A DNA stretch of 64,000 bases, from the sequence record NC_048818.1. One strand, written 5' to 3'. This DNA is from Escherichia phage VEc33. Numbering within the stretch: the first letter of the stretch is position 1; the number at the start of each line of letters is the position of its first letter. The notes beneath the pieces were generated by a model. The model did not search any database, was not told where the DNA came from, and saw only the letters and a list, made by a program, of their open reading frames with translations. This document shows, in pieces, positions 1 to 64,000 of this stretch. Both the position numbers and the translations under genes were made by a program.

Positions 1-551
1 AGAGCCTTATAACTGTATCCAGCTTGCATCCAGAGATTACGAAGAGATCGAACATTACCCAAATTCCAGAATTTCCACGGAACTACCTCTTCATTGGTTC
101 CAGCATGGAACGTGTTTGCAGAGTAGATAGTCATATCAAACTCTGGGCCATTGCCATAATACAAAGCATTTTCGCCTAGAGCCAACTCCATAATATTTTG
201 AGCCATAGAGAAGGCAGCATAGTTTGAGCCTAATTTATTAGTGCAATGATGTTTACCATTTTGGAAGGCAATCAGTTTTGGATTACGTTCCTTCATAGCT
301 TCCATAATGTGGATAGCAGACGGGCTATTTTTAGCTTGATCCATCCAGAATGCTAGAGTAGATGCTGTAACTTTGGCACCAGAATTAAGCTGATCCTGCA
401 CATCCAAAGTAACAAATACTAGATCAGGGTCTTTATCAACCCCATGCATAGCCACAAAAGCGAAAGAAGGCATTACGATATGAGTAGTACCACAATCTCC
501 TGGAGTTCCTAGAGATTCAATATCTAGCATACCAAATGGTTTTACTTTCAT
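1..551 (-). CDS. Partial DEDD-like 3'-5' exonuclease; N-terminus in window, C-terminus beyond window start
   Basis: Minus-strand ATG at 551-549; translation MKVKPFGMLDIESLG... has a D-x-E exo I-like motif. ORF runs off the window edge. Confidence 0.45.
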   Translation of the reverse strand, partial: MKVKPFGMLDIESLGTPGDCGTTHIVMPSFAFVAMHGVDKDPDLVFVTLDVQDQLNSGAKVTASTLAFWMDQAKNSPSAIHIMEAMKERNPKLIAFQNGKHHCTNKLGSNYAAFSMAQNIMELALGENALYYGNGPEFDMTIYSANTFHAGTNEEVVPWKFWNLGNVRSLRNLWMQAGYSYKA

Positions 552-579
552 AACTTATCCTTTATTGTGTAGAAAACTA

Positions 580-816
580 TTAAAGAGCTGTCTCTTTAAT
601 AGACTCCCACTTCTTGGGGTCTTTAAAACCAGGAAGCATATCCTCACTGACATCCCAGTTCTCCTCCATAGAGAGGTCGGGCCATTCATTCCAGCTACCT
701 TCCAGCTCTTCATAACAGGTATCCATTACCTCATGACTAGAAAGTCGTGTATAATCCCTAGCTGACTTATGGGTGCTAGCACGGTTAAAATCATTCTTTG
801 CTACAAAATTACGCAT
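580..816 (-). CDS. Hypothetical small protein (78 aa)
   Basis: ORF track; GGAG-type SD upstream of ATG at 816. Confidence 0.5.
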   Translation of the reverse strand: MRNFVAKNDFNRASTHKSARDYTRLSSHEVMDTCYEELEGSWNEWPDLSMEENWDVSEDMLPGFKDPKKWESIKETAL

Positions 817-831
817 AGTTTCTCCAAATAA

Positions 832-850
832 GAGGGGCTTTCGCCCCCTG
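832..850 (-). terminator. Short GC hairpin followed by T-rich tract on minus strand
   Basis: GGGGC-GAAA-GCCCC then TCTTATTT read on minus strand, between two minus-strand ORFs. Confidence 0.35.
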
Positions 851-857
851 ATTTAAA

Positions 858-1073
858 TCACTTGCCCAGCAGTTTAAGGATATTTTCCATAATAGTTTGG
901 GCAGATTTTTCACTCTTGTTGGTTTCAGCCAACTTTAAAGCGAGTTCTTCCTGCTGTTTCTGAATATCCGCAGCAATTTTTTGATCAGCCTCAATACGAG
1001 CTTGAAGCTCATCAGTGATAGTGGTAAAGGAAGCAACGATTTCAGTAACAGAACGTGGTTTCTTAGAGAACAT
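858..1073 (-). CDS. Hypothetical small coiled-coil protein (71 aa)
   Basis: ORF track; charged heptad-like composition. Confidence 0.5.
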   Translation of the reverse strand: MFSKKPRSVTEIVASFTTITDELQARIEADQKIAADIQKQQEELALKLAETNKSEKSAQTIMENILKLLGK

Positions 1074-1136
1074 AAAAATATCCTTGATTAGTTAGAGAAT
1101 TAGTAGATTGTAGGGGCAGAAGCCCCTATTTATCTA

Positions 1137-1652
1137 TTACTTCGCTTTACGCTTGCGAGCTGGTTTAGCAGATTTACGAGCAGAATCACCAGTGAACTTA
1201 ATGCCTACACCGTAACACAGAGCACGAACATTATCTTTACTATACTCTACGCCAAAGATATTTGGCTTAACAGAACCAAACTGTCCACGAGTATCACGCA
1301 ATACATCTGCTGTTGGTTTACGCTTCTGGTTAACTGCTTTCTCGTAATCTTTCATGGCCATGCCATTACGAGGGAACAATTCTGCTCCAGCATTGAAACT
1401 CAGTACTACTGGAACAGATTTGTGACCGTAACCCTGTACATAGGTCACAAGGTGGGCTACAGAACGAGTAGCGTTCTTAGCCTTCGGCTTTTGACGAATC
1501 GGAGCCGGATTATTTAGTGCTTGCGCAGCCTGAGTATCGGTAGGATGCTTACGCAGGTGGCGTTCCAGACGAGCTTTACGGTTAGCCTCAGTCTGAGGGA
1601 AAGTTTTAACTGTAGTAGCTGCTTGAGTTTTTGCGTTTTTCTGCTTAGCCAT
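1137..1652 (-). CDS. Hypothetical basic protein (171 aa), Lys/Arg-rich termini
   Basis: ORF track; promoter-like element and AGGAAAAC SD upstream. Confidence 0.55.
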   Translation of the reverse strand: MAKQKNAKTQAATTVKTFPQTEANRKARLERHLRKHPTDTQAAQALNNPAPIRQKPKAKNATRSVAHLVTYVQGYGHKSVPVVLSFNAGAELFPRNGMAMKDYEKAVNQKRKPTADVLRDTRGQFGSVKPNIFGVEYSKDNVRALCYGVGIKFTGDSARKSAKPARKRKAK

Positions 1653-1690
1653 TATTTGTTTTCCTTTTTGTTTATCAATTTATGAAGTAT

Positions 1691-1719
1691 ATTATACGGT
1701 AATTTGAAGCGTTTAGCAA
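1691..1719 (-). promoter_or_regulatory. Sigma70-type promoter, minus strand (-35 TTGCTA, 17 bp spacer, -10 TATAAT)
   Basis: Plus-strand attata at 1691-1696 and tagcaa at 1714-1719; reverse complement gives TTGCTA-N17-TATAAT upstream of the 1137-1652 gene. Confidence 0.6.
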
Positions 1720-1735
1720 ATGAATTTTTTAAAAA

Positions 1736-2014
1736 TTATCTACCAACCATCTTGGCTTGTTCTGCATCGGAAACATATTGATACGCTCCTTTATTATACG
1801 CTGGAGCAGTACACATTTTCTTACGCTCAATCTCTTCTTGGGCTTTTCTTTCGCGTTCAGCTAATTCTTCATCCAGATAAACTAAACGTTGTTCTGGAGG
1901 AGGTGGAAGACGTGTTTCTGGCTCACCAATATTAGCCTTTCTTATTTGACGAGGTGATTGTGCACGTTTTCTCAACGGTTTAAATCCTAATGAATTTGAG
2001 TTATAAATTCGCAT
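1736..2014 (-). CDS. Hypothetical protein (92 aa)
   Basis: ORF track; preceded on minus strand by promoter and GAGGAGG SD. Confidence 0.5.
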   Translation of the reverse strand: MRIYNSNSLGFKPLRKRAQSPRQIRKANIGEPETRLPPPPEQRLVYLDEELAERERKAQEEIERKKMCTAPAYNKGAYQYVSDAEQAKMVGR

Positions 2015-2041
2015 AAAGCCCTCCTCACTTTCAATACGAAT

Positions 2042-2070
2042 ATTATACTAAATTAGAGGGCTTTAAGCAA
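2042..2070 (-). promoter_or_regulatory. Sigma70-type promoter, minus strand (-35 TTGCTT, 17 bp, -10 TATAAT)
   Basis: Plus attata 2042-2047 and aagcaa 2065-2070. Confidence 0.6.
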
Positions 2071-2090
2071 GAAGATTTTTAATTTATTTA

Positions 2091-2567
2091 TTACATCTCA
2101 GCCATTTCAGCTTCAGTAATAACTGTGTTACACAATGCATCTACAGCTTCATTACCACTAATACCAGAATGTCCTTTAACCTTAATAAAGGTAGGATTAG
2201 TATTGTGAAAGTTGATATACTGCTGTGTTAATTTAAATGCTTCCTGCCAAAGTTCTAGATTAAGAGGGACTTCACCATCTGCTTTCTTCCAGCCTTTCCT
2301 TTGCCAAGAAAACATCCAACTTTCCATACCATTTTTGCAATAAGCAGAGTCAGTATAGATAGCAATTGGTCTATTATCTTTTTTAACAGACCAACGTAGG
2401 GCTTCTACGATAGCTGTGAGTTCCATCTCATTATTTGTAGTTTTAGGATTATAACCAGATTTAGAACCTAAACGATCGTCGTTATCATCATAGACAATAA
2501 AACCCCAAGCACCTGGACCTGGATTAGACTTACAAGCACCATCTGTGTAAATGTGGAAAACCGACAT
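2091..2567 (-). CDS. rnh: Ribonuclease H
   Basis: Motifs TDGAC, ELTA, YTDS, KGHSG..NE..D. ATG at 2567 with GGGAGG SD; overlaps upstream stop as TAATG. The ORF-track start at 2579 is a TTG. Confidence 0.85.
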   Translation of the reverse strand: MSVFHIYTDGACKSNPGPGAWGFIVYDDNDDRLGSKSGYNPKTTNNEMELTAIVEALRWSVKKDNRPIAIYTDSAYCKNGMESWMFSWQRKGWKKADGEVPLNLELWQEAFKLTQQYINFHNTNPTFIKVKGHSGISGNEAVDALCNTVITEAEMAEM

Positions 2568-2848
2568 TATACCTCCCAACTAATTTTAAGACCCATGTCT
2601 ACAAAGGTGGCTTCTCGGTAGTATTGTGAGAGATGATACCCCTTATCCGATAAGGTTTTTAGTACCGATTTAGCTGCTCCTGGCATTTCTCTAGGATTAT
2701 ATAGCCACCTAGCGTAAGGATTATCTCGAATAATTACTTCTGTATTTCCAGACTTAGCAGCTTCTACAATCTTTTCTTCTATAAACTTTAGAAATGCGGG
2801 TACTTCTGTTAATCCTGCAAGTTCTTGGGCTTCTTTGGCTGAAATCAT
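2567..2848 (-). CDS. Hypothetical protein (93 aa)
   Basis: ORF track; TGGAGG SD and promoter upstream. Confidence 0.55.
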   Translation of the reverse strand: MISAKEAQELAGLTEVPAFLKFIEEKIVEAAKSGNTEVIIRDNPYARWLYNPREMPGAAKSVLKTLSDKGYHLSQYYREATFVDMGLKISWEV

Positions 2849-2873
2849 TGTATACCTCCAATTTATAAAATAT

Positions 2874-2902
2874 ATTATATTTAAATTTCACTAAATAAGC
2901 AA
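2874..2902 (-). promoter_or_regulatory. Sigma70-type promoter, minus strand (-35 TTGCTT, 17 bp, -10 TATAAT)
   Basis: Plus attata 2874-2879 and aagcaa 2897-2902; downstream region ATAAATTGGAGG resembles the family consensus. Confidence 0.6.
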
Positions 2903-2941
2903 ATGAAATTTAAATATAATAGCCCCGAAGGGCTATTTAAG

Positions 2942-3781
2942 TTAAGAGGACATTTTAGCTTTAAGAGCCGGATGCGGATCATATCCTTCAAGCTGGAAAG
3001 ACCAAGCTGCCGTATTATTTTCTAATAAATCGTAAAGATCTACAAACTCTGGCATTACTAGAGTAGGTAAAGCACGAGGTTTACGTTTTACCTGTTCTTC
3101 TACCTGTTCCATGTGGTCATTATAGATATGAGTATCACCACCACTAAAGATAAGATAACGAGGTTTTAATCCTGTCAGTTTTGCTAATATATGCGTTAAT
3201 AAAGCATAGCTAGCAATATTGAAAGGTAAACCGAGGAAACAATCCACCGAGCGTTGTGTCCATTTAAGATCTAGGTATCCATCGTTACTTACATAGCACT
3301 GGAAGCCATAGTGACAGGGTGGTAATGCCATTTTATCAAGTTCAGCTACATTCCATGCAGATACTAGGTGTCTACGACCATGTGGATTATTCTTGAGACC
3401 CTCAATGAGTTCTAGGATCTGATCTCGTCCACCAAAGTTGCGCCATTGTTTACCATATACTGGCCCTAGATTACCATTGTCATATCCCATACTTATGGCT
3501 TGGTCTTCATAATTTGGAGTCCAGATGGTCCACTGTCCTTCGTCACGCCCAAATGTGAATACTCGCAGATCATGGAGATTTGTAGATCCAGATAAAAACC
3601 ATAAGAGTTCTCCAACTACCGACTTCCAAGCTAGACGTTTAGTGGTTACAGCTGGGAATCCCTCACGTAGATCGAACTTAGCATAGGAATCAAAAATTGA
3701 AACTGTGCCTGTTCCTGTACGATCGTTACGTGGTTCACCTAGTAGAATTACATCTGTTAGAATTTTTAAATATTGTTGCAT
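2942..3781 (-). CDS. thyA: Thymidylate synthase
   Basis: Translated motifs RTGTGT, LPPCH (active-site Cys), DTHIY; 279 aa. Confidence 0.95.
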   Translation of the reverse strand: MQQYLKILTDVILLGEPRNDRTGTGTVSIFDSYAKFDLREGFPAVTTKRLAWKSVVGELLWFLSGSTNLHDLRVFTFGRDEGQWTIWTPNYEDQAISMGYDNGNLGPVYGKQWRNFGGRDQILELIEGLKNNPHGRRHLVSAWNVAELDKMALPPCHYGFQCYVSNDGYLDLKWTQRSVDCFLGLPFNIASYALLTHILAKLTGLKPRYLIFSGGDTHIYNDHMEQVEEQVKRKPRALPTLVMPEFVDLYDLLENNTAAWSFQLEGYDPHPALKAKMSS

Positions 3782-4314
3782 TAATAAGTAACCAATTCCT
3801 GTACAAATCGCAGGCTGTTATCACTGTTTGCGCCAACTGCATAGACTAATCGAGTGGATTCATAGTTATAATCCAGTATCATACTATCTAGGTGTATATC
3901 TGCCTCTAGCTTCTGCTCGCTAAAGATTGTAGATACAAAAGCACTTTCAATATGCCCATGTTGGTACATTTCTAGAAGAAGATTAGCTCCACCTAGAACT
4001 ACTGTTTGCTGATCTTTTAGAAAAGTAGGTAATGTATCACCTATCATTGATATGGGAGTGTAAATATCGTGTGTAATATCATCTGGCAGTGGACGATCAG
4101 CACGAATAAATAGGTCAGAAGCTCCAATCATACGTTCCCTAACGGCGTATGGAAGAGCTAAATAAGTACCTGCCCCAATAATAATATTATCAGGATTTAG
4201 TACATCTAATTGTGAATAAAAAGCATCTAGTTCTTCTTTAAAAGAACCCCAGGGAAGCTTACCTCGGAGGCCGAACTCCCCATTCGGCCCAACTGCATAC
4301 ATTGCTGTAATCAT
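3781..4314 (-). CDS. frd: Dihydrofolate reductase
   Basis: DHFR-like N-terminus (VGPNGEFGLRGKLPW), about 177 aa; translationally coupled to thyA and nrdB. Confidence 0.85.
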   Translation of the reverse strand: MITAMYAVGPNGEFGLRGKLPWGSFKEELDAFYSQLDVLNPDNIIIGAGTYLALPYAVRERMIGASDLFIRADRPLPDDITHDIYTPISMIGDTLPTFLKDQQTVVLGGANLLLEMYQHGHIESAFVSTIFSEQKLEADIHLDSMILDYNYESTRLVYAVGANSDNSLRFVQELVTY

Positions 4315-5456
4315 AGGAAATCTCCAAATTCATTGCCCAGATCTTTCAGAGTATCAGTAGAGGTCTCAGTTACCTGACCTACACGGTAAGCTGCACCAAT
4401 CTGGATTTCTTGTGGAGCAGGCTGTAGAGAAGTAGTATCCAACCAGTTCATGATCCACGGAATAGGGTTTTTGGTGATTACTGGTAAGTGACTAGGCCAT
4501 TCTACACCAATGTGTATAAATGCGTTACGTCCCACAAAGTACAAGTATTCTTCTAGAAGTTCTGCATTCAAACCAATCAGACTACGACCTTTGAAGATGA
4601 AATGACCCCATTCAATTTCAGTTTTCAGAGTTTTCAGGAGCTGTGCTGGTGCTTTAGCCACTGCTTCATCTACCAGATCTTTGTCAAACTGCTGGAACAT
4701 AATCTGGATGATTGTTTTAGACATCTGAGTATGTAGGGCTTCATCTTTAGCAATCAATTGCAGATTTTTAGCAATACCTTGCAGAATATCGTTCTCTGCT
4801 AACGCAAAGGTACATGCAAAGGATGCGTAGAACTGCATTGCTTCCAGACCGTAGATTGCAAAATAAGCATCTAACAGTTTAGCCTGAGTTTCACGCTTAA
4901 CTTCAGGGAACTCAGTTTCTGGATATGTATTGTCACCACGATGATCACGTACTGCAATGAAATACTGACCTAACTGGTACAGTTCATCAAACAGTTCAAC
5001 AGAATCTGCGATACGTGCAAATGCTTCTTGGTTTTTAGTTACAGAATCAATAAATTCTGCCGGATCAGTCAGCACATTACGGATAATGTTGCTATACGCA
5101 CGGCTATGCAGGTCTTCGAAGTAGCTCCACTGTTTTAGCATTCCTTCCAGTTCAGGGCGGCTTACAAGTGGCATAATAGCTGCTTCAGGCGCTCGACTGA
5201 TAAAGGAATCAGTTTGGGTCTGCCATGCTAAGTTCAGGAGTGTAATTTCCTGAATTTCACGTGGGAGGTTGGGCCATTGTTTCTTATCTGCTTCCAGACT
5301 GATTTCAGTTTCAGTCCAAAATTGAGAGCGTTGCAGAAGTGCCAGACGCTCTAATTCTGGATGGGCTACACGCACATAGTCTGCGATACCAAGAGAGTCT
5401 CCCAGGAAAAGATCAGCGTTAGTATGATCCCAGTTCAGGTTTAGTAAAGTAGTCAT
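4311..5456 (-). CDS. nrdB: Ribonucleotide reductase class Ia small (beta) subunit
   Basis: Ferritin-like di-iron/tyrosyl-radical signature regions (e.g. KDEALH), 381 aa, adjacent to nrdA. Confidence 0.9.
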   Translation of the reverse strand: MTTLLNLNWDHTNADLFLGDSLGIADYVRVAHPELERLALLQRSQFWTETEISLEADKKQWPNLPREIQEITLLNLAWQTQTDSFISRAPEAAIMPLVSRPELEGMLKQWSYFEDLHSRAYSNIIRNVLTDPAEFIDSVTKNQEAFARIADSVELFDELYQLGQYFIAVRDHRGDNTYPETEFPEVKRETQAKLLDAYFAIYGLEAMQFYASFACTFALAENDILQGIAKNLQLIAKDEALHTQMSKTIIQIMFQQFDKDLVDEAVAKAPAQLLKTLKTEIEWGHFIFKGRSLIGLNAELLEEYLYFVGRNAFIHIGVEWPSHLPVITKNPIPWIMNWLDTTSLQPAPQEIQIGAAYRVGQVTETSTDTLKDLGNEFGDFL

Positions 5457-5534
5457 TGATTTTCCTCTTTCTCACTATTTCAGGAATATTATAGCAAATC
5501 AGGTAGCGATTAGCAAGTAAAATTTCAAAGAAAA

Positions 5535-5554
5535 AGGAGACCCGAAGATCTCCT
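5535..5554 (-). terminator. Hairpin plus T-tract (minus strand) between nrdA and nrdB
   Basis: AGGAGA-loop-TCTCCT stem; on minus strand followed by TTTTTCTTTG. Confidence 0.45.
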
Positions 5555-5562
5555 TGTTTTTA

Positions 5563-7893
5563 TTATAACTGGCAACCACCAGAAGCACAACCCGCTGCTT
5601 CTTCTCCAGCCCCACCACCATTTGCAGTGTTGAAGTTTGCGTAGTACCAAGTTTTTATACCGTACTTAACAGCAGTCATGAAATCACGAACTACTACTGG
5701 GCCAGGGATGATTTCATTCTCGAATTTAGAGTAATCATAATACATCTGGAAACTTGATGACTGATTCAAGAATTTTTGGTAAACGGCGTTCCACTTGATC
5801 CACTCAGTGCGATCAATATCATAGGCCAGTTTATAGCTCATGAGAGTATCCCAATCGGTTGCACCTGGAGCAATTGCAATTACTTTATTCACTGCACTAC
5901 CTTTGATAGATACAATCTTACGAGGTGGCTCAATTGAGTTGGTAACACCCAATAGTACAGAAGAGCTTTCTCCCGGCATCTGCGCAGTCAGAACAGAGTT
6001 ACGCATACCGTATTTCAGAATATCTGCACGCAGAGATTCCCAGTCCATTTCTAGACCTACGGATACCAGTTCATCAACAGTTTTCTTGTACGTGTCGATT
6101 ACCAGAGTTCCTTTAGATGGTTTAGTACGATCGAACCATTCACATGCACCTTGCTCTTTGGCTAGACGTACAGAGGCTTTATGCAGGAAGTAAGACAGTT
6201 TTTCAGCCTCACGATGAATCCAGTTACGTGCTTCAACACCTTCGTAGGCCAAACCTTCCGCCGCCATTGCACCTGCTGCGTTCATCAGACCAATACCAAC
6301 ATTACGACGTTTCTTAGCCGTATATTCCATAGTTGGGAACGGATAATCCTGAATTTCAATGATGGTATCAACGAATTTCAGAAGAATATAGCAAGTCTTT
6401 TCCCACTCAGCCAGAGATTCCATGCGTCCTAGTACAACACCACCTAAGTTACACAGAGATACTTCCCCAATATCCTCCGGCTTCATTTGATCAAGTTGTT
6501 CTTTTGTTTTATACAGTTCCGTGATATGATGGAACGGGCGTGTAGGCTGAGTAATTTCAACACAAAGGTTTGTCATACGGATTGGATCAAGGAAGTTACC
6601 GTGACGATTAGATTCCCCGATGTGGTGTGCATACATACGTCCTGTTTCCATTCGGATACGTAGCCAAGTATCTAGGATTTCTTTTGCTGAGACTTTAGGA
6701 GCTGCTGGAACTGTTTTTCCTTCGTGGTCGATCTTTGTAAGAGATGCCACACGTTTCTCCGCTGCCACATAGATTTCTTCAAATTTAGCCTCGTCATCAC
6801 TATAAAACGCTTCATGAACTTCTGGAGCATAGAAGTATGACATTAGCGTAATATCTTCATTTTTCAGATAACGTTTTAACAAAAGATTGTTGAAGCTCAG
6901 AGAATAATCCATCTTATCGATTTTATTCTCATCTGTAGCACGTTGTTGCTTAACCTGCATCAATTGAATGATTTCAGGGTCAAAGTATGGATAAGACACT
7001 GTAGCAGAACCACCACGAGTTTGCTGAGTATTGGCCTTTACTGAGCGGTCAATGTGTCGATAATATGGCAGTTTTCCGGAATGCGGGAATGCCCCATTTC
7101 GCACCGGATCAGCAATTGATCGGCTTTCAAGATGATACCCGATTCCAGCTCTGGCTGCGACCATTTTGAAGACGATGTGCTCGGCTGTGTCGATTGAATC
7201 CAACGTGTCAGTGGAATCCACGAGGCAGCAACTAGCAAATCCACGGTCACTAGAACGCAAACCAACCAGTGGCGGCGTAGGAACGTTGATTTTGTGGAGC
7301 GACATTGCATTGTAGAGATCGATTGCATCTAGAATTGTCCAGTTGGGTTGAGATAACATCGCCATTGCCATGCCCATATAGGCAAATTGCGGGGTTTCGT
7401 AAATTTCGCCAGTTGCGATATTACGACGAGAATACTTATCAAAGAATTGTTTCAATCCTCCGCTAGTGAAAAGACGGTCGCGATCATGGTCGATAACCTG
7501 ATTCAGAGCTTCAAATTGCTCATCGGTAATCCATGCACTCATGTCTTCCCATGCACCTACACTAACCATATGATCGTGGAAAAAGCGCAGAGAAGGTGGT
7601 TCGAAGGAATCATAAAGGCGTTTACGCATTTGCGCAAGACGTAATTCCTTTGCTGGCACGTCGTATGCTGGATTATCTTTGATAAGACTTTCAGCAGCCT
7701 TAATTAAAGCATCCATCAGAGTGTCGGAATCTACAATCCCCTTAGGTAGAGTTTTTTGAGCAGCCATAGTAATGGCTGACCAACTTACATCAACTGTTTT
7801 GCAACCATACTCTGCCCAACCATTGAGTTTTTCAGGAGCAAAGTCTTCTACAGTACCGTCACGTTTAATTACTTTTTCGATGCGATGGCTCAT
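5563..7893 (-). CDS. nrdA: Ribonucleotide reductase class Ia large (alpha) subunit
   Basis: N-terminal ATP cone (RIEKVIKRDGTVEDF), C-terminal CASGGCQL Cys pair. Start set at ATG 7893 with AGGAAAAC SD; the ORF-track start at 7998 adds an unlikely 35 aa extension. Confidence 0.93.
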   Translation of the reverse strand: MSHRIEKVIKRDGTVEDFAPEKLNGWAEYGCKTVDVSWSAITMAAQKTLPKGIVDSDTLMDALIKAAESLIKDNPAYDVPAKELRLAQMRKRLYDSFEPPSLRFFHDHMVSVGAWEDMSAWITDEQFEALNQVIDHDRDRLFTSGGLKQFFDKYSRRNIATGEIYETPQFAYMGMAMAMLSQPNWTILDAIDLYNAMSLHKINVPTPPLVGLRSSDRGFASCCLVDSTDTLDSIDTAEHIVFKMVAARAGIGYHLESRSIADPVRNGAFPHSGKLPYYRHIDRSVKANTQQTRGGSATVSYPYFDPEIIQLMQVKQQRATDENKIDKMDYSLSFNNLLLKRYLKNEDITLMSYFYAPEVHEAFYSDDEAKFEEIYVAAEKRVASLTKIDHEGKTVPAAPKVSAKEILDTWLRIRMETGRMYAHHIGESNRHGNFLDPIRMTNLCVEITQPTRPFHHITELYKTKEQLDQMKPEDIGEVSLCNLGGVVLGRMESLAEWEKTCYILLKFVDTIIEIQDYPFPTMEYTAKKRRNVGIGLMNAAGAMAAEGLAYEGVEARNWIHREAEKLSYFLHKASVRLAKEQGACEWFDRTKPSKGTLVIDTYKKTVDELVSVGLEMDWESLRADILKYGMRNSVLTAQMPGESSSVLLGVTNSIEPPRKIVSIKGSAVNKVIAIAPGATDWDTLMSYKLAYDIDRTEWIKWNAVYQKFLNQSSSFQMYYDYSKFENEIIPGPVVVRDFMTAVKYGIKTWYYANFNTANGGGAGEEAAGCASGGCQL

Positions 7894-8236
7894 TTGGTTT
7901 TCCTTTTTATAGTTATCAGGATTTAGGAAATAGTTTACTTTATTCTCAGTCATTTGGCAAATAAAATTTTCTGATAGAAAAGGCCCGAGTATTTTCATAC
8001 CCAGGCCTTCTGTGTTGTCAGTCTAGTTTTTGGCCACTTAAGTTCTCAGCAGAATATCTATTGAGGTACTTAGTTCATTATAATTGAAGGGCCGATTTGG
8101 ATTTGAGGTTACAATTTTCCACGCTAGGGTAGTCTTAGGACTATCTTCCCCTTCCTTACGTGTAATCATATTAGCAGCACTCAGTGAAGTACGATGTATT
8201 TTTGTTTTACGGTGTAGATGTACGACGTTTCCCATA

Positions 8237-8998
8237 TTACACCTTCCCCATGTCTTTAAAAATATCGTAGAATGCTTTAGACTCAGCAGAACGAACGTTA
8301 TCAATCAATTCGATCATTGAGAATGGAGCATTTTCATATTTCTCATAAACTTCCATAAGAAGAGCTAGACCTGAGTCACCTTTAATATCTTTCTGAGCTA
8401 TATCTCCGCAGATAATTAAACGGCAGTCTTGTCCTACACGAGTTAGGAGACAAACCATTGCCTCAACGGAAATATTCTGAGCTTCATCGACAATTACATA
8501 GGAGTTGTTGAAAGTTCTGCCACGAGCATGTTCTATAGCCAAAAATTTAATTTTCTGACGTTCGACATATCCCTTATAGGCATGATCACCGATGGCCCAT
8601 TTCATACCATCAGCTATTGGCTCCAACCAAGGCTCTAGCTTTTCTGCTAGATCACCAGGAAGCATACCAAGAGACTTACCTAGAGGTTCATTAGGACGTA
8701 CGAGGATCACTTGCTCAATATCTGAGTGAATGTCTACGAGTTCCTGAGCTGCAAGAACAGACGGGATAAAGGTTTTACCTGTACCTGGCTCACCGATACC
8801 CACAGTCACTGTGTTGTTCTTGATCATATTGATATATGATTTTTGCTCTCGGTTTTTACCTACTAGGGATTTAGCAACTGGGTTAGCGTAATCATTAGAA
8901 AAATCAGCCTGAATTACGTTATTCTCATATTTGTTGCCACGCTTTCTTGAACCATTGCGGTTCTCTCTTTTTTGACGTGCTTTTCCCATAAATAACAC
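8237..8998 (-). CDS. phoH: PhoH-like ATPase
   Basis: Walker A GEPGTGKT, Walker B VIVDEAQN, typical PhoH length (253 aa). Confidence 0.88.
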   Translation of the reverse strand: MLFMGKARQKRENRNGSRKRGNKYENNVIQADFSNDYANPVAKSLVGKNREQKSYINMIKNNTVTVGIGEPGTGKTFIPSVLAAQELVDIHSDIEQVILVRPNEPLGKSLGMLPGDLAEKLEPWLEPIADGMKWAIGDHAYKGYVERQKIKFLAIEHARGRTFNNSYVIVDEAQNISVEAMVCLLTRVGQDCRLIICGDIAQKDIKGDSGLALLMEVYEKYENAPFSMIELIDNVRSAESKAFYDIFKDMGKV

Positions 8999-9062
8999 TC
9001 CTATAGTGTACTTCGCTAACAGAGGATCAACAAAAAGATCTTGTTTATCAACTTACAAATAT

Positions 9063-9091
9063 ATTATACCAGTATATGCAGTAAAAAGCAA
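9063..9091 (-). promoter_or_regulatory. Sigma70-type promoter, minus strand, for phoH (-35 TTGCTT, 17 bp, -10 TATAAT)
   Basis: Plus attata 9063-9068 and aagcaa 9086-9091; divergent from the nrdD promoter. Confidence 0.6.
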
Positions 9092-9301
9092 CTACAATTT
9101 TAAATAAGCCTATGATATTGCATTTAAATAAAAAATTTGCTTGCTTTTAACTGGAAATGTATGGTATTAGATAATCATTTTATACCGCGTACATAGGCGC
9201 GTGATTATACTATTTTAAGTACAAAATAGCAAATAAATTTTTTAACAATTTGCTAACTTTTTAGCACAGATCAAAATACAATATCTAAGAGAAAAATTAT
9301 A

Positions 9302-9330
9302 TTGACATTTGCCCTTGAATAAGCTATAAT
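9302..9330 (+). promoter_or_regulatory. Consensus sigma70 promoter (TTGACA, 17 bp, TATAAT) for nrdD
   Basis: TTGACA 9302-9307, TATAAT 9325-9330, then AAAAGGAGGG SD and ATG at 9360. Confidence 0.75.
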
Positions 9331-9359
9331 AGTAGTCTTAGTTAGAAAAGGAGGGTATA

Positions 9360-11234
9360 ATGAATCGCAATGATGAACTAAAATACAAGGAAATGCAGTC
9401 CTTGATTAGAAACTGCAAAGAAATTATTGAGGGTTCTGCTGATGAAGAGCTTCTCTTTAATAATGCGAATAAACCCTCTGAGCGTTTCCCTACACAAAGG
9501 GATATGCTCGCAGGGGAATTGAGTAAATATCTGATTCTAGAAGAAATGCCAGTTCAGATTCGAAATGCTCATATGATTGGAGATATTCATTTCCATGATG
9601 CTGATTACGCTGCTTTAGGCATGACTAACTGTTGCCTAGTAGCCCTGGAAGATATGTTGAAAAATGGTATGAAAGTTGGTAATGCTGAAATTAGCACTCC
9701 AAACTCTATCACTACTGCGGCTGCTATTACAGCTCAGATTATCACACAGGTTAGCTCCCATCAGTATGGGGGTACTTCTGTAGACCGATTAGATGAAGTA
9801 TTGGCTCCTTATGTTCGTAAGTCTTATGATAAGAATCATGCGTTTGCAAAACGTTGGACTAAGGATGAAGCCAAAGCATCAGTAATGGCTACGGAGATGA
9901 CTGAAAAAGAAGTCTATGATGCTTGTCAGGGTCTAGAGTATGAAATCAATACGATGTTCAACTCTAATGGTCAGAGTCCATTTATTACCTTTGGTTTTGG
10001 TCTAGGAACTTCTTGGGAAGCACGTCTAGTACAGAAAGCAATACTGAAAGTACGTATGGATGGCTTAGGTATCAATAAACGTACAGCTATCTTTCCGAAA
10101 CTGGTGTTTGTTCTGCGTGATGGCGTAAATATGAAGCCAGGGGATGTTAATTATGACATCAAGAAGTTAGCTATGAAATGTACTGCTGAACGTATGTATC
10201 CAGACTATATCAGCTATGATAAGGTTGTGGAAGTTACTGGTGACTATAAAGTTTCTATGGGCTGCCGTTCATTCCTAGCTGCTGCAGAAGATGGTGAAAC
10301 TGCCGGTCGTAATAACTTAGGTGTTGTTTCTGTAAACTTGCCTAGAATTGCTATCGAAGCTGAAGGGAATATTGATCTATTCTTTGATTTGCTTGAGCTA
10401 CGTGTTGATACAGCGTTAAAAGCGTTGGAGTGGAGAGTTGATCGCTTAAAATACATTCAAGCTAAAGCCGCGCCCATCCTCTATATGTCAGGAGCCTTTG
10501 GGTTACGCTTAGGGCCTGATGAATATGTATTCGATCATTTCTATAACCGTGCTTCTGTATCTCTGGGGTATATTGGTTGCCATGAAATGCTACAGTTCAT
10601 GTTTGGCAAAGATGTAGACACAATGTCCGAGACTTGCATCAAGTTTGTTCAGCGTGTATTGCAGTACATGCGAGATAGAGTCGATCAGAAGAAGGAAGAG
10701 ACTAAGTTAGGTTATAGCCTGTATGCTACACCGTCAGAGTCCCTATGCGATCGGTTTTGTCGTCTAGACCGTGAATATTTCCCGGAGCATGAAGATATTC
10801 TGTCTAAAGGATACTACACTAACTCGCACCACCTTGATGTAGAACGCAAAGTTGCTCCCAATGTGAAATTTGATTATGAATCTAATTTTACTCCGATTGC
10901 TTCTGGTGGGTGCATTTCCTATGTAGAACTACCAGATATGAAACGATTCCCAGATGCACTGGAATGGGTTATTAATTATGCTGCTAGTAAAGTTCATTAC
11001 TTCGGTATTAATACTCCAGTGGATTCTTGTAGTAAATGTGGATTCTTAGGTGAAACAATAGCATCTGAAGATGGATTTAAGTGCCCTATCTGTGGTAATC
11101 ATGACCCCGAAACTCTTGAAGTAACTCGTCGAGTTTGTGGGTATCTTGGAAATCCGGGTGCTCGTCCATTTAACCCCGGCAAACAGCACGAGGTGATGGG
11201 CAGAGTGAAACATCAGGATATTCGAGCTAAATAA
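9360..11234 (+). CDS. nrdD: Anaerobic ribonucleotide reductase (class III), glycyl-radical enzyme
   Basis: C-terminal glycyl radical motif RVCGYLG, Cys cluster CSKCG...CPICG; 624 aa. Confidence 0.9.
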   Translation: MNRNDELKYKEMQSLIRNCKEIIEGSADEELLFNNANKPSERFPTQRDMLAGELSKYLILEEMPVQIRNAHMIGDIHFHDADYAALGMTNCCLVALEDMLKNGMKVGNAEISTPNSITTAAAITAQIITQVSSHQYGGTSVDRLDEVLAPYVRKSYDKNHAFAKRWTKDEAKASVMATEMTEKEVYDACQGLEYEINTMFNSNGQSPFITFGFGLGTSWEARLVQKAILKVRMDGLGINKRTAIFPKLVFVLRDGVNMKPGDVNYDIKKLAMKCTAERMYPDYISYDKVVEVTGDYKVSMGCRSFLAAAEDGETAGRNNLGVVSVNLPRIAIEAEGNIDLFFDLLELRVDTALKALEWRVDRLKYIQAKAAPILYMSGAFGLRLGPDEYVFDHFYNRASVSLGYIGCHEMLQFMFGKDVDTMSETCIKFVQRVLQYMRDRVDQKKEETKLGYSLYATPSESLCDRFCRLDREYFPEHEDILSKGYYTNSHHLDVERKVAPNVKFDYESNFTPIASGGCISYVELPDMKRFPDALEWVINYAASKVHYFGINTPVDSCSKCGFLGETIASEDGFKCPICGNHDPETLEVTRRVCGYLGNPGARPFNPGKQHEVMGRVKHQDIRAK

Positions 11235-11241
11235 GCTAATC

Positions 11242-11275
11242 AGCCGGGTTGCTAGTCGACCTGGCTTTTATTTTA
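11242..11275 (+). terminator. Rho-independent terminator after nrdD
   Basis: 8 bp stem AGCCGGGT/ACCTGGCT (one G-U) followed by TTTTATTTTATTT. Confidence 0.6.
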
Positions 11276-11276
11276 T

Positions 11277-11305
11277 TTGCTTTCAGCCAAAAATTTATAT
11301 ATAAT
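11277..11305 (+). promoter_or_regulatory. T5-type early promoter (TTGCTT, 17 bp, TATAAT, downstream AGATTTATAAATTTGAGAGGAG)
   Basis: TTGCTT 11277-11282, TATAAT 11300-11305; SD then ATG 11334. Confidence 0.7.
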
Positions 11306-11333
11306 AGATTTATAAATTTGAGAGGAGAAAGCT

Positions 11334-11624
11334 ATGAGCGAGTTGCTTCCTAAAGTAGATGTCTCCCATCTTGGGGAGCCTAGTGAAGAACGTAAGGCTC
11401 TAGATTGGTTGGGTGGATTTGATTATCGTCGTGTTGTTGCAACATGGAATGATAAGAATGATAAGAAAGTTAAGAAGTTTCGGGTACATTATGTAGGTAA
11501 AGACAAGTGGCTCTGGATTGATTATGAAGAATCAAAGGGGTCTACTAAGGCTGTGAAAATTTATTGTATGTATGGGTATTATTATGCTCACTGTGATAAG
11601 AATGAATTTACAGTACAGAACTAA
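11334..11624 (+). CDS. Hypothetical protein (96 aa)
   Basis: ORF track; strong promoter and SD GAGAGGAGA upstream. Confidence 0.6.
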   Translation: MSELLPKVDVSHLGEPSEERKALDWLGGFDYRRVVATWNDKNDKKVKKFRVHYVGKDKWLWIDYEESKGSTKAVKIYCMYGYYYAHCDKNEFTVQN

Positions 11625-11633
11625 GGAACAAGA

Positions 11634-11837
11634 ATGAAAAACGTAAAACATCTTAAATATCGCTTAATTTACAACGGACGTATGGAAACAGAAGATCTGG
11701 CCCAATTAGCTATTACTTCTAATGAGGTTACGGTGCGTGCTCTGGCAATTGAAAAGTTGCGTGCCTCTTATGAAAATCGTGTTATGGAACTGGAGGAGAA
11801 ACTTTATGGACTTCTTGAATCAGAATCTAAAAAGTAA
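11634..11837 (+). CDS. Hypothetical protein (67 aa)
   Basis: ORF track; AGGAACAAGA upstream. Confidence 0.5.
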   Translation: MKNVKHLKYRLIYNGRMETEDLAQLAITSNEVTVRALAIEKLRASYENRVMELEEKLYGLLESESKK

Positions 11838-12000
11838 TCCAGAAAACATGCTTATTGAGCAATGGAACTTTGGTTATAATGCTGGTGTAGCTACTTGTAT
11901 TGCTAGATTGGATACGCTTATTAAGCAAGAAAAGGTACGCCCTGAGGAAGCAATTTTACTCCGAAATATTATCGAAGGATTTAAGCAAGGAATCGTATAG
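11806..12000 (+). CDS. Hypothetical small protein (64 aa); internal start of ORF-track 11722..12000
   Basis: ATG at 11806 preceded by GGAGGAGA SD; overlaps the end of the upstream ORF. Confidence 0.4.
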   Translation: MDFLNQNLKSNPENMLIEQWNFGYNAGVATCIARLDTLIKQEKVRPEEAILLRNIIEGFKQGIV

Positions 12001-12836
12001 TGCGTAGATTAATTATTATTAGCGGTGCAGGTTTGAGTGTTGAAAGTGGTGTACGAGCTTTTCGTACTGATACTGCTAGTGGTAAAGCATTGTGGGATGA
12101 TTATGATCTAGAAGAAGTATGTAATATTCATGCCTTTCGTGGTAATTTTTATCATAAAACCCATATGTTTTACAACAAACGTCGTGAAGAGCTAAAAACT
12201 GTTGAACCCAATCTTGCACATTTGCGTATTGGTGAATGGTATAAACAATATCCAGGTCAAGTAGTAAACTTGACTACCAACGTTGATGACCTTATTGAGC
12301 GTGCTGGCGTTCCACATAGTGACATTCTGCACATTCACGGATATTTAAAAGAGGTTGTTGTAGCTGATAGCTACAATAGTAGCAATAAACGGATTATTGA
12401 TGTAGGGTATAATTCTATTGATCCAGATGATTATAAATGGGTTAAACCTAATGTAATCTTCTTTGGAGAACATGCTCCTGCATACGCAGAAATGTATAAT
12501 GTTTTTGATGGTATTACCAGTCAAGATATGATCATTGTGGTTGGTTGCTCTAATCAAGTAATTAACTTCTACTGGGAATTATTTCCTGTTCTTAATTTGA
12601 CTGCTGCCAAACTAATGGTAGTTAACTACTATGATAGTGCCATAGCAGCAGAGCCAGGCTATCAAGGTATGACTCGTAGTGAGATGTACCAACTGGAAGA
12701 TCGTGGTATTCCTTACTGGAGTAATGGTGCGGTAGATGCTTTTAGTGACCCTGATTTTATTGCTCGTGTGGAAGCCCATTTAGAGGGTAGACCTTATGTG
12801 CCGGAGAGAAGGGGAAACAGATATGTCCATAGTTAA
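12000..12836 (+). CDS. Sir2-family (sirtuin-like) NAD-dependent enzyme, no zinc-ribbon cysteines
   Basis: GTG start overlapping upstream stop. Motifs GAGLSVESGVRAFR, NLTTNVDDLIERAG, HIHG, VIFFGE, VVGCSNQV match the Sir2 catalytic core; the CxxC...CxxC Zn module is absent. Confidence 0.75.
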   Translation: MRRLIIISGAGLSVESGVRAFRTDTASGKALWDDYDLEEVCNIHAFRGNFYHKTHMFYNKRREELKTVEPNLAHLRIGEWYKQYPGQVVNLTTNVDDLIERAGVPHSDILHIHGYLKEVVVADSYNSSNKRIIDVGYNSIDPDDYKWVKPNVIFFGEHAPAYAEMYNVFDGITSQDMIIVVGCSNQVINFYWELFPVLNLTAAKLMVVNYYDSAIAAEPGYQGMTRSEMYQLEDRGIPYWSNGAVDAFSDPDFIARVEAHLEGRPYVPERRGNRYVHS

Positions 12837-13005
12837 ATCTGTTTATACACATCCCGATGATATATTTGTATGGGCGGACGGTAGTTGGTGCTATCGCTGT
12901 GAGCTATGGGAAATGGACTATAAATCCGATGATTATGGTGTCATATATGTTGATACGGTTGAGTATGATACGTTCTTAGAAAGGGACAAAAATGGAAATA
13001 AGTAA
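12823..13005 (+). CDS. Hypothetical small protein (60 aa)
   Basis: ATG 12823 with GGGGAAAC SD; in frame with ORF-track start 12796. Confidence 0.4.
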   Translation: MSIVKSVYTHPDDIFVWADGSWCYRCELWEMDYKSDDYGVIYVDTVEYDTFLERDKNGNK

Positions 13006-13498
13006 TACTCCAATTATTTTTCTAGATATTGATGGGGTGCTCAACTCGAGCATCTCCCATCACCATGCACCTGATGATGAAAAGATTTTCTTTGGAAGTG
13101 ACTGGGTTTTTAAACCGCTTCTCAAGGCTTTTCAGGATTTTATTCGTCCTTCTCCAATAATGATTGTTGGGGTATCTTCATGGTTCTCTGTCAGGAATGA
13201 GATGGAGAACGTTCAGATTATGACCGGATTAGATCTTATCGATCGTTTTCTTGGTACAACGGATTTTACTGGTGGTGGATTATCTAGGGGTAATTCTGTT
13301 CTTCGCTTCGTTGAAAAGCATAAGCTCAAACATTGGTGTGTGCTGGATGATGCTGGTGCTATGATGTATCAGTATCCAACGGTTATAGTCAATGGTAGAA
13401 CTGGAATAAATCTTCAAGATTTAAGAGCTGTTAGCTATATGTTAGAATTTAGTCCAGATCTTGAAATGTGTAAAGCCCTGCAACAATTTAAGGTGTAA
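12992..13498 (+). CDS. HAD-superfamily-like hydrolase (putative phosphatase/nucleotidase)
   Basis: N-terminal motif I IIFLDIDGVLNS (hhhhDxDGV) and later WCVLDDAG (hhhDD). Confidence 0.5.
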   Translation: MEISNTPIIFLDIDGVLNSSISHHHAPDDEKIFFGSDWVFKPLLKAFQDFIRPSPIMIVGVSSWFSVRNEMENVQIMTGLDLIDRFLGTTDFTGGGLSRGNSVLRFVEKHKLKHWCVLDDAGAMMYQYPTVIVNGRTGINLQDLRAVSYMLEFSPDLEMCKALQQFKV

Positions 13499-13500
13499 AT

Positions 13501-13929
13501 ATGTTCAATAATGTATTCTCTAAAGAGGCTAACCCGATATTGGTTAATTTTTGGCGTACTCTTCCAGCCAACCTGTACAATGAGGCTATTAATGCTTTGA
13601 AAATATGGTGTGAGAATAATGAAATCTCCTTTGCTTTTAAAGGTGAGATTGAAGAGGCTCCCTGTATTGGTTTAATTGTGCAGGTGGAGGATGGTCTTGA
13701 AGAGATTGTCGGCTGGAAAGAGTTGGATGAAATGGGCTTGGTTTTTGCGTTAAACTATAAGCTGTTTATGCCCAATAAACACCGTATTGTTGTTAACTAT
13801 AAAACCAATGAATCTCCTGGTTTTCAAGTTAATGAACGGTATGGTTGGTCTTACTCACCAGAAGAAGTAAATGATGGTATCCAAAAACTTCGTCGTTTTG
13901 GTTATCAAATTCCGGGTTTAACCGCCTAA
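13501..13929 (+). CDS. Hypothetical protein, paralog A of a tandem pair
   Basis: Shares PCIG, E(L/M)xxMGLxxALN(Y/F)xLF and C-terminal (Q/Y)(I/V)PGL with the next ORF. Confidence 0.6.
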   Translation: MFNNVFSKEANPILVNFWRTLPANLYNEAINALKIWCENNEISFAFKGEIEEAPCIGLIVQVEDGLEEIVGWKELDEMGLVFALNYKLFMPNKHRIVVNYKTNESPGFQVNERYGWSYSPEEVNDGIQKLRRFGYQIPGLTA

Positions 13930-13938
13930 GGGGGCACA

Positions 13939-14331
13939 ATGGAACAAGTATATTGGCGTCAGATCGACCCTAGTTTGGTGAAGCGTGCAGAGAAGCTGCT
14001 ACAACGTTGGTTGGGGGTAAGACAAGCCTCCTTCACTTTTCCGGAGCAGCAAATAGACGATCCCTGTATTGGTGTTTTCCTATCAGGCTACGCTAGGGAA
14101 TGGGAATTGGATTGGAATGAGTTGTCTGCTATGGGTTTAATTGTTGCCCTAAATTTCTCTTTGTTCCATACACGTGGTTTGGCTATATGTCGTGTGCCTG
14201 ATGACGGTTGTTCGCCCCATCTTTTACAGGTGGAAGATGATATTTGGGAGTACACTCCAGATATTCTCAAAGAAGCTAAAGAACAATTAAATCGTGCTGG
14301 GATTTATGTTCCAGGCCTGAACGATGAATGA
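13939..14331 (+). CDS. Hypothetical protein, paralog B of a tandem pair
   Basis: See paralog A; SD GGGGGCACA upstream of ATG. Confidence 0.6.
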   Translation: MEQVYWRQIDPSLVKRAEKLLQRWLGVRQASFTFPEQQIDDPCIGVFLSGYAREWELDWNELSAMGLIVALNFSLFHTRGLAICRVPDDGCSPHLLQVEDDIWEYTPDILKEAKEQLNRAGIYVPGLNDE

Positions 14332-14422
14332 GTTTTATTAGCTGAACTCTGATTACCGAGCCATTTTGACTCGGTTTTCTCTATGTTCAAAGACACTGGT
14401 AGCAGCTCCTGGAAAAATCTAC

Positions 14423-14451
14423 TTGCAGGATGCCCAAAATCTTGATATAAT
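14423..14451 (+). promoter_or_regulatory. Sigma70-type promoter (TTGCAG, 17 bp, TATAAT) opening into a ~500 bp ORF-free region
   Basis: TTGCAG 14423-14428, TATAAT 14446-14451; no SD-supported ORF until GTG 14951. Confidence 0.55.
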
Positions 14452-14950
14452 ATTTATATTGAATTGAGAGACATTAGTAAAAATTGATTTTGCTAATTTT
14501 TCTTGTTTACAATCCGCGATACGGAACAGTTAGGCTGCCCCATTAAGGGTTGTTTTAACTGTTACGTGTTAGTTTTTAAACAAATAGTTAATAGAATACT
14601 TAGCGATCTGCGTCCCGTAGGAACCCTGGTAAGGCCTCGAAGCAACCTAGATAGAGGTGGTTGTGAAGTGAGACGGGAGGAGTGAAAAACTCCGAGACGT
14701 GATTCTGTAAGTTATATTGCATCTAGTATGAGCTAGTATATGAAGCATTAGGTGAGCAAATCTGGCTTAGCGGCCATCCTCAAGGATTTGTGCGGTATAG
14801 CAAAGCAGCAGCGCAGCGTGAAAGTGGAAGTTGCCACCCCACTTCAGTATTTGCGATTAATTTGTTGAGAAATTGACAGTAACAGTTGTTCTATTCTTTC
14901 TGAATAGTCCTAAAGAAAACTTATTTCATTTCCAACACAGGAGTATTGTT

Positions 14951-17740
14951 GTGTTTTCAATCCTACAAGGTCATGCAGGATTTCATCGCGATTTAGCCAC
15001 AGGCAATTGGCGAGAAGTTAAAGCAGAAGATTATCTTTTTGCTAAAAGATTTTCCTCAAAGCATCCTGAAGGTAAACCAGCTTCAATGCCCTTCAAGTTT
15101 GATGTAATTGACGAAGTTGATCCTCAAACCCTAGTAGAAATGCTTCCCATTATGAGACGTTTAACGTCTGACCCTCATATCGTTGCGGTACGAGGTCGAT
15201 GTCTTGCACCTAAAAATAATGTGCGGCGTAAGAAGGGCAACTTTAATGTATCTAACCCAAGTCATATAATCGCAATGGATGTGGATGGTATTGTAGATAC
15301 AGGTGGTTGTAACAAGTTTGATCTTGTTGGCATGGCTCGACATATTATTAGAATGTTAAATAGTATTAGTGAGGATATGTTCCCTCTTGATGCAGGGTTT
15401 ATCGCTCATGCATCATCTTCGGCTGGGCTAAAACCAGGTATCCGAATGCACTTAATACTAGAATCTAATGTTAAAGTAACTCAGGGTCAAATCAAATTCT
15501 TATTTACATCTATCAACGAAAGTAGTAGACAAAAGTATGGCTTTGATATTGCCGACCTAGCTTATTACTCTTCCGTACAGCTTCATTATTTTGCAGATCC
15601 GTTATTTATCGATGGTATAGTAGATCCGTTTAAAGCGGAGGGTGCTTCACGTCTGGTATTTGTTAAGGGTTCTAAAGTAAATTTACCCAATAATCTGGTT
15701 GACTATGAAACAACTAGAGGAGAGTTTAAAGAGGAGTTCTACTCCTTACTCGATCAAATTAAAGGTAAAAAGGCTGCCTCTGATAAAGTAGAAGAAACCA
15801 TCAGCGAGTTAGAAGAAGCCGAGGATGGAGTGTATCTACGTATTATTCCTAAACTCTATCACAGAGCTTTAGAGGATGGTGTTGATTTTGCATGGCTAGA
15901 AAAAGAAATCCGCCCAGCCTTATCAGAATATATTGCAACTAAAGATAATAGTCGTAATATTCAAGACTACTTTAATAACGGTCGTAAACAGGCTCTGAAA
16001 GCGTTTGTTAATAATTCTAAACGCGATATACCTGATGTTTTAAAAGGTATTCCACTTAAAAAGCTAGAAACTAATTCTCTAGAAACTGATAACTTCTTGA
16101 AATTAAACACTGTACCACCAGAAGGTTATATGACTTTTGTAAAAGCAAGTCTAGGTACAGGTAAAACCACGGCAGTTGTGCGTTGGTTAGATTCAGGGGT
16201 TATTAAAGGTAATTTCTTAGCAATTACCAATACTAGAGCACTGGTATCTTCAAATGCTAAGAAATTTAGTGCAGGACAGTATGATAAGTCTGTAGATATG
16301 CTTAATTTTAAGCGTGGTGCTATTGACCGTATGTCCACAACTATTCACTCTTTGCATAAATTCAAGAGTTTTATTGGTCAAATTGACGCAATCTTTATCG
16401 ATGAATGTGATGCAGTAATGAATGACCTATTATTCGCCCCGGTTGTTAAGCAACGTCGAGAGTGTATTCAGGTTCTTCGGGATATTCTTGCAACTGCAAA
16501 AATCATTATATTATCTGATGGGGATATTAGTGCAGAAACAATTGAAGCATATGGTTCTTTGATTGAGTTTGATAAACCGGTTGCATTTTATAATCATCAC
16601 CGTAAAATGCTATCAAAAGCTCATGCTTATGAGTTTCCTGATGAATCCAGTATTTGGGTTGCACTTCAGACTTCCCTGGAGATGGGTGAGAAATCTATCC
16701 TAGTATCTGACTGTGGGCCAGATGAACTGAATGAGAAGGGCATGGCGTTGCGTCGTAATACGGGTGCGTTAGTTAAGGAAATCCATTCAAATTCTACGTC
16801 TGATGTGGATATTAGACGTATCCTGGATTACACAACTAATGAGTTAATTGACCAACAAATTGATTGCTTATTATGTAGTCCATCCGTAACGAGTGGTGTT
16901 GACTTCAACTATTTTGATAACGTATTCGTTATTACTAGAACCTCAAACCAAGCGCCAAACATGCGTTTCCAAGCAATCAGGCGCGACCGTGGTGCTCAGA
17001 ATATCTATTATTTTATTGATAAATCCACTAGTGGATTCTCCGCAGGTTCTGAACAATATAATATTGATGAAGGTTGGCTGGAGTTAGCACAGCAATTATA
17101 TGCACGTCGCAGAGAGCTGGAATCTAGGAACTATACTAGTACTTTACGTTATTACTTGCTTGATCAGGGTGCAACTATTGATATTTTCAGCGAAAGCTGG
17201 GGAACTATTGAAGGTGCTGGTAAAGAGTACACAGAAGAGCGAATCAAAGCTATACTGTATTCAACTCCTGATTATTGTGCTCCACGCCATGCAGATGCGT
17301 ATGAAGCTAAACTACTTCTTGTTCGCTATTATCATCTTGAGTCTATTAAAGATGTAACAGTTGAGCATGTTGAACAATATATCAAGGATAAACCTAATGA
17401 TCGAGCGGCATTCTTCCATAAAATGCACGAGATGTTTTGGGAAGATATTAAGAAGTGTTCAAATGTCACTATCAAACCATTCATAGAAGCTCTGAAAGGT
17501 AAGAAGAAAGATTTCTTCCTTAAAACAGGTCAGAGTGCTAACCCAAAATATGCGAGAATGTATCTTGGTATGATGGGTATTGGTAAGGATATGAACACTG
17601 AAAATATTGTAGACTGGTACAGAACCTATTGTAAAATCGAGTGTATGCCAATCCCGTATAAGTTTATGACTGATGAGGAGAAACATATGCATGATGAAGC
17701 AATGGCAGAGCTAGGTGCTAGAAATGACAGTGAAGAATAA
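14951..17740 (+). CDS. Large replication-associated protein with P-loop NTPase/helicase-like domain
   Basis: GTG start 14951 with AGGAG SD 7 nt upstream (ORF-track TTG at 14873 lacks SD). Walker A ASLGTGKTT, Walker B IFIDECD; ~400 aa N-terminal region unassigned. Confidence 0.7.
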   Translation: MFSILQGHAGFHRDLATGNWREVKAEDYLFAKRFSSKHPEGKPASMPFKFDVIDEVDPQTLVEMLPIMRRLTSDPHIVAVRGRCLAPKNNVRRKKGNFNVSNPSHIIAMDVDGIVDTGGCNKFDLVGMARHIIRMLNSISEDMFPLDAGFIAHASSSAGLKPGIRMHLILESNVKVTQGQIKFLFTSINESSRQKYGFDIADLAYYSSVQLHYFADPLFIDGIVDPFKAEGASRLVFVKGSKVNLPNNLVDYETTRGEFKEEFYSLLDQIKGKKAASDKVEETISELEEAEDGVYLRIIPKLYHRALEDGVDFAWLEKEIRPALSEYIATKDNSRNIQDYFNNGRKQALKAFVNNSKRDIPDVLKGIPLKKLETNSLETDNFLKLNTVPPEGYMTFVKASLGTGKTTAVVRWLDSGVIKGNFLAITNTRALVSSNAKKFSAGQYDKSVDMLNFKRGAIDRMSTTIHSLHKFKSFIGQIDAIFIDECDAVMNDLLFAPVVKQRRECIQVLRDILATAKIIILSDGDISAETIEAYGSLIEFDKPVAFYNHHRKMLSKAHAYEFPDESSIWVALQTSLEMGEKSILVSDCGPDELNEKGMALRRNTGALVKEIHSNSTSDVDIRRILDYTTNELIDQQIDCLLCSPSVTSGVDFNYFDNVFVITRTSNQAPNMRFQAIRRDRGAQNIYYFIDKSTSGFSAGSEQYNIDEGWLELAQQLYARRRELESRNYTSTLRYYLLDQGATIDIFSESWGTIEGAGKEYTEERIKAILYSTPDYCAPRHADAYEAKLLLVRYYHLESIKDVTVEHVEQYIKDKPNDRAAFFHKMHEMFWEDIKKCSNVTIKPFIEALKGKKKDFFLKTGQSANPKYARMYLGMMGIGKDMNTENIVDWYRTYCKIECMPIPYKFMTDEEKHMHDEAMAELGARNDSEE

Positions 17741-17957
17741 AAAATGGGAAACAAGGAAGTTCCCAGTAAAAGAGCGTAAAGTTCCTGTTTACGATACTTC
17801 GGAAAAGCTATGTAGGGTGGTACCGCACAGACTAGCTGGCATCCCTAACATATCCGAGTGGTTACTTAAACAACGGAGGACTAACGTATCTCTTCGCATA
17901 GGGTTTGAATTAGATAAAGTATATGCTGAACTTTCTTCTTTGCTCAAGGAATCGTAA
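17724..17957 (+). CDS. Hypothetical small protein overlapping 3' end of upstream gene
   Basis: ATG 17724 (or GTG 17715) in a different frame from the large gene; weak support. Confidence 0.3.
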   Translation: MTVKNKKWETRKFPVKERKVPVYDTSEKLCRVVPHRLAGIPNISEWLLKQRRTNVSLRIGFELDKVYAELSSLLKES

Positions 17958-17965
17958 AAATTTAT

Positions 17966-17994
17966 TTGCTTTCAGGAAAATTTTTCTGTATAAT
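17966..17994 (+). promoter_or_regulatory. T5 early promoter, PN25-like (TTGCTT, 17 bp, TATAAT, AGATTCATAAATTTGAGAGAGAGGAG)
   Basis: TTGCTT 17966-17971, TATAAT 17989-17994; sequence matches from memory the classical T5 PN25 promoter. Confidence 0.8.
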
Positions 17995-18027
17995 AGATTC
18001 ATAAATTTGAGAGAGAGGAGTTTAAAT

Positions 18028-18732
18028 ATGGCTGGTTCTCGCAGAAAGAAACATATCCATGAAATCCCGGATGAAGTCTTTAAAAAAGTTATAGAGCATC
18101 TGGAGAACGGTGGTACTAAGAAAGCAGCATGTGAAATGCTTGGCGTATCATCCAACCCAACTATGGAAAGGATGATAGAAGAGTGGCAAGATCGCCAAAT
18201 TCAAGTTGCCGAGATGAAGAAAAAGAAACGTGGCACACTCATTGAAGGCATTGAGTTAGCTAACGTTATTGAGCAGTATTTATCTGGTGATTCTTTTGAA
18301 GAAATTGCCGATCGTAATTACCGCTCTGTAGCAATGGTTAAATCTGTTCTGGAACGATATGGTGCTCTACTTCGTTTGAACGATATTGTAGATCCATTGA
18401 ATCCTCCAATTATTCCTGATGATGCTGTAGCAGAAGAATTTGCAGTTGGTGAGCTTGTTTGGGTTCCTGGGTACCAGTGTATCGGTGAAATCAAAAAAGC
18501 AATGGATAACCCTGTTGGTTGTTACCGTGTATGGCTTCTATCAGAAGGCAAACAACAGAACGTTCATTATATGAATTATGAGTTGGCTTCTGTAAAGCAT
18601 TTGGAAAAGCTAGGAGTAGACGTAAAATCTCTGGGGTATAAATGGACTCGGGAAGAAGTCATTACGTTGATTAACGAAGCTGTTAAGGCCGCCTTGAAAC
18701 TTGATAAAGAAAAAGGAAAACGCCGTGAGTAG
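18028..18732 (+). CDS. Putative HTH DNA-binding/regulatory protein
   Basis: ATG 18028 right after the promoter and SD; HTH-like segment GGTKKAACEMLGVSSNPTMERMIEEW. ORF-track start 17923 lies upstream of the promoter. Confidence 0.6.
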   Translation: MAGSRRKKHIHEIPDEVFKKVIEHLENGGTKKAACEMLGVSSNPTMERMIEEWQDRQIQVAEMKKKKRGTLIEGIELANVIEQYLSGDSFEEIADRNYRSVAMVKSVLERYGALLRLNDIVDPLNPPIIPDDAVAEEFAVGELVWVPGYQCIGEIKKAMDNPVGCYRVWLLSEGKQQNVHYMNYELASVKHLEKLGVDVKSLGYKWTREEVITLINEAVKAALKLDKEKGKRRE

Positions 18733-18976
18733 ACTAACTGATTTACTTAAAGATGGGGAAGTAAAAACACTATATCGTAGAAGCTGGGATAACGATAATA
18801 ACGGCTTAGTGTTACTAACTTTAGATGCTGACTCGGATGTAGCTACTCAGCATACCTGGGTAGCCGGTAACTATCCATACAGCGAGGTTGTTTCATTAAC
18901 GGTATGCGAAGCTATTGCTGATGATTGGGAGATTGCCAGCATTGATGATATGCTCGCTGTTGGCCTGGTGGAGTAA
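18701..18976 (+). CDS. Hypothetical protein (about 85-91 aa)
   Basis: ORF track; alternative in-frame GTG near 18725. Confidence 0.45.
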   Translation: MIKKKENAVSRLTDLLKDGEVKTLYRRSWDNDNNGLVLLTLDADSDVATQHTWVAGNYPYSEVVSLTVCEAIADDWEIASIDDMLAVGLVE

Positions 18977-18993
18977 CTACTTAAAAATTTCAG

Positions 18994-19022
18994 TTGCTTA
19001 ATCCTACAATTCTTGATATAAT
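18994..19022 (+). promoter_or_regulatory. Sigma70-type promoter (TTGCTT, 17 bp, TATAAT)
   Basis: TTGCTT 18994-18999, TATAAT 19017-19022; AAGGAAA SD before ATG 19080. Confidence 0.6.
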
Positions 19023-19079
19023 ATTCTCATAGTTTGAAAGAACTATTCTGTTTAATTCTTAATTAAGGAAATATAAAAT

Positions 19080-19490
19080 ATGACTACTCCAACTCAGTGG
19101 ACTGATGAACTGTTTGAAAAAATGTCTTCCGAATATGTTGCTCGTATGGAGCAATTCCCAGAGGATGAACGTCCGGGCGTTAGCATGGAAATTGTTAGTG
19201 AAATTGCCCAGGAAAATGGTGTAACTCCGAACGGTTTTCGTATGAAGCTGACTAAAGCAGGTTTGTATATCAAGAAAGCTGCTGGTTCTACTTCTAAATC
19301 TAGTGCATCTACTGGAGAAAAAGCTTCCGGTGGTTCTCGTACCTCCAAAGCCCAAGCTCATGCTGATCTTCGTTCAGCGTTCTCTGATGCTGGCTTAGCA
19401 CCAGATTTTCTGGATGATGCAATTATCGACAAACTGACCGGTAAAGCGGCTGCTCATCTGGCCGAAGCAATCCGAGCTATCACTAAGTAA
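19080..19490 (+). CDS. Hypothetical protein (136 aa), Ser/Ala/Lys-rich linker
   Basis: ORF track; promoter and SD upstream; GC-rich codon choice. Confidence 0.6.
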   Translation: MTTPTQWTDELFEKMSSEYVARMEQFPEDERPGVSMEIVSEIAQENGVTPNGFRMKLTKAGLYIKKAAGSTSKSSASTGEKASGGSRTSKAQAHADLRSAFSDAGLAPDFLDDAIIDKLTGKAAAHLAEAIRAITK

Positions 19491-19527
19491 TATTTAGATA
19501 AATCCACCAACAAAAGGAACTACAGTT

Positions 19528-19824
19528 ATGACCAAAGCTGAAATTATCGCACAGTGTGAAAAATTTGGTGAGTTTTATCTTCATTACGAGAAACTTCGTC
19601 AGAAAGGAACCACATACCTTCAGGGTACAATGGAATTTGATCCAGCCCAGGATAAATATCTGGCTGAGCGTATTAAACGTGAACGTATTCGTAAAGCGAA
19701 AGATGATGAAATCCTTGTCTTCTCTCGTACTAATGATAGCTTCCGTTTTATTCCTGTCGAGAAAGTTCGTCGTGTGACTAGCCTTCAATCAGAGTTAGAT
19801 CGTGCTTCTCCAGTAGGCCGATAA
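19528..19824 (+). CDS. Hypothetical protein (98 aa)
   Basis: ORF track; AAAGGAACTACAGTT upstream. Confidence 0.55.
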   Translation: MTKAEIIAQCEKFGEFYLHYEKLRQKGTTYLQGTMEFDPAQDKYLAERIKRERIRKAKDDEILVFSRTNDSFRFIPVEKVRRVTSLQSELDRASPVGR

Positions 19825-19834
19825 GAAAACAATT

Positions 19835-19856
19835 AGCCCCTATATGGGGCTTTTTG
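19835..19856 (+). terminator. Rho-independent terminator
   Basis: AGCCCC-TATAT-GGGGCT then TTTTTGTGTATTT. Confidence 0.7.
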
Positions 19857-19874
19857 TGTATTTGGGATACGTAA

Positions 19875-20183
19875 ATGAGCGAACAGGTAAATCAAAACTA
19901 TGAAGGACACGTTGATGACCAGTCCATCATACTTTGGGAGAAGGAGGGAGAACAAGTAAGATTAACAGTATCTGAATTTCGTGGGAATCTATACATGGGT
20001 ATTCGTTACTGGCTTCTTGATATTAATGATGAATGGTTTCCAACGAAATCTGGCTTCTCTTTTCCTTACACCCTAGAAACAACATCACAGCTTTTCTATG
20101 CGTTTACACAGATTCTTAGCGAATCTGAGGTTTTACATGAAGTACAGAAACGAGCTGAAGAACTCAAAGCCAAGAATGCCTAG
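19875..20183 (+). CDS. PC4-like single-stranded DNA-binding protein
   Basis: About 100 aa with RLTVSEFRGNLYMGIRYW...FPTKSGFSF pattern characteristic of the PC4/YdbC ssDNA-binding fold. Confidence 0.6.
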   Translation: MSEQVNQNYEGHVDDQSIILWEKEGEQVRLTVSEFRGNLYMGIRYWLLDINDEWFPTKSGFSFPYTLETTSQLFYAFTQILSESEVLHEVQKRAEELKAKNA

Positions 20184-20200
20184 TTCTTGGCTTTTTCTTT
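20168..20200 (+). terminator. Rho-independent terminator, stop codon inside the loop
   Basis: AGCCAAGAA-TGCCTAG-TTCTTGGCT then TTTTTCTTT. Confidence 0.75.
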
Positions 20201-20210
20201 ATAAATGTAT

Positions 20211-20239
20211 TTGCTTTCAACTCAGTTTTGTTATATAAT
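20211..20239 (+). promoter_or_regulatory. T5-type early promoter (TTGCTT, 17 bp, TATAAT)
   Basis: TTGCTT 20211-20216, TATAAT 20234-20239; downstream ATTTATATAAATTAATGAGAGGA. Confidence 0.7.
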
Positions 20240-20268
20240 ATTTATATAAATTAATGAGAGGATTAATC

Positions 20269-20469
20269 ATGGCAATGACAGTAACACTTCCCAAGATTCA
20301 AGCAAAACTTAATCTACTTTCCACAGCACGCATTAATTATCAGGATAACATAGGCACAGTAAATCAAAAGGTGTACAAAGATGCGTTTCTGAAAGAATCT
20401 GCTGATTTGATGGATATGGTTACACAATATAATAAAGAACTCAAGATGGAAATCGCCGATGATGAATAA
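20269..20469 (+). CDS. Hypothetical small protein (66 aa)
   Basis: ATG 20269 with GAGAGGA SD; ORF-track start 20254 is in frame but lies inside the SD. Confidence 0.5.
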   Translation: MAMTVTLPKIQAKLNLLSTARINYQDNIGTVNQKVYKDAFLKESADLMDMVTQYNKELKMEIADDE

Positions 20470-21433
20470 TATAAAAGACTTTATTAAGCGTTGTCAAGAA
20501 GCATATTATCAAGGCATGTCTTTAATCTCTGACGAAGAATATGATCGTCTGATTAAAAGATTTCCACTAGAAGAAGAGATCGGGCCTAAGGGTGATATTC
20601 CACACCTGTATCGTATGTATTCTTTACAGAAAGTTTATTATAATCGTGGAGATAAACCTCCGTTTAACCCATTAGGTCAGGTAGAAACTGATAAGTTAGA
20701 TGGTTGTGCGATTTCTCTGCTATATATTAATGGCGATTTTGTTCAAGCACTAACTCGTGGTAGCGGTATTTTAGGAAATGATGTCACAAGCAACGTAAGA
20801 TTGCTGAACATCCCCAAAAAGATTTCCCAAAAAGTACCTACTCAAATCACTGGTGAAGTTCTAATTACAAAAGAAGTAGAAAATAAACGTAACTTTGCCT
20901 CTGGTGCTATTAACCTCAAAGATAGCGATGATTTCGTACAACGTATCGGGGAAGGTGGTTTAATCTTCGTTGCATATGGTATCCAGTGTTCTGCTGAATC
21001 TGTAGGTATTACAGAAGCGTATTTAAAAGATATGCTTTGGCTGGAGAATGAGAACTTCTTAACAGTTGTTAATGTGCGTTCCTTCTTTAAATGGATTCCG
21101 ACTGATGGTAAAGTTGTTCGTATTAATGACAACAACAAATTCTTCCGAGAAGGCTGGACTAATAAATTCCCTCGCGGGGCATTCGCTATTAAAGAGGATG
21201 AAGAAGGCGAGATTACAACTCTTACTAAAGTTGAATGGCAGGTAGGGGCTTCTGGTAAAGTAACTCCAGTTGGTTATTTCGAACCGGTAATTATTGATGA
21301 TGCTACAATTGTTAAGGCGACTCTTAATAACGTTGATTATATTAACTCTCTTGATCTAGAGATCGGTTGCCAGATTCGAGTGATTCGTGCTGGTGGTGTA
21401 ATCCCGTGCATAGTAGAGCGAGTATACGATTAA
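20459..21433 (+). CDS. ligA: NAD-dependent DNA ligase, adenylation/OB part (subunit A of a split ligase)
   Basis: KxDG motif (TDKLDGCAISLLY), TRGSG, ligase OB region; C-terminal Zn finger, HhH and BRCT are missing from this ORF. Confidence 0.8.
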   Translation: MMNNIKDFIKRCQEAYYQGMSLISDEEYDRLIKRFPLEEEIGPKGDIPHLYRMYSLQKVYYNRGDKPPFNPLGQVETDKLDGCAISLLYINGDFVQALTRGSGILGNDVTSNVRLLNIPKKISQKVPTQITGEVLITKEVENKRNFASGAINLKDSDDFVQRIGEGGLIFVAYGIQCSAESVGITEAYLKDMLWLENENFLTVVNVRSFFKWIPTDGKVVRINDNNKFFREGWTNKFPRGAFAIKEDEEGEITTLTKVEWQVGASGKVTPVGYFEPVIIDDATIVKATLNNVDYINSLDLEIGCQIRVIRAGGVIPCIVERVYD

Positions 21434-21483
21434 TACATAACCCTTTGCTACCCATCTACCATATCGGAATTATAAAGTGGTTA

Positions 21484-21512
21484 TTGACATTTTCGCCGCT
21501 TAGGTATATACT
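21484..21512 (+). promoter_or_regulatory. Sigma70-type promoter (TTGACA, 17 bp, TATACT) inside the ligA/ligB spacer
   Basis: TTGACA 21484-21489, TATACT 21507-21512. Confidence 0.55.
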
Positions 21513-21576
21513 ATTATCATTCAGTTGAGGGATAGAAAGTTATGGCGAGGGTAAGCAAAGTTAGTTAAAATTGTAG

Positions 21577-21605
21577 TTGCTAAATGCTTAAATACTTGCT
21601 ATAAT
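21577..21605 (+). promoter_or_regulatory. T5-type promoter (TTGCTA, 17 bp, TATAAT) upstream of ligB
   Basis: TTGCTA 21577-21582, TATAAT 21600-21605, then ATTTATATAAATTGATAAGGAAG and ATG 21636. Confidence 0.65.
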
Positions 21606-21635
21606 ATTTATATAAATTGATAAGGAAGAAATTTG

Positions 21636-22415
21636 ATGAAAATCGAAATTCCAACACAATGTCCCTCTTGTGGTTCTAAGCTAGATCTTGTCAACGGACA
21701 ATTATTCTGTCGGAATAAGTCCAACTGCCCAGCGCAATCAAGTAAGTTAATTGAGAACTTCTGTACAAAAATGAAGTTAAAGGGCTTTGGCCCAAAAACT
21801 ATTGAGAAGCTGGAGCTGACGAAGATTTCAGAACTATTTTACCTAACCGAAGAAGATTTGGTTAGAGCCGTGGGTAGCAAGGTTGCCGCTAAGTTAATTA
21901 GCGAATTAAATACTAAAGTTCGCGGAGACATTGACTTTGGTTCAGTTCTCGGTTCTTTAGGAATCCCTCTAATTGGAGAGGTTGCAGCAAAGAAATTATC
22001 CCAAAATTGCACTAGCTTCCATGATGTGAAGGCTGACGGCAAAGCTGGAGAAAATTATAAAGCCTGGCTAAATTCCCCACAAGGCAAGGATGTTATCGAA
22101 TTACCGTGGAAATTCACAACGGGTATTAAAGGTGCTAAAGCTGAGGTCATCATCACTGATGGTCTAGTAGCCCAACCAAACGGAATAACGGTATGTATTA
22201 CCGGATCTTTGCAAGATTTTGCAAATAGAACGGATGCAACAAACTATTTAGAAGGTCTAGGATATACGGTTAAGAAATCCGTTACCAAAGACGTCAAATA
22301 CCTAATCTGTGAGGATGAATCGAAGCGTTCTTCCTCATCTTATAAGAAAGCCGAAACGAATGGGATAGAAATCCTGTCGATTAAAGAACTATTGGAGAAA
22401 AATAATAATGTCTAA
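21636..22415 (+). CDS. ligB: NAD-dependent DNA ligase, Zn-finger/HhH/BRCT part (subunit B of a split ligase)
   Basis: Cys4 cluster CPSCGSKL...CRNKSNC at the N-terminus, C-terminal BRCT-like region (VCITGSL...). ATG 21636 with AAGGAAG SD. Confidence 0.78.
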   Translation: MKIEIPTQCPSCGSKLDLVNGQLFCRNKSNCPAQSSKLIENFCTKMKLKGFGPKTIEKLELTKISELFYLTEEDLVRAVGSKVAAKLISELNTKVRGDIDFGSVLGSLGIPLIGEVAAKKLSQNCTSFHDVKADGKAGENYKAWLNSPQGKDVIELPWKFTTGIKGAKAEVIITDGLVAQPNGITVCITGSLQDFANRTDATNYLEGLGYTVKKSVTKDVKYLICEDESKRSSSSYKKAETNGIEILSIKELLEKNNNV

Positions 22416-23175
22416 ACTGAACTGGAACGTAGAAGGTGTAACCGAGTCTCTGAAAGCAAAAGCCACTGCCCTGGGTGTTGCTGTAATCTCTCAAGAACAA
22501 GTAGCTGCTATTGCTGCTGAACTGGCTGCTGAAACTGGCAAAGACGTTACCGCTCGCTCTGTTGGCTCTAAGCTGCGTAAAGAAGGTTTTGAAGTACAGA
22601 AAGCTAACGAAGTACAGAAATCCCCGTGGACTCCTGAGCAGGAAGCTGAACTGGTTGATTTCCTGAACGCTCATGCTGGTCAGTATACCTATGCTGAAAT
22701 CGCTGCTGCTGTAGCTGGTGGTCAGTTCGGTGCTAAGCAGGTACAGGGTAAGATTCTGAGTCTGGAAATGACCGCTTCTGTTAAACCAACCGAAAAAGCT
22801 GCTGCTGTTCGTTCCTTCACTCCGGATGAAGAAACTGATTTTGTTAATCAGGTTGTTGCTGGTGCTACTATTGAAGCTATCGCTGCTCACTTCGGTCGTA
22901 ATATCAAGCAGATCCGCGGTAAAGCTCTGAGCCTGCTTCGTGAAGGTCGTATCGCCGCTATGCCGGTACAGGAAACCTCAAGTGCTAAAACTCGTGAAGA
23001 TCTGTTAGAAGGTCTGGATCTGGTTAACATGACTGTTGCTGAGATCGCTGAGAAAACTGGTAAATCTGAGCGCGGTGTTAAATCTATGCTGTCTCGTCGT
23101 GGTCTGGTTGCTAAGGACTATGATGGTGCCGCTAAGCGTGCTAAACTGGATGCAAAAGCTGCGGCTGCTGAATAA
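22408..23175 (+). CDS. Putative DNA-binding protein with four internal HTH-like repeats (T5 D5-like by position and size)
   Basis: 255 aa, Ala-rich, repeated (T/S)xAEIAxxxG...K(S/A)(M/L)LS motif; strongly biased GC-rich codons. Confidence 0.5.
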   Translation: MSKLNWNVEGVTESLKAKATALGVAVISQEQVAAIAAELAAETGKDVTARSVGSKLRKEGFEVQKANEVQKSPWTPEQEAELVDFLNAHAGQYTYAEIAAAVAGGQFGAKQVQGKILSLEMTASVKPTEKAAAVRSFTPDEETDFVNQVVAGATIEAIAAHFGRNIKQIRGKALSLLREGRIAAMPVQETSSAKTREDLLEGLDLVNMTVAEIAEKTGKSERGVKSMLSRRGLVAKDYDGAAKRAKLDAKAAAAE

Positions 23176-23192
23176 TCTGGTAAATTAAACCT

Positions 23193-23228
23193 AAGGGGAG
23201 GGGGCTATGCTCCTTCCCCTTTTTGCAT
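23193..23228 (+). terminator. Rho-independent terminator
   Basis: AAGGGGAGGGG-CTATG-CTCCTTCCCCTT then TTTTGCATTT. Confidence 0.6.
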
Positions 23229-23257
23229 TTAGAAGGCACGAAAGCGTGCAAAGGAGA

Positions 23258-24730
23258 ATGACCTTGTTTAACGTGCAAGCTGTAGTGTTGAAGATGCTTC
23301 TAGCTTCCGAACAGAAGCAAATAGCATTGGAAACATTCTCAAAACTGCATAAAGATCATTTTAATGACGCTTTCTCCTCAATTTACCAAGCCGTCCAGAA
23401 TTATTATAAAAAATATAACACAATGCCGTCCATTGACGCACTTATGCTTGAAGCTAATAGGAACGCCCGCCTTTCTCAAGCTCTAGTCGTCTTAGCTAAC
23501 ACTCAAATTCCAGAAGTGAGCATGGAACAGGCACTTGAAGTCCTAGAAGCCGAATATACACAGGATTTATTCCTGAAGCTTCTAGAAACAGACGTGCTTC
23601 AAGATTTAACAATGCTGGATCAGGGAGAAATTCTCAACCGAGTTGCCTCCCTTCACTTAAAATTAGAAGAGAAAGTAACGAATACTGGAAAAGTATTCAA
23701 CGCAGATAACATGCGTATTTTCCAGAGAGAAGAAGATACCAAACTGAACTTAATCGCTCTTGGTATTTGTAATGAGTTCGACGCTCAAATCGGTTTAGCT
23801 CGCACAGAAACGTTACTGCTTGGTGGTTGGCGTGGTACTGGTAAATCCATTATCTGTTCAAACATACAGGTTCAGCAATATTTGAATGGGGATATTGCTC
23901 CATACTTCTCAATTGAGATGAAAGAACATGAAGTATTTAGACGTAATCTAGCCATGTTAGCTGGTGTATCGGCATTAGCAATGCGTAATAATACTCTAGA
24001 AGGTGCAGCTCTGTTGAGATTAGCCAGAACTAGAGCTAGAATGTTTAATGGTGGTGAAGAGCTTTTCGACAACTTCGTTAAACAGTACACAATGGCTAAG
24101 ATGAGTGATTTCTACGATATGGAGAGTAAGCTAATAGAGGGATATGAACTACATACTCCTATGATTATCGTTTATGACCCTGAACTGTCCATTACAACAG
24201 TTGACGTAGAATTAAATAAATTAGTTGCTAGATATGGGGATAAAGTTACAGTAGCTTTACTGGACTATATTAACCAAACCCGACTTCCAGACTCTAAAAC
24301 CATTGATATGTATGACTGGAAAGAACAGATGGTTGTTAGCTCGTCTTTCAAATCTATCTGCCAGAAACATAACGTGGCTGGTGTAGCTCCTTACCAGATT
24401 GATCAAGATGGTAGAACACGTATGTCAAAGGGGATTCTTGATTCCGCAGACATGGCTGCTAATCTTAATGCTGCAAAAGCTGATAATGGTCAAGGTGCTA
24501 TTATGTTTGACTTCGTTAAGACTCGTTCTTCTGATAGCGTGAAGTTTATGCCTAAAATGAACTGGGAAACCCTGCGGATGGATAACACTACCAACCTAGC
24601 AATGGAAGATATATCTCAAATGGAAGCTGAGTTCGTTATCCCTATTGAGAAGGATAAGCCGGCTCAATCTAAACGTGCTAAGAAAGACAAAGCTGAAAAT
24701 TCAACAGGTGAACAGGCCAGCGATATATGA
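23258..24730 (+). CDS. DnaB-like replicative helicase
   Basis: ATG 23258 with AAAGGAGA SD (ORF-track start 23207 is inside the terminator loop). RecA-fold motifs GGWRGTGKS and FSIEM. Confidence 0.75.
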   Translation: MTLFNVQAVVLKMLLASEQKQIALETFSKLHKDHFNDAFSSIYQAVQNYYKKYNTMPSIDALMLEANRNARLSQALVVLANTQIPEVSMEQALEVLEAEYTQDLFLKLLETDVLQDLTMLDQGEILNRVASLHLKLEEKVTNTGKVFNADNMRIFQREEDTKLNLIALGICNEFDAQIGLARTETLLLGGWRGTGKSIICSNIQVQQYLNGDIAPYFSIEMKEHEVFRRNLAMLAGVSALAMRNNTLEGAALLRLARTRARMFNGGEELFDNFVKQYTMAKMSDFYDMESKLIEGYELHTPMIIVYDPELSITTVDVELNKLVARYGDKVTVALLDYINQTRLPDSKTIDMYDWKEQMVVSSSFKSICQKHNVAGVAPYQIDQDGRTRMSKGILDSADMAANLNAAKADNGQGAIMFDFVKTRSSDSVKFMPKMNWETLRMDNTTNLAMEDISQMEAEFVIPIEKDKPAQSKRAKKDKAENSTGEQASDI

Positions 24731-25260
24731 TAACACAGGAAAGGCTAAAAGAGTTATTTGATTACTCCCCAGAAACTGGGGAGTTTACTAGAAAAGTATC
24801 TAGAGGTAATCAGAAAGCTGGTAGTATAATAACCAGAAAAGACTCTAACGGTTATATAATTATTGGTATAGATGGCAAGGATTACAAAGCCCATCGGATG
24901 GCTTTTCTATTTATGGAAAATACATTGCCGAAAAAAGTAGACCATGTAAACAGAATACCTTTTGATAATAGGTGGTGTAATCTAAGAGACGCCACAGCTC
25001 AGGAAAATAGTAGAAATAAAACCGCATGTAGTAAGTCTGGATATTTGGGAGTTGCTTGGGATATCGAAAAACAAAGATGGAGAGTTCAAGTAAGAGACTC
25101 TAATAGCACTCTTAAAAATGGTGGCAGATTTAAGCATGAAGAGCTAGAGCTAGCTGTAAATTCAGCAAATATATTAAGGACTAAGTTACATGGAGAACGT
25201 GCTGTTATAGAAATTTTTGATACATCTAATTATCCTTCACTGGAGGAGTTAAATTCATGA
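24727..25260 (+). CDS. HNH-family homing endonuclease-like protein with AP2-like DNA-binding region
   Basis: HNH-like region KAHRMAFLFMENTLPKKVDHVNRIPFDNRWCNLRDATAQEN, AP2-like YLGVAWDIEKQRWRVQV; paralog of 63453-63950. Confidence 0.7.
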   Translation: MITQERLKELFDYSPETGEFTRKVSRGNQKAGSIITRKDSNGYIIIGIDGKDYKAHRMAFLFMENTLPKKVDHVNRIPFDNRWCNLRDATAQENSRNKTACSKSGYLGVAWDIEKQRWRVQVRDSNSTLKNGGRFKHEELELAVNSANILRTKLHGERAVIEIFDTSNYPSLEELNS

Positions 25261-26147
25261 GTCGAATAACAGAATTACTTGATCTTAAGGGAATTGAGTA
25301 TAAAGATACTGGTGGAGATATTTTAATCTGTTGTCTCAATCCAGATCATGACGATAAACACCCGAGTTTGCGTATTGACCCTGAAACAGGTATTATGCAC
25401 TGCTTGAGTTGTGGCTTCGGTAAAGGTATACCGAGCATTTACCATTATTTTAATGAGACCCAGTACCGACAGTCCCCAAGGCTATCACAAGTACGTAAAA
25501 AAATTTCTGAGATTAGAAATGGATCTACGAATCTTGCAATCCCAGAATCTGCCTTTCTTTTTGAAGGTGATTTCCGAGGTATCAGTTCTAAGACCTTGAA
25601 GAAATATTTTGCTTTCCAACATCAAGAGAACTGGGAAGGCAGAATTGTATTCCCAATCACAGATGCTGTTGGACGCAATATCCTATTTTTGGGTCGTTCT
25701 ATAAACAGTTCTGCCCCTCCTAAATACTTAGTAAAACCAAAACAAGTTTCACCACCGATTTTCCCTGTACGATATAATACTCCAGTTCTTGTTCTAGTTG
25801 AAGGTATCTTTGATATGCTGAACCTAGAGGATAATGGTATAGACTATGCTTCTTGCTGCTTTGGTACACATCAGTTTACCTCGGATAACATTGCAGATAA
25901 GTTCAGTCCTTATATTATTGCTGGTGTTAAAGTTGTTGTTATCTTACTAGATAATGATGCTTCTGGTAATAAGGCCGCACAAGCATTGGCCAAGTTAATT
26001 CGTACAAAAACGCGTTTAACACCTGTAGTTGCTAATTTTCTTCTGCCTGAAGGTAAAGACCCGGGTGACTTAAATAAAGAAGAGATCGATATGTTAGCAA
26101 AACGTATTGAAATTTTAGTTGCTGAATCGCTTAAAGATTTGGTATAA
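25257..26147 (+). CDS. DNA primase (DnaG-like zinc finger plus TOPRIM)
   Basis: Zn-binding CCLNPDHDDKHPS...HCLSCG, TOPRIM-like VLVEGIFD and LLDNDASG. Confidence 0.8.
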   Translation: MSRITELLDLKGIEYKDTGGDILICCLNPDHDDKHPSLRIDPETGIMHCLSCGFGKGIPSIYHYFNETQYRQSPRLSQVRKKISEIRNGSTNLAIPESAFLFEGDFRGISSKTLKKYFAFQHQENWEGRIVFPITDAVGRNILFLGRSINSSAPPKYLVKPKQVSPPIFPVRYNTPVLVLVEGIFDMLNLEDNGIDYASCCFGTHQFTSDNIADKFSPYIIAGVKVVVILLDNDASGNKAAQALAKLIRTKTRLTPVVANFLLPEGKDPGDLNKEEIDMLAKRIEILVAESLKDLV

Positions 26148-26148
26148 T
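26119..26148 (+). promoter_or_regulatory. Sigma70-type promoter with extended -10 (TTGCTG, 18 bp, TGgTATAAT)
   Basis: Lies in the last codons of the primase gene, upstream of the polymerase SD AGAGGAGA. Confidence 0.5.
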
Positions 26149-26209
26149 ATATTGGTAAGTTAGAGAAGAAACACTGAAGTTATACTTACTTACCAAGAGG
26201 AGATTAAAT

Positions 26210-28777
26210 TTGAAAATCGCAGTAGTTGATAAAGCCCTAAATAACACTCGTTATGATAAACATTTCCAGCTATATGGCGAGGAAGTTGATGTATTCCATA
26301 TGTGTAACGAGAAGTTGTCCGGTCGTTTGCTCAAAAAGCATATTACTATCGGGACTCCGGAAAACCCATTTGACCCGAATGATTATGATTTTGTTATACT
26401 GGTAGGTGCCGAACCTTTTCTGTACTTTGCAGGTAAGAAAGGTATTGGTGATTATACCGGTAAACGTGTAGAGTATAATGGATATGCTAACTGGATTGCG
26501 AGTATCAGCCCAGCCCAGCTACACTTTAAACCTGAAATGAAACCAGTTTTTGATGCAACAGTAGAGAATATCCACGATATTATCAATGGTCGTGAGAAGA
26601 TTGCAAAAGCTGGTGATTACCGTCCTATTACTGACCCTGACGAGGCGGAAGAATATATCAAGATGGTGTATAATATGGTTATCGGACCTGTCGCATTCGA
26701 CTCCGAAACCTCAGCACTATACTGTCGAGATGGTTATCTGCTTGGTGTTTCTATATCTCACCAAGAGTATCAGGGTGTGTATATTGATTCTGATTGTCTC
26801 ACAGAGGTTGCAGTATATTATCTCCAGAAAATTCTGGATAGTGAAAACCACACTATTGTTTTTCACAACTTGAAGTTTGATATGCACTTTTATAAGTACC
26901 ATCTGGGACTTACCTTTGATAAAGCACATAAAGAACGCAGGCTCCATGATACCATGTTGCAGCATTATGTTCTAGATGAGCGTCGTGGTACTCATGGCTT
27001 GAAATCTCTAGCAATGAAGTACACCGATATGGGTGACTATGACTTTGAACTAGATAAGTTCAAGGATGATTACTGCAAAGCACATAAAATCAAGAAAGAA
27101 GATTTCACCTATGATTTAATTCCGTTTGATATTATGTGGCCTTACGCTGCAAAAGATACCGATGCAACCATACGTTTGCACAACTTCTTCTTACCAAAAA
27201 TTGAGAAGAATGAAAAACTTTGCAGTCTATACTACGATGTTTTGATGCCTGGTTGTGTGTTCCTGCAACGTGTTGAAGATCGTGGTGTACCAATTTCTAT
27301 TGATCGCTTGAAAGAAGCACAGTACCAGTTAACCCATAACCTGAATAAGGCTCGTGAGAAACTGTATACTTATCCAGAAGTCGTTCAGCTAGAAAAAGAC
27401 CAGAACGAGGCGTTTAACCCAAACTCTGTTAAGCAGCTGCGTGTTCTTCTGTTTGATTATGTTGGCTTAACTCCAACAGGTAAATTGACAGATACGGGAG
27501 CGGACTCTACAGATGCAGAAGCTCTGAACGAACTGTCTACGCAGCATCCAATTGCTAAAACTCTGCTAGAGATTCGTAAGCTGACTAAGCTGATCTCTAC
27601 TTACGTTGAGAAGATTCTTCTGAGCATTGATGCTGATGGTTGCATTCGTACTGGCTTCCACGAACACATGACTACTTCTGGTCGTCTGAGTTCTTCTGGT
27701 AAACTGAACCTTCAACAGTTACCGCGTGATGAATCTATTATCAAGGGTTGTGTAGTAGCTCCTCCCGGGTATCGTGTAATCGCGTGGGACTTAACAACTG
27801 CGGAAGTTTATTATGCTGCTGTTCTATCTGGTGATAGAAATATGCAACAAGTATTTATCAACATGAGAAATGAACCTGATAAATACCCTGACTTCCACTC
27901 TAACATCGCACACATGGTATTTAAGCTCCAATGCGAACCTCGTGATGTTAAAAAGTTATTCCCAGCTCTGCGTCAAGCAGCTAAAGCAATTACCTTTGGT
28001 ATTTTGTACGGTTCTGGCCCAGCTAAAGTAGCTCATTCTGTTAACGAAGCTCTTCTGGAGCAGGCTACTAAGACAGGCGAACCGTTTGTAGAGTGTACTG
28101 TTGCAGATGCTAAAGAGTACATTGAAACTTACTTCGGTCAGTTCCCACAGCTTAAGCGTTGGATTGATAAGTGCCACGATCAGATCAAGAATCATGGATT
28201 TATCTACAGTCACTTTGGTCGTAAACGTCGTCTACATAATATCCACTCCGAAGATCGTGGTGTTCAGGGTGAAGAAATCCGTTCTGGATTTAACGCAATC
28301 ATTCAGTCTGCTTCTTCTGATAGTCTCCTTTTAGGTGCTGTAGATGCAGATAATGAGATCATTTCTCTTGGCCTAGAACAAGAGATGAAGATTGTTATGC
28401 TGGTTCATGACTCCGTAGTTGCTATTGTTCGTGAAGACTTGATCGACCAATACAATGAAATCCTGATTCGTAATATTCAGAAAGACCGTGGTATCAGTAT
28501 TCCTGGTTGTCCGATTGGTATTGATTCTGATTCTGAAGCTGGAGGTTCTCGTGACTACTCTTGTGGTAAGATGAAGAAGCAGCATCCATCAATCGCTTGT
28601 ATTGATGATGATGAATATACTCGTTATGTCAAAGGTGTGTTACTTGACGCAGATTTCGAGTATAAGAAACTAGCTGCAATGGATAAAGAGCATCCAGATC
28701 ATAGCAAATACAAGGATGATAAGTTTATTGCTGTATGTAAAGATTTGGATAACGTGAGAAGGATTCTCGGTGCTTGA
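26210..28777 (+). CDS. DNA polymerase, family A, with 3'-5' exonuclease domain
   Basis: Exo I motif VAFDSETSALY, motif B-like RQAAKAITFGILYGSG, LVHDS; 855 aa. Apparent TTG start with AGAGGAGA SD. Confidence 0.93.
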   Translation: MKIAVVDKALNNTRYDKHFQLYGEEVDVFHMCNEKLSGRLLKKHITIGTPENPFDPNDYDFVILVGAEPFLYFAGKKGIGDYTGKRVEYNGYANWIASISPAQLHFKPEMKPVFDATVENIHDIINGREKIAKAGDYRPITDPDEAEEYIKMVYNMVIGPVAFDSETSALYCRDGYLLGVSISHQEYQGVYIDSDCLTEVAVYYLQKILDSENHTIVFHNLKFDMHFYKYHLGLTFDKAHKERRLHDTMLQHYVLDERRGTHGLKSLAMKYTDMGDYDFELDKFKDDYCKAHKIKKEDFTYDLIPFDIMWPYAAKDTDATIRLHNFFLPKIEKNEKLCSLYYDVLMPGCVFLQRVEDRGVPISIDRLKEAQYQLTHNLNKAREKLYTYPEVVQLEKDQNEAFNPNSVKQLRVLLFDYVGLTPTGKLTDTGADSTDAEALNELSTQHPIAKTLLEIRKLTKLISTYVEKILLSIDADGCIRTGFHEHMTTSGRLSSSGKLNLQQLPRDESIIKGCVVAPPGYRVIAWDLTTAEVYYAAVLSGDRNMQQVFINMRNEPDKYPDFHSNIAHMVFKLQCEPRDVKKLFPALRQAAKAITFGILYGSGPAKVAHSVNEALLEQATKTGEPFVECTVADAKEYIETYFGQFPQLKRWIDKCHDQIKNHGFIYSHFGRKRRLHNIHSEDRGVQGEEIRSGFNAIIQSASSDSLLLGAVDADNEIISLGLEQEMKIVMLVHDSVVAIVREDLIDQYNEILIRNIQKDRGISIPGCPIGIDSDSEAGGSRDYSCGKMKKQHPSIACIDDDEYTRYVKGVLLDADFEYKKLAAMDKEHPDHSKYKDDKFIAVCKDLDNVRRILGA

Positions 28778-29267
28778 TTTCAAATTGCCCGTATATGCTT
28801 TACGGGCGTTTGTATCAATTGAGCAAGAAGGTGATTATTCCGTAATTACAACAAGGTATAATAAATATGTGCTAGATAACAGGAAGTTGCCTGGCACTTT
28901 TTCTCAACGTAGGCTTATTCTATTTGAGAAACGGAAAGAATTACCATACAAGCTCTATCCTATTAGGGGTAGAATATCAATGTTGTCTCAATTAGTTGGG
29001 TCAAAGCGTAACCAATTTATAGATTCTGATGGAAATCTTATTAATTGGAAGAAAACTACGTTCTATGATGTTGTCACCTCTAAAGTTTTGCATTCAGCTA
29101 GAATTTATAATGGAAAATACCAATGCTATGTGGCTAAAGTCCCTTATCCATTTGTATTATCCTATGTTCCAGCATATATAAGCTATATTCTGGTAAATAA
29201 TAGCCCTGTTATTTACCAAGTCCATCAAGAGGAGCCTGAAATTCCTAGACTTAGAATAAAATTATGA
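28770..29267 (+). CDS. Hypothetical protein (165 aa)
   Basis: ORF track; apparent GTG start overlapping the polymerase stop; start uncertain. Confidence 0.45.
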   Translation: MLDFKLPVYALRAFVSIEQEGDYSVITTRYNKYVLDNRKLPGTFSQRRLILFEKRKELPYKLYPIRGRISMLSQLVGSKRNQFIDSDGNLINWKKTTFYDVVTSKVLHSARIYNGKYQCYVAKVPYPFVLSYVPAYISYILVNNSPVIYQVHQEEPEIPRLRIKL

Positions 29268-30616
29268 AGGTTGTTATATCTAATAAAGCCTATTTCAAGC
29301 CCGATGATGAACTTTGGGATTATTGTAGTAAGCAAACCACTTATCACATAGAGACAATGACTAGTAAATACCCTATTATGTATAAGAATAGTGGTGTTGT
29401 TGCCAAAGAGATTAAGTGGATTCCTATTACGCGTCTGGACTTACTGGATGCCAAAGGAGTAAAATACGAATTAGTCGATAAACGCACATTAGCACCGGTA
29501 GATATACCAAAACCGTCGTTTAAACTGCGTGAAGAAGATCAGCTTCCAATATACGAAGAATGCGATGATACCTGTATTATTAATGGTAAGCCTGGATTTG
29601 GTAAAACTATCCTAGCTCTTGCACTTGCGTATAAATTTGGCCAGAAAACTTTGGTAATCTGTACGAATACATCCATCCGTGAAATGTGGGCGGCAGAAGT
29701 TCGTAAATGGTTTGGGTTTGAACCAGGTATCATAGGTTCTGGAAAGTACAATATTGATCCACCAATTGTAGTCAGTAATATTCAAACAGTGAATAAACAT
29801 GCGAATAATCTTTCTAAAGTATTCGGTACTGTTATAGTTGATGAAGTTCACCATTGTGTGGCTACAACTTTCACTAATTTCCTAGAAATATCATGTGCTC
29901 GCTATAAAATTGGACTATCCGGTACACTAAAACGAAAAGATGGTCTACAAGTTATGTTCAAAGACTTCTTTGGATATAAGATCTTTAGCCCACCGGTTAA
30001 TAATACTGTTGCACCTACAATCCATAGGTACTCCGTGCCTGTTGAGCTATCAGGAAACCAAAACGTACCGTGGGCATTACGTGCTAACGATGTGTATAAC
30101 CATCCTGAATATCGAGAGACTATTATAAACCTAGCACATTTATATGTGAATATGGGGCATAAAGTACTCATTGTAAGTGATAGAACAGAGTTAATCCAAA
30201 CAGTACTAGAAGCTCTTGCACAGCGTGGTGTTACAACATATGAAATTATAGGGGCGACCCACTTAGATGACCGATTAAAAATTCAGGAAGATATAGCAAA
30301 AGGTGGACCTTGTGTACTTGCAGCAGCTCAAAGTATATTCTCTGAAGGTATTTCTCTTAATGAGTTGTCTTGTTTAATAATGGGAAGCCTCATTAATAAT
30401 GAATCTCTCATTGAACAGCTTGCAGGACGTGTTCAACGTATTGTCGATGGTAAACTCGATCCTATTGTTGTAGATCTAATTATGAAAGGTGGCACTGGAC
30501 TAAGACAGGCTTCTGGACGTATGGCAGTATATCGTAACAATGGGTGGAAAACTATTACCATGACTCCGGAGAAAGCAGTTCAATTAGCTAAAATTGCATT
30601 TGGCAACAGCTCATAA
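29264..30616 (+). CDS. Superfamily 2 DNA helicase (T5 D10-like)
   Basis: Walker A GKPGFGKT, DEVH box VIVDEVHH, C-terminal helicase motifs; 450 aa. Confidence 0.85.
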   Translation: MKVVISNKAYFKPDDELWDYCSKQTTYHIETMTSKYPIMYKNSGVVAKEIKWIPITRLDLLDAKGVKYELVDKRTLAPVDIPKPSFKLREEDQLPIYEECDDTCIINGKPGFGKTILALALAYKFGQKTLVICTNTSIREMWAAEVRKWFGFEPGIIGSGKYNIDPPIVVSNIQTVNKHANNLSKVFGTVIVDEVHHCVATTFTNFLEISCARYKIGLSGTLKRKDGLQVMFKDFFGYKIFSPPVNNTVAPTIHRYSVPVELSGNQNVPWALRANDVYNHPEYRETIINLAHLYVNMGHKVLIVSDRTELIQTVLEALAQRGVTTYEIIGATHLDDRLKIQEDIAKGGPCVLAAAQSIFSEGISLNELSCLIMGSLINNESLIEQLAGRVQRIVDGKLDPIVVDLIMKGGTGLRQASGRMAVYRNNGWKTITMTPEKAVQLAKIAFGNSS

Positions 30617-30628
30617 ATGATGTATAAT
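30600..30628 (+). promoter_or_regulatory. Sigma70-type promoter (TTGGCA, 17 bp, TATAAT), first of a tandem pair
   Basis: TTGGCA 30600-30605, TATAAT 30623-30628, downstream ATATACATAAATTTGAGAGAG. Confidence 0.6.
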
Positions 30629-30699
30629 ATATACATAAATTTGAGAGAGAAAGTTTCGGATTGATAAGGAAGTCCGAAGCAGAAAAATAAAAATTTTAG

Positions 30700-30729
30700 T
30701 TGCTAAATTCTCTCGAAATCTAGTATAAT
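30700..30729 (+). promoter_or_regulatory. Sigma70-type promoter (TTGCTA, 18 bp, TATAAT), second of a tandem pair
   Basis: TTGCTA 30700-30705, TATAAT 30724-30729, downstream ATATACATAAATTCGAGGAG. Confidence 0.6.
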
Positions 30730-30836
30730 ATATACATAAATTCGAGGAGAAAACAAAAATTAAATTCTTCGATTATGAAAAGCTATACTTACTAGCTAGA
30801 GGAAATTCCGACCTAATTATTAAGCTATTCAAAAGA

Positions 30837-31121
30837 ATGATTGCAGAGCCTGATGCTCACCAATTATTGGTCGGTTCCTCATTCATTTTGAATGAATCAA
30901 CAATAGTTGATAATCCAAATAAATTGTCTAATAGACAACTGGCAGAATATCTAGGAATTTTAAGTCTACGAAATTATGCCGAATACAAGTTTACAAACGA
31001 TCCTAGTTTGGACATACAATATGTTCCAGTATGGATACCACGTTTAGTAATCGACACTAACCCACTAATCGCAATTAACAAATCGAAATTAATCTTTAAA
31101 GAGGAAATAAAATATGGCTAA
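30837..31121 (+). CDS. Hypothetical protein (94 aa)
   Basis: ORF track; weak SD. Confidence 0.4.
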   Translation: MIAEPDAHQLLVGSSFILNESTIVDNPNKLSNRQLAEYLGILSLRNYAEYKFTNDPSLDIQYVPVWIPRLVIDTNPLIAINKSKLIFKEEIKYG

Positions 31122-31887
31122 GTCTTGGGGCGAAACTACTGGCGGTTCTAACGATAAAATCGAATTCCTGAAGTTCAACAACGGTATCACTCGTGTTCGT
31201 ATCGTTTCTGGTGTTCTTCCACGTTATGTCTATTGGCTGACTAATAAAGAGGGTAGCGTAGCTCCTTTCGAATGTCTTCGTTTCAACCGTGACAAAGAGA
31301 GCTTTGTTCGTGGTAAAGCTGATCCGGTTCATGAGATGGGCTTCTTTGAGAAAGAGCTGGATAAAGATGGTAATCGCGTTCCGCTGAAACCGAAGAAAAA
31401 CTATATCGCTTTTGTTATCGACCGTTCTGATAACAAACTGAAAGTAATGGAAGTCAAAGCTACTATTCTGAAAGGCATCCAATCTATTATGAAGCAGTTG
31501 AATCTGGCAACTCCATTTGATATTGATATTTCTATCGAGAAAAAAGGCAAAGGTTTCGATACTGAGTATGATGTACAGCAGATTGCTGCTATGCAGTTCC
31601 AGATTAAGCTGCAAGATCCTAACAGTGCAGAATCTAAGCAATATGCTGCGGATGTAGATCTGATTGGTGAAGCTATGTGTGATGAAGATGGCGACATCAT
31701 TAAGTTCGAAAAAGTTCCTTCTCTGGAACAAACCTATCCGGTTCCTACCTATGAAGAGCAGAAAGAAGCAATTCTAGCCTTCATGGAAGGTCGTGAGAAT
31801 AAAGATGATGATGCCAAATCTGGTAATAGCAATGCAGGTTCCCAGAAAGGTATTGACTCAGAAGCTGCAAGCGATCTGGACGACTAA
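31114..31887 (+). CDS. Hypothetical protein with strongly acidic C-terminal tail (T5 D11-like by position)
   Basis: 257 aa; C-terminus NKDDDAKSGNSNAGSQKGIDSEAASDLDD; GC-rich codon choice; SD AAAGAGGAAATAAAAT. Confidence 0.5.
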   Translation: MAKSWGETTGGSNDKIEFLKFNNGITRVRIVSGVLPRYVYWLTNKEGSVAPFECLRFNRDKESFVRGKADPVHEMGFFEKELDKDGNRVPLKPKKNYIAFVIDRSDNKLKVMEVKATILKGIQSIMKQLNLATPFDIDISIEKKGKGFDTEYDVQQIAAMQFQIKLQDPNSAESKQYAADVDLIGEAMCDEDGDIIKFEKVPSLEQTYPVPTYEEQKEAILAFMEGRENKDDDAKSGNSNAGSQKGIDSEAASDLDD

Positions 31888-31893
31888 TAAATA

Positions 31894-31918
31894 GAGGGGC
31901 TTCGGCCCCTTTCTTTTT
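31894..31918 (+). terminator. Rho-independent terminator
   Basis: AGGGGC-TTCG-GCCCCT then TTCTTTTT. Confidence 0.75.
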
Positions 31919-31923
31919 AACCA

Positions 31924-32901
31924 ATGAGAATATTATTTAGTGCTGATCATCATATCAAACTAGGACAAGATAAAGTTCCAAAGGAATGGCAGAAGCGTCG
32001 TTTCCTGATGCTAGGAGAACGGTTAAATGATATATTCCATAATCATAACTGTGATCTTCATATTGCTGGTGGTGATATTCTTGATGTTGCCGACCCGTCG
32101 TCAGAAGAAATAGAACTGCTTGAACAGTTCATGTCAAGACTTGACCACCCAGGTAAAATCTTTACTGGAAATCATGAAATGTTAACTAAAACGATTTCAT
32201 GTCTATATCATTATGCAGGAGTTATTAATAAGGTAACGAGTGGTAAGTGGGAAGTAATTACCAAACCATATCGTTCCCCTGAATTTGATATTGTTCCGTA
32301 TGATGAGATCCATAAATCCAAATGGAAACCGTCTGAATCAAAACTATGTTTCACGCATGTTCGTGGTGAAATCCCTCCACATGTAAAACCAGAAATTGAT
32401 CTAACTAAGTATAACTGTTATGATACTGTAATTGCTGGCGATTTACATTCTTATACTAATAGCCAGACTATCGGATCTACTAGACTTCTCTACCCAGGGT
32501 CTCCATTAACTACATCGTTCCATAGAGAACGCACAAAAGGTACAAATGGTTGCTTTATCGTTGATACCGACACATTAAAAGTAGAATGGATTGAACTAGG
32601 TGATTTACCACAACTGATTCGTAAAACAATCGGAGCCGGTGAAGAGATGGAACCTAGTGATTATGATCGTGTAGTCTATGAAGTTACTGGTGACGTTGTT
32701 CAATTAAAGTCTATCAAAGACTCTGATTTATTAGATAAGAAGATTAACCATCGAGTTACTAAAGACGCTAAGTTAAATCTTGTTGATCTTGATATGTTAG
32801 GTGAACTTGAACTTTACTTCCGTGAAGTCGAGAAGCTATCTCAAGGCGACATTGATAGAATCTTGGCTAGAGCTGCGAAATATGTCAAAGATTACAATTA
32901 A
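31924..32901 (+). CDS. SbcD/Mre11-like nuclease (T5 D12-like)
   Basis: Calcineurin-like phosphoesterase motifs ADHH, GGDILD, GNHE. Confidence 0.85.
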   Translation: MRILFSADHHIKLGQDKVPKEWQKRRFLMLGERLNDIFHNHNCDLHIAGGDILDVADPSSEEIELLEQFMSRLDHPGKIFTGNHEMLTKTISCLYHYAGVINKVTSGKWEVITKPYRSPEFDIVPYDEIHKSKWKPSESKLCFTHVRGEIPPHVKPEIDLTKYNCYDTVIAGDLHSYTNSQTIGSTRLLYPGSPLTTSFHRERTKGTNGCFIVDTDTLKVEWIELGDLPQLIRKTIGAGEEMEPSDYDRVVYEVTGDVVQLKSIKDSDLLDKKINHRVTKDAKLNLVDLDMLGELELYFREVEKLSQGDIDRILARAAKYVKDYN

Positions 32902-34720
32902 GACACTAAAATTTAGTAACGTTATGTCTTACGGTAAGGACATCGTAATTCATTTCGATAAGAATCCAGTTACTCAACTAATTGGTGGCAATGGGCTAGG
33001 GAAATCCACCATCGCTACGGTTATCGAGGAATTGTTTTATAACAAGAACTCACGTGGTATTAAGAAGGATGCTCTGTTCTCCTGGTCTACTCCGAAAAAA
33101 GAGTATGATATGCACGCTTACTTCTCAAAAGATGAAGATGAGTATGAATTGCATAAAGTAGTTAAATCCACTGCTAAAGTAACCCTTATTAAGAATGGAG
33201 AGGATATTAGTGGACACACGGCAACCCAAACATACAAGATGATTGAAGAGATTATGGGTGGTGACTTCCAAACATTCACCAAACTGATCTATCAATCGGT
33301 GGGTTCCAATCTAGATTTTCTAAAGGCAACGGATGCAACACGTAAGGCTTTTCTTGTTAACTTGTTCAATCAAGAACAGTACAAAGAAATGTCAGAAACT
33401 ATTAAGGCTGATCGTAAAGAAATAGCAAATACCTTAAATAATTTGCAGGGCCAAATGGCTGTAATTACGAAAATTCTTAATGGAAAGAATAATCTGGGAA
33501 CTTTGCAGGAACCTGTAGAAGTACCGGAGTTTGATGAAGAGCCATTAGCACAAGAACTTACTGAATCGAAAATTAAGGCGGCATTAGCCAAGTCTCAAGA
33601 GGCTAATATTACTAAATTGCGTAATTTGGACAAAGCTGTACAAGTTGCCGAACAATCTTTCGAACCTTTCAAAAATTTACCCGCGCCCACCGACCAAAAT
33701 GAAGAGATCTCGAGTGTTACGCGTGACCTAACGATTGTGACCTCACGTGCGGGCGAAGTTAAGAAACGTTATCAGAAGTTCAAGCAAGAGGCTTCAAATA
33801 CTGAATGTCCTACTTGTGGTACTCATCTGGATACAACTGCTGCTCAAAAAGCAATGGATATGGCTAGAGTAGAATATGATCCTCTGTTCAAAGAGAAGCA
33901 ATCTCTTGAAGCTAAGCTAGAACAGTTGAAGAAAGAACAACTTGAGTACGTTGCGTATACTAGAGCAAAGGATGCTTTGGATAAAGCAGTGGTAGCTAGA
34001 GACGAGTTCAAAAATTCAATGAGTGATGCTTCTTTTGAAGAACTCAATGTGCAAATCCTACAGGTGCAAATCCGACAATTAGAACAGGAAATCGCTGATG
34101 GCCGTTCTAAGGTTGCAATTGCCAAAGAGCATAATGCAAATGTCGAATTAGCCAATGCAAAATATAAAGCAAAGCTAGAACAGATTGAGAAAGCAGAAGC
34201 AGAAATGACTGAGATTACTTCCAAACTGGATGGAGTATCAGAAGCTGTTGCTGATCTCGATATTCTAATTGCTGCATTGAAAAATCTGGTTGGATATAAA
34301 CTAGAGCATAGTGTGAAAGTATTTGAAGAGCTAATTAATAAATATCTTTCTATTATGACTGGTGGTAAATTCGCACTTGGATTTGAACTAGATGAAACTA
34401 AATTACAAGTAGTAATCTTCAATGATGGAAACCGTACCAGTATGGAAAACTGCTCTACTGGTCAGCAAAGTCGAATTAATCTAGCAACCCTGTTAGCTAT
34501 TCGGATGCTGTTAACATCTATTAGTAAAGTTAATATTAATCTTCTATTCCTTGATGAAGTAATTAGCTTTATTGATACGAAGGGACTTGATACTCTCGTT
34601 GAGCTATTAAATGAGGAAGAAAGTCTAAATTCTATCATTGTTTCTCATGGGCATACGCATCCATTAGCTCATAAGATTACTGTCAAAAAAGATGCAGAAG
34701 GATTTTCCTACTTAGAATAA
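32882..34720 (+). CDS. SbcC/Rad50-like ATPase with coiled coil (T5 D13-like)
   Basis: N-terminal Walker A GGNGLGKST, long coiled-coil middle, C-terminal LFLDEVISFID (Walker B/D-loop); start at 32882 is tentative. Confidence 0.82.
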   Translation: MSKITIKTLKFSNVMSYGKDIVIHFDKNPVTQLIGGNGLGKSTIATVIEELFYNKNSRGIKKDALFSWSTPKKEYDMHAYFSKDEDEYELHKVVKSTAKVTLIKNGEDISGHTATQTYKMIEEIMGGDFQTFTKLIYQSVGSNLDFLKATDATRKAFLVNLFNQEQYKEMSETIKADRKEIANTLNNLQGQMAVITKILNGKNNLGTLQEPVEVPEFDEEPLAQELTESKIKAALAKSQEANITKLRNLDKAVQVAEQSFEPFKNLPAPTDQNEEISSVTRDLTIVTSRAGEVKKRYQKFKQEASNTECPTCGTHLDTTAAQKAMDMARVEYDPLFKEKQSLEAKLEQLKKEQLEYVAYTRAKDALDKAVVARDEFKNSMSDASFEELNVQILQVQIRQLEQEIADGRSKVAIAKEHNANVELANAKYKAKLEQIEKAEAEMTEITSKLDGVSEAVADLDILIAALKNLVGYKLEHSVKVFEELINKYLSIMTGGKFALGFELDETKLQVVIFNDGNRTSMENCSTGQQSRINLATLLAIRMLLTSISKVNINLLFLDEVISFIDTKGLDTLVELLNEEESLNSIIVSHGHTHPLAHKITVKKDAEGFSYLE

Positions 34721-34723
34721 AAC

Positions 34724-35206
34724 ATGGCTGTAGATAGTAGAGAGAAAGGTAAACGTGGTGAATATCAGGTAAGAGATATTCTACGTGAGCGTACAGGTCT
34801 TGAGTGGGAACGTGTTCCAGGCTCTGGTGCTTTTGGCCAGAGTCATGGACTAAAGGGTGATATCTACCTTCCCCCACAAAGTGGACATATTAGTAAATAC
34901 TGCTTCGAAGTTAAGTGGTATAAAGATGATAATATTTCAAGCAATTTATTTAATGTTGGTGAATCCACTCTAGAGAAATGGTGGCAGCAATGCTCGCGTG
35001 AAGGTGAGCAAATGAACTCTAAACCAGCATTAATATTCAAAAAAGACAGAGGACAGTGGCTAATTGCTTTAGATAGTTCTGACCCAATGGTGGATAACCT
35101 AATGAGTCGTACACATATGGTGTTAAATAAGAAAGATATGGAAATTGTAATAGGGTTGTTTGAGCCGTGGCTACATCATGCATCTGTTGAGGACTTAATT
35201 AAATAA
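34724..35206 (+). CDS. Putative nuclease-fold protein (T5 D14-like by position)
   Basis: 160 aa; possible PD-(D/E)xK-like pattern GDIYLP...FEVKW; weak. Confidence 0.45.
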   Translation: MAVDSREKGKRGEYQVRDILRERTGLEWERVPGSGAFGQSHGLKGDIYLPPQSGHISKYCFEVKWYKDDNISSNLFNVGESTLEKWWQQCSREGEQMNSKPALIFKKDRGQWLIALDSSDPMVDNLMSRTHMVLNKKDMEIVIGLFEPWLHHASVEDLIK

Positions 35207-36081
35207 TGAGCAAATCCTGGGGAAAATTTATTGAAGAGGAAGAGGCTGAAATGGCCTCTCGTCGTAATCTAATGATCGTTGACGGAACTAACTTAGGTTT
35301 TCGATTCAAACATAATAATAGTAAGAAACCCTTTGCCTCAAGTTATGTTTCAACTATTCAATCTCTGGCAAAATCCTACTCCGCAAGAACTACGATTGTT
35401 TTAGGCGATAAAGGTAAATCTGTATTTCGTCTAGAACATCTACCAGAGTATAAAGGTAATCGTGATGAAAAATACTCACAACGTACAGAGGAAGAGAAAG
35501 CACTGGATGGACAGTTCTTTGAGTACCTGCGTGATGCTTTCGAGTTGTGTGAAACTACATTCCCAACTTTCACTATTCGTGGTGTAGAAGCAGATGATAT
35601 GGCGGCTTATATTGTTAAACTCATTGGGCATCTATATGATCATGTTTGGTTAATCTCTACAGATGGTGACTGGGATACTTTATTAACAGATAAAGTTTCT
35701 CGTTTTTCTTTCACAACACGTCGTGAATACCATCTTCGTGATATGTATGAGCATCATAATGTTGACGATGTAGAGCAGTTTATCTCTCTAAAAGCAATTA
35801 TGGGTGATTTAGGGGATAATATCCGTGGTGTTGAAGGTATTGGGGCAAAACGCGGGTATAACATTATTCGTGAATTCGGTAACGTTCTGGATATTATTGA
35901 TCAGCTTCCACTACCTGGAAAACAGAAATATATACAGAATTTAAATGCTTCGGAAGAATTGCTTTACCGAAACCTAATTCTGGTTGATTTACCTACCTAC
36001 TGTGTAGACGCTATTGCTGCGGTAGGTCAAGACGTATTAGATAAGTTTACAAAAGATATTTTGGAGATTGCAGAACAATGA
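35206..36081 (+). CDS. Flap endonuclease / 5'-3' exonuclease (T5 D15 type)
   Basis: 291 aa; N-terminal NLMIVDGTNLGFRF, FEN-family acidic clusters (ISTDGDWDTLL, GDLGDNIRGVEGIGAKRG). Confidence 0.93.
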   Translation: MSKSWGKFIEEEEAEMASRRNLMIVDGTNLGFRFKHNNSKKPFASSYVSTIQSLAKSYSARTTIVLGDKGKSVFRLEHLPEYKGNRDEKYSQRTEEEKALDGQFFEYLRDAFELCETTFPTFTIRGVEADDMAAYIVKLIGHLYDHVWLISTDGDWDTLLTDKVSRFSFTTRREYHLRDMYEHHNVDDVEQFISLKAIMGDLGDNIRGVEGIGAKRGYNIIREFGNVLDIIDQLPLPGKQKYIQNLNASEELLYRNLILVDLPTYCVDAIAAVGQDVLDKFTKDILEIAEQ

Positions 36082-36524
36082 TTAAAATTAAATTAACTCA
36101 TCCAGATTGTATGCCTAAGATTGGTTCCGAAGATGCCGCAGGTATGGATCTACGAGCATTCTTTGGTACTAATCCTGCCGCAGACTTACGCGCTATTGCA
36201 CCAGGCAAATCCCTAATGATTGACACCGGTGTCGCGGTAGAAATTCCGCGAGGTTGGTTTGGTTTGGTGGTTCCTCGTAGTTCTTTAGGAAAGCGTCATC
36301 TGATGATTGCAAACACCGCAGGAGTGATCGACTCAGATTATCGTGGCACTATTAAGATGAACCTCTATAATTACGGTTCTGAAATGCAAACTCTGGAGAA
36401 TTTCGAGAGACTTTGTCAACTAGTGGTACTCCCACATTATTCAACCCATAACTTTAAAATCGTTGACGAACTAGAGGAGACTATTCGTGGAGAAGGTGGA
36501 TTTGGAAGCTCAGGAAGCAAGTAA
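36078..36524 (+). CDS. dut: dUTPase
   Basis: Motifs AGMDLRA, PRSSL, GVIDSDYRG, RGEGGFGSSG. Confidence 0.93.
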   Translation: MIKIKLTHPDCMPKIGSEDAAGMDLRAFFGTNPAADLRAIAPGKSLMIDTGVAVEIPRGWFGLVVPRSSLGKRHLMIANTAGVIDSDYRGTIKMNLYNYGSEMQTLENFERLCQLVVLPHYSTHNFKIVDELEETIRGEGGFGSSGSK

Positions 36525-36744
36525 TTTTGTTCATCATAATATGGTAGGTATTGATACTAATATGTCAACTTATCAGATTAAAACTACTGAACCAGAAAAG
36601 ATTGTATTAAAAATAGATAAAGAAGGTAACGTTATTTTCTGGGATCCTGAAGGTTTTGTAGAGCTTTGTACTAATACAGATAATGAGCAGTTAAAATTAC
36701 TATTAATTATTTATAATCTTGGTATTATAGAAGGCAGTAAATAA
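36487..36744 (+). CDS. Hypothetical small protein (about 68-85 aa)
   Basis: ORF track; start uncertain (GTG 36487 or ATG 36541). Confidence 0.4.
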   Translation: MEKVDLEAQEASNFVHHNMVGIDTNMSTYQIKTTEPEKIVLKIDKEGNVIFWDPEGFVELCTNTDNEQLKLLLIIYNLGIIEGSK

Positions 36745-36753
36745 ATAGTAAAA

Positions 36754-36786
36754 CCCCAGTGGATTTTGTCCACTGGGGTTTCTTTT
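36754..36786. terminator. Bidirectional rho-independent terminator at the convergence of early (+) and late (-) units
   Basis: 10 bp perfect stem CCCCAGTGGA/TCCACTGGGG, A-tract upstream and T-tract downstream. Confidence 0.75.
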
Positions 36787-36799
36787 TACTATGTATACA

Positions 36800-39622
36800 T
36801 TATGAGTTATTTGGCTTAATGAGCTCGCTCACAAGTTTTTTCAGTTCAGTTAATTCTTGCTCAAGTTTGTTAACTTTGTCAGCTTGATAACGAAATGCAC
36901 AAGCTAAATCAGCCATAATTACGTTATTATCAAGAGCTAATGTATCGTCCGCTTTATCAACAACAATTTGACGGTCTACATATTCTTCACCTTCTTCATT
37001 AACACCTATAACGTCTGCAAAGATGTCCCCGCCAGGAATTAATTTTACATATTCCGGGTCTATTTTTAGTAGGTCTTGGGCTATTAAACCAAATCGCTGG
37101 ATGTTGCTTCCATTGTACTTAAACATTGTAGGCAGCCACTGCATAACGCGATCATAGCTTTCTTTTCCATCTGTATAGATGATATCGTGCTTTAAATCTC
37201 TGTCAGAGTTAGCGGCCTTTTGAAAAATGAAATTTCCACTTGATGACCATGTAGTTATATCATTTGATGCTGGCTGGAACTGGAAGTTACAGAAAAAATT
37301 ACCATCACCACGAAGCCTTAACGAGCAAAAAGGCCATGCATTATTTCCCTGTGGAATAAGACCCCAAGTTGCGCGAATAGGATAGCCACCGGTGGACTGG
37401 GTTCCCCATGAAAGACCCGGTGCCCAACCACCGTCATTGTTAGCAATAATCTCACCCCAAACAAGAGCATTACCCCAATAGTTAGGATCGTCCCAGCCCA
37501 TCTGTTGTGTCTTCCCTGTGTATTGGGCAGAATGCGTTCTGCCGTCCGGGTAAAACTTGTGCATATAGGCCTGTATCCCTGCTTGATACAATTCTATTCC
37601 AAAAGATTCAACGTGTGTATCGCCTCTTCTGATTAAACCAGCGATAGCGTAATCGTCATACCAGTTGTAACGACTTACACCAGTCCATGTGTTGATTGGT
37701 GGATTCATAATTGAAAACAATTGCGACGCATTTCGCTCATTTCCGTCTACATAAATACCAGCCCCAGGAGCTAAGGAAATACTTTTCGCTCCTGAAAAAG
37801 TACCATTTTCATTAAACTGATAATAGTGAGACAAGTTATTATGAAATACACCTATAGTATGTTTTCCTACGCCAAGTTGAGTTTCAAAGTAAGACTGAGA
37901 AGAACCAATATCCTCGCCTTGTGTATTCTTTAATTTTGAATGGTATATACCTGCGTTTGCAGTAGTTGCATTTTCAGTTTCATTTTCAACAGTAAGACTT
38001 AGGAACTTTGGCGCATGTTTTTCCCCGAGTCCTATATTATTTCTAATACCATTCGCATCCTTAGCACCCGTACCACCAAATTGAATACCTAGGGGTAGCC
38101 ATTGCTCGGTTGTAGCATCATAAACGCCCCAATGATCCCCACCATCTGGAATGGTTAGATACTTGTTTTTATTTGGGGAATATAAAACTGTTTCACCAGA
38201 ATTCTGAAACAGCCTATCAACTCCTAAATTATATCTAGCACCTTCAAGTGTATCCGCTCCAGTACCACCAGCAATAATTGATAATGGAAGAGATTCCCAT
38301 GAGATACCATCACCATTTATGTTTTTCTGGAGTACAATAAGCCCATCATCTCTCATAACAAATCTATATAATCTATTATGCGAGTATAAAAAAGTATGAG
38401 CCCCATCCTGCACAAGTGAGTCTATAAGGAGCGTCTGACGAGAAGCATTAATATCCGACAGATCTGAAAGATTATTTTCTTTTAGTAACGATTTACCAAT
38501 AATACCTTCAGCTTTTCCAGCAGCCACTTCTGCACGTCCAGCGTCGGTAGATGCGCTTTGTGCGCTACTAGCAGCATTACTAGCTTGTTGCCCAGCCTCA
38601 ACAGCACTGTTACCCGCTTGTGTAGCGGAAATAGCAGCGGCGTCTTTTAGCACGGTAGTTTCGGACACAGCGGCATCCTTAATTGCTTGCGTCTCGCTTA
38701 CTGCACTATCCTTAATAGTCTGTGTATCAGACTTTAATTTTTCAACATCTGCTTTTAAAGCTGTTGTTTCACCTACAGCGCTATCTTTAATTAGTTGAGT
38801 ATCTGATTTTAGTTGCTCAACATCTGATTTTAAGCCTTGAATAGTGGTTACTGACTGACTAGCTGAGGTTGCAGAACTAGCTGCGTTAGTCTCACTATCT
38901 TTGGCTTTAGTCTCACTAGTTTTAGCATTTGTTTCACTAGTTTTAGCATTTGTTTCACTAGTTTTAGCATTTGTTTCAGAGGTTTTTGCAGCAGACGCTG
39001 ATGTAGCAGCTTGTGTAGAGAATGTTTCCGCCTCATTCCTAAAACCACTGGAATCCGCAGCGGAAGCGGCAGCATTAGTCTCACTGATTTTTGCTTTATC
39101 TTCACTAATTTTTGCAGCAGCAGCAGATGCAGCAGCATTAGTCTCACTGATTTTTGCTTTATCTTCACTAGCCTTTGCATTAATTTCGCTAGTTTTAGCT
39201 TTATCTTCACTAGCCTTTGCATTAATTTCGCTAGTTTTAGCTTTATCTTCACTAGTCTTTGCATTAGTTTCGGATATTTTAGCTGCTGCAGCGGATTCTG
39301 CAGATCTATCCGCTGATGCAGCAGATTGAGTAGCAGATGTAGCGGACTGAGCGGCAGAGGCTTCAGAAGCTCCAGCAGAAATAGCAGCTTCCTGTTCAGA
39401 GTTCTTAGCGTTAAGTTCTGAAGTCTTAGCAGCTATTTCAGAATCTTTTGCAGCCGCAGCAGATTTAGCAGCGGCCTCTATAGAAGATACTAACTCATTA
39501 GCAGTAATAGAGCTAATAGAATTTCCAAGAGTTACTGTGTATCTAGGAAATTTACTAGCAGTAGCTTTAGTATCATCAATATTTAATATTTGTTGTACAA
39601 TAATCTTAGTAGTTATTGCCAT
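36800..39622 (-). CDS. ltf: L-shaped tail fibre protein (pb1-like) with C-terminal intramolecular chaperone-like domain
   Basis: 940 aa; N-terminal collar-attachment region, long Ala/Ser/Thr/Lys heptad-repeat shaft, Gly-rich distal domain, coiled-coil C-terminus; last gene of the late operon as in T5. Confidence 0.75.
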   Translation of the reverse strand: MAITTKIIVQQILNIDDTKATASKFPRYTVTLGNSISSITANELVSSIEAAAKSAAAAKDSEIAAKTSELNAKNSEQEAAISAGASEASAAQSATSATQSAASADRSAESAAAAKISETNAKTSEDKAKTSEINAKASEDKAKTSEINAKASEDKAKISETNAAASAAAAKISEDKAKISETNAAASAADSSGFRNEAETFSTQAATSASAAKTSETNAKTSETNAKTSETNAKTSETKAKDSETNAASSATSASQSVTTIQGLKSDVEQLKSDTQLIKDSAVGETTALKADVEKLKSDTQTIKDSAVSETQAIKDAAVSETTVLKDAAAISATQAGNSAVEAGQQASNAASSAQSASTDAGRAEVAAGKAEGIIGKSLLKENNLSDLSDINASRQTLLIDSLVQDGAHTFLYSHNRLYRFVMRDDGLIVLQKNINGDGISWESLPLSIIAGGTGADTLEGARYNLGVDRLFQNSGETVLYSPNKNKYLTIPDGGDHWGVYDATTEQWLPLGIQFGGTGAKDANGIRNNIGLGEKHAPKFLSLTVENETENATTANAGIYHSKLKNTQGEDIGSSQSYFETQLGVGKHTIGVFHNNLSHYYQFNENGTFSGAKSISLAPGAGIYVDGNERNASQLFSIMNPPINTWTGVSRYNWYDDYAIAGLIRRGDTHVESFGIELYQAGIQAYMHKFYPDGRTHSAQYTGKTQQMGWDDPNYWGNALVWGEIIANNDGGWAPGLSWGTQSTGGYPIRATWGLIPQGNNAWPFCSLRLRGDGNFFCNFQFQPASNDITTWSSSGNFIFQKAANSDRDLKHDIIYTDGKESYDRVMQWLPTMFKYNGSNIQRFGLIAQDLLKIDPEYVKLIPGGDIFADVIGVNEEGEEYVDRQIVVDKADDTLALDNNVIMADLACAFRYQADKVNKLEQELTELKKLVSELIKPNNS
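38890..39300 (-). repeat. Tandem 21 bp (heptad-coding) repeats inside the tail fibre gene
   Basis: Near-identical 21 bp units (e.g. 38920-38940, 38941-38961, 38962-38982) and 42 bp units further on, encoding (A/S)KTSE(T/I)N-type heptads. Confidence 0.85.
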
Positions 39623-40044
39623 TATCTAGTTACCCCATCACTGATAAATACTTTACCCTCCATTATACGAAAAGAACTAATAGCTGATCCTATGACGTCT
39701 CGTGTCATAATTATATCATAGTATCCTGCAAAACGTTGGCGAGGGTTATACTTATCTCTCTCTTTGGTAGCTTTTTCGCCAATATTATCTACTGCCTCTA
39801 CAGGTAAACTTATAGCTATAGCACCTTGAGCAGCATCAATAATTTTAGTAGTAAAAGATGCCAAAGTTTCCGCATTCTCATCAAGCCCGGCCTTTATAGT
39901 ACCCCTTAGGGAATACCCTGTTAAGTTAACAGGGGTATTTGTAGGTGGATAAGTACTATCATCAACATCTAAGAATTGCATCATTAGACCATAAGGTACT
40001 TTCTCATCTATCACTAAGTCTATAACTCTATTTTCAGTACTCAT
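39622..40044 (-). CDS. Tail collar protein (T5 p132-like)
   Basis: 140 aa, between pb4-like and tail fibre genes, same size and position as T5 p132; Ig-like composition. Confidence 0.55.
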
Positions 40045-40050
40045 TATTTA

Positions 40051-42123
40051 TTACCTTATATGGATATACCCACTATTTAGGTCTATCTTCATCTTGTAGT
40101 ATGCCTCAGGATTTCCTGATAACGCAGCGTTCCTATCATAAATGATGTTAACACCGATCTGAGATAAGAAAGCATTTCCTGCTACAATTTTATCTGCCGT
40201 CACCGTCCCGTTAACAATCATGTTTCCGTGGAGAACCATTGCAGGGTTAACCCAACCAGACCCGTTCCATTGCCTTGTAAATGCTGATTGTGGGGCATTA
40301 CTGTTAAATTCAGTTAATACATCATATTTAACTGGGGGAGAACCGAAGTTACTTTGAAAGAAGGAATTAGCTTGTCCATCATCCCAATCACCTAAACCTG
40401 CTATACCTACAGAGTACATCCCAGGACCACGTTGTCCATCATGCCCTATAGTACCTTCAGTACCACTCCACTGAACCACATCTGACCAGCTAGTACCCTC
40501 TAATAACCTATTAGTAACTGGATCAAGTGTACCCGTAGTCGCATAGATATTTTGTGTCATATCTGTACGGTTAGGTGGAGTTTTTGACCAACCAGGAGGT
40601 GGATAATCTTGTTCTAGTGGTTTAGCAGGTAGAGATGTTGCTAACTTATAAACAAATACTGTCTGTTTACCTTGTAAACCAGTTTCAATATCTACGTCAC
40701 CATTTGGTGTCCCAATTACTACACCACTAGAGATACGCAAGGTAGTACCATCATAACGTATCCATTGTGTAGCGTTACCAATGTCTAATTTAGCTTTGGC
40801 AGAGGTATTATCCATACCCATCCAAATACCGGAGTTATTATCCCCCCAAGATTTACCTTGAGTGTAAATTGCTGGGTTATCCTTACCAGATAAGTTAGTC
40901 ATGATAAAGTTCGCAGCATTAATATCTCTAGTAATTACTTTACCATCAACGTTAACAACACGGTTTATAGGGTCGAAAGAAATAGGTGCTTTTCCTTCTT
41001 CATCCAGTAGACCAATGTTAATAGCACCAGTAGCTGCGTCGATTAAGAATGTCTGTCTCCAGATTTCTCCATCTTTCATGCTACCCTTAATAAAGGCATA
41101 ATTAACGTCAATACCTGTCTCATTGACAAAGCTATTGTCTAGAGGAGTATCTTCATTCAATATAAATGTTACAGGAGCTGATTCTGTTATATCTTGCTTA
41201 TTTGGTCCCCAGGCAATTGATGATACCTTAAAAGTATGCTCAACTTTCCATGGGAATGATATAATCGTTGCAGCTCTAGCAGCCCCAACGTTTATCTTTT
41301 GAGCTTTATCCCAGCCAGTCTTAGCGTATTCTTCAGAGTTTATATAAGTAACCAGAAATTCACGGACATTAGCACCCGCACCACGTTCCCAGTCCCACTC
41401 TATTCTGACATCATATCGTTCCTTACCATCTGCAATTCGTGCAGCTTTAAAGGCAATGTTAGTAGGTGCAGTAGGTGGTACAAAATTATAAGCTACAGTG
41501 AAAACGCTAGGATATTCATAATAACCAGATGAGTCAACTGTAACACCATCTGGCATCGTAACTTGACCAGATATTCTGATCTTATAGTCGCCAACGGGAA
41601 CACCACCAAATTTGATAGTAGGTCCCAGCGCGCCTATATAGTATTTAACCCATTCACTATCTTCTGATGCAGTACTTTTTAATTCAATAGTGCAGTAACT
41701 AGCTTCACCAGTAGTCTCTACAACAACTATTGGAGCACCAACACCAACGTCAACGGGTTCTGATTCAGATCTTGCTGCAGTAATTATTGGCTTTTCCTTT
41801 GTTCTAAAGTTAGTTTCATTAGAGAGGTTTATACCAATTTTTGCATTTAAAAGTTCTGAGTCGATAATTGAATCATAGAAAGCCCCCTGAACCTGGTAGG
41901 TGGTTGAGGGGGTTAAATTATTAATCATTACGAAGAAAGTATCTATACCGGTATAATCACGTCTATCTATACTTTCTCCTATTTTTAACCAAAAAGATCT
42001 ACCAATAACATCATAATCAGTATAAATGGAGTGCTGGACATAAGCCAAAGTATATCCAGTCATTATACTATTTAAGACCATTTTGGCTGGTGCATTATTT
42101 GAAATCATTAAATGGATGCCCAC
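40051..42123 (-). CDS. Tail tip/baseplate protein (T5 pb4-like)
   Basis: 690 aa, position and size match T5 pb4. Confidence 0.65.
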   Translation of the reverse strand: MGIHLMISNNAPAKMVLNSIMTGYTLAYVQHSIYTDYDVIGRSFWLKIGESIDRRDYTGIDTFFVMINNLTPSTTYQVQGAFYDSIIDSELLNAKIGINLSNETNFRTKEKPIITAARSESEPVDVGVGAPIVVVETTGEASYCTIELKSTASEDSEWVKYYIGALGPTIKFGGVPVGDYKIRISGQVTMPDGVTVDSSGYYEYPSVFTVAYNFVPPTAPTNIAFKAARIADGKERYDVRIEWDWERGAGANVREFLVTYINSEEYAKTGWDKAQKINVGAARAATIISFPWKVEHTFKVSSIAWGPNKQDITESAPVTFILNEDTPLDNSFVNETGIDVNYAFIKGSMKDGEIWRQTFLIDAATGAINIGLLDEEGKAPISFDPINRVVNVDGKVITRDINAANFIMTNLSGKDNPAIYTQGKSWGDNNSGIWMGMDNTSAKAKLDIGNATQWIRYDGTTLRISSGVVIGTPNGDVDIETGLQGKQTVFVYKLATSLPAKPLEQDYPPPGWSKTPPNRTDMTQNIYATTGTLDPVTNRLLEGTSWSDVVQWSGTEGTIGHDGQRGPGMYSVGIAGLGDWDDGQANSFFQSNFGSPPVKYDVLTEFNSNAPQSAFTRQWNGSGWVNPAMVLHGNMIVNGTVTADKIVAGNAFLSQIGVNIIYDRNAALSGNPEAYYKMKIDLNSGYIHIR

Positions 42124-44957
42124 TCCACAGACTGTTCTCCATCATCCCCTTCTGCCCTAATACGAAAATACAATTTTCTATTTATACCTAGAGCACCGCT
42201 GTTCTGGAGAGCAAAGTCTGCCTTATTATATGTTAATAAATAGTCATAAGTATACTGATTTTCAATACGTACACTTCTTAACATCCTATTTTGCGAATCG
42301 TGTATTTCAAGTGTATAAAATATACTCTCTATTATATCTTCTTCAGGTATTCTATCCCAAGCTAGTTTTACATCTGGGCCAACAAACTCAGTTACATCTC
42401 CAGAAGCAGTATTAGTTACCCTAAAATTAGATACTACACTAAGGTTTTTAGCAGAGTTAAGTTCTATAGACAGAGTCACCGGGGAACTTCTTCTACCATT
42501 AATATCTACTGCTCTTATCTCAAATATAGCCAGACCTGCTGGTTCCCCAATTATTTCTTGGATCATACGTTCGTTAGGATTGGTCTCTAACTGTTGTACT
42601 ATGTAAGGTTCGGCATGGCCTGAGTGCACAATAGAGTAATAAACTACATTATTGGTTAGACTCGGAAGCCAGGATAACTCACCATTTTTACCTATAGAGC
42701 CTACTAAACCGCCAGGAGTAGGGGTATACTTAAAGTCCCTAGGAGGAAGGACATTATTACTAATATCGGGAATATCATTACCGCTATTATCAACCTGCTC
42801 AGAGTTGATGAATACATCTTCTCCATACTCCTGTAAGGTAACATTTATCTTACCCTCTCTAGAGTTTTCAACCTCATCAACTAGGAAATACTTTTTGTTC
42901 CACCCGTAACGGTCATACGTGAATGCAATAGCATCATTGGGTTCAATCCCTATGAACTGGTATGGTAATGAGAATGAAAGTGTTCTTGAGTATCTGGATT
43001 TCTTAAGTTCTCTATCCGCAAAACTTCTTGCAGTATAGTAGTTAGTAATATTAGCAAAAGATAGTTGTAATTTTTTATCTAGGTTCTTGTCCTGTTCCTT
43101 ATACTTGGAATTATAGAATGTAATAGAATTAGTTTTCCAGCTAAGGGCGGGATCTACGATAGATGCTTGAACTGAGTTGAATTTATTTCTACCAGTAGTA
43201 TCTGATAGCTCCAAATCACCGTAAGTATCTAGAAAATTAATCTCTAAGGGAGTATTAGAGTATTTTTCTACAGTAACCCTATACTGGCCAGATAAATTGT
43301 TAATAGCCCCACCATAGGACTCTAACAAACCTTGCACATTTTTAAATACTGATTCAGATGTATCCAAAATAGTATTCATTTGTACTATTTGTCTATTTTC
43401 TGCTAGTGGATCAGTCCACCCAACGTATCTCCAATATGGCTGCCAAGATACCTGATAGGATTCATCTATAATATCTAAAATAGCTGCCTCCTGTATTAAT
43501 TGCTGAAGAGGGAACTGATCAATGGTAATATTAGCGCCATATCTATCAGAGGTTAAGTAATCAAGTGTTTGCCAAATACCATTTAAACTAGTACTATTAG
43601 CAGTTACTCTACCATCAGAATGATAGACTTTTACTTTTTTACCTTGAATTTCAGCACTAACTTCTGGAATCTCAGTCCTATTTTCATTAATAGTGAAGCG
43701 CACCACTGCGTATGCAGTATCTAGTAGCTTATATCTAGCATCCCAGTACTCCGGCCCATTGCCATTCATATTCTGAAGGTAGAATCCACGTTCTTTAGCT
43801 ATATCTACTAGTACTTCAGAGGCTGTTTGATCAGATTTTCCGTGATAAGTCCAAATCCTTATGTCACCATTTCCATCATTATACTTATACTCTTGACCAT
43901 GGACGGATGGACTACTAGAAGAGGTTCCAGATGCTATCCTCTGCATTGTATCTCCTGCTATTTTTTTAGTACCAAAGCAGGTTCTAGCGGAGCTGTCATT
44001 AGCATCTACGCAGATCATAGGGTTATCACCAAAGGAGAAATCAAGAAAACCATCAATCTCCCCCTCAGCAAAGGCGTATACGACATAAACTATGTTGGGA
44101 TTGTGTAGTTCTGTATCAGCAAAAATGGGTATTCCAGGAATTTTTTGAACTCCATAAACCACCGGTATGTATTTAGCAGCAAGGTTAAAATCTATATCCA
44201 CTTCCTTAGTGACAGTTTCATAGTATTTTTTAAGGCTGTAGCTTCTAGATAAACCAAATAATTTTTTCTTTGATTTTAGCTTGTATCTTTCTTCTTGAAC
44301 CTGATATTTTGCTAGGATAGAGATACTTTTATTAGAGTGGAAGAACCCATAGTCTTCTTGGTACTCAGGTCTTTTAGCCCCGTTAGATGGAACTAATTGT
44401 CCTGCTACAACTTCAAGCCCCCTATGGGAAGCGTCATCAGTATATCTACCATTAACTCTATCAAAGTCATAGAATTGGTTAGAACAATTCCAGGTAATTG
44501 TAGAGGTTCCTACTCCAGAGGTACTAATGTTATCTTTAATACCCCCTCCAGTAATCCTCCCCCTAAAGTATAGTAAAGGACCATTTGTATCTGGGTCTAC
44601 TGGCAGAATAGAACCATCTTCAGTAATAATTGCTTGATGAATTGATACGGTTCTATCTAAGAAGGATACACCATTTTGTACTAGTTTTAGTACTTCATCC
44701 TGTGCTGTACCAGTAATAGTAAAAGATAGACTACCAATAGATAAATCTCTATTTTGTTTATGTGAGCTAATAGACTTAACTTTACCCGCCTGGTATAAGA
44801 TGCCATTATATAGTACATCTCTAAAATAATCAGTTAAATAGATAAAAGCAGTACTAGTACCAGTAGAGCCAGGTAATTCTAGGGAAATTAGACTAGCAGT
44901 TTTTATTCTGCTATTATTTTTTAAGTAGTTTCTAGCACTATCTAGTATTTTCTTCAT
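42108..44957 (-). CDS. Baseplate hub protein (T5 pb3-like)
   Basis: 949 aa, position and size as T5 pb3. Confidence 0.7.
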   Translation of the reverse strand: MKKILDSARNYLKNNSRIKTASLISLELPGSTGTSTAFIYLTDYFRDVLYNGILYQAGKVKSISSHKQNRDLSIGSLSFTITGTAQDEVLKLVQNGVSFLDRTVSIHQAIITEDGSILPVDPDTNGPLLYFRGRITGGGIKDNISTSGVGTSTITWNCSNQFYDFDRVNGRYTDDASHRGLEVVAGQLVPSNGAKRPEYQEDYGFFHSNKSISILAKYQVQEERYKLKSKKKLFGLSRSYSLKKYYETVTKEVDIDFNLAAKYIPVVYGVQKIPGIPIFADTELHNPNIVYVVYAFAEGEIDGFLDFSFGDNPMICVDANDSSARTCFGTKKIAGDTMQRIASGTSSSSPSVHGQEYKYNDGNGDIRIWTYHGKSDQTASEVLVDIAKERGFYLQNMNGNGPEYWDARYKLLDTAYAVVRFTINENRTEIPEVSAEIQGKKVKVYHSDGRVTANSTSLNGIWQTLDYLTSDRYGANITIDQFPLQQLIQEAAILDIIDESYQVSWQPYWRYVGWTDPLAENRQIVQMNTILDTSESVFKNVQGLLESYGGAINNLSGQYRVTVEKYSNTPLEINFLDTYGDLELSDTTGRNKFNSVQASIVDPALSWKTNSITFYNSKYKEQDKNLDKKLQLSFANITNYYTARSFADRELKKSRYSRTLSFSLPYQFIGIEPNDAIAFTYDRYGWNKKYFLVDEVENSREGKINVTLQEYGEDVFINSEQVDNSGNDIPDISNNVLPPRDFKYTPTPGGLVGSIGKNGELSWLPSLTNNVVYYSIVHSGHAEPYIVQQLETNPNERMIQEIIGEPAGLAIFEIRAVDINGRRSSPVTLSIELNSAKNLSVVSNFRVTNTASGDVTEFVGPDVKLAWDRIPEEDIIESIFYTLEIHDSQNRMLRSVRIENQYTYDYLLTYNKADFALQNSGALGINRKLYFRIRAEGDDGEQSVEWASI

Positions 44958-45568
44958 AAACTTTCCCGTAAATTTAATGAGATGCCGGAATATGTTCCGT
45001 TATTATTTAGTGTAGATCCGAAAGCATCACCATTCATGAGTTTTGTTCTAAATAGTATTCCGTTAAACACTGGTTTCTCAGCCCCAGTAGTAGTTATAAA
45101 TAAATCAGGATATAAGTTTATAGACCACGTATTGCCTGATTTATTGAATGATGTTATTTTATATACTTTTGGGTGGTTAGATAGCTTAAATAGATCCCCA
45201 GGTTTTGGAGTACCTGTTAGGAGCCCTTTTGTATCCATAGTTATAGTAGAACCCTTCTGCCCCGCAGGTATGTTTACTAGACTAGTATTACCTCTAACCC
45301 TGAAGGCCTCATATTGTGGTAGTATAACATCTATATAACCACCGGTCCTTTTGTACTCTAGAATAAAAGCATCTAGAACACTATATTCATCTGGAAATAA
45401 TTCTGGGTAGGAAATATTTATACCCCAGTACTGAGCAGATACCTTAACTTCGTTAACTTTACCATTAGGTAACTCATCACGAATTACTGGGTCATTATCA
45501 ATCAGGTTAACACTTTCGAATCCTAATCCTGAAAGTTCTGGATTCGTGTATGGGTCTGGTAGTCTCAT
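44954..45568 (-). CDS. Distal tail protein (T5 pb9-like)
   Basis: 204 aa, directly downstream of the tape measure gene; strong SD AAGAGGAGAAATTAACT. Confidence 0.7.
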   Translation of the reverse strand: MRLPDPYTNPELSGLGFESVNLIDNDPVIRDELPNGKVNEVKVSAQYWGINISYPELFPDEYSVLDAFILEYKRTGGYIDVILPQYEAFRVRGNTSLVNIPAGQKGSTITMDTKGLLTGTPKPGDLFKLSNHPKVYKITSFNKSGNTWSINLYPDLFITTTGAEKPVFNGILFRTKLMNGDAFGSTLNNNGTYSGISLNLRESL

Positions 45569-45595
45569 AGTTAATTTCTCCTCTTAGATACAATT

Positions 45596-45624
45596 ATTAT
45601 AATAGTATTAGAAAATTTTATCAA
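45596..45624 (-). promoter_or_regulatory. Sigma70-type promoter, minus strand (TTGATA, 17 bp, TATAAT), upstream of pb9-like gene
   Basis: Reverse complement of 45596-45624 reads TTGATA-N17-TATAAT. Confidence 0.55.
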
Positions 45625-45644
45625 GAAATTTTTATTTTTCCATA

Positions 45645-45671
45645 AAGAAAAGGAGGACTCAAAGTCCTCCT
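45645..45671 (-). terminator. Rho-independent terminator (minus strand) after tape measure gene
   Basis: GGAGGAC-loop-GTCCTCC; on minus strand followed by TTTTCTTTATGG. Confidence 0.6.
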
Positions 45672-45677
45672 CCAGTT

Positions 45678-48600
45678 TTAAGAATTTCCTAGTGTTTTTA
45701 GGCTAGCACCATTCTCATTCAGAGCTAATTCTACTGCATCCCTCAGAGCACCGCTATTACTAGAGGCGAACTCTCTAAAACTAGCAGCATCCATAGCACT
45801 AATATTCAGGATGATAGGTCTTCCTGAGGTTGAATTAGAGGAATTTTTTAACTCATCATTAGGTGTAGCTTTCATAGGAATCATAGGTGTAATTACTTCT
45901 GTACCATGTTCTCCCATCTGATAGCTAACCCCTGGGTACATATTACCACCTTCGGCACGCGGCACAAATGAATTAGCATTACCAATACCTTGATCACCAC
46001 GTACATAGGATAGTTCCCCAGCATTAGCAGACATAGATACATCAATGTTCTTCTGACGCTCTCCAAGAGTTAAATAACTAGTAGTATCCGCTCCAGAATC
46101 TGCAATACTTGACATACTAGAGGCAGAGGATGCCTGCGCTAATGCCAGAGCACCTGCTAATCCTGCCGCTACCATCAGAGGGATAGAGAACGGGTATGGT
46201 ACAGCTGTTGCTGCCTGCATAACTGCTACTGCAGTTTGGATGATAATCTGCTTCTTAGCTGCATCTTGTTGAATCTTCAGCTTTTCAGCTTCTAGCTTCT
46301 TCAATTTAGCTTTAGATGCTTCTGATTTACCATCACGTTTCTGCTCCGCTGCGATAGCTGCATCAATAGCACTAACCTGTTGACTAGTACTATACTGAAT
46401 CATAGAAGATACAGTTTGCATGCCAGAAGCAATCAAGGAGGTAGTATCTAGGGATCCCTGAGAGAACTGAATCATGGCGTTAGTTAAGTTACCCATACTT
46501 TGAGCCACAGCGGTTGCTTCAGAATTTAATTCAGATAGCTTAGAGATTGCCTGATCATAAGAAGCCATTCTATTTTGCATATCTGCAAAATCTTTGTCTT
46601 CCCCAGATAGTCCAGTTGTAGGAGTGTACACAGCACCCACAGAAGACCCTACCTGTTGCTGCATTTGGCCTTCTCTTTGCTTTCTAAGTTGCTCTAGAGC
46701 AGCAGCAGTTTTATAGATCTCATTACGATATTTGATCTCTTCTTCGGTATTGCCCTTAGATAGTTCTAGCTGTTCTTGCAAAACAGATAATCTTTCTGTA
46801 AGAATCTGGGCTTGGCCAGTAACATTTCTTTGTGTTTGGCTGACTTCTAATGCATCCATAAGAGCTGATACATGTGATGCAGTTGCCTGCTTCTCAGCCT
46901 CCCATAACTCCCGGCTTATTTGTGCTTGCGCACGTCTAGACTGTTCCGCCTCTTTCTGTTTGTCCGCTTGTTTTGTATACCATTCGTACTTCTCTTTCTC
47001 TACAGTTAGTTCTAGTTTTAGCTGAGCTAATCTATATTGAGTAGTAGTCATAGTACGGTCATTCAGAAGAGCTATCTCACGATCTACACCAAGAATTTTA
47101 TCTGTGTAATCCTTGACCTTCTTCTGAGCTTCCATACCCTGATTGGTAAGTTTAAGTTTCTCCAGCTGAATTTTTTCAATTTCTTTTTCAACAGCTTTAT
47201 TCCCCTGGTTTGTTTGAAGAACACGGCGTAAAGCAGCTTCTTGCTCTTCTAACTGTTGCAACTCTAAACGTCTACCAGCTTCCTGAGCCTTTTCCTTATC
47301 CTTAGTTTGATTATACACATCAGCTATTTTCTGTTGAACTGCTAATTGATTTTTAGTTTCATTACCAGTTAGTTTAACATACTCAGATAGAGCCTGAGAT
47401 GCAGTTTTCATTTCAGACAGGGTGTTATAGCCCAGGTTAAGGTTTTTAACATACTCATCGGCACTCTTACCAGTGCCTAAGGATAGAGATTCTATGTTTT
47501 TTATAGCATCTGCTAAAGTAGCACTAGTTTTAGCAGCAGTATCTGTATTCTGAGCAACGTTCTGTATATCATTAGCTAAGTCACTAGCAGTTTTCTTAGT
47601 TTGATTATATGCTTTCTGTTGTTCAGTTAGTCCTTTTAATACTGTGGAGTTAAAGTCATATACAGCACCAGGATCAGTAGTATCCCTCTGTAGATTAATC
47701 TGTTTTTGGAATTCTGGATTAGCTTTTGCAGCAGCAGCACCCGCAGCTTGATAGGCTGACTTCCAAGCATTAAGGTTTTCAGTAGAATCTTCTACTTCCT
47801 TACCTAGTCTGGTTACTTGTAGACCCATAGCCGCAGTTTCTTCTACGAACTTTTTATTAGCTTCGGAAGCACCAGCAGCAGCAAGACCAACAGGAATACC
47901 TTCACCAACTTGACGTATGGCTAATCTTGTATAGAAATCCGCTTGCTCCATTCGTTTATCGAATTCGGATTTTAGCTTATTACGCTTATCAAGAGATTCC
48001 TTATACATATCTAGAGCTTTATTATAACCTTCTTCAGAAGCGGCCAAACTTAAAGCAACAGCACCAACGTTGGTAGGATCTATCTGTCTATTGGTTTTTT
48101 CTTGAGCTCTAGCTGCTTCAGCAGATACAGAAGCCTGAGAAGTATAAAATACTGTGTTGATAGCATCAATTACCGGCCCTAAATACTTAGCAGCAGCCTG
48201 CTGAATCTTTCTCAGCGCGGCATCAGCATTAGCGGCAAATTGCTCCCATGGAGTAGCACGTAAAACTTCATCTAAGTAACCAAAACGTTTAGTAGACTCT
48301 GCTATAACAGCATTAGCATACGCTTGCTGTTTCTGGAAGGTAGTAAGGCTATTAATATTATACGTTATACCTGTGTTTGCAGCATTTAACTGTTTAACGT
48401 AATCAGCATAAGCATCATTAAGACGAATAGTAACACCAAGTTCATCCAGAAGTTCGATTTCCTGTTTAGATACACCCTTAATTACACGGTTAAGTGCATC
48501 AGTCATATCAACGCCAAGAACAGCAGCAGCACGACGAGCTACTAGACCAAATTTATTAAGTTGTTCAGCATCAAAACCGTATGCAGAAGCAGAGGATGCT

Positions 48601-49358
48601 TGTCTCATAGCTTCTTCAAAGGAAATAGCGTACCCGGCTGCTTCTTGTAGGGATCTAGCAAGGGACTGAACAGGAGTACCTGTCTGAGTACCTACTATAA
48701 CACCAAATTTTTCTAGACGATTTAGCTGATCACCTAACTTAAGTTGTTCGAATGCAGATTGCAAAACGAAGATGTTGGAAGCAAGAGCTGCATACATAAT
48801 AGGTAAACTACCACCTATCTTAGCCATTGCCGCAAAATCACGAGTTGCACCACGTGCTGAACCAGAAGTATTACCAATAGCTCTAGAAGCTCTGCCAGCA
48901 GCACCAGTAGTATCATTAAAGCCCTTAGTTGTACCACCTAAAGCTCTATTAGTATCGTATAACCTATCTTGAACTTTCTCTGTTGCAGCTGCAACATCAT
49001 TGCCCATTGTTTTAACAGATCTAGAAACTCCATCAAATCCAACTTCTAGTTTATCTGCTACTTCAATCATTGTAATAGCTAGGTCATCCAGCTTAGTCCC
49101 TATATCATTAATAGATTTAGTAATACCAAGCATGCCCCTACTAGCCTGCATTTTAGTAAGACTTTTTGCTGCTCTATCTGCTGCCCTCTCAATGGAGTAT
49201 AGAGTTTTGGGCATTTTACCTAACTGTTCATTCGTTAGCTCAGAAGCCGCAGCAGCATTCTCTAATGCATCAGATACGTTTTCAATAGACTTTGCAGTAC
49301 GAGTTGCCCCCTTCTGTTTAACGTCTATCAGTAATTCTCGTATTAGCTTATCAGTCAT
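45678..49358 (-). CDS. Tail tape measure protein (T5 pb2-like)
   Basis: 1226 aa, long coiled-coil, Ala/Gln-rich, hydrophobic segments near C-terminus; position between assembly chaperones and distal tail protein. Confidence 0.9.
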   Translation of the reverse strand: MTDKLIRELLIDVKQKGATRTAKSIENVSDALENAAAASELTNEQLGKMPKTLYSIERAADRAAKSLTKMQASRGMLGITKSINDIGTKLDDLAITMIEVADKLEVGFDGVSRSVKTMGNDVAAATEKVQDRLYDTNRALGGTTKGFNDTTGAAGRASRAIGNTSGSARGATRDFAAMAKIGGSLPIMYAALASNIFVLQSAFEQLKLGDQLNRLEKFGVIVGTQTGTPVQSLARSLQEAAGYAISFEEAMRQASSASAYGFDAEQLNKFGLVARRAAAVLGVDMTDALNRVIKGVSKQEIELLDELGVTIRLNDAYADYVKQLNAANTGITYNINSLTTFQKQQAYANAVIAESTKRFGYLDEVLRATPWEQFAANADAALRKIQQAAAKYLGPVIDAINTVFYTSQASVSAEAARAQEKTNRQIDPTNVGAVALSLAASEEGYNKALDMYKESLDKRNKLKSEFDKRMEQADFYTRLAIRQVGEGIPVGLAAAGASEANKKFVEETAAMGLQVTRLGKEVEDSTENLNAWKSAYQAAGAAAAKANPEFQKQINLQRDTTDPGAVYDFNSTVLKGLTEQQKAYNQTKKTASDLANDIQNVAQNTDTAAKTSATLADAIKNIESLSLGTGKSADEYVKNLNLGYNTLSEMKTASQALSEYVKLTGNETKNQLAVQQKIADVYNQTKDKEKAQEAGRRLELQQLEEQEAALRRVLQTNQGNKAVEKEIEKIQLEKLKLTNQGMEAQKKVKDYTDKILGVDREIALLNDRTMTTTQYRLAQLKLELTVEKEKYEWYTKQADKQKEAEQSRRAQAQISRELWEAEKQATASHVSALMDALEVSQTQRNVTGQAQILTERLSVLQEQLELSKGNTEEEIKYRNEIYKTAAALEQLRKQREGQMQQQVGSSVGAVYTPTTGLSGEDKDFADMQNRMASYDQAISKLSELNSEATAVAQSMGNLTNAMIQFSQGSLDTTSLIASGMQTVSSMIQYSTSQQVSAIDAAIAAEQKRDGKSEASKAKLKKLEAEKLKIQQDAAKKQIIIQTAVAVMQAATAVPYPFSIPLMVAAGLAGALALAQASSASSMSSIADSGADTTSYLTLGERQKNIDVSMSANAGELSYVRGDQGIGNANSFVPRAEGGNMYPGVSYQMGEHGTEVITPMIPMKATPNDELKNSSNSTSGRPIILNISAMDAASFREFASSNSGALRDAVELALNENGASLKTLGNS

Positions 49359-49381
49359 ATTTTATTTTTCCCAATAAAAAA

Positions 49382-49406
49382 GGCTCTGGGCAAATCACCC
49401 AGAGCC
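49382..49406 (-). terminator. Hairpin plus T-tract immediately upstream of the tape measure start codon
   Basis: GGCTCTGGG-loop-CCCAGAGCC; on minus strand followed by TTTTTTATTGGGAAAAATAAAATATG. Confidence 0.55.
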
Positions 49407-49441
49407 AAGCCTCATCGTGGAACGCCCATTGGAGGAAACTT

Positions 49442-49810
49442 TTATCGTGCACGAGATCTAGCATGTGGCTTAACGTTAGGAATCCTTCCGTTTTGCGGTT
49501 TATGCTTCTCAGCACGTTTACGTGCAGCATCTACAGCTTTAGCATCAAATATATTGATAATGTGTAGAACAAATTCTTTCTCTATAGGATCAGTAATCCC
49601 ATAAATATCAAATAAAACACCTAGAGCAGCCTTATCTTTACCTATAAAGATAGGAAAGTCACCTGGTATGAAGCAGTCAATTAGACTGTTATAAATATTC
49701 ATACTAATAGATACAATAGGTGGAAAATCTTCGAGTTCAACAGGCATAGCCTTAGGATCAGGTTCTATACCCATTGACTCACAAAGTATTAAATATTGTT
49801 GTTTGGTCAT
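49442..49810 (-). CDS. Putative tail assembly chaperone (downstream ORF of a possible chaperone pair)
   Basis: 122 aa, directly upstream of tape measure; its frame stays open upstream into the 3' end of the preceding ORF. Confidence 0.4.
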   Translation of the reverse strand: MTKQQYLILCESMGIEPDPKAMPVELEDFPPIVSISMNIYNSLIDCFIPGDFPIFIGKDKAALGVLFDIYGITDPIEKEFVLHIINIFDAKAVDAARKRAEKHKPQNGRIPNVKPHARSRAR

Positions 49811-49871
49811 TTTAGATGCTGAGCTTTTAATACATTTATCTGCAAAATCAGCAACAGCATCTAGGAGTTCT

Positions 49872-50276
49872 TTACGCTTTTGGGCTACGAAAAGTGTCTA
49901 AGTGGAACACTGTCTGGTTGATCCAAGAATCAAACGCAGCAGAGTTCTGCATGAGCATTACAGCATTATCGCGGCTAAAAGGAACTTCAGTAGCAGGATC
50001 AGCATCTGTTTCAATCAGCATCAGTTTTTCAACGTCACCTACAGTCAAACCGGTCCAACCTTTAATAGCTGCGTCAACGAAGGCTTCAATGAACTTATCA
50101 TCATCCTGTACCTGAATCAAAGTACCATTAACCCATTCATCGCGTTTAGCAGAAGAAATAACACGTTTAGAGGTAGCACGAGACATATAGTTAAGTTCTA
50201 GTTTAAAGTTCGGCATACCCGGGTAGGAAAGAGTAATAGTACGAGTATCGAGAGTAATATCTTTTAAATTAATCAT
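49872..50276 (-). CDS. Putative tail assembly chaperone (upstream ORF)
   Basis: 134 aa, between a tail structural gene and the tape measure gene; acidic. Confidence 0.4.
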   Translation of the reverse strand: MINLKDITLDTRTITLSYPGMPNFKLELNYMSRATSKRVISSAKRDEWVNGTLIQVQDDDKFIEAFVDAAIKGWTGLTVGDVEKLMLIETDADPATEVPFSRDNAVMLMQNSAAFDSWINQTVFHLDTFRSPKA

Positions 50277-51172
50277 TTTTTAATTTCTCCAAAGAAATCT
50301 ATTCTCACTGGGTCTGAAGAAGCAGTAGGTATAATATCCCACTCAACTCTATACACATCTGAGAAATCTAGGCGTTTTGTAATACGTGCTGAAGGAAAAT
50401 CTATAGAAATATTATTATTTCTTATCATTAAAGGTACATCTGTCTCCGGTTCTATATTATAAACCATATCTCCTGCAAAACGTTTTAAGTAGTATAGAGA
50501 AATGGTTGCCGAAGCATTCATTTCAGTTACATAGGCTCTTTTATTATTATAAATTTTATTTATATCAAAAACACTCTTATCTTCTCTCCAAGAGCACTGC
50601 TGCTGGAAGGATAAAGAGGCAGAAATAAGACCAGGTAAGATACTACCATTAGTAGAAGCTATTACTGGGCTATAAGACATAACTTCACCCTGTATAATAG
50701 AAGCTGCTTCTCTATATGTAGATACTTCGGAGAATTTCCCTGACTCAATACCAACGTTAAGAATTGGTATATTCTTATCTAAAGAAAAATCTACCGTAGA
50801 TACATAACAGTTTTCAAAATATACACAGTTGTTATCTTTATTTACTATATAGATATTAAACATAGTAGGTTCAATATTGTTACTATATAGTGGTAGTAAG
50901 AAAGTATTACCTTTTCTGTCAAAACCTAGCCATTCAAAAAAGTTAGCTTCAGTAAGTGTATTACTAAAATTTATTGCTAATGATATAGAAGAAGGGGTTT
51001 GAGCATTTATAATAGAGTCTGCATAGTTAGTTCTACGATGAATAGTCCTACGAAGGGTCTTAAATTCTTCGTAGGAGGTTTGTACATCATAGTTTGATAG
51101 GGCATCAAAATGAAATGCCCTACCATCATACTCAACTATAACTTTTGACTCTCGCATTAGAGAGTAGTACAT
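50273..51172 (-). CDS. Tail-associated structural protein (T5 p140-like by position)
   Basis: 299 aa, downstream of the tail tube gene. Confidence 0.45.
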   Translation of the reverse strand: MYYSLMRESKVIVEYDGRAFHFDALSNYDVQTSYEEFKTLRRTIHRRTNYADSIINAQTPSSISLAINFSNTLTEANFFEWLGFDRKGNTFLLPLYSNNIEPTMFNIYIVNKDNNCVYFENCYVSTVDFSLDKNIPILNVGIESGKFSEVSTYREAASIIQGEVMSYSPVIASTNGSILPGLISASLSFQQQCSWREDKSVFDINKIYNNKRAYVTEMNASATISLYYLKRFAGDMVYNIEPETDVPLMIRNNNISIDFPSARITKRLDFSDVYRVEWDIIPTASSDPVRIDFFGEIKK

Positions 51173-51176
51173 TTAT

Positions 51177-52583
51177 TTAACCACCAGCACTAACTGTGAT
51201 AGTTTTAGTACCTTCTACACCAGAACCGTCTTTAGCTACAGCCTTCACAGTAACTGCACCAGTTTTAGAAGCATCAGCTGTTAATAACCCAGATTCTGCA
51301 TCAATCGTAGCTGCGTTACCACTAGAAATAGACCAAGTTACAGCCTTATTAGTAGCTTCTGGAGGTGTTACCTCAACAGACATCTGTAAAGTATTACTAT
51401 TTGTTACAGAAACAGCCTCACCTGCCGATTTAACTGTAATGGATTTAACGGGAACTGGAGGAGTTTTAGCACCATCTCCGGTAGCAATTAGATTCGCTAT
51501 TGTAGTTTTGGTATACTTGTTAGAGAAGCCTAAGTATCCTTCGTCACCAGTATCCAAATCAGTAGGAATAGCTTTAAACTCTACTGAAGTACCAAGTACA
51601 TCATCAGTCTCAATAGTAGGGATGTTAACATGCGCCTGTTTAGCAACTAACACAGCTGCCGGTCGCTCATCATCGTATTCACCACCCAAAATAAGTGCAA
51701 TTTCAAAACGGTTAACTACCTTAAGGGTTTTGACAAGATCTTTGTACAGTTCCATAGAACCAAGAGACTTATCATTAAGGTATGCTGTCAAAGAACCCGT
51801 TAACTCAAACGCACCAGTAAATGAACCGATAGGAATATTTACACGTGACATAATATTCGGGGTTAGGTACGTGATGTTGTTATTAATGGTAAAAGTACCA
51901 CCAGTAATAGGAATATCATATGCCTTATCAGAATCCATATCCTTAATTTTTAGGATAGTTAACTTGTTCTTTATATAAGAACTCTGAATAGTCATATAGG
52001 TTTCATCATCAATACCTAATGCATCTGGATCAAATGGTTGGCTATCTAACGGGATGAGCTGATTACCATTACCAGACCAAGTTACACGACCAATATCCTC
52101 AATATCAACGTTAACTTCTGCCTGGTTGATCTGGCAAGAGTCAATATAGCTCCATGCTTTGTCAGTAAGAATGTAGATGTGCAGCATAGCCAACTCATGA
52201 TAAGAGTTATCTTTAAAGTTAACCATGAAATTAGCTTCATTATTATGCGCACCTGTGTCTCCCTCAAGGTTTAACGCTTTACCACTAGAAAGAGCATGCC
52301 ATAACATGTAGTCGGGAACAATCTGTTTATTAGAGGTTTTATCCTTGTATGGCAGGATATAAGTAGAAAAACTCCACTCAGCCGCATTCAAGGAATCGTT
52401 AAAACGTTTAGAACCACGAGTAGGACGCGGACCAGCTTCGTTAACAGTAATATCTGTTGAGTTACTGTCCTGACCCCAAGAAATATCATCCTGAACTAGA
52501 ATCTCTTGCGTGTTGGTCTTATCGTGACCAGTCTTAACCGTAGACACGAAGATTCGAGTATTACGTAATAGTTGTAAAGACAT
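51177..52583 (-). CDS. Major tail tube protein (T5 pb6-like) with C-terminal Ig-like domain
   Basis: 468 aa; C-terminal Big_2-like segment (KAVTWSISSGNAATIDAESGLLTA...VTVKAVAKDGSG). Confidence 0.75.
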   Translation of the reverse strand: MSLQLLRNTRIFVSTVKTGHDKTNTQEILVQDDISWGQDSNSTDITVNEAGPRPTRGSKRFNDSLNAAEWSFSTYILPYKDKTSNKQIVPDYMLWHALSSGKALNLEGDTGAHNNEANFMVNFKDNSYHELAMLHIYILTDKAWSYIDSCQINQAEVNVDIEDIGRVTWSGNGNQLIPLDSQPFDPDALGIDDETYMTIQSSYIKNKLTILKIKDMDSDKAYDIPITGGTFTINNNITYLTPNIMSRVNIPIGSFTGAFELTGSLTAYLNDKSLGSMELYKDLVKTLKVVNRFEIALILGGEYDDERPAAVLVAKQAHVNIPTIETDDVLGTSVEFKAIPTDLDTGDEGYLGFSNKYTKTTIANLIATGDGAKTPPVPVKSITVKSAGEAVSVTNSNTLQMSVEVTPPEATNKAVTWSISSGNAATIDAESGLLTADASKTGAVTVKAVAKDGSGVEGTKTITVSAGG

Positions 52584-52609
52584 TTAATTATTTTCTCCTA
52601 ATCTGTAAC

Positions 52610-53095
52610 TTATCTGCGAAGTGACCTACGTGGAGGCTGATACCTCACTGTTACATTTATTTCTGCTAAACCATATGGGGCCAGTAGACCCTCATCTGTA
52701 CTAACTGATGTAATGCTCATATCAGTCGCCTCACATGGGAAGGTCGATCCATTAGGTTTACTAACAGTATATTCTAAATTTCCACCCGTGTCAATAACGG
52801 TTTTTATATCCGCTACGAGTTTTTCAAGTTGCTCTTGAATGTCTGTTTTCTCTTTATCGTACACCAGGATTGGAAGTTCTAAAAACATCCACTGTTGGCC
52901 TGAAGGAAGATACTGCCCAGTTTCAGTTCCGATATGAACTGCAACATAAGGAAACTCTCGTATCTCCTCAAACTTATAAGTTTGACGTGAGACGTTTCCG
53001 TACAAGTTATTAAAATATTCATCTGGTTGAGAGCCATCCATTTGTTTGGCTATTCGGTCAACCAGAGCTTGTGCTATACTTGTTCTGTGATCCAT
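52610..53095 (-). CDS. Putative tail terminator protein
   Basis: 161 aa, position between head completion genes and the tail tube gene. Confidence 0.45.
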   Translation of the reverse strand: MDHRTSIAQALVDRIAKQMDGSQPDEYFNNLYGNVSRQTYKFEEIREFPYVAVHIGTETGQYLPSGQQWMFLELPILVYDKEKTDIQEQLEKLVADIKTVIDTGGNLEYTVSKPNGSTFPCEATDMSITSVSTDEGLLAPYGLAEINVTVRYQPPRRSLRR

Positions 53096-53098
53096 TTA

Positions 53099-53866
53099 TT
53101 AGGTTCCTTGATTAACCTTAATTTTGTATCTGGAGTGAATTAAGTCTCTTGCAGCTTTAGCTATCGCCTCTCCAATTAATCTTTGAGGGTTTCTAGCACC
53201 TGGGTAGGGTCGTAATGACAATCTTCGATATGTAGATACTGCAGGGTTAAATACGGAATATGGACGTACCATATAATTATATGTAACATTTAATTCAGGA
53301 GCACCTTTGCTAGTTCCAGCATCTCTAAGCATAACATCTTTAACTTTTAGGGAATTTGCAAAACGACCTGTTCTAAATTTAAGTGGAGCTCCTGCTTTTT
53401 TCATATCCTTTATTAAGTATTCTTTGGCAACCAACTCCAGAATAACCTTCATATTACTATTTGATACAAAACGACCAGAAGCACCTGTTACTGCACCAGA
53501 ATATCCATCTTCTACGTCTCTAGGATCACCAAAGTTTACCTGTACCCTACCAGTAGAACGTTTTTTACCTACGGAGGATTTTTTACCGGCAGTTGCCTGT
53601 ATGAGACTTTCTAAAGCCCCTAAATCTCCAGAAAGATCCAAGCTAGAGGATACAGCTTTTAGAATAGAGGCTGTCCTAACACTAAGGAGATCCTGTGATA
53701 CCGGTTTTGAGAATTTAAAAGATACTTGAGCAACAGTACCATCTCTAGTGGGATCTTTTAATCCTGTTTCAACAGAATATACAACAGTATTCTTATTATT
53801 CTCGGAACGCCCAACATTATCTAGCTGCTCCTTAATAATTTGTGTAGCTAAATCAGAAAGAGACAT
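53099..53866 (-). CDS. Hypothetical structural protein (head or tail completion)
   Basis: 255 aa, in the late operon between capsid and tail genes. Confidence 0.45.
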   Translation of the reverse strand: MSLSDLATQIIKEQLDNVGRSENNKNTVVYSVETGLKDPTRDGTVAQVSFKFSKPVSQDLLSVRTASILKAVSSSLDLSGDLGALESLIQATAGKKSSVGKKRSTGRVQVNFGDPRDVEDGYSGAVTGASGRFVSNSNMKVILELVAKEYLIKDMKKAGAPLKFRTGRFANSLKVKDVMLRDAGTSKGAPELNVTYNYMVRPYSVFNPAVSTYRRLSLRPYPGARNPQRLIGEAIAKAARDLIHSRYKIKVNQGT

Positions 53867-54378
53867 TATACTCTCCTGTAAACTTCAATAATAGTACGAA
53901 TATGCTCTGGAATACCAGACTTAGTATTATTAAAAGTAACTGTTTCTCCGCCAATTGTTTTAGCTTGACGGTAATCCTGTTTATGCCAATGATCTACTAG
54001 CATACATGCTGCAAGTTTGAGATCTTCAGGAATTGGGTTAAATCCACCTTGTGTGTACTCTACATCCATATAACCTTCTGGAGGATTAAATTTAAGAAGT
54101 ATAACCCCATCAGAGTACAACTTATACTGTTCGGGATCTATCTCCTTATCATTAATAGTCATTTTGGTTACTGAAGTAGCTGAGGGAGAACTTAAAAAGT
54201 ATTTTTTACGAGTAGGTTTTGTATTGATTAACTGGTCTACCGCATCAGCATCATCCATACCTAAAAGGCTAGTAATCAGCGCATTGGCAGCAGTAATCAT
54301 CATCTCTACTCCAGATTCTAGTTCCGGTCGTTTTAACCCGCCGTATAATCTATAGTCTTCAGCTGTGATTATTTGCAT
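53866..54378 (-). CDS. Putative head completion / head-tail adaptor protein
   Basis: 170 aa, immediately downstream of the major capsid gene. Confidence 0.45.
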   Translation of the reverse strand: MQIITAEDYRLYGGLKRPELESGVEMMITAANALITSLLGMDDADAVDQLINTKPTRKKYFLSSPSATSVTKMTINDKEIDPEQYKLYSDGVILLKFNPPEGYMDVEYTQGGFNPIPEDLKLAACMLVDHWHKQDYRQAKTIGGETVTFNNTKSGIPEHIRTIIEVYRRV

Positions 54379-54396
54379 TTATTTTTCCCAATAAAA

Positions 54397-54418
54397 AAGG
54401 AGAGCCGAAGCTCTCCTT
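54397..54418 (-). terminator. Hairpin plus T-tract just downstream of the major capsid gene
   Basis: AAGGAGAGC-TTCG-GCTCTCCTT; on minus strand followed by TTTTTTATTGGGAAAAATAAATG. Confidence 0.6.
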
Positions 54419-54437
54419 ATCGGCTGAAAAGCCTGTA

Positions 54438-55814
54438 TTAAGCGGTAGCGTAAGCACCGGATACAACACCATTACTAAAGTAACGTTGCAGGTTAACACG
54501 CTGAGTAACGTAGTATGCATCACGCTGTTTACCAGCTTGGCGCTCACGTTCAACAGTAACAGCACGCTGGCGTGGCATTACGAAGTTATCTTTATAAACA
54601 ATAACTGCGAACTCTTTCTCAGCTGCTTTAGCTGGGAAGTACTCAGAAACTACAACCGGCAGACCATAAATACGACCAACCTGACCTTGCAGTTTAACAG
54701 CATCGTTACCAACCTGTGCAACATCCTGCCATTCTTCATCTTCCAGAAGATCATAGTAAGCATCCATAGATACGATAAGTACCAGTTTGCTCAGTTTCAG
54801 ACCATGACGGCCCAGTTTACGACGCAGTTTAGAGATAGTTTTAGCAGTTACCAGAACAGAACCATCAGCTTTAGCTTCAGTAGTAACTTTAGCACCATCA
54901 TCTTCAGCCAGTTTCAACAGACCTTTCGGCTTACCAGTACCATCACCAGTCATAAAAGCTTCTTCGATAGAAACAGCGTGTGCTTCAATCAGACGCTTAC
55001 GCAGCAGCGGTAGCAGGGAGAAGATTGCATCTTCTTCAGTTTCATCAGTAATGAAGGACTTAGCAGCTAGTTTGTAGGTTTTAAAACTAATTTCAGTTAA
55101 TGTACCTTTAACTTCGTTACCAACAGTAGCATCAGTACCGTAGGAACCAGCATCTACCCAAGTAGCTTTTCCAGCTTCAGGCTCAACCAGCATAGTAAGA
55201 ATTTTGCTGGACATCGGCAGTTCATCAAACAGTGCACCAACTACTAACTCTTTCTGCAGGTCACGAAGGATACGGGTAGAGAAAATAGTTTCGTAGTTTT
55301 CACTGGAAACCTGTACAGAGGAAGAAGTATTAACAGCTTTAACGTGGGCTTTACCATGTTCAGTTTCAAATACATCCTTCTCCATCATATAAGACAGGAG
55401 AACTAGTTTTTCAACTTCATCTTCAAAAGCTTCCTGAGTACCATACAGTGCTTTAGCTACGCTATCACCGACGAAGGAACGACCTTCACGAGCTGCTAGC
55501 AGAGATTTAATTTCATCCTGAAGACCAACAATGGTTTCCTGCTGCTTTTCTACAGTCTGTGCGAACAGTTCTGCGCTCTTTTTAGATTTTTCATCCAGGG
55601 ACTTAACCAGTTCCAGAGCTTGTTCCAGTTTCTGACGATCTTCGCCAACTGCTTTAGAAACCAGGTCATTCATACGAGCCAGTTCTTTTTCTTCCTGCTC
55701 TTTACGCATACGTTCAGCTTCCTGAGCTTTCTGAGCAGCGGTCAGACCTTCCAGAGATTTAGCCAGATCACCCAGACCAAGTTCTTCTTTCAGCTTATTA
55801 ATATCAATAGTCAT
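54438..55814 (-). CDS. Major capsid protein, HK97 fold, with N-terminal scaffolding (delta) domain
   Basis: 458 aa; N-terminal ~150 aa charged coiled coil, then HK97-like body; follows the prohead protease gene. Confidence 0.88.
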   Translation of the reverse strand: MTIDINKLKEELGLGDLAKSLEGLTAAQKAQEAERMRKEQEEKELARMNDLVSKAVGEDRQKLEQALELVKSLDEKSKKSAELFAQTVEKQQETIVGLQDEIKSLLAAREGRSFVGDSVAKALYGTQEAFEDEVEKLVLLSYMMEKDVFETEHGKAHVKAVNTSSSVQVSSENYETIFSTRILRDLQKELVVGALFDELPMSSKILTMLVEPEAGKATWVDAGSYGTDATVGNEVKGTLTEISFKTYKLAAKSFITDETEEDAIFSLLPLLRKRLIEAHAVSIEEAFMTGDGTGKPKGLLKLAEDDGAKVTTEAKADGSVLVTAKTISKLRRKLGRHGLKLSKLVLIVSMDAYYDLLEDEEWQDVAQVGNDAVKLQGQVGRIYGLPVVVSEYFPAKAAEKEFAVIVYKDNFVMPRQRAVTVERERQAGKQRDAYYVTQRVNLQRYFSNGVVSGAYATA

Positions 55815-55831
55815 TTTTAAATAATTCTCCG

Positions 55832-56464
55832 TTATTCTTTAACGTAGCCTAAAGCTATCGCAAGTTTTTCTAGTTCAGAAAGATTACGTTCTTGAGCTGG
55901 GACAGCTTTAGAACTTATTGCAGTAAAAGATTTACGCCATTCAGTATAATCATGACCATTCATGCTCTTAGCGAGATTGAATGTTGAGTCCTGATTACAA
56001 GGTACAGAAACTACCGAGACTTCGTATAGTTCTAAATCTTTAATAATAAATATATCAGTAGCTTCATCCCACTCTGCATCTAGGCAGCGGAATCCGATAC
56101 TAAAAGTTTTCAGTACACCGTTTTTAATTAGTGAAAAGATAGCCGGGTCAGAACTTTCATAGATCTCACATTCGATTTCGAGACCCATTTCAGTAGGGTT
56201 AAGATCAATACACTTACCGATTGGACGACGATGATCGTGTCCGAAAAGAATAATCGGGTTTTTCATATAGTTAGTAAGTGCATTAGATGTTTTCCACGCA
56301 GAAGCAGGAATTACATCACCAGCGCGATCTTTACTAATTGTATTAGCGAATCCACGGATTTTTACAACGCCCTCTTTGGATTCGCTATCAATAGATTTAA
56401 TATAAGCATCTAAATGAACGGGTGCTGATTTTAACTTGTTATAGTCAATAGCAGCTTGTGTCAT
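55832..56464 (-). CDS. Prohead protease
   Basis: 210 aa; HK97-type protease features (GHDH..., EVSVVSVPCN), between decoration and capsid genes. Confidence 0.75.
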   Translation of the reverse strand: MTQAAIDYNKLKSAPVHLDAYIKSIDSESKEGVVKIRGFANTISKDRAGDVIPASAWKTSNALTNYMKNPIILFGHDHRRPIGKCIDLNPTEMGLEIECEIYESSDPAIFSLIKNGVLKTFSIGFRCLDAEWDEATDIFIIKDLELYEVSVVSVPCNQDSTFNLAKSMNGHDYTEWRKSFTAISSKAVPAQERNLSELEKLAIALGYVKE

Positions 56465-56467
56465 TTA

Positions 56468-56962
56468 TTAGCCTCCAGGAACAGTAGGATTAACTGTCAC
56501 AGCACATGCAGTAGAATCCTTACTTACTTGCTTACTATCTGTTACAGTTACTTTATAAGAGCCGGCATCCTCCGTAGCTGCTGCAGGCTTAGTATAGGTA
56601 GCTCCTGAAGCACCAGGAATAGGAGAACCATCTTTAGTCCATGCATAAGTATATGGACCAGTACCACCAGTTGCAGTAACAGAAAGTGTTAATGCTGCTC
56701 CCTCTTCAACTGACATGCTAGCAGTTAAATCTCTAGAAAGAGTTAATGGTGGAGCCGGTGGAGCAGGAGGAACTGCTTTACCATAGGCCTCTACAAATTT
56801 CTTCCATACTTTACGGTTAGTATGCGCAGATGAAAGCCCTAGTTCTCTACGCAGAAAAGCATAGCTAGGAACATATTTATGCGCAGCAACCGTAGCAAAG
56901 AAGATATGAGATTCTGGCAGTTTTTCACCAAAAATGGTCTTTAGACCATTATAATCAATCAT
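56468..56962 (-). CDS. Capsid decoration protein with C-terminal Ig-like domain (T5 pb10-like)
   Basis: 164 aa; Pro-rich linker PPAPPAPP and Ig-like segment GGTGPYTYAWTKDGSPIPGASGATY. Confidence 0.65.
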   Translation of the reverse strand: MIDYNGLKTIFGEKLPESHIFFATVAAHKYVPSYAFLRRELGLSSAHTNRKVWKKFVEAYGKAVPPAPPAPPLTLSRDLTASMSVEEGAALTLSVTATGGTGPYTYAWTKDGSPIPGASGATYTKPAAATEDAGSYKVTVTDSKQVSKDSTACAVTVNPTVPGG

Positions 56963-58176
56963 TCTTTATCTCCCTCGGTGGAACCTTGAGGTCTACCACC
57001 TTCTTGACCAGATACACCTGTTGCAGAACCAGCAACGTTAGCAGGAATACGAATCCTATCCATCTGCTCATCATCTAAAGGTTCAAGGTTCAGCTCTAAA
57101 CGAGCTTCGTTACCAGTCATAATACCATTATTAACCAATGAGGTTAAATGTTTAGCCTCAGCTTCTTTATCTGGTGTTAATGCAGCTACTTCCTTAGTAT
57201 TAGGAGTAATCTTATAACCAAAAAAGAAAGTAAGAGAACTAGTCAGTTTGTTCAGCATAGGAATGATAGTCATATAATAGAACAATTCGATGTTTGGTCG
57301 AATATTCGCATTATTACCACCATCAAGCAGTACTTGCGGAACTCCAAAGGCTAGACAAATAGATTTATTAAATCCTTCGATGTCTTCCTTAAAGTCTAGA
57401 TCTTTAAAAGAGGATATTTGGGAGTACGGTTTAGCTTTCATACCACCATCTAGAATCAGGACAGAAGACTGACCAGTACTAGGATTATAATCGAGTTGTA
57501 ATTCTTCTTGTTTACGCTCACGCAATTTCTTGTTCAGGATTTCATCCGTCTCAAGAATAAGACCAATCACGGTTCCGTTATCTAGGAATTTCTCTTTAAA
57601 GTTAAGCATTTTAGAACGCTTTTCAAGAGAGTCAATAACAGTAGCAACACGAGATTGTCCAGAAATTTGAGAATTTGTGCCACACACGTAACTGTTATCC
57701 TTTATAAAGATAATCTCATCTACGCGATAGTTTATCTGATTATTAAATATAAATTTTTTGATAAACTTATTGGCATCTGCCTCGACCTGCATAAGAGCAG
57801 CCGGGACATGGTAAAGCGATGTGCCATCCCAATAGATGTATGCACAACCTTCAAAAAGTAGGTCAGTGACTACAAGCCTACGGAATGTGCTTATATCCAT
57901 GAATGGATTAGGTCGTACATTTAAGAGAGTGTCTAGAGTCTTTGTTTTGACGCCATTAGCGTACGTAACAATATTATATTTATCTCCGACAGTATAAGAA
58001 CACTCCGCCGCACTATCTATAACCATATTGGCAGTTCGATTGAGAATCTCAATCTTGCTATAGGCTTGTCCAGTGGTAAAAGGCTTACGGTTAGTGCGAT
58101 GACTAACTGGTTCCATGTCTCTTATAATACGTTGACCCGGATTTAGCTTTTCAGTAATCCAGCTTTTAAAACCCAT
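56959..58176 (-). CDS. Portal protein
   Basis: 405 aa, between terminase-side genes and protease, matching T5 portal size and order. Confidence 0.75.
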   Translation of the reverse strand: MGFKSWITEKLNPGQRIIRDMEPVSHRTNRKPFTTGQAYSKIEILNRTANMVIDSAAECSYTVGDKYNIVTYANGVKTKTLDTLLNVRPNPFMDISTFRRLVVTDLLFEGCAYIYWDGTSLYHVPAALMQVEADANKFIKKFIFNNQINYRVDEIIFIKDNSYVCGTNSQISGQSRVATVIDSLEKRSKMLNFKEKFLDNGTVIGLILETDEILNKKLRERKQEELQLDYNPSTGQSSVLILDGGMKAKPYSQISSFKDLDFKEDIEGFNKSICLAFGVPQVLLDGGNNANIRPNIELFYYMTIIPMLNKLTSSLTFFFGYKITPNTKEVAALTPDKEAEAKHLTSLVNNGIMTGNEARLELNLEPLDDEQMDRIRIPANVAGSATGVSGQEGGRPQGSTEGDKE

Positions 58177-58613
58177 TATAAGAACCTTGCGAATCCTGAT
58201 TTTATTTCAGTCTTGACTTGTGTCTTTTCTTGAGGATTCTGTAATTTGTCTTTCTGCTTTTGAACCCACACTTTTTGCTTATTAGCAGAAAATAAAGGAG
58301 GTTCTTTTGTGTAAACCTTATGTAATAGTTGGTGATGGTGTACACAAAGGGTAACAGTGTCTTCTACTAGCTCATACCTATATCGATCATAGAATGCCGT
58401 CCTATTTGAAAGGACTGTTTCTTCGTCAGTGAAATCCAATTGGAGTTCTTTAGCAAATTTTTTAACTAGTAGAGACACCGTATGGTAATGATGAAGCTCT
58501 AATTCTTCAGCACAACCGCAGATAGCACATTGAGAGTCTTTTTTATATTGACTTTTTATTCCGTCTCTCATAAGGGATATAGCATCGCGTCTATATTTTA
58601 TATTGCTTGCCAT
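58176..58613 (-). CDS. HNH endonuclease next to the terminase genes
   Basis: ATG 58613 with GGAGAA SD; His/Cys cluster CAICGC...LHHYH...CVHHH typical of HNH. Confidence 0.65.
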   Translation of the reverse strand: MASNIKYRRDAISLMRDGIKSQYKKDSQCAICGCAEELELHHYHTVSLLVKKFAKELQLDFTDEETVLSNRTAFYDRYRYELVEDTVTLCVHHHQLLHKVYTKEPPLFSANKQKVWVQKQKDKLQNPQEKTQVKTEIKSGFARFL

Positions 58614-58727
58614 AGTGTTCTCCTCAACTGTATGAATATAGTATACATAATCGTATCGAATTTGTAAAGGGGATTTTAAAATGCAGGAATGGGATACCAA
58701 CTGAGTAGTATCCCATCCTATACTTAT

Positions 58728-60044
58728 TTATTTACCACGGGAAATAGAGTAAATTCCATAGCGCAGAGCATCACAGAGGTGAGAGTTAGCATCATGACGT
58801 GGTTTTTCACGCGATAATTTCTCTTCGCCTTCTTGGAAGTCCCACTTATAGTTCTGCAATGCATGAATTAAGGAGGAACATGAGGCATCTACAATAATCT
58901 TACCCTGTTGGAATAGTGCCTGCAAACATGCTAGGCCATCTAGGACAGATTTTTTAGCTGGAGCTGATGCAATTTCATGCTCGTAAGCTAAATCCTGGCG
59001 GAACTGAGCGGCGGCAGAGTCAACAAAAATACGATCAACTTTATAACGATCTATACAATGCTGAATATAAGCAGCGTGCTGGGCTGTAGTTTTTTCAGCC
59101 TGCTGGTACTCTTCTAATACATAGTAAGTATCCGTATCGTAATGATATTTAATAGTAAGAACTGCTGTAGGATCACGATAACCAACGTCAATGCCAAGCA
59201 ACGTTTCGAATGCTTCATCATCTTTAAAGAAGTGACGCATACCTTTGAGGTCTTTAACATGATCTATAGCATTGAAGGTATCAAATATCTGGCCTTCGAA
59301 TACAGAGAAGTCAGCCTCATATTCTTGGCGGAAATAGTTTTTACTAACTGTACGACGTGCTTCCTCAATATCATTCAAGTCGGCACGTGGGTTATCACGA
59401 TATGTACCATGAATAGATACCCAGTTAGGCAACGTATCATCAAATCCGTAGGCGTAAAACTCTTTAAACCAGTTACCCCCACGAGGGGTGGAAATAAATA
59501 GAGCCTTAGAATTAGGCTTATCTAGAGTAGGACGCAGCTGAACCCTGAAGGCATCACCACCCACATCGGAAATTGCCGCCTCATCAAAGATGATAAAATC
59601 ATATGAACGTCCAACTGCGGAGTCAGCCTGAGCCGCGGAAGCTAGTTTAAATAGAGAACCATTAGCTAACTCAATCTCTTTATCTTTAGCGTTTTCACGT
59701 TCGGTTTGTAGGCCATACTTCTTAATAAGACCACGAATCTGAGACCATCCAATATTAGCCAGTGAATAGTTAGGTGCAACAACAAGCACTTTTACATTGG
59801 GTTCTAGCAACTTTAGGAACCCAAGTGTATATGCTATAAAGGACTTGCCTACACGGCGTGATACACACGCCGTTACAAAACGATGTCTAGGGTCTTCTAG
59901 GGCATTGATAATTGCTATTTGAGGGCCGTTAGGTGTAATACCCTCTTGTGCTAATATTCCAGAAACAGGTAGACGGAAGAAACGTTTGTCTATTCCGAAA
60001 TCAATAACATCTACTGTGTTAACATAGGGTCTTGACACTTCCAT
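58728..60044 (-). CDS. Terminase large subunit
   Basis: 438 aa; Walker A-like RRVGKS, Walker B DFIIFDEAA, C-terminal nuclease-like acidic residues. Confidence 0.88.
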   Translation of the reverse strand: MEVSRPYVNTVDVIDFGIDKRFFRLPVSGILAQEGITPNGPQIAIINALEDPRHRFVTACVSRRVGKSFIAYTLGFLKLLEPNVKVLVVAPNYSLANIGWSQIRGLIKKYGLQTERENAKDKEIELANGSLFKLASAAQADSAVGRSYDFIIFDEAAISDVGGDAFRVQLRPTLDKPNSKALFISTPRGGNWFKEFYAYGFDDTLPNWVSIHGTYRDNPRADLNDIEEARRTVSKNYFRQEYEADFSVFEGQIFDTFNAIDHVKDLKGMRHFFKDDEAFETLLGIDVGYRDPTAVLTIKYHYDTDTYYVLEEYQQAEKTTAQHAAYIQHCIDRYKVDRIFVDSAAAQFRQDLAYEHEIASAPAKKSVLDGLACLQALFQQGKIIVDASCSSLIHALQNYKWDFQEGEEKLSREKPRHDANSHLCDALRYGIYSISRGK

Positions 60045-60526
60045 TACTTCTTACCTCCAGTAGCTAGAGAAGTAATTAAATCCATGTAGTTTTGATCCCC
60101 AGCTCCAGCAATAATGTTATTCTGGATATTAGTCTGATTAGCAGGAGCTCGAACGGCAGCTTTAGCTTTTTCTAACTCCACCATCATTTTCATCTCTTCC
60201 ATCTTCATCTTATGTGCTTTCCAGAGAATATCCATAATATCCTGGTCAGAGCCCATGCCAGTTTCTTCTAGCTCTTCTAGCTTACGTTTAATAACTTCGT
60301 CTAGAACACCAAATAAACGATCTCTATTACGGAATCCACTCTCCATAAAAATATCATTTAAGTAGTTCTTAACTTCACTACGATTCATAATATCTCGGAA
60401 AGCAATTTCAGACATTCCAAGACTACGTGCTGCGGCAGGGACATCACTACCGCATTGCAGATACGCTTCAATCACATCCATCCCTTCAGGGGACATAAGA
60501 TCTGGTACTAGTACATCATTTGCCAT
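60044..60526 (-). CDS. Putative terminase small subunit
   Basis: 160 aa, HTH-like N-terminus, directly upstream of and overlapping terL. Confidence 0.55.
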
Positions 60527-60536
60527 ATTTCCTCCT

Positions 60537-62294
60537 TTAGGTAAGGCGTTGAACTGTTACTCTTAATCTAGGTAGGAAAACTGCGCTACCCAAACTCACG
60601 TGCATAACTACTCCTAACTCTACGTTTCCGTTTCCTAGATTTTTAACAGTATATATAAAACTGTTTCTACTTAGAGCATTGTTAGGTGTATATCTAAAAG
60701 CAGATGTAGTATGAAAAGGTACTAGATAGCCCACAGGTAGCGTTAAAATCTGGTGGAATATTGCATCCCCGCCGCTATAGCTATATGCTCTTCTTCCTTG
60801 AACTTGGAACACACCATTATTCCATGTATTAGCGGGAACACCCGCACAATTAAGATTACCTGATATAACTTCAGTAGTAAGAATTACTGTAGCATTTCCG
60901 CCTGGTATACCTAGCCCAATAGTTGATAGACCAACGTATCTATCACCCGTTCCTGGGTAGCTGGGAGTAATATCATCCCCCATATAAGAACTACCTACAT
61001 TTCCACCAAAAAGTCGCAGTGGAACTGCTGATGGTCCCCAAACAACCCCATGCTCGTTACCAATAGTATTATCATTAGAGTTTACATACCACTGTTTACC
61101 TACTCCGAACCTATAAATGCTAATCTGTGATTTAGCCCCCCCATAATCTACAGGAGACCATAATCCTCCATTACTAGACCCTACAAGTTCACACCTTGCC
61201 GTGGTATCACCAAAAACTCCGGTATACGCTGCGTTATTCCCTATATACTCCATATCAGGACGGTAACCTAGGTTACCAAAAGCATTCTGATTTATAAATT
61301 TATACCCGGTATTAGGGAGACTTACCCCTTTAATTATGAAGTTAGAAGGAGATATAAGAATATCAGAACCAGTAAAGGGGTTGCCTGAAATACTCATTCC
61401 ACCATTCGAGTACCTTAAATTAAGAACATACCAAATAACCTTAGTAGGAGTTATATTATACCAGTCCTGTAGTATTGTAGAGTCACCCGACTGGTTGGCC
61501 AGATTAGTAGTAGATCCCCTACAAACAAATCTATTACCGCCGTCGTGGTACATAGTATTTACATTACCTGGGAGCCCTTGTCTAACTCCACCATATCCAC
61601 GTATATTAGAATTACAAACATAAAACCAATCATGCCCTCTATGTGCTGCTCCTAGGGGCGACATCCATCCAGGATCCCAATAGTACGGGTTATTGCCATC
61701 TACAGGTACTGTGCTACTATTAGTAGGAAAACCTAATTGTGCAAAGGCTTCTGCAACAGTAACACCTACAGGAGCTCCCGCACCGGGCCTAACTATCCCA
61801 TGATAGGTACTATGTAACGTAGTACCCCCTGTACCACTCCTAGAGATAGATTCTTCATGCCCTAGAGAGGGATTATAATTATAAGTGCCAGATGCTAGAC
61901 TATTACCAAATGCAAATCCACTGGTTTGAGAAACACTAGCAAAAGATCTAAAGGGATCAGCTTGAGTGGCAACTATAGTTTGACCAACTTGAGATTGAGT
62001 ACCATTAAGAAAAGCCCTATGAGTACCATTAATTTCAACAGCAGTTAGTATAACTCTACCGGGATCGTTAGATTTAATATTTATTATGTCAGAGGGCATC
62101 TGACATACAAAAAACCCATTTCCGGCATTACCTAACCCAGCCTCGTAAGTACCATCAACTAGGACAAATGGCATATCACTATGAAAAATACTATTATTAT
62201 TTGGACTATAGTGACGATTAATGTCACCCCCAGATTCAGTATTTAAAGATAGTACGGTCTTACCATCGCTATACTTTCCAGCGAAAAAACCCAT
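60537..62294 (-). CDS. Putative receptor-binding protein (pb5-like tail tip adhesin)
   Basis: 585 aa, Gly/Asn/Ser/Thr-rich; divergently paired with a lipoprotein gene as in the T5 oad-llp arrangement. Confidence 0.55.
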
Positions 62295-62319
62295 ATAATC
62301 TCCTATTATAAAAATGTAT

Positions 62320-62348
62320 TTGCTTTCATCCCTCTATTTTGCTATAAT
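62320..62348 (+). promoter_or_regulatory. T5-type early promoter (TTGCTT, 17 bp, TATAAT, AGATTCATAAATT) for the lipoprotein gene
   Basis: TTGCTT 62320-62325, TATAAT 62343-62348; near-identical to the promoter at 17966-17994; GGAGAG SD then ATG 62380. Confidence 0.75.
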
Positions 62349-62379
62349 AGATTCATAAATTAGAAATGGAGAGATAAAT

Positions 62380-62652
62380 ATGAAAAAGTTTGTGATTGCA
62401 CTAGTTGCCGCAGTTATGTTATCTGGTTGTGCACCTGCACCTGCTCCCAAACCATTTTGTACGGGATTTGTAAAATCTTTTGGGGGTGCGGGAGAAGAAC
62501 ATTACGGTCTCAAGGTTCAAAAAGTTCGTATTAAGGGAGATCGCTTTCCAGTAGTACAGCTCCGTACTAAGTTTGGATGGTGGGATCTCAGTCAGTTCGA
62601 TCTTAAATATGGTGATTGTAAATTTAAACTAGAGCAATCTAATTACCTGTAA
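62380..62652 (+). CDS. llp: Lipoprotein, likely Llp-type receptor-blocking protein
   Basis: Signal peptide with lipobox LSGC, Pro/Ala linker; expressed from an early promoter next to the RBP gene. Confidence 0.6.
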   Translation: MKKFVIALVAAVMLSGCAPAPAPKPFCTGFVKSFGGAGEEHYGLKVQKVRIKGDRFPVVQLRTKFGWWDLSQFDLKYGDCKFKLEQSNYL

Positions 62653-62828
62653 TTAGTATAAAGCAAAAAGACATCCAAGTAAACTAAATTTTTTATTTCT
62701 TGGATGGTGTACTGGCAGAAACCACTATATGAGAAAAGTTGAAGTCCTTCTAGGAGTTCACAGGCACGGTTGGTTGCGCACAAATTGTAGAATATTTTAA
62801 ATACCACACTTATAGGAGCATGAAAGAT

Positions 62829-62957
62829 ATGTCGAACAAAAGAAAGAGCAGACGTGGAGAAGTGTATGAGAGTTGGATAAATAGTTTTGGGTTCGGAACT
62901 ATCCTATTCTTTATTTTCGTAGGTTTTTGGTTAGCAGCTATGGCGGGGTGGATTTAA
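62829..62957 (+). CDS. Small membrane protein (42 aa), not in ORF track
   Basis: ATG 62829 with AGGAG SD at 10 nt; one hydrophobic helix GFGTILFFIFVGFWLAAMAGWI; stop overlaps next start (TAATG). Confidence 0.4.
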   Translation: MSNKRKSRRGEVYESWINSFGFGTILFFIFVGFWLAAMAGWI

Positions 62958-63064
62958 TGGGATGGATAATTATTGCGTTGCTAGGGATTGTGATTATCGG
63001 GCAATGTATTTTAGATAATCACTTAGCTAGAATTGAAACTTTACTAACGGAGAAACGTAAATGA
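62957..63064 (+). CDS. Small membrane protein (35 aa), not in ORF track
   Basis: ATG 62957; hydrophobic GWIIIALLGIVIIG; stop overlaps next start (ATGA). Confidence 0.4.
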   Translation: MGWIIIALLGIVIIGQCILDNHLARIETLLTEKRK

Positions 63065-63255
63065 TGGAAGTAGTAGCTACACTAATAGTAATACTAGTCT
63101 GGGCAACTTTCATTGTTTCTTATAACGCGTATATTCGCCTAAAAACCCTAGAGGCTCAGGTAAACCAGCAACAATTTGCCATAGAAAAATTAGTAGAGCT
63201 GCAACGTTGTGATAGCACTCGTATTCTGCAAATTGAGAGGGAATTAGATGTTTAG
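63061..63255 (+). CDS. Small membrane protein (64 aa) with N-terminal TM helix and coiled-coil tail
   Basis: ORF track; TM VVATLIVILVWATFIV then charged helix. Confidence 0.45.
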   Translation: MMEVVATLIVILVWATFIVSYNAYIRLKTLEAQVNQQQFAIEKLVELQRCDSTRILQIERELDV

Positions 63256-63466
63256 TATTATAATTACTTTTATTATCGGGATACTCGCGGGAGTTTTCGG
63301 GACGACTGCGGCAATCAATAAGCATCGTAAATATATTGCGGAAGTATCGCGGGAGATTGCGGAAAGGGAGCGGAAGTTTGACGAGAAACGTGCGGAGTTT
63401 GAGCGGGAGTGGAATGATGGTTCAAGAAGTTCTAGGAGGAGATTCAAGATAAATGGCAAGTCATAA
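63248..63466 (+). CDS. Small membrane protein (72 aa) with N-terminal TM helix and Arg/Glu-rich tail
   Basis: ORF track; TM IIITFIIGILAGVFGTTAAI. Confidence 0.45.
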   Translation: MFSIIITFIIGILAGVFGTTAAINKHRKYIAEVSREIAERERKFDEKRAEFEREWNDGSRSSRRRFKINGKS

Positions 63467-63950
63467 ACCTCTACTTCCCTTAGTCGAATACCAGAAGAAA
63501 TTTGATTATGATCCTGAAACCGGTATGTTTACCTGGAACTCAGGAAGTCGTAAAGGTAAGCCGGCAGGCGGTAGAGAGAAAGATGGTATAACTCTTTACA
63601 TGGGCAAACTCGGGAGATTTAAGGCACATCGTGTAGCATGGCTCTACATTACGGGAGAAGATCCAGGAGATTCTCTCATTGATCATAAAGACCAAGATCC
63701 CTTCAATAATAAGTGGGAGAATCTTCGTAAAGCTTCACACGCAGAGAATGGTAAAAACTCCTCGGGGTGGAAGAATGAGTCTACAGGGGTCAAGGGAATA
63801 ACTCTTACAAGCTCGGGAAAATATCGGGCAAGAATCAGAGTCGATGGCAATATGGTAAATATAGGAACTTTCGGAAGTCTTGAAGAAGCTATTTCAGAAC
63901 TCAGTGCAGCTCGTGAGATTCTCCACGGTGAGTTCGCTAATACCGTTTAA
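63453..63950 (+). CDS. HNH-family homing endonuclease-like protein with AP2-like domain
   Basis: KAHRVAWLYITGEDPGDSLIDHKDQDPFNNKWENLR (HNH-like) plus GVKGITLTSSGKYRARIRVDG...FGSLEEA (AP2-like); paralog of 24727-25260. Confidence 0.7.
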   Translation: MASHKPLLPLVEYQKKFDYDPETGMFTWNSGSRKGKPAGGREKDGITLYMGKLGRFKAHRVAWLYITGEDPGDSLIDHKDQDPFNNKWENLRKASHAENGKNSSGWKNESTGVKGITLTSSGKYRARIRVDGNMVNIGTFGSLEEAISELSAAREILHGEFANTV

Positions 63951-64000
63951 TAGCGCTAATTGACTTTTGCCAAATTCTTTGGATTACGTACGCGTGGGTG

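Follow-up and report, generated by a model that had tools for sequence, protein, structure and literature searches.

A large structured RNA as the best reading of the non-coding region upstream of D2 in Escherichia phage VEc33 and other T5-like phages

The region directly upstream of the D2 gene in Escherichia phage VEc33, a T5-like phage, is best read as encoding a new, large structured RNA on the D2-coding strand. It occupies positions 14332-14950 of the window, by which we mean the whole 64,000-nucleotide stretch of sequence record NC_048818.1 that was analyzed, and no Rfam family or examined record annotates the approximately 490-nt RNA that precedes D2. An earlier note on this DNA had suggested a structured non-coding RNA, a long regulatory leader or a replication origin. 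The first two of these are strongly supported by a region that is conserved, promoter-driven and ORF-free, and by compensatory changes on the D2-sense strand.

For decades T5 has served as a model phage, and the start of its DNA replication is unsettled, with published reports disagreeing as to where replication begins. We found nothing specific in the literature on a structured RNA of T5, a T5 transcriptome, RNase III processing or a mapped origin. Few large structured RNAs are known in virulent model phages, and a covariation-supported domain of more than 300 nt shared across several T5-like genera would be one of them; this one directly precedes the essential helicase D2. Existing T5 editing tools make it possible to mutate its precise helices, its invariant UAGC loop and its candidate RNase III stalk, and D2 is available in purified form (PMC3632103).

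Results

The locus and its reading frames

The region is bounded on one side by the terminator-like hairpin of the upstream operon and on the other by the GTG start codon of D2 at 14951. The second DUF7415 paralog ends with a stop codon at 14331, and the hairpin (14355-14381, + strand, inverted repeat I15), in which ACCGAGCCA pairs with TGACTCGGT ahead of a U-tract, closes the Sir2 / HAD / DUF7415 operon. A matching terminator is annotated in T5 (AY543070) and in phage Lindwurm, and relatives keep a hairpin and U-tract at this site with different stem sequences. The D2 gene itself (14951-17740, + strand; named D2 in T5 record AY692264) encodes a 929-aa bipolar SF2 helicase that usually carries the label "replication origin binding protein". 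D2 homologues aligned from the matching start have the same first residues, with M1 and F2 invariant.

As the earlier note had claimed, the region is free of ORFs in any meaningful sense: the longest frames between 14331 and 14951 are one of 60 aa (14503-14685, TTG start) and one of 40 aa on the minus strand (14600-14722), neither of which is conserved in relatives, and a search of the relatives on both strands for a conserved protein frame found none. These two frames, together with a 43-aa minus-strand frame that is open in all T5-type sequences and the 3-5 tiny "hypothetical proteins" annotated in the region in some GenBank records, are what would speak for a small protein gene hidden on either strand. 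However, the 60-aa ORF is down to 50 aa in a close relative and is missing from T5-type phages, the minus-strand frames of window-type and T5-type phages encode unrelated peptides, and the window-type minus-strand frame is absent from one relative (L035). The T5-type frame starts with GTG, has no Shine-Dalgarno (SD) sequence and differs at 9 of its 43 residues between close relatives, and careful T5 reference annotations (AY543070, AY692264) leave this 470-nt stretch blank. We regard a hidden small gene as exceedingly improbable. The 3-5 "hypothetical proteins" are spurious, and the present result corrects the database annotation in this respect.

Conservation among relatives

In 31 of 31 related viral contigs the D2 homologue is preceded by an ORF-free gap of 533-886 bp, and the gap-bearing contigs include some in which the N-terminal 300 residues of D2 are only 56-73% identical to those encoded in the window. 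Large gaps are also found in more distant Vibrio and Aeromonas phages of the Demerecviridae. Phage records matching the region numbered 526, and a metagenome scan with a D2 profile returned 10 loci, with one new lineage (L116) among them. The structured domain is common to the Tequintavirus, Epseptimavirus, Klebsiella Sugarland, Proteus Stubb, Pectobacterium My1 and DU_PP_V lineages, and it is possibly present in Aeromonas phages as well. The fold was found at the D2 locus in every lineage examined.

Promoter and transcript

The TTGCAG-N17-TATAAT promoter that had been proposed at 14423-14451 is located exactly there and fits the phage's own promoter type, a T5 early-type sigma-70 promoter on the + strand, with TTGCAG at 14423-14428, TATAAT at 14446-14451 and a TG at 14443-14444 that makes an extended -10 element. 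A generic promoter scan missed it because only 3 of 6 positions in its -35 hexamer agree with TTGACA. The window holds 16 occurrences of the pattern TTGnnn-N17-TATAATA, where 0.6 would be expected, and TTGC begins 12 of them. The promoter sequence also includes ATATT, which has been reported for T5 early promoters (PMC7472727). In most relatives its identity is 92.5-100%, T5 has it annotated as a promoter, and in lineages with an inserted HNH gene a different promoter substitutes at the site, so that the leader promoter is kept or replaced in relatives but never lost. Most promoters of the same type in the window lie 25-64 nt from their gene, compared with approximately 500 nt for this one. 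Transcription is predicted from the promoter sequence to start near 14458; this start site, the RNA ends and any processing of the leader are features that we infer.

A second promoter had been suggested at 14484-14513 (TTGATT-N18-TACAAT). The motif is indeed present, but it is a 9/12 match of a kind found 6 times against 4.5 expected, it sits within the 5' hairpin and linker, and more distant lineages have a different sequence there. It is best explained by chance. In window-type and T5-type phages we found neither an intrinsic terminator in the leader after the domain nor a second promoter between the fold and D2, so the primary transcript in these phages is simply the D2 mRNA leader and the fold is part of the D2 5' UTR. 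In Proteus phage Stubb, one perfect 12/12 promoter precedes the RNA and another perfect promoter stands 37 nt ahead of the D2 ATG, and in Aeromonas phage TS3 the non-coding region is separated from obp by a long hairpin with U6 after it.

Folding and covariation

The leader has a minimum free energy of -137.3 kcal/mol, with z = -3.65 on the + strand as against z = -2.29 on the - strand, and the closed domain within it folds at -100.9 kcal/mol (z = -4.2) on the + strand as against -76.6 kcal/mol (z = -2.5) on the - strand. We measured covariation in an alignment of 25 sequences (A2) and in an alignment of five deeper lineages (A5). For A2, alifold gave 98 pairs with 99.6% of cells paired. Changes on both sides were observed in 22 of these 98 pairs, compared with 1-3 in slid controls, many of the double changes coming from one deep split between window-type and T5-type phages and so not being independent events. 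The A2 covariation score was 0.224, compared with 0.03-0.05 in slid controls, and was reached by none of 500 shuffles. For A5, 41 of 60 pairs were changed on both sides, compared with 10-15 in slid controls, the score was 0.564 against approximately 0.11, and on each of the five measures none of 500 shuffles reached the observed value. Twelve helices of the core covary across the five lineages. Folding and covariation analysis against T5-like relatives, which the earlier note had named as a check on its structural reading, thus reveals strong covariation in both alignments on the D2-sense strand. G.U pairs make up 18.1% of pair cells, indicating that the fold belongs to the + (D2-sense) strand only.

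The first 100 nt of the leader are conserved as sequence and not by covariation (of the first 100 aligned positions, 93 do not vary among the 25 sequences), which could reflect a site that is read on the DNA. The stalks are also visible when the 5' and 3' parts are compared by RNAduplex with shuffled controls; the z-scores from this comparison are uninformative because pairing runs over the whole sequences. In 77 of 80 records, leaders of the Klebsiella Sugarland type share at least 99% identity, so that they offer no within-type covariation. A domain alignment combining T5-type sequences, L030 and L031 (the Providencia PSTCR5 group) and Proteus was misaligned and uninformative.

Parts of the leader RNA

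All features described here lie on the + strand. The whole non-coding leader RNA (14458-14950, 493 nt) extends from the predicted start to the base preceding the D2 start codon and has no conserved ORF and no Rfam match. Approximately 8 nt from its 5' end is P1, a 16-bp hairpin (14466-14504; GAGAGAC-AUUAGUAAAA...UUUUGCUAAU-UUUUCUU) that is invariant in 25 sequences, and a hairpin of other sequence is found at the P1 position in the Sugarland, DU_PP_V and My1 phages, the L030 lineage, Stubb and L116. Hairpins at the 5' end are well known to stabilise mRNA, and P1 may do so here. Downstream of P1 is a sequence-conserved block, AUACGGAACAGUUAGGCUGCCCCAU (14516-14555), which includes the small hairpin P2 (14532-14555) and is recognisable in DU_PP_V, My1, Sugarland and L116. 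A pattern search of viral contigs for this block returned T5-like loci and one chance match in a GC-rich coding region; each T5-like contig found carries one copy, at the same locus in those examined.

The block is followed by the 5' strand of a long AU-rich stalk (14556-14600), which pairs with a 3' strand at 14846-14888 and closes a 333-nt domain. In the window's own fold the stalk comprises 39 bp in four runs of 10, 11, 11 and 7, with single-base bulges on the 5' strand and one short internal loop, a length beyond the approximately 20 bp or more of flanking helix expected of an RNase III stalk, and it is kept by compensatory and one-sided changes. Of the pairs in stalk helices 4-6 of the 25-sequence alignment, 4 are changed on both sides and 6 on one side. 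Comparable stalks are found in T5, DU_PP_V, My1, the L030 lineage, Stubb and L116, and the stalk is ambiguous in Klebsiella Sugarland-type phages. A local pairing of 14521-14532 with 14556-14567 was considered and rejected, since most T5-type sequences do not maintain it, whereas the stalk shows compensation (alignment pair 103-431). Extra modules are tolerated outside the stalk, such as a 97-nt insert after P1.

Enclosed by the stalk is a core of approximately 245 nt (14601-14845, 49% GC) with a hypervariable sequence in which the helices are kept. The core is approximately 41% identical between window-type and T5-type phages, compared with 80-100% for its flanks; few short motifs in it are invariant, and the many invariant nucleotides of a riboswitch aptamer core are not seen. 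The multi-branch core is closed by P4, in which GAUCUGCGU (14603-14613) pairs with GCGCAGCGU (14811-14819); 4 of its pairs are changed on both sides in the 25-sequence alignment, and it is also a covarying helix across the five lineages. The two hairpins that the earlier note had picked out in this region are both real helices with compensatory changes, but its coordinates were one base off. The P5 domain (14613-14678) consists of an outer helix between TCCCGT (14613-14618) and ACGGGA (14673-14678) around CCU-GGUA-AGG (14625-14634) and GCAACC / GGUUGU (14642-14664), and in L036 and L037 a G-C pair of its outer helix has become A-U in a compensatory change. Its helices are numbers 3-6 of the covarying set of the five lineages, the outer one being helix 3. 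The adjoining P6 hairpin, GGAGU-GAAAA-ACUCC (14679-14693), has a G-C to A-U change in L035 and corresponds to covarying helices 7-8 of the five lineages. Immediately after P6 is a conserved unpaired junction, GAGAnGUG (14694-14701), of which 14695-14697 and 14699-14701 are invariant across the five lineages of A5. Direct GAGACG repeats had also been noticed here; both copies exist, at 14670 and 14694, but the second is GAGAAG in L035, and the first lies within helix strands, the second in the unpaired junction. The repeat is best explained by chance.

Further along the core is the P12 / P13 module (14756-14791), with an outer helix of GCAAAUCU and GGAUUUGU, an inner hairpin GGCU[UAGC]GGCC at 14764-14775 and an asymmetric loop on the 3' side. 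The hairpin CU[UAGC]GG within it is invariant, with CUUAGCGG unchanged in 11 sequences representing at least 8 lineages. Local folding recovered the UAGC module in 9 of the 11 sequences, including that of Aeromonas phage TS3, each with a different outer helix; the MAFFT alignment of the 11 is out of structural register in its 3' half. In the five-lineage alignment all 8 pairs of helix 11, which belongs to this module, are changed on both sides. Directly before the stalk 3' strand is the P15 hairpin (14822-14844), AAGUGG...CCACUU with the loop AAGUUGCCACC, which occurs in the compensatory variants AAGGGG / CCCCUU, AUAUGA / UCAUAU, GUAUGA / UCAUAC and GUAUGG / CCAUAC and also covaries across the five lineages. 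Tetraloops of the GNRA and UNCG classes are not enriched in the leader relative to the D2 coding sequence (9/98 vs 42/558, p = 0.35).

Between the stalk and the ribosome-binding site is P16, a hairpin CUAUUC-UUUCU-GAAUAG (14891-14907) that is invariant in 25 sequences; its position is taken by CUAUC-CUU-GAUAG in Sugarland and by CCUG...CAGG in L030. The D2 SD sequence, AGGAG (14939-14943), is located 7 nt before the GTG at 14951. Alifold predicts pairing of AGGA (14939-14942) with UCCU (14908-14911), both invariant, and of 14943-14949 with 14516-14522, which would close the whole leader. Among lineages the predicted SD accessibility spans 0.01 to 0.77, and for most of them taking away the long leader makes little difference to it. 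The predicted occlusion of the SD by the long leader is thus inconsistent among lineages.

Searches for known RNA families

An Rfam scan had been suggested as a further check, and it matched no family. With Rfam 15 at the gathering score, the whole window had no match, including to ROOL, GOLLD, HEARO, OLE, raiA, 6S, tmRNA, RNase P, T-box and riboswitch families. At E <= 10, positions 14200-15100 gave only noise of 10-16 bits, and at E <= 1 nothing was found at the locus in ten relatives. ARAGORN found no tRNA or tmRNA genes in the window.

The N-terminal half of D2

In the N-terminal half of D2, a DxD is invariant and further acidic and histidine residues are conserved, and this half has no recognisable fold. 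It had no match in Pfam, and its profile had none among PDB sequences; a large protein index held only two partial homologues. A single-sequence AlphaFold model of this half was unusable (pLDDT 34).

Discussion

A discrete RNA or a leader acting in cis

Our preferred reading, which we hold tentatively and put at rather short of an even chance, is that the domain closed by the stalk constitutes a discrete functional RNA, possibly one that RNase III processes, and its function is one that we infer. The host RNase III cuts long perfect-to-bulged flanking duplexes in rRNA precursors and T7 early mRNAs, although its cleavage is not reliably predictable from sequence. The promoter at 14423-14451 would start the 493-nt leader, in which P1, the conserved block with P2, the stalk, the core, P16, the ribosome-binding site and D2 follow one another. 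An RNase III cut in the stalk would then release or insulate a stable RNA particle of approximately 290-330 nt, and the D2 mRNA would keep a short leader with the P16 hairpin as its cap. The particle might act through its invariant single-stranded features, that is, the UAGC loop, the GAGAnGUG junction and the P15 loop, with either a protein or a second RNA as its partner. The conserved adjacency makes D2 itself and the replication machinery the obvious candidates, but adjacency may mean no functional link, since gene order is conserved throughout this phage family. We read the domain as a discrete unit because of the two promoters of Stubb, the hairpin and U6 of TS3 and the modules tolerated outside the stalk.

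With no terminator in window-type and T5-type phages, a cis-acting role fits equally well. The fold would in that case be purely a 5' leader of the D2 mRNA that sets D2 stability or translation, by hiding the ribosome-binding site or serving as an operator, with no RNA released. The absence of an intervening terminator or promoter in these phages, the GTG start codon of D2, the likeness of P1 to a stabiliser and the alifold pairings of the SD with 14908-14911 and of 14943-14949 with 14516-14522 are all consistent with this. The closing helices, however, are invariant and so provide no covariation evidence, and SD accessibility is mostly little affected by removal of the leader. In Stubb, D2 has its perfect promoter downstream of the fold. 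In addition, a 333-nt domain of about 12 helices is far beyond the needs of an operator, and the core varies too much in sequence to be a small-molecule aptamer. We judge a purely cis-acting leader to be unlikely.

Origins, single-stranded DNA and mobile elements

The earlier note's third reading, a replication origin, is without specific support. Such an origin would be transcript-dependent, with a persistent RNA-DNA hybrid or a processed primer, in the manner of ColE1 RNA II and of T4 oriF and oriG, and with D2 acting at the site. Initiator genes often adjoin their origins, and the constant position of the element beside D2, a replication initiator candidate, is as expected of an origin. The promoter at 14423-14451 transcribes into the site, as in a transcription-primed origin, and it is a strong early promoter leading into AT-rich DNA (24% GC at 14458-14515 and 21% in the stalk 5' arm), AT-richness alone not being origin-specific. 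The first 100 nt of the leader are more conserved than the flanking genes, and ColE1 RNA II, a pre-primer RNA of approximately 550 nt that can depend on its fold, provides a precedent for a fold-dependent pre-primer. The locus lies at approximately 48.7% of the T5 genome, with the RNA region at about 59,080-59,544 of AY543070, and first-round T5 replication is said to start near the molecule's centre, as Bourguignon et al. reportedly found in 1976. On the other side, neither iterons nor inverted initiator boxes were found in the region, whose repeats of 9-17 nt are all two-copy and consistent with chance, and there are no DnaA boxes with up to 1 mismatch. Nor does GC skew turn at this locus; it turns at approximately 8.5 kb and 36.5 kb of the window, and it follows gene orientation, for which reason we rejected it as an origin marker. 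We know of no R-loop origin that requires a 12-helix covarying core. The strand bias of T5 recombitron editing was read by its authors as dominant unidirectional replication from one genome end (10.1101/2023.03.24.534024). The available part of the D2 paper proposes a role in replication initiation for D2, directly downstream of the element, and describes D2 amber mutants that make no DNA, but it reports no sequence-specific origin binding by D2 (PMC3632103). The sole basis of the "origin-binding" label is a set of helicase motifs that D2 has in common with herpesvirus UL9 (Pfam 29 bits, residues 394-533). Overall, we consider an origin at this site quite unlikely.

The fold could also operate in + strand ssDNA, as a single-strand initiation or priming signal like plasmid ssi and sso or the complementary-strand origins of phiX174 and G4, since covariation and G.T tolerance would look identical for ssDNA of the same strand. 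The invariant loop with its closing bases, TAGCGG, resembles at 5 of 6 bases the CS-6 motif TAGCGT in the loop of ssoA origins, and the N-terminal half of D2, with its conserved residues and no recognisable fold, may conceivably have priming activity. Known ssi and sso signals, however, are much smaller than a 333-nt stalk-closed domain, and T5 is a linear dsDNA phage and not a rolling-circle plasmid. Furthermore, because a conserved promoter points into the element in every lineage, RNA is the simpler reading, and we think a role as ssDNA very unlikely. A further alternative is a miniature inverted-repeat element or recombination scar, in which the arms of approximately 40 bp would be the terminal inverted repeats of mobile or once-mobile DNA. 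The AT-rich inverted arms around a core of approximately 245 bp have that appearance, the core looks like a cassette that is swappable between phage groups, and homing-endonuclease genes and the 97-nt insert land nearby. Against mobility, the conserved block occurs once per T5-like contig found and at the same locus in those examined, the fold is at this locus in every lineage examined, the core helices covary, and G.U pairs make the arms imperfect as DNA repeats. We saw no transposase or target-site duplication, and there is hardly any chance that a mobile element accounts for the locus.

Comparison with known systems

As in the RNase III stalks of 16S and 23S rRNA precursors, the flanks of a structured RNA pair here over two or more helical turns, but those stalks have rRNA inside and the VEc33 stalk holds nothing rRNA-like. 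The R sites of T7 early mRNA resemble the VEc33 element in lying within an early phage transcript made by host RNA polymerase; they are local intergenic hairpins, whereas the VEc33 stalk, a candidate for cleavage, encloses a 245-nt domain. With ROOL, GOLLD, OLE, HEARO and raiA, the large "ornate" non-coding RNAs of bacteria and phages, the VEc33 RNA shares a length of several hundred nt, many covarying helices, few invariant nucleotides and its occurrence in a phage, and it differs from them in having no Rfam match, in being found at one syntenic T5-like locus and in forming the leader of a replication gene. ColE1 RNA II, T4 oriF and oriG and the T7 primary origin have, as here, a strong promoter directed into AT-rich DNA beside replication genes, but skew and the recombitron strand bias do not point to the VEc33 locus. 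Like riboswitch, T-box and r-protein leaders and the translational operators of T4 gene 32 and gene 43, the VEc33 leader lies between a promoter and a start codon, with a 5' hairpin and possible SD pairing. It is much larger than these, has a hypervariable core in place of a conserved aptamer and no terminator-type expression platform, its SD occlusion is inconsistent, and the D2 gene of Stubb has its own downstream promoter.

A more far-reaching proposal, which we offer as speculation and believe unlikely to be right, is that the RNA represents a new class of phage RNA. It would either be part of replication initiation, as a cofactor, loading platform or pre-primer for D2 at an unmapped internal T5 origin, or be a released particle that acts in trans on a host target in early takeover, in which case the two ancient core types exchanged by recombination would reflect an arms race.

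The P6 hairpin also bears a likeness to the boxB hairpin of the lambda nut site, GCCCU-GAAAA-AGGGC, with which it shares a 5-bp stem, a U-A closing pair and a GAAAA loop. The P6 loop sequence is different in other lineages, and we regard the likeness as a coincidence.

Genomic setting and promoter

The region upstream of gene D2 encodes a strand-specific, conserved, promoter-driven RNA fold. The window belongs to a T5-like phage. In a nucleotide search, 14300-15000 was 97.4% identical to Escherichia phage vB_Eco_mar004NP2, and among the 526 phage records that matched this segment, T5-family (Demerecviridae) phages of Salmonella, Escherichia and Klebsiella predominate. Upstream lies an operon for a Sir2-family protein (12000-12836), a protein with a HAD_SAK_2 domain, of the "Swiss Army Knife RNA repair" type (12992-13498), and a tandem pair of DUF7415 paralogs (13501-13929 and 13939-14331), the second of which ends the operon and adjoins the RNA region. 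Cumulative GC skew of the window has its minimum at ~8.5 kb and its maximum at ~36.5 kb, both at gene-orientation switches.

An earlier note on 14332-14950 described an ORF-free region with promoters, hairpins and a repeat, and all of these features are present at positions right to within one base. The longest ORF in 14332-14950 is 60 aa. We confirmed the proposed promoter, TTGCAG-N17-TATAAT, at 14423-14451 and observed besides an extended -10 TG at 14443-14444; a generic promoter scan missed this promoter because its -35 hexamer matches at only 3/6 positions. The window holds 16 occurrences of TTGnnn-N17-TATAATA versus 0.6 expected, and by its sequence the 14423-14451 promoter belongs to the phage's own promoter family. 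It also includes ATATT, as described for early promoters of T5 (PMC7472727). For most others of its type in the window, the distance to the gene is 25-64 nt; for 14423-14451 it is ~500 nt. The T5 annotation places a terminator and a promoter at the homologous positions and leaves the next 470 nt blank. The second promoter proposed, at 14484-14513, is a 9/12 match of chance frequency, and more distant lineages differ in sequence there.

The promoter segment (14413-14473) has a second copy, ~85% identical, in Klebsiella Sugarland-like phages, within genes annotated DNA helicase, which points to reuse of a promoter module. In the related contig L003 (1429-1965), and also in L013, L018, L026 and phage bobsandoy (L075), a gene for a 178-aa HNH_3 homing endonuclease lies between the DUF7415 paralog and the RNA. 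This insertion swaps the native promoter for its own TTGCAA-N17-TATAAT, and its junction falls exactly at GAGAGACATTAG, the start of the first predicted helix, P1.

Fold and covariation

The folding and covariation analysis called for in the earlier note supports the fold in both informative alignments. RNAalifold on 25 sequences of the window type and T5 type, the two main sequence types of the leader core, returned 98 pairs, 22 of them changed on both sides (just 1-3 in slid controls), with 99.6% of cells paired. The covariation score was 0.224, versus 0.03-0.05 for slid controls, and was reached by 0/500 shuffles. Because many of these double changes trace to the single deep split between window-type and T5-type sequences, we made a five-lineage alignment of the stalk-closed domain, comprising the window type, metagenomic contig L116, Pectobacterium phages DU_PP_V and My1, and Klebsiella phage Sugarland. 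Here, 41 of 60 consensus pairs are changed on both sides (10-15 when slid), and the score is 0.564 versus ~0.11 slid, with 0/500 shuffles reaching the observed values on all five measures. An alignment of the T5-type, L030/L031 (Providencia phage PSTCR5 group) and Proteus domains was misaligned and uninformative.

The predicted fold, on the + strand, begins with P1 (14466-14504), followed by a conserved block with P2 (14516-14555) and the stalk (14556-14600 with 14846-14888), which is 39 bp in the window's own fold. The core comprises P4 (14603-14613 with 14811-14819), P5 (14614-14618 with 14673-14677, with three small helices inside), P6 (14679-14693, GGAGU-GAAAA-ACUCC), P7 (14711-14718 with 14794-14801), P8 (14723-14736), P12/P13 (14756-14791, holding GGCU[UAGC]GGCC) and P15 (14822-14844); P16 (14891-14907) lies 3' of the stalk. 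P5 and P6 are the two hairpins of the earlier note. The GAGACG repeat described beside them exists but is not kept in a close relative. Tetraloop enrichment in the leader was not significant.

G.U pairs account for 18.1% of pair cells, and 29/98 pairs are G.U in some sequence. Since G.U pairs are A.C mismatches on the other strand, the fold belongs to the + strand. The predicted energy of the closed domain is -100.9 kcal/mol (z = -4.2) for the + strand; for the - strand, in which the stalk falls apart, it is -76.6 kcal/mol (z = -2.5). An Rfam scan of the window and ten relatives' loci, also proposed earlier, gave no family match, and the window contains no tRNA or tmRNA genes.

Conservation across lineages

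The region is neither absent nor unconserved in relatives: in 31/31 related viral contigs, D2 is preceded by 533-886 bp free of ORFs, including some in which the N-terminal 300 residues of D2 are just 56-73% identical to the window's. Further afield, Vibrio and Aeromonas phages have a gap of ~640 to 1590 bp before the D2 homologue, which in two Vibrio records is broken solely by short ORFs, annotated at 29-56 aa. In the equivalent gap of Vibrio phage vB_VpS_PG07 (contig L069), a 64-nt module without recognisable likeness to the T5-type RNA is duplicated at 1928-1991 and 2041-2104; the copies are 113 nt apart and 95% identical.

Between window-type and T5-type phages, promoter identity is 92.5-100%, the flanking genes are ~92% and ~85% identical, and identity in 14601-14870 falls to ~41% with length nearly unchanged. 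Of the first 100 transcribed positions, 93 do not vary among all 25 sequences. Judged from these alignments, conserved flanks around a divergent core of almost constant length are the signature of a fold kept while sequence drifts or is exchanged.

Leaders of Klebsiella Sugarland, Pectobacterium DU_PP_V and My1, L030 (sister contig to L031, Providencia phage PSTCR5), Proteus Stubb and L116, folded singly, have the same element order: promoter, 5' hairpin, block, long stalk, core with UAGC hairpin, small hairpin and RBS. The stalk is ambiguous in Sugarland alone among these six. Duplex z-scores were uninformative. Eleven sequences share the octamer CUUAGCGG without change; in an alignment of them, the 3' half of the module around it falls out of structural register. 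Local folding recovers the UAGC module (outer helix, 4-bp inner helix, UAGC loop and 3'-side asymmetric loop) in 9/11, Aeromonas phage vB_AdhS_TS3 among them, with a different outer helix each time. Stubb (contig L064) has two perfect 12/12 sigma-70 consensus promoters, one before the RNA (1705-1733) and the other (2435-2464) 37 nt upstream of the D2 ATG. In TS3 (contig L070), a 1.6-kb non-coding gap (719-2308) precedes obp, and a long hairpin followed by U6 (~2168-2215) separates the non-coding region from that gene. The second promoter of Stubb and the hairpin-U6 of TS3 suggest that the RNA forms an independent unit.

Stubb also carries ~225 nt of extra non-coding sequence between stalk and second promoter, with a second GCCUUAGC-like motif inside, and in the TS3 gap CCCGAAAAGCU[UAGC]GGUUUUUCGGG occurs at ~1190-1215 and CUUAGCGG again at 1443. 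Contigs L010 (1957-2053), L023 and L032 carry 97 additional nt, flanked by TTTTTCTT, between P1 and the block (after window position 14504); this optional insert occurs in window-type and T5-type backgrounds alike. It is found in 51 phage records, in single copy each at 90-100% identity, and at the RNA locus in the contigs examined, a pattern that suggests an added RNA module more than a mobile element present in many copies.

The downstream gene

D2 (929 aa, GTG at 14951), named after T5 record AY692264, lies directly downstream. D2 has been characterised biochemically as a bipolar SF2 helicase, D2 amber mutants lack DNA synthesis, and an initiator role is proposed (PMC3632103); the passages considered do not report sequence-specific origin binding. 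As far as its sequence tells, the label "replication origin binding protein" rests on helicase motifs in common with herpesvirus UL9 only. Pfam Herpes_ori_bp matches residues 394-533 at 29 bits, and PDB matches span residues 388-532. The N-terminal half (residues 1-390, window 14951-16120) has no Pfam or PDB sequence match. Within it, D110-x-D112, S155, S157, H167 and D202 are invariant across ten Demerecviridae lineages, and our guess is a nucleotidyl-transferase or primase-like active site.

Possible functions of the RNA

The earlier note offered a structured non-coding RNA, a regulatory leader or a replication origin; the fold bears out the RNA readings, and the origin has no specific support. 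By analogy, we tentatively favour a discrete RNA domain. The 39-bp duplex of domain-flanking sequences would be an RNase III target arrangement as in rRNA precursors; cutting at the stalk would release or insulate the domain, leaving the D2 mRNA a short leader with a hairpin cap. Partners may contact the invariant unpaired motifs, namely the UAGC loop, the GAGAnGUG junction and the P15 loop. That the RNA acts purely in cis as the D2 leader is rather unlikely: window-type and T5-type phages have no terminator ahead of D2, which fits such a leader, but the SD pairing is invariant and thus lacks covariation support, predicted SD accessibility is inconsistent, and Stubb has its second promoter.

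An origin or primer transcript is doubtful. In its favour, D2 adjoins the element, AT-rich DNA follows the promoter, the 5' 100 nt are nearly invariant in sequence, and the locus, at ~48.7% of the T5 genome, fits the early replication that Bourguignon et al. in 1976 reportedly placed near the centre of the molecule. However, the region has no iterons, DnaA boxes or skew signal, and an editing study of T5 inferred mainly unidirectional replication from one genome end (10.1101/2023.03.24.534024). We consider an ssDNA signal very unlikely, and a MITE-like element or a small protein most improbable. No ORF is kept across relatives: one close relative has a shortened version of the 60-aa frame, T5-type phages lack it, and minus-strand frames give unrelated peptides in the two types, without SD and with mostly non-synonymous changes. 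PP554579 (1567-2069 of contig L002) and other T5-like records annotate 3-5 tiny "hypothetical proteins" (33-60 aa) within the RNA region, which are probably false gene calls.

Comparison with known RNAs

The element is a large structured phage RNA, a kind already known, and is a member of no known class compared, every Rfam model failing. At this locus, the defining features of riboswitch leaders and initiator-box origins were lacking or gave no clear outcome. Literature searches on T5 structured RNA, transcriptome, RNase III processing and a mapped origin returned nothing specific. Predicted viral RNA structures have been catalogued in bulk (PMC10690425), and the text of that catalogue makes no mention of T5-like phages; an earlier unnamed prediction of the RNA is possible. 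The element would work most like processed stalk-closed RNAs, such as rRNA-precursor stalks and T7 R sites, and in appearance comes closest to the large "ornate" RNAs, a group of unknown function. P6 resembles the lambda nutR boxB hairpin in its stem length, its U-A closing pair and its GAAAA loop, probably by coincidence; the P6 loop is not kept in other lineages.

Follow-up and report, generated by a model that had tools for sequence, protein, structure and literature searches.

The 64,000-nt stretch of Escherichia phage VEc33 analysed here, hereafter the window, carries at 17,966–17,994 on the plus strand a promoter lying upstream of gene D2, which the initial annotation had likened to the classical T5 promoter PN25. 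That comparison was accurate, the site being identical to the T5 feature "promoter P-N 25" over 60 consecutive bases, from an A-tract (17,955–17,962) to about +15. The discriminator is AGATTC, the initial transcribed ATAAATT occupies 18,001–18,007, and the D2 ATG is at 18,029; positions +1 to +15, starting at 18,001, are thus the native N25 form of the initial transcribed sequence. When 17,941–18,035 is aligned with T5 63,037–63,129, the sole difference past +15 is a short purine indel ahead of ATGGCTGG (GAGAGAGAGGAG against GAGAGAGGAG). PN25 is the basis of widely used expression vectors and a standard model of abortive initiation and promoter escape, and T5 promoters in general have featured in textbooks as strong promoters since the 1980s.

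When 2 kb of sequence around the 17,966 site served as query, 442 phage records matched, almost all from T5-like phages whose hosts are Escherichia, Salmonella, Citrobacter, and Shigella; identity was 95.4–97.7% in the best matches. By blastn, window positions 7–36,787 are collinear with T5 (AY543070) 44,606–81,679 at 87–96% identity, and the alignment persists, more weakly, beyond 36,787 into the tail genes. On these alignments, the window, with a general identity to T5 of 93–97%, is taken to cover the early region, together with some of the late region, of a Tequintavirus that is near T5 and distinct from it. About 2.5 kb immediately 3' of the early-region terminator (36,787–39,320) has no T5 homology, and identity to T5 over 39,320–43,553 is just 74%. 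Together these segments make up the tail-fibre region, which in T5 contains the gene for the L-shaped tail fibre, and the receptor-binding apparatus therefore probably differs. The set of HNH endonuclease genes is also unlike that of T5 (window 24,727–25,260 (+), 5481–5486, and 17,720–17,727): a hegJ-like ORF (24,727–25,260 (+)) between the helicase and primase genes is absent from phages FFH1, vaffelhjerte, and rutana, and the T5 genes hegH (524 nt) and hegI (495 nt) are absent from the window.

The promoter family and its T5 counterparts

Seventeen promoters of this type had been listed in the initial annotation, and all 17 were found when their coordinates were read one by one. The exact pattern TTGCTW-N17-TATAAT occurs 12 times in the window, against 0.07 expected from dinucleotide-preserving shuffles of the same DNA, and none of 100 shuffles reached 12. 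Relaxing the pattern to TTGNNN-N17/18-TATAAT (TATACT at 21,484) recovers every listed site, and altogether 19 sites fit TTGNNN-17/18-TATAAT or TATACT. A position matrix derived from these 19 sites and run over both strands returned the same 19 at ≥14 bits (17–41 bits) and nothing else; their high scores are a matter of construction, and the informative part is the absence of any further position at or above 14 bits. Two of the 19, at 5488–5516 (−) and 9204–9232 (−), had been overlooked, as had a further site at 52,766–52,794 (−), the counterpart of T5 PJ5, which brings the total to 20. A generic sigma-70 consensus scan of the window gave 57 sites compared with 56.3 expected by shuffles, i.e., no enrichment, and the signal is therefore specific to the T5-type pattern; most family members are inconspicuous in such a scan because TTGCTT scores only 4/6 against TTGACA.

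The core had been described as TTGCTT or TTGCTA, a spacer of exactly 17 bp, and a perfect TATAAT in most members. This stands for the 12 exact copies, but the spacers at 26,119 (TTGCTG-18-TATAAT) and 30,700 are 18 bp, so that their true spans are 26,119–26,148 and 30,700–30,729, and several listed sites have variant hexamers: TTGACA-17-TATACT at 21,484, TTGACA-17-TATAAT at 9302, TTGATA-17-TATAAT at 45,596, TTGGCA at 30,600, and TTGCAG-17-TATAAT at 14,423. Calling the copies near-identical was too strong, as their mean pairwise identity over −46 to +14 is 53% (maximum 80%; random pairs from the window, 26%). Similarity between copies is concentrated in the functional elements, and the spacers are unrelated. 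Across the 19 sites, information content peaks at −45 to −40, −35 to −32, −12 to −6, +2, +7, and +9 to +13. An upstream A-tract that had gone unmentioned is conserved at −45 to −40, with A at −45 to −42 in 15–18 of the 19 sites and T at −40 in 17 of them; this is followed by TTGC at −35 to −32, TATAATA at −12 to −6 (A at −6 in 18 of 19), and T or G at −5. Downstream, T is preferred at +2 and +7, A at +4 and +5, and G at +9, with purines continuing to +13. The spacer also has a feature of its own: C is present at −25 in 14 of 19 members (e.g., window position 17,976), often as ..GC.. 4–5 bases past the −35 hexamer (TTGCTAAAYGCT), in a spacer that is otherwise AT-rich. The same tendency is seen in the Klebsiella and Providencia phages discussed below, and no description of this preference was found in the T5-type promoter literature examined.

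The T5 record (AY543070) contains 75-nt "regulatory/promoter" features, several of them with classical names, and these were searched against the window. At 86–100% identity, 19 of the 20 window sites match a T5 promoter feature, the exception being 62,320; among the 19 members comprising the 17 listed sites and the two missed, the figure is 18, and the assignment to T5-type promoters is borne out. Each matching feature falls on the expected window site. Those T5 features that lack names seem to have been predicted from sequence and not mapped as transcript starts. The counterparts of PN25, PN26, PK28a/b, PH207, P31A/B, Ppol, PG25, and PJ5, promoters described by Gentz and Bujard in 1985 (as cited in PMC7472727), lie at the same positions with 94–100% identity over 75–101-nt features, with the same genes downstream, the same order of elements, and a few substitutions. 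Three T5 features, 81,735 (+), 110,349 (+, llp), and 110,375 (−, oad), had no match in the window.

Several members have a conserved segment, here called the box (ATAAATT), downstream of the −10 hexamer. On the minus strand are the counterparts of P-H207 (1691–1719, TTGCTA-17-TATAAT, box at 1677–1683, 97% identity to the T5 feature), T5 46,337–46,411 (2042–2070, TTGCTT-17-TATAAT, without an exact box, 100%), T5 46,937–47,011 (2874–2902, box at 2860–2866, 86%), T5 50,061–50,135 upstream of nrdB (5488–5516, 100% over the 51 nt aligned), T5 53,638–53,712 upstream of phoH (9063–9091, 97%), and T5 53,776–53,850 (9204–9232, without a box, 97%), together with those of the late-class promoters PG25 (45,596–45,624, without an early-type box, 94%) and PJ5 (52,766–52,794, TTGACA-17-TATACT, 99%). 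The plus strand carries the nrdD promoter (9302–9330, without a box, 97%) and the counterparts of T5 55,708–55,782 (11,277–11,305, box at 11,312–11,318, 95%) and T5 58,999–59,073 (14,423–14,451, 97%), followed by those of PN25, of PN26 upstream of D3 (18,994–19,022, 100%), and of T5 65,284–65,358, the ligA promoter (20,211–20,239, box at 20,246–20,252, 100%, after which comes a 202-nt insertion with a small ORF). To their right lie the counterparts of PK28b (21,484–21,512, 100%), PK28a upstream of ligB (21,577–21,605, box at 21,612–21,618, 100%), T5 70,987–71,061 upstream of the DNA polymerase gene (26,119–26,148, 100%), P31A within the 3' end of the D10 helicase gene (30,600–30,628, box at 30,635–30,641, 100%), and P31B (30,700–30,729, box at 30,736–30,742, 100%). 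The 26,119 site is presumably the Ppol early promoter, equated through the T5 feature just upstream of pol. The remaining site (62,320–62,348 (+), box at 62,355–62,361) lies upstream of a lipoprotein-like gene; its −10, discriminator, and box are identical to those of PN25 (TATAATAGATTCATAAATT). It showed no sequence match to the T5 llp-promoter feature (110,349–110,423) in the search of the window, and is assigned to the llp promoter by position alone.

Every site is oriented with its downstream genes. Minus-strand members occupy 1691–9232 and plus-strand members 9302–30,729, diverging from the phoH/nrdD junction in agreement with ORF orientation, an arrangement that fits two divergent early transcription units meeting at that junction. 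There, the nrdD promoter is a 12/12 match to the sigma-70 consensus without the early-type discriminator and initial transcribed box, and it opposes the two leftward promoters at 9063 and 9204 across a divergent control region of ~250 bp.

Two of the leaders deserve separate mention. The 14,423 promoter is separated from the gene for the replication-origin-binding protein by ~490 nt of apparently non-coding leader (14,452–14,950); T5 has the same gap (59,073–59,545), relative to which the window leader holds a more diverged patch of 262 nt (14,616–14,878). A repeat search in this leader past 14,451 gave nothing convincing, and an Rfam scan of the whole window returned no family at the gathering threshold, so none of the promoter leaders corresponds to a curated RNA family. 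At the PG25 counterpart, the leader (45,556–45,595 (−)) reads AAGAGGAGAAATTAACTATGAGA, which we take to be the "RBSII" ribosome-binding site of the pDS/pQE expression vectors.

The segment downstream of the −10 hexamer

The initial annotation had also reported that many copies share a segment after the −10 hexamer, and this segment is real: TATAAT-N5–7-ATAAATT occurs nine times against 0.07 expected, and a stricter 19-mer pattern seven times against 0.01. In relaxed form, the box is found in 11 of the 19 members, always 6–7 nt past the −10; eight have no clear box, which is thus not obligatory for family membership. Across the family the first plausible start codon lies 25 to >140 nt past the −10. 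In published N25 numbering, TATAATAGATTCAT spans −12 to +2 (PMC7472727), which places ATAAATT at +1 to +7. As its offset from the −10 is fixed whatever the distance to the start codon, the conserved segment represents a discriminator (−6 to −1) plus initial transcribed sequence, and is part of the promoter. Of the two natures originally proposed for the box, a shared initial transcribed element is therefore upheld, but an UP-like element is not. The place of an UP element is 5' of the −35 hexamer, at about −38 to −59, a location that excludes the box and includes the separate A-tract, which at −45 to −40 sits in the place of the proximal subsite of rrnB P1-type UP elements.

The GAGAG that follows the box had been read as a Shine–Dalgarno (SD) sequence. 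This holds at 11,277, 17,966, 20,211, and 62,320, but apparently not in general, as GAGAG or GAAAG is also found at +9 to +13 of the 14,423, 18,994, 30,600, and 30,700 promoters, where there is no start codon at SD distance (5–10 nt). Its retention where the start codon is 57 to >140 nt away (18,994, 30,600, and 30,700) suggests that GAGAG is not simply an SD sequence.

The same architecture, box included, is present at 17 sites in a 50-kb stretch of Klebsiella phage AmPh_EK80 (Sugarlandvirus); Providencia phage PSTCR5 (Priunavirus) has 16 sites, six of them with the box, and in two Epseptimavirus genomes the box accompanies 7–8 of 18 sites. The segment past the −10 common to these groups is A(G/T)(A/T)T(T/A)(C/T)ATAAATT. 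Between the window and the Klebsiella phage, the PN25/D2 and PK28a/ligB promoters are nearly identical in discriminator and initial transcribed sequence, compared with ~40–65% identity in their spacers. Over six position-matched pairs compared without gaps, the excess is small (0.62–0.64 for discriminator and initial transcribed sequence versus 0.54 for the spacer), but one-base indels blur such ungapped scores and some pairings are uncertain, e.g., that of the Klebsiella 39,495 site. The latter (39,495–39,523) is placed like the ligA promoter and, as at the window 20,211 site, comes behind the same terminator-like sequence, yet it has a PN26-type downstream sequence (ATTCTCATAGTTTGAA), which hints that downstream-sequence types may have been exchanged between promoter sites.

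Probable transcription by the host RNA polymerase

We consider it highly probable that these sites direct sigma-70-dependent transcription of a T5-like phage (Tequintavirus) by the host RNA polymerase in its unmodified form. T5 genes of every class are transcribed by the host sigma-70 holoenzyme, and primer extension in vivo has assigned Ppol to the early class and PJ5 and PG25 to the late class (Klimuk et al. 2020, PMC7472727). Recognition by the holoenzyme, which has been published for the T5 counterparts (PMC7472727, PMC12464699), would by analogy extend to the present phage. For N25 itself, the elements are TTGctt, a 17-bp AT-rich spacer, and TATAAT, with an UP element and a 6-bp discriminator in which G at −5 contacts sigma region 1.2; polymerase binding is so strong that escape becomes the limiting step. 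Escape is fastest with the native initial transcribed sequence, and an anti-sequence variant yields ~10-fold less full-length RNA (PMC12464699).

The promoter family described above, with its downstream segment, is already known. The promoters are annotated in the T5 record, and the 32 promoters of phage AKFV33 were given the consensus TTGCTw, a 17–18 bp spacer, and TATAATA, with AAAAATT at −43 and TAAATT at +1 (Niu et al. 2012, PMC3326045). That consensus, including the AT-rich blocks at −43 and +1, equals the one found here, the 32 promoters referring to a whole genome and our 19–20 to 64 kb. The early-class discriminator was described by Klimuk et al. (PMC7472727), and the N25 initial transcribed sequence has been studied in the Hsu laboratory (PMC12464699). 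Since the family and its downstream segment had thus been published, the observation is real but ordinary. The biochemistry of the initial transcribed sequence (Kammerer 1986, as cited; Hsu and Han 2025, PMC12464699) is for N25 only; conservation of this element across the family is an observation made on sequences.

From the published work on N25, we infer how the conserved unit, ~−47 to +15, would operate. Its A-tract at −45 to −40 lies where the alpha C-terminal domain would contact a proximal UP subsite; the core consists of a TTGCTW −35 hexamer, a spacer of 17 bp (sometimes 18) that is AT-rich toward the −10, and a perfect −10 plus one base, TATAATA; and downstream are a 6–7 nt discriminator, A(T/G)(A/T)T(T/A)(C/T), and the AT-rich/purine-rich ATAAATT(T/G)GAGAG. 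The A-tract, −35, and perfect −10 would together confer very fast and tight polymerase binding, which in turn would make promoter escape rate-limiting, and the native AT/purine-rich initial transcribed sequence (ATAAATTTGAGAG) would then reduce abortive cycling and speed escape. The early-class discriminator probably sets the properties of the open complex and is, we hypothesize, a candidate cis-feature dividing early from late promoters. The box may have a second role, in translation of the very short leaders or in temporal switching.

Temporal switching could go further than this. The early discriminator and box might together be the cis-target of phage regulators, such as the polymerase-bound gpT5.026 or the D5 DNA-binding protein, through which early transcription is shut off at the onset of late expression; we regard this as a tentative possibility. 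The box occurs in early-region members and is missing in the counterparts of the late promoters PG25 and PJ5, which fits the published picture of early and late discriminators: according to Klimuk et al. (PMC7472727), it is chiefly by the discriminator that early promoters are told from late ones, the known early T5 promoters all sharing ATATT, which sets them apart. The same source reports that gpT5.026 reduces the affinity of polymerase for the −5/+2 non-template segment of N25 ~8-fold, and that early transcripts are increased ~5-fold in a gpT5.026 amber mutant. However, several members of the early region (2042, 5488, 9063, 9204, and 9302) have no box.

Alternatively, the box could work mainly as RNA, either as an A/U-rich 5' leader that enhances translation by binding ribosomal protein S1 or as a stability element of early mRNA. 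Of the 11 members with a box, 8 have their start codon ~20–30 nt further on, and a very short leader abuts a GAGG/GGAG SD sequence, as would be expected for such a function. Nevertheless, the distance of the box is fixed to the −10 and not to the start codon, it is present where leaders are long, and the ~10-fold effect of the N25 anti-sequence is exerted at the level of transcription (PMC12464699). A principal role in RNA is thus rather unlikely, but functions of the box at the RNA and transcription levels are compatible and not mutually exclusive.

Gene gain and loss at promoter edges

Against T5, FFH1, vaffelhjerte, and rutana, the early region shows 31 gene-sized insertions or deletions. 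In 16 of these events, representing about 8 of 18 distinct loci, a boundary lies no more than 50 nt from the +1 of a family promoter, and the boundaries fall in two narrow bands, −47 to −43 and 0 to +25; these edges delimit the conserved unit as ~−47 to +15. The indels concerned (window 2570–2866, 5481–5486, 11,322–11,637, 17,955, 20,260–20,462, and 30,588) are mostly HNH homing-endonuclease genes or small ORFs. HNH genes are inserted directly 3' of the −10 at the 5488 promoter in T5 and vaffelhjerte, and directly ahead of the A-tract at the 5488 promoter in FFH1, at PN25 in rutana, and at P31A in both vaffelhjerte and rutana. The promoters at 2874, 11,277, and 20,211 are followed by differing small ORFs among the relatives, and four promoters (2874, 5488, 11,277, and 20,211) have a different gene directly after them than in T5. 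Because homology ends at +10 to +25 where the downstream genes of relatives differ, the box stays with the promoter.

T4-type phages likewise have many strong early promoters that resemble one another, carry AT-rich upstream blocks, and border variable small genes, and for these phages recombination at promoter–stem-loop cassettes has been proposed; T4 early promoters have a different consensus and need Alt-modified polymerase. By the same token, similarity within the present family might merely reflect recently duplicated or recombining mobile promoter cassettes rather than functional constraint on each position. In addition to the indel ends at cassette edges, a T5 feature at 44,393, elsewhere in that genome, is 97% identical over 29 nt to the −10-to-box segment of the window PN25. 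However, the unrelated spacers, the restriction of the 53% mean identity to known functional elements, and the maintenance of one consensus across four genera led us to reject recent duplication as improbable. The clustering of edges is itself only a weak enrichment over baseline, as gene-sized indels must fall at intergenic junctions and about one-third of these carry a promoter, and it is explained equally well by purifying selection for intact promoters. Chance matches in a genome of 61% A+T, where generic promoter-like hexamer pairs indeed occur at shuffle level, have a negligible probability and were rejected, given that TTGCTW-N17-TATAAT and the box are enriched more than 100-fold, their counts being equalled in none of 100 shuffles, and that the sites are co-oriented with downstream genes and match T5 features.

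Strong sigma-70 promoters conserved for their function remain our preferred reading. A further conjecture, compatible with the present evidence but doubtful, is that the ~−47 to +15 units may serve as preferred seams for gain and loss of HNH genes and small ORFs in the Demerecviridae, perhaps via recombination between paralogous cassettes, and/or that the box may be the cis-signal for early shut-off by gpT5.026 or D5.

For the phage itself, the promoter map anchors annotation of the window, both of its transcription units and of their divergence point at ~9250–9300. Gene swaps that end at about +10 to +25 constitute a natural "deletion series", an argument for assigning the box to the promoter and not to the downstream gene, and the discriminator and initial transcribed box have been kept across at least four genera of the Demerecviridae.

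Follow-up and report, generated by a model that had tools for sequence, protein, structure and literature searches.

The ligA-ligB locus of Escherichia phage VEc33 very probably (we put the probability at about 0.9) encodes a two-subunit NAD+-dependent DNA ligase of the T5-like phages (Demerecviridae), with tandem promoters lying in the gap between the two genes. This reading comes from comparisons made with the sequence of a 64,000-nucleotide stretch of the phage genome (record NC_048818.1), hereafter referred to as the window. By homology, subunit A (putative domain Ia, nucleotidyltransferase and OB domains) would react with NAD+ to give the enzyme-AMP intermediate, while subunit B (Zn finger, HhH and BRCT) would supply the DNA-clamping module for the steps that follow adenylation. 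The two subunits would assemble non-covalently, presumably in a 1:1 ratio, into an equivalent of LigA cut at the OB/Zn linker. The gap would be an ordinary, heavily used control region, composed of promoter P-K 28b, promoter P-K 28a (P1 and P2, respectively, in Table 1) and the ribosome-binding site of ligB, in that order.

As T5 records annotate the promoters in the gap and papers list the ligase subunits, the finding is already known, and both the split ligase and its two promoters are ordinary for the T5 family. The ligA and ligB genes were listed as subunits in a 2013 paper (PMC3632103), and a passage of PMC1684257 cites Wang et al. 2005 on the T5 ligase. Beyond this citation and such gene listings, our search found no publication on the biochemistry of the T5 ligase or on the PDB entries 9HU3 and 9I5I.

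Organization of the ligase locus

The ligase is encoded by two ORFs, and their coordinates (Table 1) agree exactly with those given in a preliminary description of the window, which had been made from the sequence alone; the adenylation, OB and BRCT domains assigned there were also recovered with Pfam, the HhH region only weakly. The spacer between the genes is a non-coding stretch of 202 nt. Since this is not a multiple of three, ligA and ligB lie in different frames, which excludes a read-through product in which the two would be fused into one chain. The ligB gene has its own Shine-Dalgarno sequence (AAGGAAG, 21622-21628), and an alternative TTG start codon located one codon upstream, at 21633, would give a product of 260 aa.

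The first 8 nt of the D5-type gene coincide with the end of ligB, and the two genes probably constitute one transcription unit. A scan of the ligA-ligB spacer found no terminator-like site, so transcripts initiated at the ligA promoter probably read through into ligB. P1 and P2 would add further starts for the ligB-D5 unit, which would end at the terminator-like hairpin downstream of the D5-type gene, and it may be that the two promoters serve mainly D5. In the related Providencia phage PR1 a terminator is annotated directly 3' of ligA, and therefore read-through from ligA is not universal.

Table 1. Features of the ligase locus of phage VEc33 (positions refer to the window)
Feature	Position	Strand	Remarks
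Terminator-like hairpin	20166-20194		Just before the upstream promoter
Upstream promoter, T5-early type	20211-20239	+	Upstream of the 71-aa ORF and ligA; pattern match; corresponds to T5 'putative early promoter T5P35'
71-aa ORF	20254-20469		Follows the upstream promoter and precedes ligA; window phage
[quoted passage not shown]
Variable 5' part of the spacer	21434-21465	+	pi = 0.05, coding-like; insertion zone in relatives
Ultra-conserved tandem-promoter cassette, including ligB 5' UTR and Shine-Dalgarno	21466-21635	+	170 bp; pi = 0.004
Promoter P1 (T5 'P-K 28b')	21484-21512	+	TTGACA-17-TATACT; scan 11/12; predicted start near A21519
8-codon ORF MARVSKVS	21542-21568	+	ATG 21542, TAA 21568; GAGGGA at 21527-21532, 9 nt upstream
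Promoter P2 (T5 'P-K 28a')	21577-21605	+	TTGCTA-17-TATAAT, extended -10 (upstream TG), T5 early type; scan 10/12; predicted start near A21612
ligB (NAD-dependent DNA ligase subunit B)	21636-22415	+	259 aa; Pfam, PHROG and PDB matches
D5-type DNA-binding protein/putative transcription factor	22408-23175	+	Sigma70_r4_2 helix-turn-helix match; annotated thus in relatives
Terminator-like hairpin closing the ligB-D5 unit	23193-23221	+	13-bp stem with 8 G-C pairs, then a T run

Domains of the ligase subunits and the break point

The ligA product matched the Pfam families DNA_ligase_aden (PF01653, 1.5e-22) and DNA_ligase_OB (PF03120, 3.9e-22), and the ligB product contained a BRCT domain (1.6e-8; 35.1 bits, above the cut-off) together with a weak HhH match scoring slightly below the cut-off (24.4 bits). 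Among the phage protein families, subunit A matched phrog_3359 (3e-175) and subunit B matched phrog_3498 (8.8e-137). When compared with the profile of full-length phage ligases, phrog_3869 (656 positions), the two proteins covered positions 9-381 and 388-654, respectively.

The OB region of subunit A was aligned to LigA residues 284-390. In E. coli LigA (PDB 2OWO), the alignment of subunit A runs to residue 390 and that of subunit B begins at residue 402. As we take the OB domain of 2OWO to comprise residues 317-404 and the Zn finger residues 405-432, these alignment ends place the break at the OB/Zn junction. The KxDG motif of subunit A has the form DKLDG and matches KVDG of Thermus LigA in the alignment, in which the other nucleotidyltransferase motifs are likewise visible. 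Residues 2-43 of subunit A, aligned with residues 10-52 of Thermus LigA, show a YY...D..YD pattern resembling domain Ia, the N-terminal domain to which the NMN moiety of NAD+ binds; the alignment of this stretch is not significant by itself. Subunit B in full was aligned to residues 400-653 of the Thermus enzyme, and the four cysteines of its Cys4 Zn finger (C9, C12, C25 and C31) are invariant in relatives. These features support an active enzyme. Its domains, which in the LigA family are all contained in a single polypeptide, are distributed over two ORFs, and this defines the enzyme as a split variant; adjacent genes for an A subunit of about 320 aa and a B subunit of about 250 aa, separated at the OB/Zn break, are what is expected of the T5-type two-subunit ligase.

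The best PDB matches were 9hu3_A for subunit A (1.5e-103) and 9hu3_B for subunit B (5.8e-80); 9I5I was also found. In these entries the chains carry the names 'DNA ligase (NAD(+))' and 'DNA ligase subunit B'. Two test peptides of 12-22 residues were taken from each subunit, and all four were found again in the loci of the T5-like Providencia phage PR1, so the solved structure of a relative contains both chains. An archaeal LigN truncated to domains Ia, adenylation and OB, the equivalent of subunit A, is able to self-adenylate but not to ligate (PMC1684257). By analogy, this behaviour fits the division of labour proposed above for subunits A and B.

Promoters in the spacer

Both promoters that the preliminary description had placed in the spacer, i.e. 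a TTGACA-N17-TATACT promoter and a T5-family promoter, turned out to be annotated in T5. In AY692264 they appear as 'promoter P-K 28b' (58311-58385) and 'P-K 28a' (58404-58478), corresponding to positions 21464-21538 and 21557-21631 of the window, and in AY587007 'putative early promoter T5P36' and 'T5P37' lie between dnlj1 and dnlj2. The names P-K 28b and P-K 28a come from the GenBank annotation; a literature search with the promoter sequences or the names K28a/K28b gave no match. Since the layout recurs in related loci and the promoters are annotated in T5 records, it is more than a chance arrangement.

In a promoter scan, P1 and P2 were the sole strong sites on the plus strand within 20000-23400. 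The T5-type pattern TTGCT-N15-TGnTATAAT was found nine times in the window, against 0.29 occurrences expected. Unlike the promoters of T5-early type found at other places in the window, P1 has the consensus TTGACA in place of TTGCT and is devoid of both the upstream A-tract and the TGn element; this departure is kept across lineages, and no second copy of the P1 cassette was found elsewhere in the window. Relatives infecting Klebsiella, Pectobacterium, Providencia and Vibrio, with protein identities as low as 48%, retain the P1 motif, TTGAC[AG]-17-TATA[CA]T, about 145-155 nt before ligB. In essentially all split loci examined, a sigma-70-type promoter is located 50-60 nt before the ligB start.

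The preliminary description also reported an 8-codon ORF (MARVSKVS) with its own Shine-Dalgarno sequence in the spacer. The sequence is present, but it is not conserved in relatives, and the ORF was rejected as a gene on these grounds. It is absent or different in the relatives infecting Klebsiella and Pectobacterium, in Providencia phage PSTCR5 and in the Vibrio phages (L002/L065, L030/L066, L033/L072, L070-L075). In the Klebsiella-phage relative it would be only 4 codons long with a TTG start; the 9-codon ORF of Providencia phage PR1 is a different one, and in its sister phage PSTCR5 the ATG is replaced by ACG; and in the Pectobacterium and Vibrio relatives there is no start codon at this place. 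Within close relatives, all four substitutions observed in the mini-ORF are non-synonymous. The only conserved element after P1 is a purine-rich, Shine-Dalgarno-like motif. Motifs of this kind are a general trait of the T5 promoter cassettes in the window. We suggest that in annotations the gap should be marked with two T5 promoters and with no peptide gene.

Conservation of the promoter cassette

Nucleotide diversity, computed among 26-28 close relatives, was 0.004 in the tandem-promoter cassette compared with 0.07 in ligA and 0.045 in ligB. By codon position it reached 0.08-0.16 at third and 0.007-0.018 at second positions, which means that the cassette is more conserved than second codon positions, and the other nearby intergenic regions gave values of 0.03-0.11. 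The sole region with a diversity below that of the cassette was the ligB/D5 junction. At a threshold of at least 99% identity, the cassette was found in 414 of 437 phage records, versus 47 of 418 for a control segment of ligA of the same length (170 bp). This near-invariance may be a new result. It seems to exceed what two promoters usually need, and an additional function may reside in the cassette; possible causes include a high density of regulatory signals, a leader that folds into a structure or recombination that has homogenised the sequence.

We consider it unlikely that the cassette encodes more than promoters, whether a leader RNA or sRNA transcribed from P1, an operator over the -35 element of P2, or a translated leader mini-ORF tuning the expression of ligB and D5. 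The conservation described above speaks in favour of such a function, as does the P1 leader, whose predicted folding surpasses that of shuffled sequences both in the window (z = -4.5) and in some relatives (-5.0 in L067 and -3.6 in L069). In several lineages an inverted repeat also reaches the -35 region of P2 with its 3' arm. However, the z-score of the segment between the promoters is only -0.35 in the window, unremarkable in most lineages and inconsistent across the 12 lineages compared. The inverted repeat differs in sequence from lineage to lineage and varies in its position relative to the -35 element, and the 10-bp repeat present in the Vibrio-phage locus L070 is no longer intact in L071 and L073, which are closely related to it. 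Because of these inconsistent z-scores and the loss of the repeat between close relatives, we rejected the idea that an RNA hairpin or an inverted repeat is conserved at the -35 element of P2. No Rfam family matched the cassette: a scan of 21200-21900 at a permissive threshold gave matches at chance level only, the best of which (17.8 bits against a gathering threshold of 49) was to an unrelated sRNA. The mini-ORF, as shown above, lacks conservation, and the low diversity of the cassette is also explicable by recombination homogenisation.

Distribution of the split among related phages

The A and B genes were separate in 116 of 116 loci, of which 36 were sampled first and 80 were added using a subunit B profile; identity to the window subunit B ranged from 38 to 100%. 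Among the top 120 homologues of subunit A, with identities reaching down to 47%, lengths were 307-337 aa, the one exception being a 240-aa entry labelled as partial. The length of the spacer was 202 nt in close T5 relatives, 189-199 nt in relatives at 54-71% identity, 55-137 nt in environmental relatives and 344-1359 nt in loci with inserted genes. A megablast search with the window matched 471 phage records, the best being Escherichia phage ECOP18 (97.7%) and the remainder T5-like Salmonella, Escherichia and related phages. In over 400 phage records, the annotation gives ligA and ligB as the two ligase subunits, A and B.

The preliminary description had left open the choice between a deliberately split enzyme and the scar of a past insertion or excision, and had proposed a comparison with the ligase loci of related phages and with bacterial LigA. 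This comparison supports the former: the split recurs in every locus, the break coincides with the OB/Zn linker, i.e. with a LigA domain boundary, and a relative has been solved as two chains. The two ORFs should be annotated as ligase subunits A and B, with no pseudogene or frameshift label.

Origin of the split

That the two ORFs are an artefact, i.e. a single ligase gene interrupted by a frameshift or stop introduced during sequencing or assembly, as the preliminary description had allowed, can be regarded as exceedingly improbable. The sole point in its favour is that bacterial LigA is a single chain, whereas the same layout is present in more than 400 independently sequenced genomes, in addition to the 116 loci mentioned above. 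Moreover, the halves are separated by a promoter-bearing, non-coding stretch of 202 nt and not by a point frameshift, ligB is equipped with its own ribosome-binding site and start codon, and the solved structure of a relative has two chains. The idea of a scar, according to which a free-standing homing endonuclease, intron or intein once resided in an intact ligase gene and has since departed, gains some footing from the insertions found in the gap of relatives, and phage genes split by endonuclease insertion are known, e.g. nrdA of phage Aeh1, split by mobE. In Salmonella phage SP3 and one relative the gap is filled by a GIY-YIG gene (Pfam, 1.1e-5), and the identity between SP3 ligA and the window, at first about 97%, declines to about 72% over the last 200 nt adjoining this gene, a mosaic tract that resembles the co-conversion expected of an endonuclease. 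Other relatives carry a NADAR gene (L034), a DprA-like gene and small ORFs (Vibrio phages) or a 64-aa ORF (phage smaug) in the gap. However, these insertions are sporadic (GIY-YIG in 3 of 50,697 records) and of unrelated kinds, and they are always located between the ligA stop and the first promoter (L028, L034, L003, L036, L070-L076); the split is universal among the loci examined and much older than they are. In the window there is no endonuclease ORF between the ligase halves and no evident endonuclease remnant in the spacer, which consists mostly of promoter modules and the ligB 5' UTR, and no Rfam intron match was obtained in 21200-21900. The end of subunit A and the start of subunit B coincide exactly with the linker, and neither protein has additional residues that might belong to an intein. 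The gap is thus an occasional landing site for mobile or accessory genes, whose insertions are few in number, varied in kind and peripheral with respect to the universal promoter, and we regard the scar of a departed element as an improbable origin of the split in the window.

The split may also be a by-product of transcriptional wiring. In this case, a promoter feeding the D5-type gene would have lodged in the insertion-tolerant OB/Zn linker, and a stop and a start codon arising around it would have made two genes out of one. This proposal deals with how the split arose and does not conflict with the two-subunit ligase advocated here. It is favoured by the constant presence of the promoter in front of ligB in the split relatives, even where the spacer measures only 49-137 nt, and by the existence of unsplit orthologues. 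A search of cluster representatives yielded about 20 compact single-chain ligases (541-599 aa, 36-46% identity) next to about 50 split-type clusters. Eight of the compact forms were inspected (P0151, P0159, P0172, P0174, P0180, P0187, P0188 and P0191); they are 555-586 aa long, encoded in a single frame and situated in T5-like replication modules, where the gene order is A2-like or PC4, ligase, D5-like (about 245 aa), DnaB, primase and, where the contig reaches that far, polymerase. As the same order surrounds the unsplit ligases, one and the same locus occurs both fused and split. Two of the eight unsplit genes contain a strong promoter-like site in frame inside the linker, namely TTGACA-17-TATAAT (12/12) in L125 and TTGAAT-18-TATAAT with TG (10/12) in L120, the latter gene being present on three independent contigs. 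Both sites are collinear with the spacer promoter of L131, whose spacer is 49 nt long. On the other hand, these are predicted promoters in only two of eight genes, and the count of two sites with a score of 10/12 or higher in the junction windows, where about 0.5 would be expected, gives a Poisson tail of about 0.08, which is suggestive and not significant. A neighbour-joining tree of split and fused forms was star-like and did not resolve the order of the two states, so that a fused ancestor and a later re-fusion are not told apart. The nearest fused/split pairs are only 34-48% identical, too distant for a fused gene and a close split relative to be presented as a recent transition. The two predicted linker sites suggest that promoter placement in the linker, and not a mobile element, may underlie the split, and we consider the wiring proposal a tentative but possible one. 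Somewhat more doubtful is its extension, in which the OB/Zn linker would be a long-lived 'promoter socket' for the downstream D5-type gene, used in frame or as a spacer; the split would be its consequence, and in the T5 group the socket would have grown to a 170-bp tandem cassette, whose low variation in about 430 genomes hints at an extra regulatory or recombination role. The unsplit orthologues in the same gene order, with promoter-like sites in their linkers, may be new. Together with the hyperconserved cassette, they provide modest leads for studies on the co-evolution of promoters and gene boundaries in virulent phages.

Comparison with known systems

The closest known system is the ligA/ligB pair of phage T5 (T5p114/T5p115 in AY692264; dnlj1/dnlj2 in AY587007), which is like that of the window in its genes, their order and the 202-bp spacer. 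Compared with the T5 counterparts (L008/L044, T5_ev219), identity is 97-98% for window subunit A and 99% for subunit B, the spacer of AY587007 differs from that of the window by one base, and the flanking D5 and DnaB genes are the same. T5 is devoid of the 71-aa ORF of the window phage; otherwise only point differences were found. Providencia phage PR1, represented by PDB entries 9HU3 and 9I5I, has orthologous A and B subunits with the same break and with tandem promoters in a 192-bp spacer, but differs in the terminator after ligA and in the level of protein identity to the window (about 53-54%).

Bacterial LigA, e.g. that of E. coli (2OWO), contains the same series of domains (nucleotidyltransferase, OB, Zn, HhH and BRCT, preceded by Ia, which is putative in the window ligase) with the catalytic and Zn motifs, but as a single chain of 671 aa, compared with 324 and 259 aa in the two chains of the window ligase. 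The nucleotidyltransferase region of the latter is about 80 aa shorter, and its linker is replaced by the promoter-bearing gap. The locus can thus be seen as a natural case of a multi-domain replication enzyme made as two chains, for which the covalent OB-Zn link of LigA would be dispensable. The unsplit compact ligases of environmental T5-like phages share the compact format and the neighbourhood of the window enzyme, with 36-46% identity to subunit A, and, unlike its two ORFs, are encoded in one frame with a short peptide linker.

A further parallel is the nrdA/mobE system of phage Aeh1, in which an essential enzyme of DNA metabolism is likewise encoded by two adjacent ORFs, whose products assemble after translation. 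In contrast to that system, the window and most of its relatives lack an endonuclease between the halves of the ligase, and what stays constant in the gap is a promoter. At least one relative does, like that system, have a gene for an endonuclease in its ligase gap.

Conservation of the spacer and genes inserted in it

The part of the ligA-ligB spacer that carries the tandem promoters P1 and P2, a non-coding cassette, is more strongly conserved than the genes which surround it, with a pi of 0.004 versus 0.045-0.07 in the flanking genes. It was recovered with at least 99% identity in 414 of the 437 phage records, while for a ligA control of the same size this was the case in 47 of 418.

Several relatives carry additional genes in the ligA-ligB gap. 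In four of the loci compared, these accessory genes, among them ones for a NADAR-domain protein, a DprA-like protein (phrog_768) and a small crAss001_48-like protein along with unassigned ORFs, are in every case located upstream of the first promoter, P1. In Salmonella phage SP3 (loci L028 and L064), a GIY-YIG endonuclease gene, found in 3 of 50,697 phage records, directly follows ligA. The final ~200 nt of the SP3 ligA, adjoining this gene, are ~72% identical to the VEc33 sequence and the remainder of the gene ~97%; judging by this pattern of identity, the divergent 3' tract looks like a co-conversion tract.

Coordinates of the features discussed (L-numbers denote related ligase loci, with positions within the locus; all others are window positions)
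Feature	Location	Remarks
Close-set T5-type promoter matches	9063-9232	- strand
Close-set T5-type promoter matches	14423-14500	+ strand
71-aa ORF	20254-20469	phrog_8267; between upstream promoter and ligA, overlapping ligA start
Tandem-promoter cassette	21466-21635	
ligB/D5 junction	22336-22465	genes overlap by 8 nt
Run without variation	22383-22457	75 nt
D5-type gene	22408-23175	
SP3 GIY-YIG gene	L028:2199-2840	
Gap accessory genes	L034:2192-2809; L070:441-1644; L074:871-1703; L075:1119-1649	
Promoter-like site, unsplit ligase	L125:1650-1800	12/12
Promoter-like site, unsplit ligase	L120:6690-6840	10/12 with TG
Promoter-like sites, fused ligases	L123 +28; L126 +235; L127 +177; L128 +175	nt from first Zn-finger cysteine codon
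PR1 terminator and promoter	L132:1607-1669	

Neighboring genes and unsplit ligases

The lowest-variability 100-nt stretch of the 6.7-kb close-relative alignment (pi 0.0008) lies at the ligB/D5 junction, which includes the invariant run. The D5-type protein encoded downstream of ligB bears a helix-turn-helix similar to sigma-70 region 4 (PF08281, 1.1e-6), and the D5-like genes adjoining fused ligases give the same faint match. On the other side of the locus, the 71-aa ORF is missing in T5 itself and in many relatives, whose BLAST matches start only at ligA.

Two of the unsplit ligases, from environmental T5-like phages, contain an in-frame sigma-70 promoter-like site within the OB/Zn linker, the point of the split; in other fused ligases such sites are located deeper in the gene.

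Promoters and transcription units

The additional close-set T5-type matches on both strands suggest a frequent occurrence of tandem promoters in this early region of the window. In the record of Providencia phage PR1, a terminator is annotated immediately 3' of ligA and is followed by a promoter, therefore ligA and ligB may constitute separate transcription units in this lineage. This arrangement would differ from that of VEc33, for which we infer read-through from ligA to ligB.

Follow-up and report, generated by a model that had tools for sequence, protein, structure and literature searches.

The gap between the D10 helicase gene and the T5.125 and D11 genes of Escherichia phage VEc33 raises the question of what two promoters, set some 100 bp apart in DNA with no obvious gene of its own, might serve. 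We address it within the window, a 64 000-nt stretch of sequence record NC_048818.1, and refer to positions 30600-30836 as the interval; D11 encodes the single-strand DNA-binding protein (SSB). The window belongs to a T5-like phage: this region of it matches more than 400 T5-like phage genomes, at 95-99% identity for Tequintavirus and ~89% for Epseptimavirus. Across the interval it differs from the majority T5-like sequence at one base, in the loop of a hairpin, and the T5 loci in our collection (L016, L034, and L035) align with it free of gaps. The explanation that, as a whole, we consider probable combines a promoter pair, P31A and P31B, with a T5.125 gene of 120 codons that would be started at AUU just behind P31B.

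The P31A/P31B promoter pair

The 19-nt box TATAATATATACATAAATT, which the original prediction had reported as an identical element repeated about 100 bp downstream, is present exactly at both 30623-30641 and 30724-30742, with a spacing of 101 nt. It is the core of a 31-nt direct repeat of 87% identity (30615-30645 and 30716-30746, again spaced by 101 nt). With up to three mismatches allowed, the window contains seven copies of the box, every one on the + strand, compared to 0.17 expected from shuffles. In the promoter scan P31A reads TTGGCA-17-TATAAT (11 of 12 consensus matches) and P31B reads TTGCTA-18-TATAAT (10 of 12), and these are the two top + strand promoter-like sites in 29500-32000. 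Both copies have hexamers near TTGACA and TATAAT, with a spacer in the 16-18 nt range of sigma-70 promoters. The two promoters proposed from the sequence hold up, as do the Shine-Dalgarno-like purine runs noticed behind them: GAGAGAGAAAG at 30643-30653 behind P31A, and GAGGAG at 30744-30749 behind P31B. The A/T-rich upstream block and -35 element of P31A lie within the final codons of D10 (Table 1).

To place the pair among the promoters of this phage, we listed every TATAAT-N-(C/T)ATAAA site in the window. Members of this family have an A/T-rich upstream block, a -35 element like ATTTGCT, TATAAT, a 6-nt discriminator, and a transcribed box, ATAAATT(T)GAGAG..., in which the purine run also serves as the ribosome-binding site (RBS); in every other member found in the window, the N25-like copy at 17989 among them, the start codon lies 22-27 nt past the predicted +1. 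P31B shares with other T5-type promoters of the window the layout of its UP-like block and -35 element. Both boxes carry the features of the N25 type (upstream block, TTGC-type -35, TATAAT, ATAAATT..GAG, and location on the early-gene strand), and from the sequence we predict both to be sigma-70 promoters of the early N25 type of T5. The shared "downstream box" of the original prediction is the -10 element, the discriminator, and the conserved initial transcribed sequence ATAAATT.GAG.AG of this family.

The T5 N25 family as known has an A/T-rich upstream block, a TTGCT-type -35 element, TATAAT, and an initial transcribed sequence reading ATAAATTTGAGAGAGGAG. P31A matches the copy at 17989 in the -10 element, the +1 register, and the first 15 transcribed bases, and P31B matches it in the first 7; the discriminator is ATATAC in P31A and P31B but AGATTC in N25. 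P31A also departs from its N25 relatives in having no gene behind it. That promoter escape depends in part on the transcribed region is reportedly established, through work ascribed to Kammerer et al. in 1986 and to the Hsu laboratory. The +1 register that we apply to A30635 and A30736 is borrowed from the T5 N25 oligo TATAATAGATTCAT, which covers -12 to +2 (PMC7472727).

The comparison with T5 that the original prediction had proposed as a check supports the promoter pair. T5 has the same -10 element, box, Shine-Dalgarno sequence, and ATT, and RefSeq record NC_005859 annotates "promoter P31A" (75467-75541) and "promoter P31B" (75568-75642) at homologous positions of the same D10-T5.125/D11 locus. 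These are orthologous, with nothing of substance different, and the tandem module was therefore already known, as part of the T5 reference annotation. In record AY587007 the first copy appears as "repeat c copy 7" and the second as "putative early promoter T5P38"; the first copy is thus labelled there as a repeat only, not as a promoter. No ATT start is associated with P31B in the public T5 records, which give T5.125 as 94 aa. A literature search, conducted without the T5 genome paper, retrieved no experiments on P31A, P31B, or T5.125, and nothing on ATT starts in T5-like phages.

Tandem strong promoters are found at E. coli rrnB (P1-P2) and in phage T7 (A1-A2-A3). Like P31A and P31B, these are co-directional strong promoters ~100-120 bp apart that serve one transcription unit, with room for simultaneous occupancy, but in contrast to them no differential regulation is detectable here for the T5 pair, and we know of none for P31A relative to P31B.

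Table 1. Features at the D10-D11 locus, in window coordinates
Feature	Coordinates	Strand	Basis
D10 helicase gene	29264..30616	+	ORF list; D10 / ATP-dependent helicase in annotation of T5 and relatives
P31A upstream A/T block AAAATTGCAT and -35 TTGGCA (30600-30605)	30590..30605	+	promoter scan
P31A -10 TATAAT (30623-30628), discriminator ATATAC, predicted +1 A30635, N25-type transcribed box ATAAATTTGAGAGAGAAAG	30623..30653	+	
Hairpin in P31A leader, A-rich tail, no U-tract	30653..30680	+	RNA folds
TTG mini-ORF, nine codons, MIRKSEAEK	30661..30690	+	rejected as gene
A-rich UP-like block AGAAAAATAAAAATTTTAG and P31B -35 TTGCTA (30700-30705)	30681..30705	+	promoter scan
P31B -10 TATAAT (30724-30729), predicted +1 A30736, transcribed box ATAAATTC, Shine-Dalgarno GAGGAG (30744-30749)	30724..30749	+	
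T5.125-family gene, 120 codons, proposed ATT (AUU) start 30759-30761	30759..31121	+	open frame, orthologues, PHROG 4258
D11 single-strand DNA-binding protein gene	31114..31887	+	T5 annotation
Intrinsic terminator closing the P31A/P31B-T5.125-D11 unit	31893..31912	+	terminator scan; T5 annotation

The T5.125 reading frame and its start

Public T5-like annotations begin T5.125 at the ATG at 30837, giving a 94-aa product that ends at 31121, and the original prediction likewise took 30837 as the first coding start with any support, crediting it with a weak Shine-Dalgarno sequence. We find no Shine-Dalgarno sequence at that ATG. The frame is instead open back to 30729, and GAGGAG is followed after 9 nt by an in-frame ATT at 30759, which is 23 nt past the predicted +1 of P31B and so within the 22-27 nt range of the other family cassettes. 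This ATT has what we looked for in a non-AUG start, namely an open in-frame extension and a Shine-Dalgarno sequence 5-10 nt upstream. The earlier view that neither promoter is followed by an ORF or a properly spaced start is thus right for P31A but not for P31B, where orthologues have an ATG in place of the ATT.

Annotation gives the Epseptimavirus orthologue 363 nt (120 aa), with an ATG that occupies the same alignment columns as the ATT of the window. All nine Epseptimavirus sequences have ATG, and ATT is found in all 25 T5-like loci, T5 included, a number that rises to 33 after a metagenome scan. The Shine-Dalgarno sequence is GAGGAG in the ATT clade, stronger than the GAGAGA of the ATG clade. 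Further afield, a start codon occupies the same residue in Sugarlandvirus, Novosibvirus, Priunavirus, and Cetovirus (ATG) and in phage D232 (GTG), and the N-terminal consensus of these five lineages is M-(L/I/V)-x-(F/Y)-(D/S)-(Y/F)-(E/N)-K. The homologous codon is likewise ATT in a distant lineage represented by Logan contig L061, at 56% identity, where it lies 7 nt past AAAGGAG and the gene has been called at 94 aa. Going by the alignment, the ATT of the window is homologous to the ATG of its orthologues. Because orthologues use ATG or GTG for this residue, and because database homologues are mostly 116-122 aa long, ATT is the derived state. The original prediction had also asked whether relatives carry an intact ORF where this phage has a frameshifted pseudogene: an ORF does start inside the interval in relatives, but the window is not frameshifted and differs from them only in the start codon. 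Over 30724-30800 the window has 100% identity to 169 phage records in GenBank; among those sampled, none carries an annotation there, while a CDS is annotated in most of the ATG-clade records sampled.

Polymorphism within the ATT clade bears on whether the extension is translated. Among 30 ATT-clade sequences, codons 2-26 show seven synonymous and no replacement polymorphisms, an outcome with probability ~1e-4 (2e-5 to 3e-4) for a random synonymous fraction of 0.21-0.31, in what is a small sample of 7-9 sites; with sequences from outside the 30-sequence set added, the ratio becomes roughly 8 synonymous to 1 replacement. None of the 30 sequences has a stop or frameshift in the T5.125 frame. The minor alleles differ from the Epseptimavirus alleles, and were therefore not imported from that ATG clade. 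This pattern shows protein-level purifying selection on the 25-codon extension in the ATT clade.

The extended protein matches PHROG 4258 over positions 1-120 of the 120 in the profile, and Met27, the residue that would open the 94-aa form, is not conserved in the T5.125 family. An AlphaFold model of the 120-aa form, built with 18 homologues, has a pLDDT of 92.9 and a pTM of 0.87. A strand and two helices, at pLDDT 95-97, make up its residues 1-29, and so in the model these N-terminal 29 residues are an integral part of a confidently predicted fold. Searches with the 120-aa protein for a function gave no Pfam family (PHROG 4258 is itself listed as function unknown), and structure searches gave no PDB fold match (best E = 1) and, in BFVD, matches to family members only. 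From the reading frame, its orthologues, and its polymorphisms, we consider it likely that T5.125 starts at AUU 30759 and encodes 120 aa; a product truncated to the ATG at 30837 could still be made, in place of the longer form or together with it.

The P31A leader and conservation of the interval

The hairpin that had been placed at 30654-30678 is real and larger than first described, with a 10-bp stem (30653-30662 paired to 30671-30680), an 8-nt loop, and a folding energy of -14 kcal/mol (z = -5.5); of 200 shuffles, none folds as well. It is kept in Epseptimavirus, and in Sugarlandvirus KPN4 with a 3-nt loop, while four other lineages have the promoters without the hairpin. Four single changes were found in it, none of them compensatory (two keep a wobble pair and two break a pair). 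The stem is followed by the A-rich sequence CAGAAAAATAAAAA, the terminator scan of 30600-30836 found no terminator, and no Rfam match of the interval is better than E = 0.16. Since the hairpin has no U-tract it is not a terminator, and P31A transcripts should therefore read through P31B. The suggestion that the module makes a short RNA finds no backing here, given the lack of a terminator between the promoters, the A-rich tail, and the Rfam result. In the simplest reading, the hairpin is a leader structure of the P31A transcript.

No ATG, GTG, or TTG ORF of at least 20 aa occurs on either strand in 30617-30836, and P31A is without a gene of its own in this phage. Three other roles were considered for this segment and rejected. 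The mini-ORF of Table 1 was discarded as a leader peptide, since its TTG lies within the hairpin stem and KPN4 does not preserve the reading frame. Occlusion of the T5.125 RBS in the long (P31A) but not the short (P31B) transcript was suggested by the minimum-energy fold, but a comparison of pair probabilities across seven lineages, with shuffled-upstream controls, gave no consistent occlusion signal, and in the window the unpaired fraction of the RBS is 0.61 in both transcripts. As for a replication origin, GC skew does not inflect at 30.6 kb and follows gene orientation.

The segment 30629-30699, which spans the P31A box, the hairpin, and the A-rich block, separates Tequintavirus from Epseptimavirus by only 2 fixed differences in its 72 nt, as compared to 13-36% difference at nearby third codon positions and to 9 fixed differences in the 24 nt of the P31B -35 element and spacer. 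Within the T5-like clade, too, the P31A segment is among the best conserved of the region. Its conserved positions fall mostly in the P31A transcribed box or the A-rich P31B upstream block, and its variable positions in the ~20 nt separating the two. Where an Epseptimavirus genome has a homing endonuclease gene in place of the 3' end of the helicase gene, the P31A module is intact from about -45 onward. Judged from these comparisons, the P31A module is not decaying.

Elsewhere in the family, the homologous gap holds two promoters in Novosibvirus and in Vibrio phage D232, and three in Sugarlandvirus KPN4, where two gene-less promoters precede the proximal one. In Providencia phage PR1 and Vibrio phage Ceto, a promoter at the helicase stop drives a small gene before the T5.125 homologue, of 84 aa (PR1_126) and 134 aa (CETO_52), respectively. 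PR1_126 and CETO_52 are unrelated to each other. As it is seen in PR1, Ceto, Novosibvirus, D232, and KPN4, a gap with several promoters and an optional cargo slot is widespread in the family.

A working model and its rivals

Under the explanation we favor, both promoters would fire rightward in vivo, at a distance of 101 bp that should be far enough for P31A and P31B to be occupied simultaneously. P31B would be a full expression cassette, with its +1 at 30736, a 23-nt leader, GAGGAG, 9 nt, and the AUU as the initiating codon of T5.125. Transcripts from P31A (+1 at 30635) would carry the hairpin at their 5' end, pass P31B, and add to the transcription of T5.125 and D11. The original prediction had the module drive a block running from D11 to dUTPase; it probably does drive the downstream genes, but the unit is more likely T5.125 plus the overlapping D11 (the D11 start and T5.125 stop overlap by 8 nt), ending at the terminator at 31893-31912, which has a T-run and an 8-bp stem with 5 GC pairs in the terminator scan and is an annotated terminator in T5. 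T5.125 would then come first on an abundant mRNA, with its AUU start keeping synthesis far below that of D11 despite a good Shine-Dalgarno sequence; D11 is provided with a GAGGA and an ATG of its own. Initiation at AUU is very weak in E. coli, and for this reason we expect T5.125 to be low relative to D11. SSB is needed in stoichiometric amounts, which would fit a doubly promoted unit. The E. coli genes infC, which encodes IF3, and pcnB have an AUU start behind a good Shine-Dalgarno sequence, an arrangement that lowers translation and is sensitive to IF3 discrimination. T5.125 resembles them in having this rare codon behind a good Shine-Dalgarno sequence, and differs in that AUU initiation is deduced for it from comparative data only.

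An ATG-to-ATT change could instead have killed the original start, leaving T5.125 as a 94-aa gene begun at ATG 30837, or as a dying one, and 30736-30836 as a 101-nt untranslated leader of P31B. Every sampled public T5-like annotation does start at ATG 30837 or later, the protein database carries the 94-aa call (P0003), and AUU is a poor start codon. Yet an untranslated leader accords badly with 25 upstream codons that vary (nearly) only synonymously in the ATT clade, with no stop or frameshift among 30 sequences and with minor alleles that are not those of Epseptimavirus. The 29 N-terminal residues belong to a confidently predicted fold, 30837 has no Shine-Dalgarno sequence, the one before the ATT is stronger than in the ATG relatives, and a second lineage (L061) has ATT at the same position. 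We regard loss of the upstream start as unlikely.

The two remaining proposals concern P31A. The original prediction had allowed for the remnant of a deleted gene, and in that form P31A and its hairpin would be what decay has left of a promoter-plus-small-gene cassette, now capable of accidental transcription only. The promoters of PR1 and Ceto that drive their 84-aa and 134-aa genes from the same position speak for such a history, as do the two gene-less promoters before the proximal one in KPN4, and a TTG 26 nt past the predicted P31A +1 fits the cassette geometry, although it opens just nine codons. Against this, tblastn with PR1_126 and CETO_52 gave chance hits only in the interval, which is more conserved than the flanking coding DNA; the segment ranks among the region's best conserved both between genera and within the T5-like clade, and the module is intact beside homing endonuclease insertions. 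A decaying remnant thus seems to us improbable, somewhat more so than loss of the upstream start. Least probable is that P31A gives rise to a small RNA or a cis-regulatory leader, for example a hairpin and A/U-rich tract bound by SSB in an autoregulation like that of T4 gene 32, or that the tandem promoters and the A/T-rich tract form a transcription-primed replication origin like T7 1.1A/1.1B. In favor of such roles are a stable, conserved hairpin in a nearly invariant segment, its location between the helicase and SSB genes, and the statement in PMC3632103 that T5 replication origins are not mapped at the sequence level. But no terminator or U-tract follows the hairpin, no Rfam family matches, the hairpin shows no covariation and is missing from four other lineages that keep the promoters, the P31A transcribed box together with the upstream element of P31B covers most of the conserved positions, and the long transcript showed no RBS occlusion.

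Returning to the promoter pair with its AUU-started gene, we think it likely that the AUU start of T5.125 arose from AUG and became fixed across Tequintavirus (~200 GenBank genomes), with a strengthened Shine-Dalgarno sequence and a match in L061. If so, this suggests selection for an IF3-sensitive, throttled start on mRNA from two very strong promoters, and the 94-aa annotation of the gene would be wrong in essentially every T5-like genome. The ATT start is apparently unannotated, and would be a new instance of a known phenomenon. What looks like an empty P31B leader would be the opening 26 codons of a gene that is conserved throughout Demerecviridae. Gene callers pass over ATT, and for that reason the T5.125 annotated in T5 and close relatives would be ~22% too short. 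We would therefore advise use of the 120-aa form in expressing, deleting, or modelling T5.125. The ATG and ATT clades, which differ in Shine-Dalgarno strength, may also offer a natural case for the study of AUU initiation in phages.

Promoters and start codons across the window and other lineages

The tandem early promoters P31A and P31B belong to a family of promoter-leader-start cassettes with further members on both strands of the window, in all of which, as listed in the table, the start codon lies 22-27 nt downstream of the predicted +1; the copy at 17989 is essentially the classical N25 promoter. In the lineages of Klebsiella phage KPN4 (locus L037), L063, and L062, the -10 box of the proximal promoter directly adjoins the T5.125 homologue's start codon, with the junctions TATAATAATC-ATG and TATAATA-TTG found among them. 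The start codon is thus absent from the proximal-promoter transcript in these lineages, and the T5.125 homologue must be expressed from an upstream promoter or promoters. The KPN4 gap contains three TATAAT promoters.

Coordinates of cassettes, junctions, and homologous genes
Feature	Location	Strand	Remark
Further cassettes	window 11300, 17989, 20234, 21600, 62343	+	
Further cassettes	window 1696, 2879	-	
-10/start junction	L037 880-903		Klebsiella phage KPN4
-10/start junction	L063 990-1003		
-10/start junction	L062 about 100-115		
HNH endonuclease region	L004 1213-1745		Epseptimavirus beppo; corresponds to window ~30590
HNH endonuclease region	L006 973-1503		Epseptimavirus SE7; corresponds to window ~30590
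T5.125 homologue	L061 1423-1785		Logan SRR23015428 contig, 66 kb
T5.125 homologue	L062 158-463		protein P0016

Uneven divergence between the two genera

Between the window and Epseptimavirus, the ATG-start clade, two blocks within 30700-30758 are strongly diverged: the P31B -35 and spacer (fixed differences at 9 of 24 positions) and the Shine-Dalgarno (SD) sequence with its spacer (fixed differences at 7 of 16 positions as well as an indel of 2 nt), both of which are invariant within each clade. P31A and its leader carry just 2 fixed differences in 72 positions, far below either block, and the ATG/ATT switch falls inside the diverged P31B/SD block. Some Epseptimavirus genomes have an HNH homing endonuclease gene between the helicase gene and P31A, which in beppo is split into two pieces. 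In endonuclease-bearing genomes the helicase 3' end is divergent from the window, and homology restarts at AAAATTGCATTTGGCAAC, approximately -45 of P31A.

The T5.125 protein, its homologues, and the D11 junction

An ATT preceded by AAAGGAG occupies the homologous start position in L061, a distant relative with 56% identity. Its gene call begins at an internal ATG and gives 94 aa, the identical short-call artefact found for T5. For the L062 homologue, the gene caller skipped the true start, a TTG. Other candidate too-short homologues occur in BFVD: A0A2H4PRI8 of Proteus phage PM135 (92 aa) and H6WXA1 of Vibrio phage pVp-1 (67 aa).

Downstream, the T5.125 stop overlaps the start of the SSB gene D11 by 8 nt (ATGGCTAA, window 31114-31121), an arrangement that suggests translational coupling of SSB to the upstream gene; D11 nonetheless has a GAGGA of its own. 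The AlphaFold model of the 120-aa T5.125 protein (window 30759-31118) is very confident (pLDDT 92.9), and a PDB search with it gave no significant match (best E = 1). The protein may have an undescribed fold, and throughout Demerecviridae its gene is kept beside those for the helicase and SSB.
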